16,404 nt of DNA from a virus (Duplodnaviria > Heunggongvirae > Uroviricota > Caudoviricetes), in the IMG/VR virus record IMGVR_UViG_3300047567_000058, positions 1 through 16,404 of that record; one strand, given 5' to 3'. Position numbers and translations under genes: made by a program. Shown here one piece after another: positions 1 to 16,404 of this stretch. Each line of letters starts with the position of its first letter. Within the stretch, counting starts at the first letter, position 1. The notes below the pieces were generated by a model that saw only the letters and a program-made list of their open reading frames with translations, was not told the origin of the DNA and searched no databases.

Positions 1-1641
1 TTAGCCGATCTCAGCTCTGACGAACACGGCGTCGAATCCGGCTGTCGGGATGATCCCTCCGCATGAGATGGTATTTCTCACTTTGGCTAGATCGAAATCC
101 TCGATCTCGGTTCCATAATGATCCAGTTTGTTTTTGCTGGTCACCGTGAATCTGGCCACGTCGATGTGATAGCCTTTTCCGAATCTGAGAATAAGCTGGT
201 ATTCTTTTGATTTGTCGTATGAGCTGCTGGAGACGCTGACGTCGATGTACAGGCCGATCTTGTCGATGCTTGACTTCTTGACGAATATGAAGTCTCTGTA
301 ATTAGACAGCGTTTCGTTGGGGACGTCAAGAACGTTTTCGGTAGGAATGGCGATGTACCCATTTGCGTCGAAGGTCTTTTTAAGGAAAGAAGACCCGACG
401 ATCTGAGCTTCTATCTGGTCGCCTTTGACGTCGGTCATCGGATTGCCGTCTTCGATGAGCCACGACGCGACCACGTTTGCCTTTTCCTTATCCTTGCGCT
501 TTCTGATGACGCCTGACTTATCGAATTTCAGTCCGTATATATGGCTGTATGCGGTATCGTCGTAGAATGGGAAGCCGCCGCCTGAGTCAGACTTGTCCTT
601 ATTGCTGTTTATGAAATTGACTTCGTCGCACAGCATGACGACGTCCGATGTTCTGATTATGTCTGAAGCGCGTTTTTCTTTCGACGCGGCGACGACGTCG
701 GACGCGGCGCTGATGATCTTGGCGTCTTTGCGTTTGAGATAGTCCTTCCCGAAATAGTACGTGAGGACTTCTTTGGTGCTTTCGCGGATGCCGTTTTCCC
801 TATCATTAGTATATGAGGAGGTGTCGTATGCGTTGTATTCAGAGAACATGACGAGCGGCCAATAAAGATAGCATCGATAGCTGCTGTTGCTGTATCTTTC
901 AGATGCAGCGGACATCGACCCTGCCTCAGAGAAGTCATGCGCCATGTTGGCGACCGTTACGTATAAGAAAGGCTTTGACTCGCAGGCGTACTTTTGTAGG
1001 TATCGTCTTGATACGCACGATCCGTTTCCAAGAGTGGAGATCGTATCGGCGATAGCGCTGTCAACCATGCTGGCGACGTCTTGGTTTCTGTCGTTCCAGC
1101 GATATAGATCAGCGATGCTTCCGCGGTTTCCTGTCAGCACCTGGCATCTATCGGAGTCAAAGCTAGTGTAAAGGTCTCTGGCTCTTATTTTGACGAGAAC
1201 GTCTTTCGACATGCCGCCGATCAGCATGCAGAACAGGTTGCGCGAGATCATCTCTCCGTCGTGCCCTCCGAACGAAAGCTTATCCGAGAACGATTCTATT
1301 TTATCGACGTCTTCGGTGTATTCCAAATCGTCTTGATTAGTGCTTTTGTTTTTGACGACCTTGCCGTATCTTATGAAGAACGTGTCTCCGCTCAATTGAG
1401 ATGTAAGGCTGGCTGCGTATATTTTGTCTTGGCTGCTGTCGTCTCCTTTGTACGTGAAGATGTCGTATCCAGACAGGAAGATGGTTGCCACTGGGCAATC
1501 GGCATGCTTTTTGAGCATGCCTTTTAAGTCGCAGTACCATCTGTCGATGATCTGAGAGACCAGTCTGTTGTTCTTGACGAAATCATCTGACGCCAATGCA
1601 TCGTTGAACTCTTTGGTCTCCTTTGCTTTCGCATCTATCAT
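1..1641 (-). CDS. Hypothetical protein, 546 aa
   Basis: Long ORF. ATG at 1641 is preceded by a strong SD (GGAAAGGAG, 7-nt spacer). TAA stop at 1-3. No family motif recognised. Confidence 0.85.
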   Translation of the reverse strand: MIDAKAKETKEFNDALASDDFVKNNRLVSQIIDRWYCDLKGMLKKHADCPVATIFLSGYDIFTYKGDDSSQDKIYAASLTSQLSGDTFFIRYGKVVKNKSTNQDDLEYTEDVDKIESFSDKLSFGGHDGEMISRNLFCMLIGGMSKDVLVKIRARDLYTSFDSDRCQVLTGNRGSIADLYRWNDRNQDVASMVDSAIADTISTLGNGSCVSRRYLQKYACESKPFLYVTVANMAHDFSEAGSMSAASERYSNSSYRCYLYWPLVMFSEYNAYDTSSYTNDRENGIRESTKEVLTYYFGKDYLKRKDAKIISAASDVVAASKEKRASDIIRTSDVVMLCDEVNFINSNKDKSDSGGGFPFYDDTAYSHIYGLKFDKSGVIRKRKDKEKANVVASWLIEDGNPMTDVKGDQIEAQIVGSSFLKKTFDANGYIAIPTENVLDVPNETLSNYRDFIFVKKSSIDKIGLYIDVSVSSSSYDKSKEYQLILRFGKGYHIDVARFTVTSKNKLDHYGTEIEDFDLAKVRNTISCGGIIPTAGFDAVFVRAEIG

Positions 1642-1662
1642 AACGATTCTCCTTTCCGGGAA

Positions 1663-2199
1663 TTATTTTTTAAATTCCTCAACGACGCAGCCTCTGTTGA
1701 GGACGAGGATGCTGTCGCAATCCCATCCATACAGTATCTGAGGCTGCCAATCATATGACCCCTTTGTCTTCTTGGACGGGGTCTCTTTGTATCCGAACAG
1801 ATCTTCGTCGAAATTGCTTTTGATGGCGACTATGGCATCATAATGCTGCTTGACGGATTCGAAGTCGATCCTGTCGCATTTGACGCCGATCAGATCATTG
1901 AAATAGCATCCTCCTTCGACGATGATGAACGGAGCTAGATCTGATTTTTTGTGGACGACCAGGACGTTGGACCCTTTGCGGATCCTGAATCTGAAAGACT
2001 CCGACAGCTGATCGACGCGGTAGTTCTCTTCGATGCACCATTCCTTCCATCCGGTTTTCCCTGACGAAGGAGTGCCCCAAAGCCCGCCGTGCGGCTTATG
2101 ATAGAACCAGCTGCTGAGATTCTTGACGTCATCGAATTTATGCGGATCGAAATGGTTCGATCCATAATGAACGAAAAGCATCTTGTCTGAATTTGGCAT
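1663..2199 (-). CDS. Conserved phage hypothetical protein, 178 aa (HYG...KPxGGLW...YGWDCDSIL type); possibly ADP-ribosyltransferase-like fold
   Basis: Start moved from 2283 to ATG 2199 (MPNSDK) because AAGGAG lies 7 nt upstream. Motifs VHYGSNHF, KPHGGLWGTP, GWKEWC, IDFE and LYGWDCDSILVLN resemble a small phage protein family I recall. The fold assignment is inference only. Confidence 0.8.
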   Translation of the reverse strand: MPNSDKMLFVHYGSNHFDPHKFDDVKNLSSWFYHKPHGGLWGTPSSGKTGWKEWCIEENYRVDQLSESFRFRIRKGSNVLVVHKKSDLAPFIIVEGGCYFNDLIGVKCDRIDFESVKQHYDAIVAIKSNFDEDLFGYKETPSKKTKGSYDWQPQILYGWDCDSILVLNRGCVVEEFKK

Positions 2200-2285
2200 A
2201 ATGCGTCTCCTTGTGATTCTGACTAGCAAAAGTTTAAGCTTGCTAAAAGGCGAAGTCAATAGATGCTTCGCTCTTTGTCGCAAAA

Positions 2286-2293
2286 ATGATATA
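2286..2293 (-). promoter_or_regulatory. Candidate early-type phage promoter motif TATATCAT
   Basis: One mismatch to TATATTAT (exact copy at 11890-11897). Lies just downstream of a terminator and about 87 nt upstream of the 2199 start. Confidence 0.4.
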
Positions 2294-2311
2294 TTTCCTT
2301 GGCGAGTATTG

Positions 2312-2339
2312 AAAAGGGCGGACCTTTCGATCCGTCCTT
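2312..2339 (-). terminator. Intrinsic terminator after the 214-aa gene
   Basis: Minus strand GGACGGAUC-GAAA-GGUCCGCCC-UUUU: a 9-bp stem with one mismatch and one G-U pair, a GAAA loop and a U tract, starting a few nt after the TGA at 2344. Confidence 0.75.
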
Positions 2340-2343
2340 CTTG

Positions 2344-2988
2344 TCATTTTGATTCGGCTTCCGCTTTCTTGGCGGCTCTGGCTTGCTTTCGCTTTGCCGA
2401 CTTAAGCCCTTCGGTCACGATCGGGAATGAGTATCCTTCCGTGTAGTAGAGCCTATCAACTTCTTTGTAGAAATCCTGCAGCGGTATCTGCTTGATGACG
2501 AATTTGCGCTGATCTTCGGGAAGATGGCTTTCGGATTCGATGTCTTCCTGGGCTTCCTCATACGCTTCGAGCATGAGGGATTTCATGAAAACGGATTCGT
2601 CTTTGTAATATGTCTTCTCCGAATTGCGCCACTGCTTAGGCTTGAATTTGGTATCTCCTCCGGCAGCCACTCTTTCGGCGACGTCGTCTTCGTGCTTGGT
2701 AGGCTCTTTGAGCGAATTGATGAGCGACGTCTCTTTGACTCCATAGGCTTCTCCCAATTCGGCTCCGAGCTTGCTGATGCCCATGATTCTGGCAAGCCTC
2801 GGCGGAAGGGCGATTCCCGCGCACGGGAAGATGTCCCCTCTTGAATAATTGTCATGGCTACCTTGGGTGTTGTAGGAGAAGAATAGCCAGGCTTGGCGGG
2901 AAGCGTCGTCTCGCCATAGATAGTAGGTCCGGAAGTTGTCCCGGTCCAGCGTCTTGATGCGGATAGGCAGTTGTTTCTGATTCGGCAT
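2344..2988 (-). CDS. Hypothetical protein, 214 aa, with basic C-terminal tail
   Basis: ATG 2988 (MPNQKQ) has GAGG 8 nt upstream, so it is preferred over the TTG at 3015. Ends KSAKRKQARAAKKAEAESK. Confidence 0.85.
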   Translation of the reverse strand: MPNQKQLPIRIKTLDRDNFRTYYLWRDDASRQAWLFFSYNTQGSHDNYSRGDIFPCAGIALPPRLARIMGISKLGAELGEAYGVKETSLINSLKEPTKHEDDVAERVAAGGDTKFKPKQWRNSEKTYYKDESVFMKSLMLEAYEEAQEDIESESHLPEDQRKFVIKQIPLQDFYKEVDRLYYTEGYSFPIVTEGLKSAKRKQARAAKKAEAESK

Positions 2989-3038
2989 AGCGTTGCCTCT
3001 TTGCGTGCTTCTCAATCCGAGAAGCCGTGATGATAAAT

Positions 3039-3053
3039 ATAATTAATTGGTGG
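3039..3053 (-). promoter_or_regulatory. Variant copy of the late-promoter-like motif (CCACCAATTAATTAT)
   Basis: Matches CGAACAATTAATTAT (11959-11973) at 13 of 15 positions. Sense orientation, intergenic, upstream of the 2988 start. Confidence 0.5.
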
Positions 3054-3068
3054 CGCTGTTCTGCAGGA

Positions 3069-3455
3069 TTAGATTTTGTCGTCTACTCGAATGCTTGATG
3101 GCTGAAGGCCCCATATGCCGTATCCGCAATGGCTCATCGCCTCGATGAAATCTGGAAACGGCATGTCTAGCCTGAATCCGATCGGAAGCATTTCGGATCC
3201 GGAGATCTCAGACATATAGACAACGGTTTCTTTGTAGCCTGAACCAAATACCTGGATTATTCTGGATGGGTCGATCGTCACAAAAGAGTCGGCTTCTACG
3301 CATTTGACTGGGGTGTGCACGCTATAGCTCACGCAGCTGCCGTTGCTGCGCGATGGTGCGCAGAATGATTGAGGCGCCGCGGCGCATTCGATGCTTTCTG
3401 CTGGTATTTTGTAGATCTGAGAGATGGCCTTAGCCACTATTACTTTGTGTTCCAT
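3069..3455 (-). CDS. Hypothetical protein, 128 aa; possibly leaderless
   Basis: ORF fills the gap between a terminator and the next promoter-like motif. No SD is visible; TGaTATAGT ends 6 nt before the ATG. Confidence 0.75.
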   Translation of the reverse strand: MEHKVIVAKAISQIYKIPAESIECAAAPQSFCAPSRSNGSCVSYSVHTPVKCVEADSFVTIDPSRIIQVFGSGYKETVVYMSEISGSEMLPIGFRLDMPFPDFIEAMSHCGYGIWGLQPSSIRVDDKI

Positions 3456-3461
3456 ACAATG

Positions 3462-3470
3462 ACTATATCA
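3462..3470 (-). promoter_or_regulatory. Extended -10-like element TGATATAGT
   Basis: TGn followed by TATAGT (5/6 to TATAAT). The downstream TATAGTCAT 9-mer is identical to the one at 11884-11892. Confidence 0.45.
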
Positions 3471-3486
3471 TGTCTGCCAAGCGAAG

Positions 3487-3516
3487 AAAAGCCCGAACTT
3501 GATCGTCCGGGCTTTT
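3487..3516. terminator. Intrinsic terminator after the 451-aa gene, probably bidirectional
   Basis: AAAAGCCCGAAC-ttgatc-GTCCGGGCTTTT inverted repeat with A/T tracts on both sides, just after the TAA at 3521. Confidence 0.85.
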
Positions 3517-3520
3517 ATTT

Positions 3521-4876
3521 TTATTTTCCGGCTTCGGTCGAGACCGCTGGGGCTCCGCCGTCGCTGATGTAGGCGTTGGGGTCTGCCGGCGCGTCGTATC
3601 CGTTGCTCTTGCGGACCGAATACGTGCTCTTGGTTGCGAAATACCCATCAGGGAATCCCGCTACCGATCCGCCGTTGCCTGCGGCTTTCTTCTCCGCGGC
3701 GATGTCGGCGATGGTCTTGACTGGCTCTCCGGCGCACTTGCCGGTGTCGTCTTCGCATTCGTCCTCTTTGAGCTGTCTGCGCATGATCTTCGATTTGCAT
3801 GCGGAGGTCTTTCCGATGTTCTCGAGAAGGCGGGCGTATCCGGCATGGCCGACGTGGACCAATCCGCTGGCGTTGAGGGTTTCCAGGACGGTGATGGTCT
3901 TGATGGCATTCGCCAATGCGAGATCGGCGTTGTAGTCTTTGCCTTCGTCAAGCATATTGAGCGACTCTTTGAGCGAAAGGGCTTCGACTATTCCGCGTAC
4001 AGGGGCGTTCTTGGCATAGCTCTCGTTATGGACGGTGATTGTCGTTCCGCCGACGGTGACGCTGACGTCTTTTCCTTGCTGGGCGACGTCGGGCTGAGCC
4101 GCGGCTGCGTTGGGGTCTGCGACGTAATTGGGGTCGTAAGTGGCAGGATCGTCAGCCTGCGCTTGCTGCGCGGCTGCCGCGTCCTGAGCCGATTGCTGAT
4201 CGACGGCTTGCTGCTGGGCGAGCTGATCTTGCTGGGCTTTCTCGGCCGCGATGTCTTTGGCGGTCTTGATGTCATCGATGGCGGCGTTGATCTGATCGGC
4301 TTCTTTCTGATCGTTGGCGACGATGCCTGCGACGTTGTCGCGGACTCCGGCGCTGAGCGAATCGATTGCTTTGTTGACGTCTTCGTCATCTTGGAGGCTC
4401 ATGAGAAGCTTATCGTGGAGGCTCTTGTCTTCCATGAGGATTCCTTCTGATTTCTCAGGGGCGGCTTTGCGGATTCCTTCGAGGATCACTTTGACTGCCG
4501 GAGAGAGATTGTCGGTGCTGACGGGGCCTTTGAATGCGTCGCAGATCGATTCGTAGATCTCGGTGACGTACTTCGGGTTTAGCTTGCTGTATTCGTCATG
4601 GTCAAGAGGAAGCGCGCGCGAGGCTGCCTCGGCCAATGCGAATTCGAGTCCTATTTCGGCGACGCGCCCGTCATATTGTGACTCAAGAACGGCGTTGCGC
4701 TTGGCGGCTAAGCGTCTTGCGACGGCGGCGTTCTGGGAGAATTTGGCGCTCTCGAAAATGGAATTATTTTCTTTTTTCTCCGCAGCATCGGCCTCACGGA
4801 GCTCGCGGTCTTTTATGCCTGCGATGGTCTCGAGTGTTTTATCGTATTGGGTTTTGCGCGGTCTGTATGCATCCAT
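3521..4876 (-). CDS. Probable virion (head/core) structural protein, 451 aa
   Basis: Start moved to ATG 4876 (MDAYRP): GGAGG lies 8 nt upstream and the promoter-like motif sits at 4915-4929, inside the longer ORF call. The protein has a Q/A/D/P low-complexity linker, nine [ILV]xE[ASG] motifs and a helical motif ALANAIKTITVLETLNASGL. Virion role is inferred from context. Confidence 0.7.
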   Translation of the reverse strand: MDAYRPRKTQYDKTLETIAGIKDRELREADAAEKKENNSIFESAKFSQNAAVARRLAAKRNAVLESQYDGRVAEIGLEFALAEAASRALPLDHDEYSKLNPKYVTEIYESICDAFKGPVSTDNLSPAVKVILEGIRKAAPEKSEGILMEDKSLHDKLLMSLQDDEDVNKAIDSLSAGVRDNVAGIVANDQKEADQINAAIDDIKTAKDIAAEKAQQDQLAQQQAVDQQSAQDAAAAQQAQADDPATYDPNYVADPNAAAAQPDVAQQGKDVSVTVGGTTITVHNESYAKNAPVRGIVEALSLKESLNMLDEGKDYNADLALANAIKTITVLETLNASGLVHVGHAGYARLLENIGKTSACKSKIMRRQLKEDECEDDTGKCAGEPVKTIADIAAEKKAAGNGGSVAGFPDGYFATKSTYSVRKSNGYDAPADPNAYISDGGAPAVSTEAGK

Positions 4877-4914
4877 CTGTGATGCCTCCGATGTCGAATG
4901 TCTTGCGAATTTCG

Positions 4915-4929
4915 ATAATATATTGTTCG
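4915..4929 (-). promoter_or_regulatory. Late-promoter-like motif CGAACAATATATTAT
   Basis: One of three near-identical copies and fits AACA-N6-TA. Predicted +1 at 4916, 40 nt before the ATG. Confidence 0.7.
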
Positions 4930-4947
4930 TCACTCGATTTTGCAGCA

Positions 4948-7863
4948 TCAATCAGCTTCGCTGAAGGTGATGTCGTTGTCAAGGTTAGCCGAATCGAGAT
5001 TGAAATACTCTTTAGGATACATCGATTTCTCGCTGTCCGTGAGCGACAATGCTTTGACGTATTGCGTGAACGTCCCATTGAGGCCCATGAAATCGATATG
5101 GTGTATCTGATCTGGGAAGGCGGCCGTCGTCAGCGCGATGACCTGCGACACTTTTAGCTCTCCGTTTGAGTTGGCGGAATCGACGAACATTCTTATGCAA
5201 TCGCGTATCTCGGATTGCAGCCCGGTTGAATCGGTGCTGTCGTAGTATCCGGAATTAAGCCAGATCTTAAGCTCGAGCCTGATGTTGGTGGTGGTCGTCC
5301 CATAGGTGTGAGCTCGGCCGTGCGTGTTGGCGAATTTGAGATCGAAGAAAGTGTTGGTTTCAAGTTTGCTCAAGCTGCTGCGGAGCATATTGATGTAAAT
5401 ATAAAGCTGCTTGATGAAATCATCATAGCTGGTTGTTCCATTGTAGAAGTACGATGAGTGAACGAGAGGAACGTCATCGATGACGAGATAGTTTATGGTT
5501 GACGGGGCCGTTGACAGATCCCAGCTGCTTCCGTTTCCTTTGACTATGAACGTGTTGCTGTCGATCGTTACTTTCTTATAAACACCTGACGTCGGGGTTA
5601 TGTCGGCTTCATCGGAATCGGTTAGCCATCCGCTTGAGAAAGCGGTGACGTTTGCCTTTGCCGTTGCGGCATCTGGGGCCGCGACTGTCGATTTGACTTC
5701 GATGTCTGACGAAATGATATCGTCAAGATTGCGGAATAGACCCATGTATTCATCCGATCTGCAGGCGATGCTGATTCCGCTTGAGCTGATTGATCCGGAG
5801 ATGTCTATCTCAGGCATGATGTCTTCGGCCAATTTGATGCTTCCGTCTGATCCGAGATTGATATAGCTTCCATAGGATCCTCCGGATTCCATTGAGAATT
5901 CTGAATCGGAATACACGGGAATGCTTGCTGTTATTGTCGTTGTGTAGACTGAGCTGTTCGTGCTCGATTGGGACGATTCGATCTTGTATGTTGATCCGGT
6001 CGCTCCGTTGCTGCTGTCTCCGAGGGCGATCGACACGTAAGAGTTGGCCGATGAGTACATCTTAAGCGCGATGGAGATATTGGAAGCGGAGTATTGGTTG
6101 GCGAAGTCGTAATTCCCAGAGAACGTGAACGCGAACTCATAGTTTGCCGATTTGATCATTCCGCCATAACTGTCTATGCTGAATCCTCTTTTTACGGAAA
6201 CTGAGTTAGGCGAGATCATGCCTGGGCCAAGCTTTGCCGCTGATCTAAATGAAAGAGACGACGTGTCATTCGTCATATCGTATATGTATTTGACCCGTTT
6301 GTATGGCGATAGCGTGACGTAAGCGTAGAAAGGCATGATGTAATAGTCTTTGTACGTGGCTATTCCGTTGCTTACGGACGACACCTGCGTTGCCGCATCA
6401 GACATTTTGTCCCCGAATTTGTATCCCTGAGAATATTCGGATGCTTCGACAACCGGATAAGTCGAATCGATTGAGAACCCAAGGGATTTCGGATTGGCGT
6501 AAACGACGTCTAGGGTGTCGGTAGGAATCGCCTCGGACACATATCCGCTTGACGCCGCGTTTCCGTCTCTGTCAAGCCCGGTTCTCATTTCGATCGACGC
6601 CGCGAAGACTCTTCTCAGGATATCGTCTCTCTTCTTCGCGAAGGTGATCGACCCTCCGTCTATGGTCTTGAGCATTTTCGTCAATTTGAGGAAGTAGGAG
6701 TTGAGATCGGATTCGGTGACGATCGTGTCGCGGGTCGATATTTCATCGATGATGGTGCTCTTGATCTCAGAGAGGGTAGGAGCGTCTGATCCGCCATATG
6801 ATTTTCCGTCGGTCATATAGGCGGAGACTGCGAGCTTTTTGAAAGTTTCGTCGGACGGGGTAAGAACGAGCTGGTCTGAATAAGACATGACGCCGGATGC
6901 CCCAAGCGTTGAATATGCGTCGAATTTAAGGGTGCATCCGGCAGTAGGAACGAACGATTCGCCGAACTTCACCTGGATCGTGTTGTTTCCAAGAATGCTG
7001 TAATACGCTCTGGCGTCGGTGCTGTCGGTGGAAGAAGTCGTCTCAAGATTGGTGTAATCGAGAGACACCTGGGTCGTTACCGATCCCTTAGTGCTGCTGA
7101 GCTGCATTCCGGCAAGCTGATTGGTGTAAGTGAATTCATGCACTTTGGTGCTGATGAACGATGACGAGGTGATCTGCTTCTTGGTTTCTTGCGTCTCGTA
7201 TTGATAAACCCTCACGACGAATCCGATCGACCCGTCGCTCGTCTTGGTGATTCTGATGAACGGGCTGTTGTACGTGCCATAAGACGTTGAGGTCTGCTCA
7301 GTCGATACGTATTTGGCGACGTAATCGTTTCCGGACTCCTGGGATCCTTTATAGATCATGACGGATCTTTCGAGCGAGAATTTGACGCTGCCTGCGATGA
7401 ACGGGTCTTTTCTGTTGAGCACGATGACTCGGCCGTAATTGCTGTCTCCGACGACCGACGTCACGTCGCTTCCGTAATCCGCGAACTTCGCGGACGACAT
7501 CGCCACCGATCCGTCTCCGAGGTAATTGTCGAGGACGTCGCTGCTGATCATGACCGTTATATCGGCGTATGCCGGAGTGGCGTATCCGACTTCGATGTTG
7601 AACATCTTGGCCCAGTTATACACGGATTTCGGCATCGTCGCGGTATTGAGGAACGACTCCTTGTAGATCATCGAGCTGTGGATCGCCGAGTCTCTGGCGA
7701 TCATCGCCATGCTCTCGGTGACGTATCCGAACAGAGACGACTTAAGGAAGTCGGTCGTGTCGATGTCTGTCGGAAGCTCCTTCTCGGCGATTGCCAGGAG
7801 CTTGGCGTAGATGTCCGCCTTCGATGCCGATATGATGTTAGTCGATGATGTTGCGCTTGCCAT
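4948..7863 (-). CDS. Baseplate wedge subunit, T4 gp6-like / Baseplate-J superfamily, 971 aa
   Basis: N-terminal YKESFLNTATMPKSVYNWAKMFNIEVGYATPAYADIT and central GGSDAPTLSEIKSTIIDEISTRDTIVTESDLNSYF parallel the gp6 motifs ESF..TA....SV...A.......A and GG.D.E....I.......T..R.VT..DY. GAGG SD upstream. Confidence 0.8.
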   Translation of the reverse strand: MASATSSTNIISASKADIYAKLLAIAEKELPTDIDTTDFLKSSLFGYVTESMAMIARDSAIHSSMIYKESFLNTATMPKSVYNWAKMFNIEVGYATPAYADITVMISSDVLDNYLGDGSVAMSSAKFADYGSDVTSVVGDSNYGRVIVLNRKDPFIAGSVKFSLERSVMIYKGSQESGNDYVAKYVSTEQTSTSYGTYNSPFIRITKTSDGSIGFVVRVYQYETQETKKQITSSSFISTKVHEFTYTNQLAGMQLSSTKGSVTTQVSLDYTNLETTSSTDSTDARAYYSILGNNTIQVKFGESFVPTAGCTLKFDAYSTLGASGVMSYSDQLVLTPSDETFKKLAVSAYMTDGKSYGGSDAPTLSEIKSTIIDEISTRDTIVTESDLNSYFLKLTKMLKTIDGGSITFAKKRDDILRRVFAASIEMRTGLDRDGNAASSGYVSEAIPTDTLDVVYANPKSLGFSIDSTYPVVEASEYSQGYKFGDKMSDAATQVSSVSNGIATYKDYYIMPFYAYVTLSPYKRVKYIYDMTNDTSSLSFRSAAKLGPGMISPNSVSVKRGFSIDSYGGMIKSANYEFAFTFSGNYDFANQYSASNISIALKMYSSANSYVSIALGDSSNGATGSTYKIESSQSSTNSSVYTTTITASIPVYSDSEFSMESGGSYGSYINLGSDGSIKLAEDIMPEIDISGSISSSGISIACRSDEYMGLFRNLDDIISSDIEVKSTVAAPDAATAKANVTAFSSGWLTDSDEADITPTSGVYKKVTIDSNTFIVKGNGSSWDLSTAPSTINYLVIDDVPLVHSSYFYNGTTSYDDFIKQLYIYINMLRSSLSKLETNTFFDLKFANTHGRAHTYGTTTTNIRLELKIWLNSGYYDSTDSTGLQSEIRDCIRMFVDSANSNGELKVSQVIALTTAAFPDQIHHIDFMGLNGTFTQYVKALSLTDSEKSMYPKEYFNLDSANLDNDITFSEAD

Positions 7864-7883
7864 AAGATTATGTCCTCGCAGGA

Positions 7884-7900
7884 TTTATTTTTATTTTCCG
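7884..7900 (-). repeat. 17-nt element CGGAAAATAAAAATAAA, exact second copy at 3514-3530
   Basis: Plus-strand TTTATTTTTATTTTCCG occurs at both 3514-3530 and 7884-7900. An 11-nt partial copy (CGGAAAATAAA) is on the plus strand at 15406-15416. Confidence 0.8.
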
Positions 7901-7907
7901 AAGGCGG

Positions 7908-9101
7908 TCACGACTCCAACGGGCTCTTCCAGAACGAATCGTAATCTATCAGGCCGTCCGTGTTGTTTCCGGTGACGCTCTTGATCACGGATGACGCCAT
8001 CGTCGATCTGCCGAACGAAAGCTCGAAATGCGCAGGGATCGCGTCGCTGTTAGACGATTTGACGTCCGACGCGTTCTTTTTTGGAACCCTGAACACGATA
8101 GGATCTCGTTTGGCTGAGTTGATGACTGCCATCAATCCGCTGTTTTGCGAGAGGGCTTTCTCAGACAGAAGCGGGCTTGTCGATCCGGCGATGTATTCGC
8201 CGCTTCCGCTGTCGTCTTCCGATGCGGCGCTCGACGAGTCGTCCCAGCAATCGGCGACTCTCAGGGAAACTTTGTTGAAGTCTTCGAGTATGCGCGGGCT
8301 GAGATCCTCTTTGACGGTGTAAGCCATCTGGACGGTTATGTTCTGAGGCGAGCCGTCCCCTCTTGAATACGACAGCGCCGAATAAGGGATCGACGTCGGG
8401 TAGCATCCGGTGTATTTGCACCAGTATTTCAACGTCTTTCCATCCGGATTCAGAACGAAATAGTATATCGATGACATGTAATCAAGCTGGCAGTTGCGCA
8501 CCATATCGGGGTTGGCGTCGAAGGTGCCGTTTGATATGTATGATATGTAATTTACCCATAGCGTCATTATCTTTATCATATCGAGATTGAGGGTGTCGGG
8601 CAGCATGCCGATGGCGATGTTCCCAGCGGCTTCCGATTGGGTTTTGGTTCCAGGCATCGGGATTCGGTATCCTTCTTTTGTGTTGAACGCGTCTTCGGTG
8701 TCGAGAGAGACATCCTGGGAATCGAACGTTATCGTGCGGTTGGTGAAGATCGGAAGGAACAGGGACTGAACGTCGGTGTATTCTTTGTATGAGAGCATCT
8801 TGGCGATGTATCCGTCCTCATCGTTTCCGCCTGATTCTTTTACCAGGAACTGCGCGAATTTAGGATCCTTCGTCATGTTTCCGTATGCGAGATAGTCTTT
8901 CCTGGAATCGGCGGCCGACGGCTTCGTTGGCAGAATGAACAGCATCGGCTTGGTCACGAATATGAACGCGCTTCCGCCTGGATGGTCATCGACGTATCGG
9001 TTGTCGAAATAGCCATTGAATCTGGACAGCTCTCTGAAGCCCGATGGATCCGAATTGGTGTTTACGAATAGGTCTGAGGTACTAATATTGTCGGAAGCCA
9101 T
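7908..9101 (-). CDS. Tail-tube-fold protein (T4 gp19/gp54/gp48-like; tube or baseplate tube initiator), 397 aa
   Basis: DYMSSIYYFVLNPDGKTLKYWCKYTGCYPTSIPYSALSYSRGDGSPQNITVQMAY parallels the gp19 C-terminal pattern (DGKT...Y.I.G..PT.V..L.......F.V...Y). Adjacent to the gp6-like gene. GAGG SD upstream. Confidence 0.7.
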   Translation of the reverse strand: MASDNISTSDLFVNTNSDPSGFRELSRFNGYFDNRYVDDHPGGSAFIFVTKPMLFILPTKPSAADSRKDYLAYGNMTKDPKFAQFLVKESGGNDEDGYIAKMLSYKEYTDVQSLFLPIFTNRTITFDSQDVSLDTEDAFNTKEGYRIPMPGTKTQSEAAGNIAIGMLPDTLNLDMIKIMTLWVNYISYISNGTFDANPDMVRNCQLDYMSSIYYFVLNPDGKTLKYWCKYTGCYPTSIPYSALSYSRGDGSPQNITVQMAYTVKEDLSPRILEDFNKVSLRVADCWDDSSSAASEDDSGSGEYIAGSTSPLLSEKALSQNSGLMAVINSAKRDPIVFRVPKKNASDVKSSNSDAIPAHFELSFGRSTMASSVIKSVTGNNTDGLIDYDSFWKSPLES

Positions 9102-9124
9102 CGATCATGCCTCTTGAATTTTGC

Positions 9125-9139
9125 ATAATCAATTGTTCG
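9125..9139 (-). promoter_or_regulatory. Late-promoter-like motif CGAACAATTGATTAT
   Basis: Fits AACA-N6-TA. Lies downstream of the 9166-9198 terminator; predicted +1 at 9126, 25 nt before ATG 9101. Confidence 0.7.
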
Positions 9140-9165
9140 AGGGCCTTTTCCGCATACGAGTTGGC

Positions 9166-9198
9166 AAAAAAAAAGAAACCGGATCGGCGGTTTCTTTT
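9166..9198 (-). terminator. Intrinsic terminator ending the small-gene cassette
   Basis: Minus strand AAAAGAAACCG-ccgatc-CGGTTTCTTTT followed by further Ts; overlaps the TAA at 9197. Confidence 0.85.
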
Positions 9199-9874
9199 AG
9201 ATAGACGCTTGGACGATGGCGGAGTCGATGAACGCTTTTATCTTGACGTCGTCGCAATCGAATCTGGATGGATCGAATCCGTCTCCTGAGGCGTTTTTGA
9301 TGATGAGATCTGATGCCTTTTTGATGGCGTTCATCAGAGCGCCTTTTTCAGGCTTTTTGCTGCGGAACGTGATGTCCAGATCCTTGTCTTTGTTGACGTC
9401 TCCGATATATATGATGCTGTTTTCGATATCCTGATATTTGTCGCTTGGCGGAAGCAAGATTATCCCAGGATTGCTTGAATCTGCGCATACGACGAACTCG
9501 ACTCTGGCGTAGTATTCTTCGTTATAGTAGCTAACGCGGATGACCACGGATATGTTGTTTCTCAGCATGCCGTTTACGCAGCATCCGAGATCATCGAGGT
9601 AAACGGGTTTGCTTTCCCATAGCTGATGCATCTCTCTTGCCGAGAAATACTGAAAGAAGGCATGCCCTCGGAAGCCGGATCTCGTGAACCCGATTATCTT
9701 GTTGGTGCTTGCCTCGACGTACATCTTTCCAGACACCCCGTATTTGCGCAGATCGACGTTTTTGTTTTTCGTTTCGCCTCTGCGGGCATCCATGGACGCG
9801 ATGAGCTGATACGTCTTTCCGCTGATGTCGCTTGAGCCTTCGGTCCCGTCGCTTTTGATATCTTTCGAAGTCAT
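9197..9874 (-). CDS. Hypothetical protein, 225 aa
   Basis: ORF whose start overlaps the upstream stop (ATGA, 9871-9874), consistent with translational coupling. Confidence 0.8.
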   Translation of the reverse strand: MTSKDIKSDGTEGSSDISGKTYQLIASMDARRGETKNKNVDLRKYGVSGKMYVEASTNKIIGFTRSGFRGHAFFQYFSAREMHQLWESKPVYLDDLGCCVNGMLRNNISVVIRVSYYNEEYYARVEFVVCADSSNPGIILLPPSDKYQDIENSIIYIGDVNKDKDLDITFRSKKPEKGALMNAIKKASDLIIKNASGDGFDPSRFDCDDVKIKAFIDSAIVQASI

Positions 9875-10125
9875 AGCGATCTATCGGAGATCTTGACGAC
9901 TCCGACCCCAGGGACGATCGCGCAGCAACTAGCCCGTCTGATCTGCTTGACGGAATTGGCAACTTTTGCGAAATTGGCGTCTTCTACCGATAGCTCGATC
10001 TTGCCATCAGACGGCTCCGTGATTTTGCTGACGAGATCGTTTGGGATGTTCTTCTTGATCTCGGGCTTGGCCTGGTCGTCGTCAGGAAGAAACGTGATGA
10101 TGATTGACTTTAGCGTCGTATTCAT
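9871..10125 (-). CDS. Hypothetical protein, 84 aa
   Basis: Start moved to ATG 10125 (MNTTLK) because AAGGAGG lies 7 nt upstream. Confidence 0.8.
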   Translation of the reverse strand: MNTTLKSIIITFLPDDDQAKPEIKKNIPNDLVSKITEPSDGKIELSVEDANFAKVANSVKQIRRASCCAIVPGVGVVKISDRSL

Positions 10126-10147
10126 ATACATGCCTCCTTGGTGCATT

Positions 10148-10921
10148 TTAGACCATTGCGTCTAATTTGATGCTGCTTGCGCATTCAGGCATAGCGTCGC
10201 AGAGCGCGCTGACTATTCTATGCTTGGAGATGTTGATCAGCTTCGCTTTGACGAGCTTATGCCATTTCTGATTATCCGGCGTGTTAGCTCTGGATCGTTG
10301 GCTGCCTCTGTATTCGCAGTCGTCATAGACGAAGATGTTGAACTCGTAAAGTATGGTCGATCCGCTTTCGGATATCGCCGTGTCGCATTCGCTCATATAG
10401 CCATCGGGGCGCTCGCCGTTCGGGTCGTAAAATATTTTTATTTTCGACGCCAGGCTTCCGCCTAGTGCGAATTTGCAGGATATCAAGGTATCCGTATAAT
10501 TTATGATCATTCCATAATGGCTGTTGTTTTTGATGATCGCGCCATAGTATTTTTCAACGCGATAGGATTCGTATAATTTCGATTTGTTGATTGAGACTTC
10601 CGAGATGCTGATTTTGGCAGGCATATCGGCGGCGGCCTTTATTCCGGCCGTCTTGGATAGCTCTCGCCCGTTCCAGCCCATCTTCGATCTGCTGAGGATA
10701 AGCAGCACCGGCTTCGTCTGGGTGGCTTTAAGCGGATTCTTCAGAAGGTAGGCGATCTCGCAGCGCCGCTTATACATTATCACGCTAGCCGGGAAGTAGT
10801 CTTCTTGAATGTTGGCGTTTGATATGATTCGGCTCGACAGGTCTTCCAAAGACGTCCTTCTTTGATTGAAGGACGTGTTCGCTATGGAGTTTTCCTGGCT
10901 GACTGTTAAATCATCCGACAT
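10148..10921 (-). CDS. Hypothetical protein, 257 aa
   Basis: Tightly packed ORF within the operon, 6 nt after the DUF4314 stop, with AAAGGAAG upstream. Confidence 0.8.
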   Translation of the reverse strand: MSDDLTVSQENSIANTSFNQRRTSLEDLSSRIISNANIQEDYFPASVIMYKRRCEIAYLLKNPLKATQTKPVLLILSRSKMGWNGRELSKTAGIKAAADMPAKISISEVSINKSKLYESYRVEKYYGAIIKNNSHYGMIINYTDTLISCKFALGGSLASKIKIFYDPNGERPDGYMSECDTAISESGSTILYEFNIFVYDDCEYRGSQRSRANTPDNQKWHKLVKAKLINISKHRIVSALCDAMPECASSIKLDAMV

Positions 10922-10927
10922 GGCGGC

Positions 10928-11152
10928 TCACTTCCTTTCGATTTCGAGGTGGAACGTGTCGATCTCTGGGAGGATTCCCAAGGACGACCCGTTGTCCCAA
11001 GCCACGAAGATGGTGCCTTCGTCGTCGACGTACTTGACCGTCCCGGCGGTTCCGTATGGAACCCTGTTTTGGTCGTGCATCGTCTCAATGACGACTCGGG
11101 TGCCGTGCTTGTATAGAGACCTGATGTCTGATATCTGTTTTGCGCTTAGCAT
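10928..11152 (-). CDS. DUF4314 domain protein, 74 aa
   Basis: YKHGTRVVIETMHD...VPYGTAGTVKYVDDEGTIFVAWDNGSSLGILPEIDTF matches the DUF4314 pattern GtRV.L..M.D....GT.GTV..VDD.G.I.V.WDNGssL. Confidence 0.85.
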   Translation of the reverse strand: MLSAKQISDIRSLYKHGTRVVIETMHDQNRVPYGTAGTVKYVDDEGTIFVAWDNGSSLGILPEIDTFHLEIERK

Positions 11153-11154
11153 AA

Positions 11155-11859
11155 CTAATTGTCCTTAAAGATCTTCGACGCGTCGTAAAGCGCGTCCGTC
11201 GGGATCTCATCCCAGAGAAGATCCATCGTGGCTTTCGGCCCGATGCTGTTGACGTAGACGCTCTTTCTGTCCGCGTCGGTGGTCTCTCCAGGGCACGCCA
11301 TAACCGCGGCGTTGTCGTCCGTGGTTTCGTCTCTCGAGATGATCGCTTTCTTCTTGGCCGAATTGAAATCTCCTTCGAATAGCCTGATCATCTTGATTGA
11401 TTTTCCGTAGATGTCCTTGATTCTATTCTGATCGACGAGCGCCGAAAGGAAATATCCTCTCGGGGCTTTGCCGTCTTTGCAGAATCTCTCAGGCACGTCA
11501 TTGTCTTCTTTTGAAAGATCGTATGACACGATGAGATCTCCTTTGTCGGTGATCATGAAATAGAACATCGGGCATCCGTCGTATACGGTATCGAGGAACG
11601 CGCAGCAAACCTTAGATGCGCCAAACATATCCGTTTTGACGCTTGAGGCGGTCTTGCATTCTGTGGCGAACTTGATGATCGAGTCGTATCTTTCCTTCTT
11701 CGGATCTACCACGGCTTTCTCAATTTGCTTGAGAACCTCCATCGGCATCTTGGTCGGAGAGTCAGGCATCGCGGCTAGCGTGGCCTCGGCTTCTTTGAAC
11801 TCCTTGAGCTGCTTCTTGGACGGAGCTTTGTCTGTGGATTTTCTAGAAAATTTAGACAT
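11155..11859 (-). CDS. Hypothetical protein, 234 aa; first gene of the small-gene cassette
   Basis: ORF with purine-rich upstream sequence (AAAGAAGG) and a TAG stop 2 nt before the next ATG. Confidence 0.8.
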   Translation of the reverse strand: MSKFSRKSTDKAPSKKQLKEFKEAEATLAAMPDSPTKMPMEVLKQIEKAVVDPKKERYDSIIKFATECKTASSVKTDMFGASKVCCAFLDTVYDGCPMFYFMITDKGDLIVSYDLSKEDNDVPERFCKDGKAPRGYFLSALVDQNRIKDIYGKSIKMIRLFEGDFNSAKKKAIISRDETTDDNAAVMACPGETTDADRKSVYVNSIGPKATMDLLWDEIPTDALYDASKIFKDN

Positions 11860-11883
11860 AATGTTTGTAACCTTCTTTCTTTC

Positions 11884-11897
11884 ATGACTATAATATA
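11884..11897 (-). promoter_or_regulatory. Candidate early-type phage promoter TATATTATAGTCAT
   Basis: Exact TATATTAT (11890-11897) about 30 nt upstream of ATG 11859. Resembles the TATATTAC/TATATTAT early motifs I recall for phiKZ/AR9. Confidence 0.5.
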
Positions 11898-11958
11898 TCC
11901 ATCAAACGGGGTTTGGATGCGTCAGGAAAAAGCCTTCTTCTCGGCATTCTTGGCATGG

Positions 11959-11973
11959 CGAACAATTAATTAT
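11959..11973 (+). promoter_or_regulatory. Late-promoter-like motif CGAACAATTAATTAT
   Basis: Fits AACA-N6-TA. Predicted +1 at 11972, 31 nt before ATG 12003. Confidence 0.7.
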
Positions 11974-12002
11974 CCATACTTCACAGATATTGAGGCACGC
12001 TA

Positions 12003-15000
12003 ATGGCAGACAAAAACATAGACGAAAGCGGAATCTTCAGCTCACTATTCAAAAGCAAAGAGACGTATCAGGACAAGATGAACAAGAAGCTTGGGTCTTA
12101 TGCCCCTGTTCCTAGCGATTCTTATTCAGGCAGCGGAAAGGGATTCGATCCCGATCTTGCTTCGCGCGACGAAGGAGAGGCCAGAAAGAGGCTTATCAGC
12201 GCATTGGGGATGGCGATGGGAGCCGGCTCCGTCAAGAGCATGGCCAACAGGGCGCTGAAGACTTTCCCGATCATCGTGTCGGACGATACTTCGGCTGACA
12301 CTGCCGTCATGATTAAGCGCGCTCTCGAAGAGCAATACGCCGAATACATCAACCTCATCGTGTCCAATCAAGTCGTTGATATTTCAGATTTGAAGCCAAC
12401 CTCGGTCGGAGGCAACATGGCCATGCAGGCGCTTGATCGCCTGACCGGGCCTGAATTCGGGACGAAGCGCATCGCGGCAAAGGCCGCGACCGGCGACCTT
12501 TCAACCGATGACGTCATGAGCAACAGCGCGGCGTATGCCCTTCTTAGAAAAGAATCGGCGATGCCGACTACCGGAGACGAATACGCGGATTCCCTTCTCG
12601 AGGGGGCGATCATAACGTCCAACGCCGATGAGGAAAGCGTCGCGGAAAAATTAATTTTATCCGAAGCCCTTTCCAAAGACGACAAGGATTCTCTCGTCGC
12701 TGAGGCTAAGCGCCTCGATGGCAACGCATTCGACGTCATCAAATATTATCGCAAAAACTCCAAAGTCGTCAAGATGATCGGAAGCATGAGCGACAGTGAG
12801 CGCAAGTCGGCTGTTCGCGCTCTTGACGCGGAGACAGACGGAGCCATCGACAAAGCGGATGACATCTTTAAGTCGGCTCGCGAGATGACTTATGGCGATG
12901 CGTATTCCGATCATGATATCTCCAGCGCGGTGTCGAAGCTGATCAGCGACGCCGGGATGATGCAGAATACTCTCACGTCTATCAAAGCCATCGTTTCTAC
13001 CACCATGAGCGAAGCGTCTTATCCGGCGGTCATTCCGTCAGAGAGATCAGGCGGATCGGTTCCTCCTTCTGGAGGAGCGTCGTTCAAGGCGTCGGCTGCG
13101 GCCGCGTCCGATCCTGAGGCTGCTTTGACAGCGTTATTCAATGGGCTTGAAGGATTGGCAGATGGCGTGTCTGATGATATCAACACGCTTAGAACAGTCA
13201 TTGCCAGAGCCGAAGTGTCTTCAGAAGAAGCCGATGACGAGTCCGGAGCCAGAGACACCGATTCGGCTATTCCGGATTCCATGAAAGGCGAGAAAGAGGA
13301 TTCTGACGTCCTCGGAAGCCTTGAGAACATGACTAACCTTAAGTTCGATCCTAATAAATTAAAAGTTTCCATGAATGACGACAACACCACGATCGGAAAG
13401 GTCATCGCCAACAACCCGTTCCTCAGAGACAGATACGAGAAAGCGTCTTACCTTCTTGTGTCTAATCGCATTTCAGGAAACGAATTCATCTCCTACTGCG
13501 TTGTCCGTCTTGGCATTCCTATGTCAAGATCCACCAGAGCGCAGCTCGTCATGCAATTCAAGTCGTCTGACATCATTACCGGATCATACGGAACCAAGAC
13601 CGTCACGCATAAGAGCGGAGACGTCGACATGACCGAATTCGGGCTTGTCGATAAAGACACCGCGAACAACATCGCGCGCAACAAGCTCATCTACACGAGA
13701 GCGATGACCGAGACGTTCAGACTCACCACCAAGCAAGCTTGGCAGATCGCCGGCGTCGGAGCTGCCGGAGCCACCGCCAGCGGATTGGCCGGATGGGGAA
13801 TCGGCGCTGCGGCCGGAGCTTCGGCTGCCGCTCTTCCTTGGGCAATCGCGCTTCCCGCCGTCATTGGCGGAGCGGCGTCTGCTGCTGCGATGTACGCCAT
13901 CATTCGCAATAAATGGGATTCCATGCCGCATTCTTCGACCGTTCACGACGATATCGAAGGATGGGAGCGCGTCGAGACTCTCATCAATCAGATGGACAAG
14001 AATCGCAAGCAGCTTTGGGATCTTGACCAAGAATACGCGTACAACACCGGATATCATATGGACAAGAACGGCGTCATCGATTATAAAGGCGGCAAGGATT
14101 CCAACGCGGCTTATCAGAAAGACAAGTATGCGTCTGAAGCCAAAGCGCTCAAAGACGCCCAGGATGATTTCTTCAAGAGCGTCAAAGGCCTTTACAACGT
14201 CACTCCGGCGTATACCCGCCCGGTACGCAATGAGGAATACTCCATGCATGAAGCCACCCTTCCTCATGCCAAAGCTTATAACAAATCGCTTTGCGAGGAT
14301 ATCTCAAAATCTCTGAAAGGATGCCGAGAATACATCGTTGAATCGGCATTGCTTAATGAGCGAGTCCTCAATACGAATATCAGACATAACACCTATACCT
14401 ATAACGTCAATCCTACCGATCAGGACGTTTCGCTCGTCCCTGAATTTGGGTCAAAAGGATTGCTGGCATACGGATCCGTCGAATACGACAAGAAAGATCT
14501 TCGCGATCGCAGATACAACGATCCGTTGGTCATGACCGTCAAATTCAACAGCCGCTTTAACGACGGCCGCACTTCGGATTCCAGCCTCACCGCAGTCATC
14601 GGGATTCTTGGCGTCATAACCAGGGTTCCGTCAGCGGAGATGGAATACGTCCTTAAGATGAACTCCGACAAGAATAAGGCTGTCAAAGGCGTGTTCTCAT
14701 CGGACGATGCCAAGCTTGGCAATCCTATCGCAGACGCGATCTCCGGAGCTTTCAAAGACGCTGATGACAGTGCCAAGAACCTTCCTAATTCCGGAGATCT
14801 CTGGAACAACCTCGAAAAGCTTTCCAATATCGCGGTGGCCAACAAGCTCGCCGGCAAACAGCTTGACAACGTTATCAACGCGCACATCGTCTTCTCGCAT
14901 AAGGAAGTCGAAGCCTGCAAGCAGGAAACCGGAGACGACTATGCCAAAGACGTGAAGCTGGCGATCAAGCTTATGCGCAGATACAGCGCTCTCTCAGTCA

Positions 15001-15161
15001 TGATCGCCGATGACGATCTGTATGGGGATGGAACGCTCATGATTTGCGACGATCCTGATGCCATCAGCTGGGATGTCGTCCCTTATTCGGCGTTCGAGAA
15101 TAGATCAATCGATGACAGAACGACCAAGCAGCTTTCTGCCATTGCTAAATTAGCGAGGTGA
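12003..15161 (+). CDS. Large probable virion (inner head/ejection-type) protein, 1052 aa
   Basis: GAGG SD upstream. The N-terminal FPIIVSDDTSADTAVMIKRALEEQYAEYINLIVS and C-terminal PLVMTVKF...AVIGILGVITRVPSAEM segments resemble, from memory, virion proteins of AR9/PBS1-like jumbo phages. A central Gly/Ala-rich hydrophobic stretch is present. Confidence 0.65.
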   Translation: MADKNIDESGIFSSLFKSKETYQDKMNKKLGSYAPVPSDSYSGSGKGFDPDLASRDEGEARKRLISALGMAMGAGSVKSMANRALKTFPIIVSDDTSADTAVMIKRALEEQYAEYINLIVSNQVVDISDLKPTSVGGNMAMQALDRLTGPEFGTKRIAAKAATGDLSTDDVMSNSAAYALLRKESAMPTTGDEYADSLLEGAIITSNADEESVAEKLILSEALSKDDKDSLVAEAKRLDGNAFDVIKYYRKNSKVVKMIGSMSDSERKSAVRALDAETDGAIDKADDIFKSAREMTYGDAYSDHDISSAVSKLISDAGMMQNTLTSIKAIVSTTMSEASYPAVIPSERSGGSVPPSGGASFKASAAAASDPEAALTALFNGLEGLADGVSDDINTLRTVIARAEVSSEEADDESGARDTDSAIPDSMKGEKEDSDVLGSLENMTNLKFDPNKLKVSMNDDNTTIGKVIANNPFLRDRYEKASYLLVSNRISGNEFISYCVVRLGIPMSRSTRAQLVMQFKSSDIITGSYGTKTVTHKSGDVDMTEFGLVDKDTANNIARNKLIYTRAMTETFRLTTKQAWQIAGVGAAGATASGLAGWGIGAAAGASAAALPWAIALPAVIGGAASAAAMYAIIRNKWDSMPHSSTVHDDIEGWERVETLINQMDKNRKQLWDLDQEYAYNTGYHMDKNGVIDYKGGKDSNAAYQKDKYASEAKALKDAQDDFFKSVKGLYNVTPAYTRPVRNEEYSMHEATLPHAKAYNKSLCEDISKSLKGCREYIVESALLNERVLNTNIRHNTYTYNVNPTDQDVSLVPEFGSKGLLAYGSVEYDKKDLRDRRYNDPLVMTVKFNSRFNDGRTSDSSLTAVIGILGVITRVPSAEMEYVLKMNSDKNKAVKGVFSSDDAKLGNPIADAISGAFKDADDSAKNLPNSGDLWNNLEKLSNIAVANKLAGKQLDNVINAHIVFSHKEVEACKQETGDDYAKDVKLAIKLMRRYSALSVMIADDDLYGDGTLMICDDPDAISWDVVPYSAFENRSIDDRTTKQLSAIAKLAR

Positions 15162-15166
15162 TGATC

Positions 15167-15415
15167 ATGGACAAAGAAGTTAAGAAGCCAGTCGGCGCGC
15201 ATGCCAAGGAAGTTCCCGACAGCAAGAATCCTAAGCTCTCGGATAAAGAGCTTGAGGCTCAGCGCAAAAAGTATCTCAAAGGCGATCCGAATTCGGTTCC
15301 TCTTGAAGGAGCCGAGTCTCTGATGATCAGCAGAGGATACGACCCGAATCTCATCACGTTCGAGGAATTCTGCATCGAAGAGGGAATCAACCCCGACGAT
15401 GTCCTCGGAAAATAA
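15167..15415 (+). CDS. Small acidic hypothetical protein, 82 aa
   Basis: GAGGTG lies 6 nt upstream of ATG 15167 (MDKEVK); alternative starts are 15158 and 15161. TAA stop. Confidence 0.75.
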   Translation: MDKEVKKPVGAHAKEVPDSKNPKLSDKELEAQRKKYLKGDPNSVPLEGAESLMISRGYDPNLITFEEFCIEEGINPDDVLGK

Positions 15416-15454
15416 ATATTTTATCGGCAATCATGAAAGGCGGAGGATGCAAAT

Positions 15455-16404
15455 ATGATGCACTATGAATCGGAAAAGCTCCTGAAGAAGTATCTTCTAG
15501 AATCTGGGGATATGACCAAGGACCAATATTCTAAGATCGACGATGGGCCAAAGGCAGCGTCGGTGGCTTTCGTCGCCAGGGAGATCATGGGATCTCTCAA
15601 AGACAAAGTCCCGGCAGTCGATTCCCAGGACATCGATCGCTCTCGCGGCGATCTCAAGATGTACAAGGACTATCCTGCGATCCAGGCAGCTCTCTCCAAA
15701 CTGAAGTCGTCAGTCGACGGAGTCTCGGAGTATTTCGGCCAAAGCGAAGCATCCCAAGCCGTGGCTGATATCATCGAATGCCTCAGCAACATCAGCAAAC
15801 ATTCTAACGATTTCAAGGAAGCCTACCGCGATAAGAAGACCGTGGTCATCCTTCAATACGAGGCTCTCATGGTGTCCGTGATCCAATCGATGTCTTATTT
15901 GATAGCCACCTGCACCGAAGCAGCCAAAGGAGACGATTCGCCCGTTGAGTATCCGCAGATCTCGAAGATCCGCCCGCTCAAGGCGATTCACGATTTCAAC
16001 GATTCGTGCAGAACCGGGGCGTTTGACGCCGCCCTCAAGGACGTCACTTACGTCCGCGAGGCATACGTCGAGCATGGGATCGACGTTCTGTCAACGATCA
16101 CCGAAGCCTCTAACGTCGGGTCGGCCGTCGTCGATGGATTCAACAATTTCGTCGACGCCATCAATGGCGGAAACCGCAAGCTTACCGATACGCTGTATAA
16201 GTCGGCAGCCGCAGTCAGCATGATGATGGCCCTGCGCGACTCTGTTTATACGGCATCCAAGATCAAGAACGCCGTGTCTGACGCCCTTGGGAACATCAAG
16301 GCATACGCCGATGGGTTTGCCGGATCCATTCTGTCGAAGATAAAGAACTACAACGCTCATCTTCCGCAGGAGATCGAAGTCGCGTCTACCCAGGCCGGAA
16401 GAGA
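15455..16404 (+). CDS. Probable virion structural protein, partial (>316 aa, 3' end outside window); absent from the ORF track
   Basis: GGAGG lies 8 nt upstream of ATG 15455. My manual translation is open to the window end: MMHYESEKLLKKYLLESGDMTKDQ...DIDRSRGDLKMYKDY...FKEAYRDKKTVVILQYEALMVSVIQSMSYLIA...HDFNDSCRTGAFD...EIEVASTQAGR. Confidence 0.85.
   Translation, partial: MMHYESEKLLKKYLLESGDMTKDQYSKIDDGPKAASVAFVAREIMGSLKDKVPAVDSQDIDRSRGDLKMYKDYPAIQAALSKLKSSVDGVSEYFGQSEASQAVADIIECLSNISKHSNDFKEAYRDKKTVVILQYEALMVSVIQSMSYLIATCTEAAKGDDSPVEYPQISKIRPLKAIHDFNDSCRTGAFDAALKDVTYVREAYVEHGIDVLSTITEASNVGSAVVDGFNNFVDAINGGNRKLTDTLYKSAAAVSMMMALRDSVYTASKIKNAVSDALGNIKAYADGFAGSILSKIKNYNAHLPQEIEVASTQAGR

Follow-up and report, generated by a model that had tools for sequence, protein, structure and literature searches.

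A nearly invariant AR9-type element is a probable late promoter of the phage-encoded RNA polymerase in a metagenomic jumbo phage

The recurrent element described here is, in all likelihood, the late promoter of a non-virion multisubunit RNA polymerase (nvRNAP) that the phage itself encodes. It was found in the window, the whole stretch of DNA that was analysed (16,404 nucleotides), which makes up the opening 16.4 kb in the record of a metagenomic jumbo phage; the record spans 201 kb, has 50% GC and is ~78% complete. Very probably the element is a promoter of the kind known from phage AR9, about twice as long and nearly invariant, and the uracil-sensing residue of its reader is changed. An earlier note on this DNA had proposed that the phage encodes its own late RNA polymerase, and the proposal is supported by homologues of the nvRNAP and of its specificity subunit gp226, by the copy number and position of the element, and by orthology to AR9. 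The start sites and the timing of the motif promoters are predicted from sequence and from the analogy with AR9.

Results

The phage and its cultured relatives

Searches of the window and of the RNA polymerase locus with megablast and blastn gave no match among GenBank phages. Protein-level searches, and not DNA similarity, reached the AR9/PBS1 group, which holds the nearest cultured relatives. Pfam and PHROGs applied to the window genes, and PHROGs applied to 20 further motif-led genes, returned almost no functions; the label "late gene" therefore rests on AR9 orthologues.

Late promoters of AR9/PBS1 are read by a five-subunit nvRNAP holoenzyme with gp226, a sigma-like protein without sequence kinship to sigma factors, and recognition takes place on the template strand (PMC5312081, PMC5449584, PMC9209446). 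The experimentally mapped consensus is A-11 ACA-8 - N6 - T-1 A/G+1, and the form given in the earlier note, AACA-N6-TA, is the same in both reports (PMC5312081, PMC5449584). These promoters need the five-subunit enzyme alone in vitro, a substitution at -10 abolishes transcription, and the late leaders are 26 nt or longer (PMC5312081 / PMC5449584).

Copies of the element in the window

A pattern search of the window found CGAACAATNNATTAT without mismatch at 4915-4929(-), 9125-9139(-) and 11959-11973(+), and the variant CCACCAATTAATTAT, with two mismatches, at 3039-3053(-). These are the three near-identical copies and one variant of the earlier note. Four matches compare with 0.58 expected, and none of 200 shuffles reached four. 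As had been noted, all four copies are intergenic, share the orientation of the gene that follows and precede ATG codons led by Shine-Dalgarno (SD) sequences. From the predicted +1 positions (4916, 9126, 11972 and 3040) to these ATGs (4876, 9101, 12003 and 2988) there are 40, 25, 31 and 52 nt, so that the predicted leaders span 25-52 nt. The features are as follows.

3039..3053, minus strand: doubtful variant of the element, with ACCA where AACA is usual (A replaced by C at -10) and with C instead of G at -12
3521..4876, minus strand: 451-aa protein of no known family, encoded by the gene next downstream of the 4915 promoter
4915..4929, minus strand: predicted late promoter for gene 3521-4876; a copy without mismatch within the 71 nt between stop 4948 and ATG 4876
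4948..7863, minus strand: 971-aa protein, AR9 g212 orthologue, without a motif of its own
7908..9101, minus strand: tail-tube-like virion protein, AR9 g213 orthologue (PF23971; phrog_21400)
9125..9139, minus strand: predicted late promoter; exact motif between terminator 9198-9171 and the SD-led ATG 9101
9171..9198, minus strand: intrinsic terminator with 11-bp stem, 6-nt loop and T-run
11959..11973, plus strand: predicted late promoter of gene 12003-15161; exact motif in the divergent intergenic region 11860-12002
12003..15161, plus strand: 1052-aa protein, AR9 g214 orthologue (minor virion structural protein)

The strong terminator that had been said to precede one copy stands immediately ahead of the 9125 promoter, where it ends the unit upstream, whose genes run from 11859 to 9197. 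This promoter probably drives the tail-tube-like gene, and probably also the downstream g212-like gene by co-transcription. Late start sites have been mapped in AR9 for g213, the orthologue of the gene behind the 9125 copy, and for g214, at 182012, the orthologue of the gene behind the 11959 copy. These two window copies are thus positional orthologues of AR9 late promoters mapped by dRNA-seq, in line with the role that the earlier note had given them. The 40-nt leader predicted for the 4915 copy carries a GGAGG SD sequence.

The copy at 3039 is a doubtful promoter, because a -10 change abolishes transcription in AR9, one-mismatch classes of this sort occur at about chance level, and in L022, the closest relative, no motif precedes the homologous gene (221 aa). 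It is the sole -10 variant in the genome and departs at that position from the AR9-type late promoter pattern.

Could the element instead be read by host RNA polymerase, with an alternative sigma factor of the host or one encoded by the phage? The earlier statement that there is no sigma70 -35/-10 pair holds for the sites themselves, since none overlaps any of the four; it does not hold for their surroundings, as a 10/12 match to TTGTAA-18-TATAAT lies at 11865-11894(+), ~65 nt upstream of the 11959 copy. Elsewhere the genome does have a few good sigma70-like promoters, and some host transcription is possible. Sigma70-like matches in the window number 22 versus 15.3 +/- 3.7, which is not clearly enriched. 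Against a host enzyme at the element stand the cognate polymerase and specificity subunit that the phage encodes and the unchanged motif across relatives of 25-58% GC, presumably with very different hosts. We regard such a reading as extremely unlikely, and keep to the phage nvRNAP.

Genome-wide enrichment and consensus

The core AACAATNNATTAT has 32 exact copies in the whole genome, versus 0.2 expected. Copies with one mismatch number 12 (3.6 expected) and those with two are not enriched. The 15-mer gives 15 exact and 8 one-mismatch matches genome-wide, and a reversed control pattern gives none. Spacing is fixed, and single-base variants are essentially absent except for -6 T to C; the other one-mismatch classes stand at about the chance level. 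Counted from the predicted start site, the consensus reads A-11 A C A A (T/C) N N A T T A+1 T+2; G/C is preferred at -12 and C at -13 and -15. The longer and more specific consensus of the earlier note is borne out by the extra invariant positions; its conserved upstream CG, on the other hand, is a mere preference: of 40 sites, 23 have G and 15 have C at -12, and 21 have C at -13.

The expectation of many copies before genes agrees with the ~40 found in the genome, nearly all of them just upstream of genes. At 34 of 39 sites an ORF of 60 aa or more on the same strand opens with an ATG 0-50 nt past the predicted +1, compared with 22.6% of random positions (p = 1.8e-17). The ATG falls exactly at the predicted +1 in eight cases, with ORFs of 105-558 aa, and at +3/+4 in three more. 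About a quarter of the motif-led genes would, judging by these positions, give leaderless or nearly leaderless mRNAs. With the motif as a ready rule, late transcription units and leaderless genes of these phages can be annotated.

These positions also bear on whether the element might instead be bound by a late regulatory protein, an activator or a repressor and perhaps dimeric, with the polymerase starting elsewhere. From -10 to +2 it is a near-palindrome, ACAAT-NN-ATTAT, whose symmetry is broken by the -9/+1 pair only. Yet the asymmetric C-9, A+1 and A-11 are invariant, orientation always follows the downstream gene, and the perfectly symmetric ACAATNNATTGT has no copy in the genome. As the distance from motif to start codon can be zero, there is no room at such sites for a separate downstream promoter. 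The sequence coincides, moreover, with a promoter class that needs only the five-subunit enzyme in vitro. A regulator site is accordingly quite improbable beside a promoter of the nvRNAP.

Comparison with known phage promoters

Each of the six positions conserved in the AR9 late consensus (93 mapped start sites) is matched by the motif: AACA, six bases, T at -1 and A/G at +1 stand in every one of the three exact copies of the window and the 39 strict copies of the genome. Both systems have the AACA block, the spacing of 6 nt, the T-1 and A+1 bases, the placement a short distance ahead of late, virion and virion-RNAP genes, and the five encoded enzyme subunits. To our knowledge, mapping and reconstitution of this promoter class have been achieved for AR9 only.

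The differences lie in length and strictness. The window phage has five more invariant or nearly invariant positions: A at -7 and -3, T at -2 and +2, and T or C at -6. The new point is a consensus of 11 nearly invariant bases, against 6 in AR9. The weaker preferences of AR9 agree with three of the five (-7 A in 59%, -3 A in 73% and -2 T in 54% of the 93 mapped start sites). The long form fits just 4 of these 93 promoters. AR9 allows A or G at +1, whereas G is practically unused here, and many transcripts are predicted to be leaderless in the window phage, in contrast to the AR9 leaders of at least 26 nt. Genomic GC is 50% here versus 28% in AR9. The bare AR9 consensus AACA-N6-T[AG] occurs 191 times in the genome against ~196 expected, which is the chance level and leaves it without value as a query for this phage.

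Phage phiKZ has in common with the window phage an encoded split multisubunit polymerase whose fifth subunit is sigma-like, and short promoters located at the start site, but its late promoters follow another consensus, TATG with G as the start site, read by the phiKZ nvRNAP with gp68. Among the matches listed, beta-C identity is 36% to AR9 versus ~23% to phiKZ-type phages.

Phage-encoded polymerases and the genes behind the motif

Split beta/beta' genes and an AR9 gp226-like subunit had been expected, and both were found, beta/beta' in two sets. Homologues of all four AR9 nvRNAP core subunits (gp105, gp089, gp270 and gp154) lie at 100939-102522, 104878-106977, 145559-147013 and 152165-153670 of the genome record (G000), with E values of 1e-19 to 4e-127 versus AR9; the gp089 homologue has 36% identity (E 4e-127). 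The gp226 homologue lies at 189389-191000, where a single additional base near 190163 shifts the reading frame in this record. Other assemblies contain an intact version of 536 aa (P0123), identical to that of the window phage over the matched region. The second set is a virion RNAP, with homologues of g189, g145, g264 and g078.

By analogy with AR9, the four-piece split beta/beta' core together with the gp226-like, sigma-like subunit would melt the DNA, the -11 to -8 block would be read, probably on the template strand, and transcription would start at the A of the final TA. The sequence pattern suggests that the extra invariant bases at -7, -6, -3, -2 and +2 may be further contacts of the clade enzyme. 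Such a compact and highly specific promoter, with its polymerase, is a candidate orthogonal expression system.

Judged by their AR9 orthologues, the genes behind the motif are of the late kind. It stands 6-36 nt upstream of the homologues of virion genes g213, g214, g281, g114 and g165, and inside the unit of the virion-RNAP gene homologues (g189, g145 and g078). AR9 late start sites are mapped for g213, g214, g281, g114, g233, g242 and g261. For 14 homologues of nvRNAP and replication genes, the first sense-strand copy upstream is 1.7 kb or more away, and the GroEL homologue has none. The correspondence with AR9 is not complete. No strict copy goes with the major capsid gene homologue (G000 171337-172881), and a variant, AACAACCAATTAC, is found at 170450-170462, ahead of the ORF that precedes it. 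The motif-led homologues of g165, g112 and g227 have counterparts without a late start site in the AR9 table, and the homologues of the AR9 late-start genes g007, g016, g086 and g225 are without the motif.

This distribution weighs on a further reading, in which the element is an early promoter of the injected virion RNAP and transcription starts a few bases 3' of the motif. The last five bases, ATTAT, are common to the motif and to the AR9 early consensus, AAATATATATTAT-N6-G, which is also of similar length, and no clear early motif was identified in the genome for the virion RNAP. The AR9 early promoters nevertheless differ in lacking the AACA block, in their start-site rule and in serving the opposite gene class, and the AACA block and spacing seen here fit the AR9 late class. 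The motif is absent from the nvRNAP subunit and replication genes, which must be early, and present before virion and virion-RNAP genes; late start sites are mapped on the orthologous AR9 genes; and a start 6-7 nt downstream would remove the start codon at the eight sites where the ATG begins inside the motif. We give almost no credence to an early role and retain the late promoter of the nvRNAP.

Other sequences were considered as early promoters and rejected. Some 70 AT islands of the form GG-(A/T)15-17-CC occur in both orientations, some after hairpins and some inside ORFs. Sites of the TTGAC-17-TAnnnT sigma70-like type (15 versus ~12 expected) and of the ATATATYAT type (34 versus ~25 expected) are not enriched genome-wide.

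The base-discriminating pocket of the specificity subunit

In AR9, Val206 in the 2.1bis helix of gp226 excludes thymine at -10 and is "absolutely conserved" in dU phages (PMC5312081, PMC5449584, PMC9209446). In 45 homologues of the clade, position 206 is Arg (37) or Lys (8) and never Val. Trp208 is kept, Ile207 is replaced by Phe or Tyr, and Tyr210 by a residue that is not aromatic. In beta-N, Arg363 is Lys, and Lys375 is probably Thr. At position 206 the clade departs from AR9-type deoxyuridine-dependent recognition. With these residues of the AR9 -10 uracil pocket not conserved, the details of recognition are not simply transferable from AR9. Across the 201 kb of the ~78% complete record, ThyA, ThyX, dUTPase, dCMP deaminase and NT5C were not found, nor did AR9 Ugi give a match by tblastn.

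A tentative explanation, possible rather than likely, is that the clade applies gp226-type template-strand recognition to thymine or otherwise modified DNA instead of uracil DNA. With Val206 replaced by Arg or Lys, uracil would have been given up as the sign that tells phage DNA from host DNA, and the lost specificity would have been regained by doubling the promoter length. If true, nature would have produced in the clade enzyme a parallel to the engineered AR9 V206G enzyme, and the case would show a base-modification-dependent promoter code turning purely sequence-dependent. The clade offers a natural experiment on promoter length versus base modification as the source of specificity.

Conservation in relatives

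Relatives were located via a protein database; an IMG/VR pattern scan with the single tail-tube protein had returned none. In four of them (L022, L023, L024 and L045; GC 0.58, 0.39, 0.35 and 0.255) the motif precedes the orthologues of all three window genes and is kept in the form (G)AACAAT-NN-ATTAT(A). The ATG of the tail-tube orthologue in L022 coincides with the predicted +1. Metagenomic homologues of the tail-tube-like protein number at least 143, on contigs of up to 340 kb and 25-58% GC. A large and environmentally widespread clade very probably shares the AR9 promoter architecture, with a much stricter consensus and a changed base-discriminating pocket.

The 340-kb contig carries both P0053 and P0149.

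Motif copies in the window

A pattern search of the window recovered, at every position that the earlier note had given, its three good copies of the motif and its one variant. In each case the predicted start (+1) is followed by a Shine-Dalgarno-led ATG.

4915-4929, minus strand: exact motif CGAACAATNNATTAT; +1 at 4916, ATG at 4876 (40 nt between)
9125-9139, minus strand: exact motif CGAACAATNNATTAT; +1 at 9126, ATG at 9101 (25 nt between)
11959-11973, plus strand: exact motif CGAACAATNNATTAT; +1 at 11972, ATG at 12003 (31 nt between)
3039-3053, minus strand: two-mismatch variant CCACCAATTAATTAT; +1 at 3040, ATG at 2988 (52 nt between)

These four matches compare with 0.58 expected, and at least four were seen in none of 200 shuffles. 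Reading of the flanks bore out the initial description: all four copies are intergenic, lie on the sense strand relative to the next gene and stand at similar distances before their starts. The strong terminator placed ahead of one copy is the hairpin at 9198-9171, which has a stem of 11 bp and a T-run and lies upstream of the 9125 copy. The statement that there is no sigma70 pair holds in part. No sigma70-type hexamer pair overlaps any of the four copies, but a 10/12 match occurs at 11865-11894 (plus strand), about 65 nt upstream of the 11959 copy.

The 3039 variant carries a -10 change of a kind that abolishes transcription in the Bacillus jumbo phage AR9, and the non-tolerated single-mismatch forms of the motif occur at about chance frequency. 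No motif precedes the homologous 221-aa gene in the locus of the closest relative (L022), so the variant is without support from conservation. We consider it rather doubtful that this copy is a real promoter. The pair of 128-aa and 221-aa genes (window 2344-3455) is inverted in that relative (L022:10324-11417), where an A/T island and a TAGAAT-type -10-like box, not the late motif, lie upstream.

A rigid motif that extends the AR9 late consensus

The whole record (G000; 201,011 bp, 50% GC, estimated completeness 78%), of which the window is bases 1-16404, holds 15 exact and 8 one-mismatch copies of the 15-mer, and the reversed control pattern gave 0. The core AACAATNNATTAT has 32 copies in the record, with 0.2 expected; copies with one mismatch number 12 (3.6 expected), and those with two are unenriched. 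A position-by-position variant scan found an alternative base in no copy at -11, -7, -3, -2, -1 and +2, a G at +1 in one copy, and constant spacing throughout; the sole varying position is -6 (T in 32 copies, C in 7, A in 1). Upstream of the core there are only preferences, for G or C at -12 and for C at -13 and -15.

The promoter kind is already known, from AR9, in which 94 late transcription start sites (TSSs) follow AACA-N6-TA/G with the last base as the TSS (PMC5312081, PMC5449584); both papers give the same consensus as the earlier note. In AR9, transcription in vitro depends on positions -11 to -8 and +1. There must be uracil at -11 and -10, and the gp226-containing holoenzyme recognises the promoter on its template strand. 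We rebuilt the AR9 late matrix for 93 sites from the TSS coordinates in Table S3 of PMC5312081 and the AR9 record. AACA never varies, T stands at -1 in 95%, and +1 holds A in 82% and G in 17%; the preferences are weak at -7 (A 59%), -3 (A 73%) and -2 (T 54%), with none at +2. The G000 motif meets every fixed AR9 position, and what are weak preferences in AR9 are invariants in G000. Only 4 of the 93 AR9 promoters fit the long form, and the bare consensus AACA-N6-T[AG] shows no enrichment in G000 (191 against about 196 expected). The proposal of a consensus longer than that of AR9 thus stands for the additional core bases, which are invariant or nearly so, but the upstream CG is a mere preference.

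Predicted start site and leaderless genes

An ATG-led ORF of at least 60 aa starts 0-50 nt past the predicted +1 at 34 of 39 strict sites, compared with 22.6% of random positions (p = 1.8e-17), which is the expected picture of many copies placed just before genes. The ATG stands exactly at +1 (ATT-ATG) at eight sites (G000 17452, 22980, 64277, 114398, 127908, 130680, 159661 and 191441), with ORFs of 105-558 aa; in four of the eight it is the earliest start codon of the open frame. It stands at +3 or +4, leaving leaders of 2-3 nt, at three more (33292, 199581 and 19150). In L022, the called orthologue of the tail-tube-like gene begins at the ATG of ATTATG. At the level of sequence, this placement supports transcription starting at the predicted A, and the ATG-at-+1 cases argue against models in which the start lies downstream of the motif. 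The eight genes would have leaderless mRNAs, with AUG as the predicted first transcribed base. These predicted leaders of 0 nt (eight) and 2-3 nt (three) differ from those of AR9, reported to be at least 26 nt.

The motif is a near-palindrome, ACAAT-NN-ATTAT, with its direction set by the -9/+1 pair, and this symmetry suggests the site of a dimeric regulator. Against such a site, the asymmetric bases are invariant, the orientation is strict, a symmetric copy is found nowhere in the genome, and some predicted leaders are of zero length. Back-to-back opposed motif pairs, 30-80 nt apart, occur at G000 130679/130750, 140886/140942, 114397/114429 and 184215/184296.

Genes behind the motif

Among GenBank phages the window has no relative at the nucleotide level. 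A protein search with RNA polymerase (RNAP) beta-C gave Bacillus phage AR9/PBS1 as the best match (36% identity, E 2e-122), followed by Staphylococcus S6-like jumbo phages, Yersinia phiR1-37 and Listeria LPJP1; among the matches listed, phiKZ-type phages (Erwinia, Salmonella) reached only about 23%. AR9 homologues were found for 49 ORFs of G000, and the window is syntenic with AR9 g212 to g215:

4948-7863: g212 homologue
7908-9101: g213 homologue, virion protein (the tail-tube-like gene)
12003-15161: g214 homologue, minor virion structural protein
from 15455 on: g215 homologue

The genes behind the 9125 and 11959 copies are thus orthologues of g213 and g214, both with mapped late TSSs in AR9 (Table S3, PMC5312081). 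Late TSSs are also mapped for AR9 g281, g114, g233, g242 and g261, and their G000 homologues lie directly behind the motif. It stands 6-36 nt ahead of the homologues of g213, g214, g281, g114 and g165, and shares a predicted unit with the homologues of virion-RNAP genes g189, g145 and g078. We also checked 15 homologues of other classes (five subunits of the non-virion RNAP, nvRNAP; two DNA polymerase genes; three helicases; SbcC, SbcD, primase, UvsX and GroEL). For 14 of the 15 the closest sense copy on the upstream side lies at a distance of 1.7-12 kb, and the GroEL homologue has none. The reading of the motif as an early promoter for the virion RNAP is contradicted by these gene classes and by the ATG-at-+1 cases.

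The agreement with AR9 has exceptions. The AR9 table lists no late TSS for g165, g112 and g227, whose G000 homologues are motif-led, and no motif precedes the G000 homologues of g007, g016, g086 and g225, which AR9 expresses continuously from a late promoter. For the major-capsid homologue there is only a variant, AACAACCAATTAC, with C at +2, before the preceding ORF (G000 170450-170462, plus strand); this variant sits in non-coding DNA that is AT-richer and of unusual length (about 320 nt). PHROGs assigned almost no functions to 20 other motif-led genes.

Conservation in relatives

For the tail-tube-like protein, metagenomic contigs of up to 340 kb supplied at least 143 homologues, and an assembly of 219.3 kb has an identical protein. 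Four loci were compared:

L022: protein identity 69%, GC 0.58
L023: identity 44%, GC 0.39
L024: identity 47%, GC 0.255
L045: identity 42%, GC 0.35

All four relatives carry (G)AACAAT-NN-ATTAT(A) ahead of their orthologues of the three window genes, namely the tail-tube-like gene, the g214-like gene and the gene of 400-630 aa that comes next; other genes in these loci are preceded by it as well. The long form is kept across this range of GC and is therefore independent of base composition; it has survived a divergence that leaves intergenic DNA otherwise unalignable. A motif read by the host RNAP with another sigma factor does not fit, as it is unchanged among relatives of 25-58% GC.

Polymerase genes and the specificity subunit

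The split beta/beta' genes and the gp226-like promoter-specificity subunit that a phage-encoded late RNAP called for are all found in G000:

100939-102522: nvRNAP g105 homologue
104878-106977: nvRNAP g089 homologue
145559-147013: nvRNAP g270 homologue
152165-153670, minus strand: nvRNAP g154 homologue (beta'-C), as two adjacent ORFs (152165-152815 and 152828-153670)
189389-191000: gp226 homologue, promoter-specificity subunit

The beta'-C subunit, a single gene in AR9, is thus divided in G000. The virion RNAP set is present as homologues of g189, g145, g264 and g078. The virion beta homologue (g189) is likewise divided between ORFs 27382-28581 and 29721-31196, and homing-endonuclease-like genes lie close by, at 31234-31677 and 31772-32743. 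A single additional G behind a CAG codon (L016:1490-1515; G000 about 190160) splits the gp226-like gene into two overlapping frames, 190020-191000 and 189389-190216. An uninterrupted 536-aa homologue (P0123), identical over the matched region, is carried by five other contigs, so the break reflects either an error of assembly or strain variation. These contigs are other assemblies of the same phage. A transposase-like gene (L044; 191441-192787, plus strand; phrog_506, E 1.6e-45) adjoins the gp226-like gene, pointing away from it, and lies directly behind a predicted late promoter, with its ATG at +1.

Beside the direct observations (the motif, its rigidity, placement and conservation, the enzyme genes, and the orthology with mapped AR9 late promoters), AR9 biochemistry suggests how the motif would work. 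The nvRNAP holoenzyme would bind at the motif, read -11 to -8, probably on the template strand, and start transcription at the A. From the sequence pattern, the extra invariant bases may be contacts specific to the enzyme of this clade.

Putative reader protein and uracil

In AR9 gp226, the distance between Val206, in the 2.1bis helix, and C5 of the -10 uracil is 3.9 Å. Replacing this residue by Gly (V206G) allows thymine, and Tyr210 stacks on the -9 G; Val206 is stated to be absolutely conserved in gp226 homologues of deoxyuridine phages. We aligned AR9 gp226 with 45 clade homologues, and also pairwise; the helix is well anchored by LYK..YSR upstream and by the retained Trp208 and Lys-Asn. 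The Val206 of deoxyuridine phages is absent from these 45 homologues, where Arg (37) or Lys (8) takes its place. Phe (42) or Tyr (3) stands at Ile207, Ala, Thr, Val, Ile or Lys at Tyr210, and Asn at Phe261. In beta-N, Arg363 is replaced by Lys, and Lys375 probably by Thr. A 301-kb relative contig (L045/L046) carries an Arg-type factor (P0161) together with long promoters, so the long form and a distinct gp226 subfamily co-occur. Among the papers searched, none reports the long consensus or the Arg/Lys206 subfamily. Searches of the 201 kb (estimated as 78% complete) yielded no homologue of thymidylate synthase, ThyX, dUTPase, dCMP deaminase, deoxynucleotidase or Ugi. That the clade no longer uses uracil as a discriminator, and compensates with a longer sequence, is conceivable but on balance unlikely.

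Other promoter-like sites

Sharply bounded A/T-only islands, GG-(A/T)15-17-CC, lie between genes or at gene ends in the window (about 3509-3529, 7879-7899 and 15407-15427), with about 70 genome-wide. They occur in both orientations, some behind hairpins as terminator tails. Sigma70-like promoters of very good quality, TTGACA-17-TAGAAT and TTGACC-17-TATCAT among them, directly follow A/T islands at G000 75399, 92856, 39360, 37796, 149479 and 109456, all on the minus strand; the genes 23-93 nt beyond them include the DNA polymerase (g132) and UvsX homologues. The sigma70-like pattern is unenriched genome-wide (15 against about 12 expected); some early genes may be transcribed by the host polymerase.

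An AR9-early-like pattern is likewise unenriched overall (34 against about 25 expected). At window 11890-11898 (minus strand) stands ATATATTAT, which reproduces the final nine bases of the consensus for AR9 early promoters; the minus-strand unit 11859 to 9197 opens 30 nt further on, with its ATG at 11859. G000 19086 and 167264, both on the minus strand, have comparable sites, in each case with GAAAGAAGG following.
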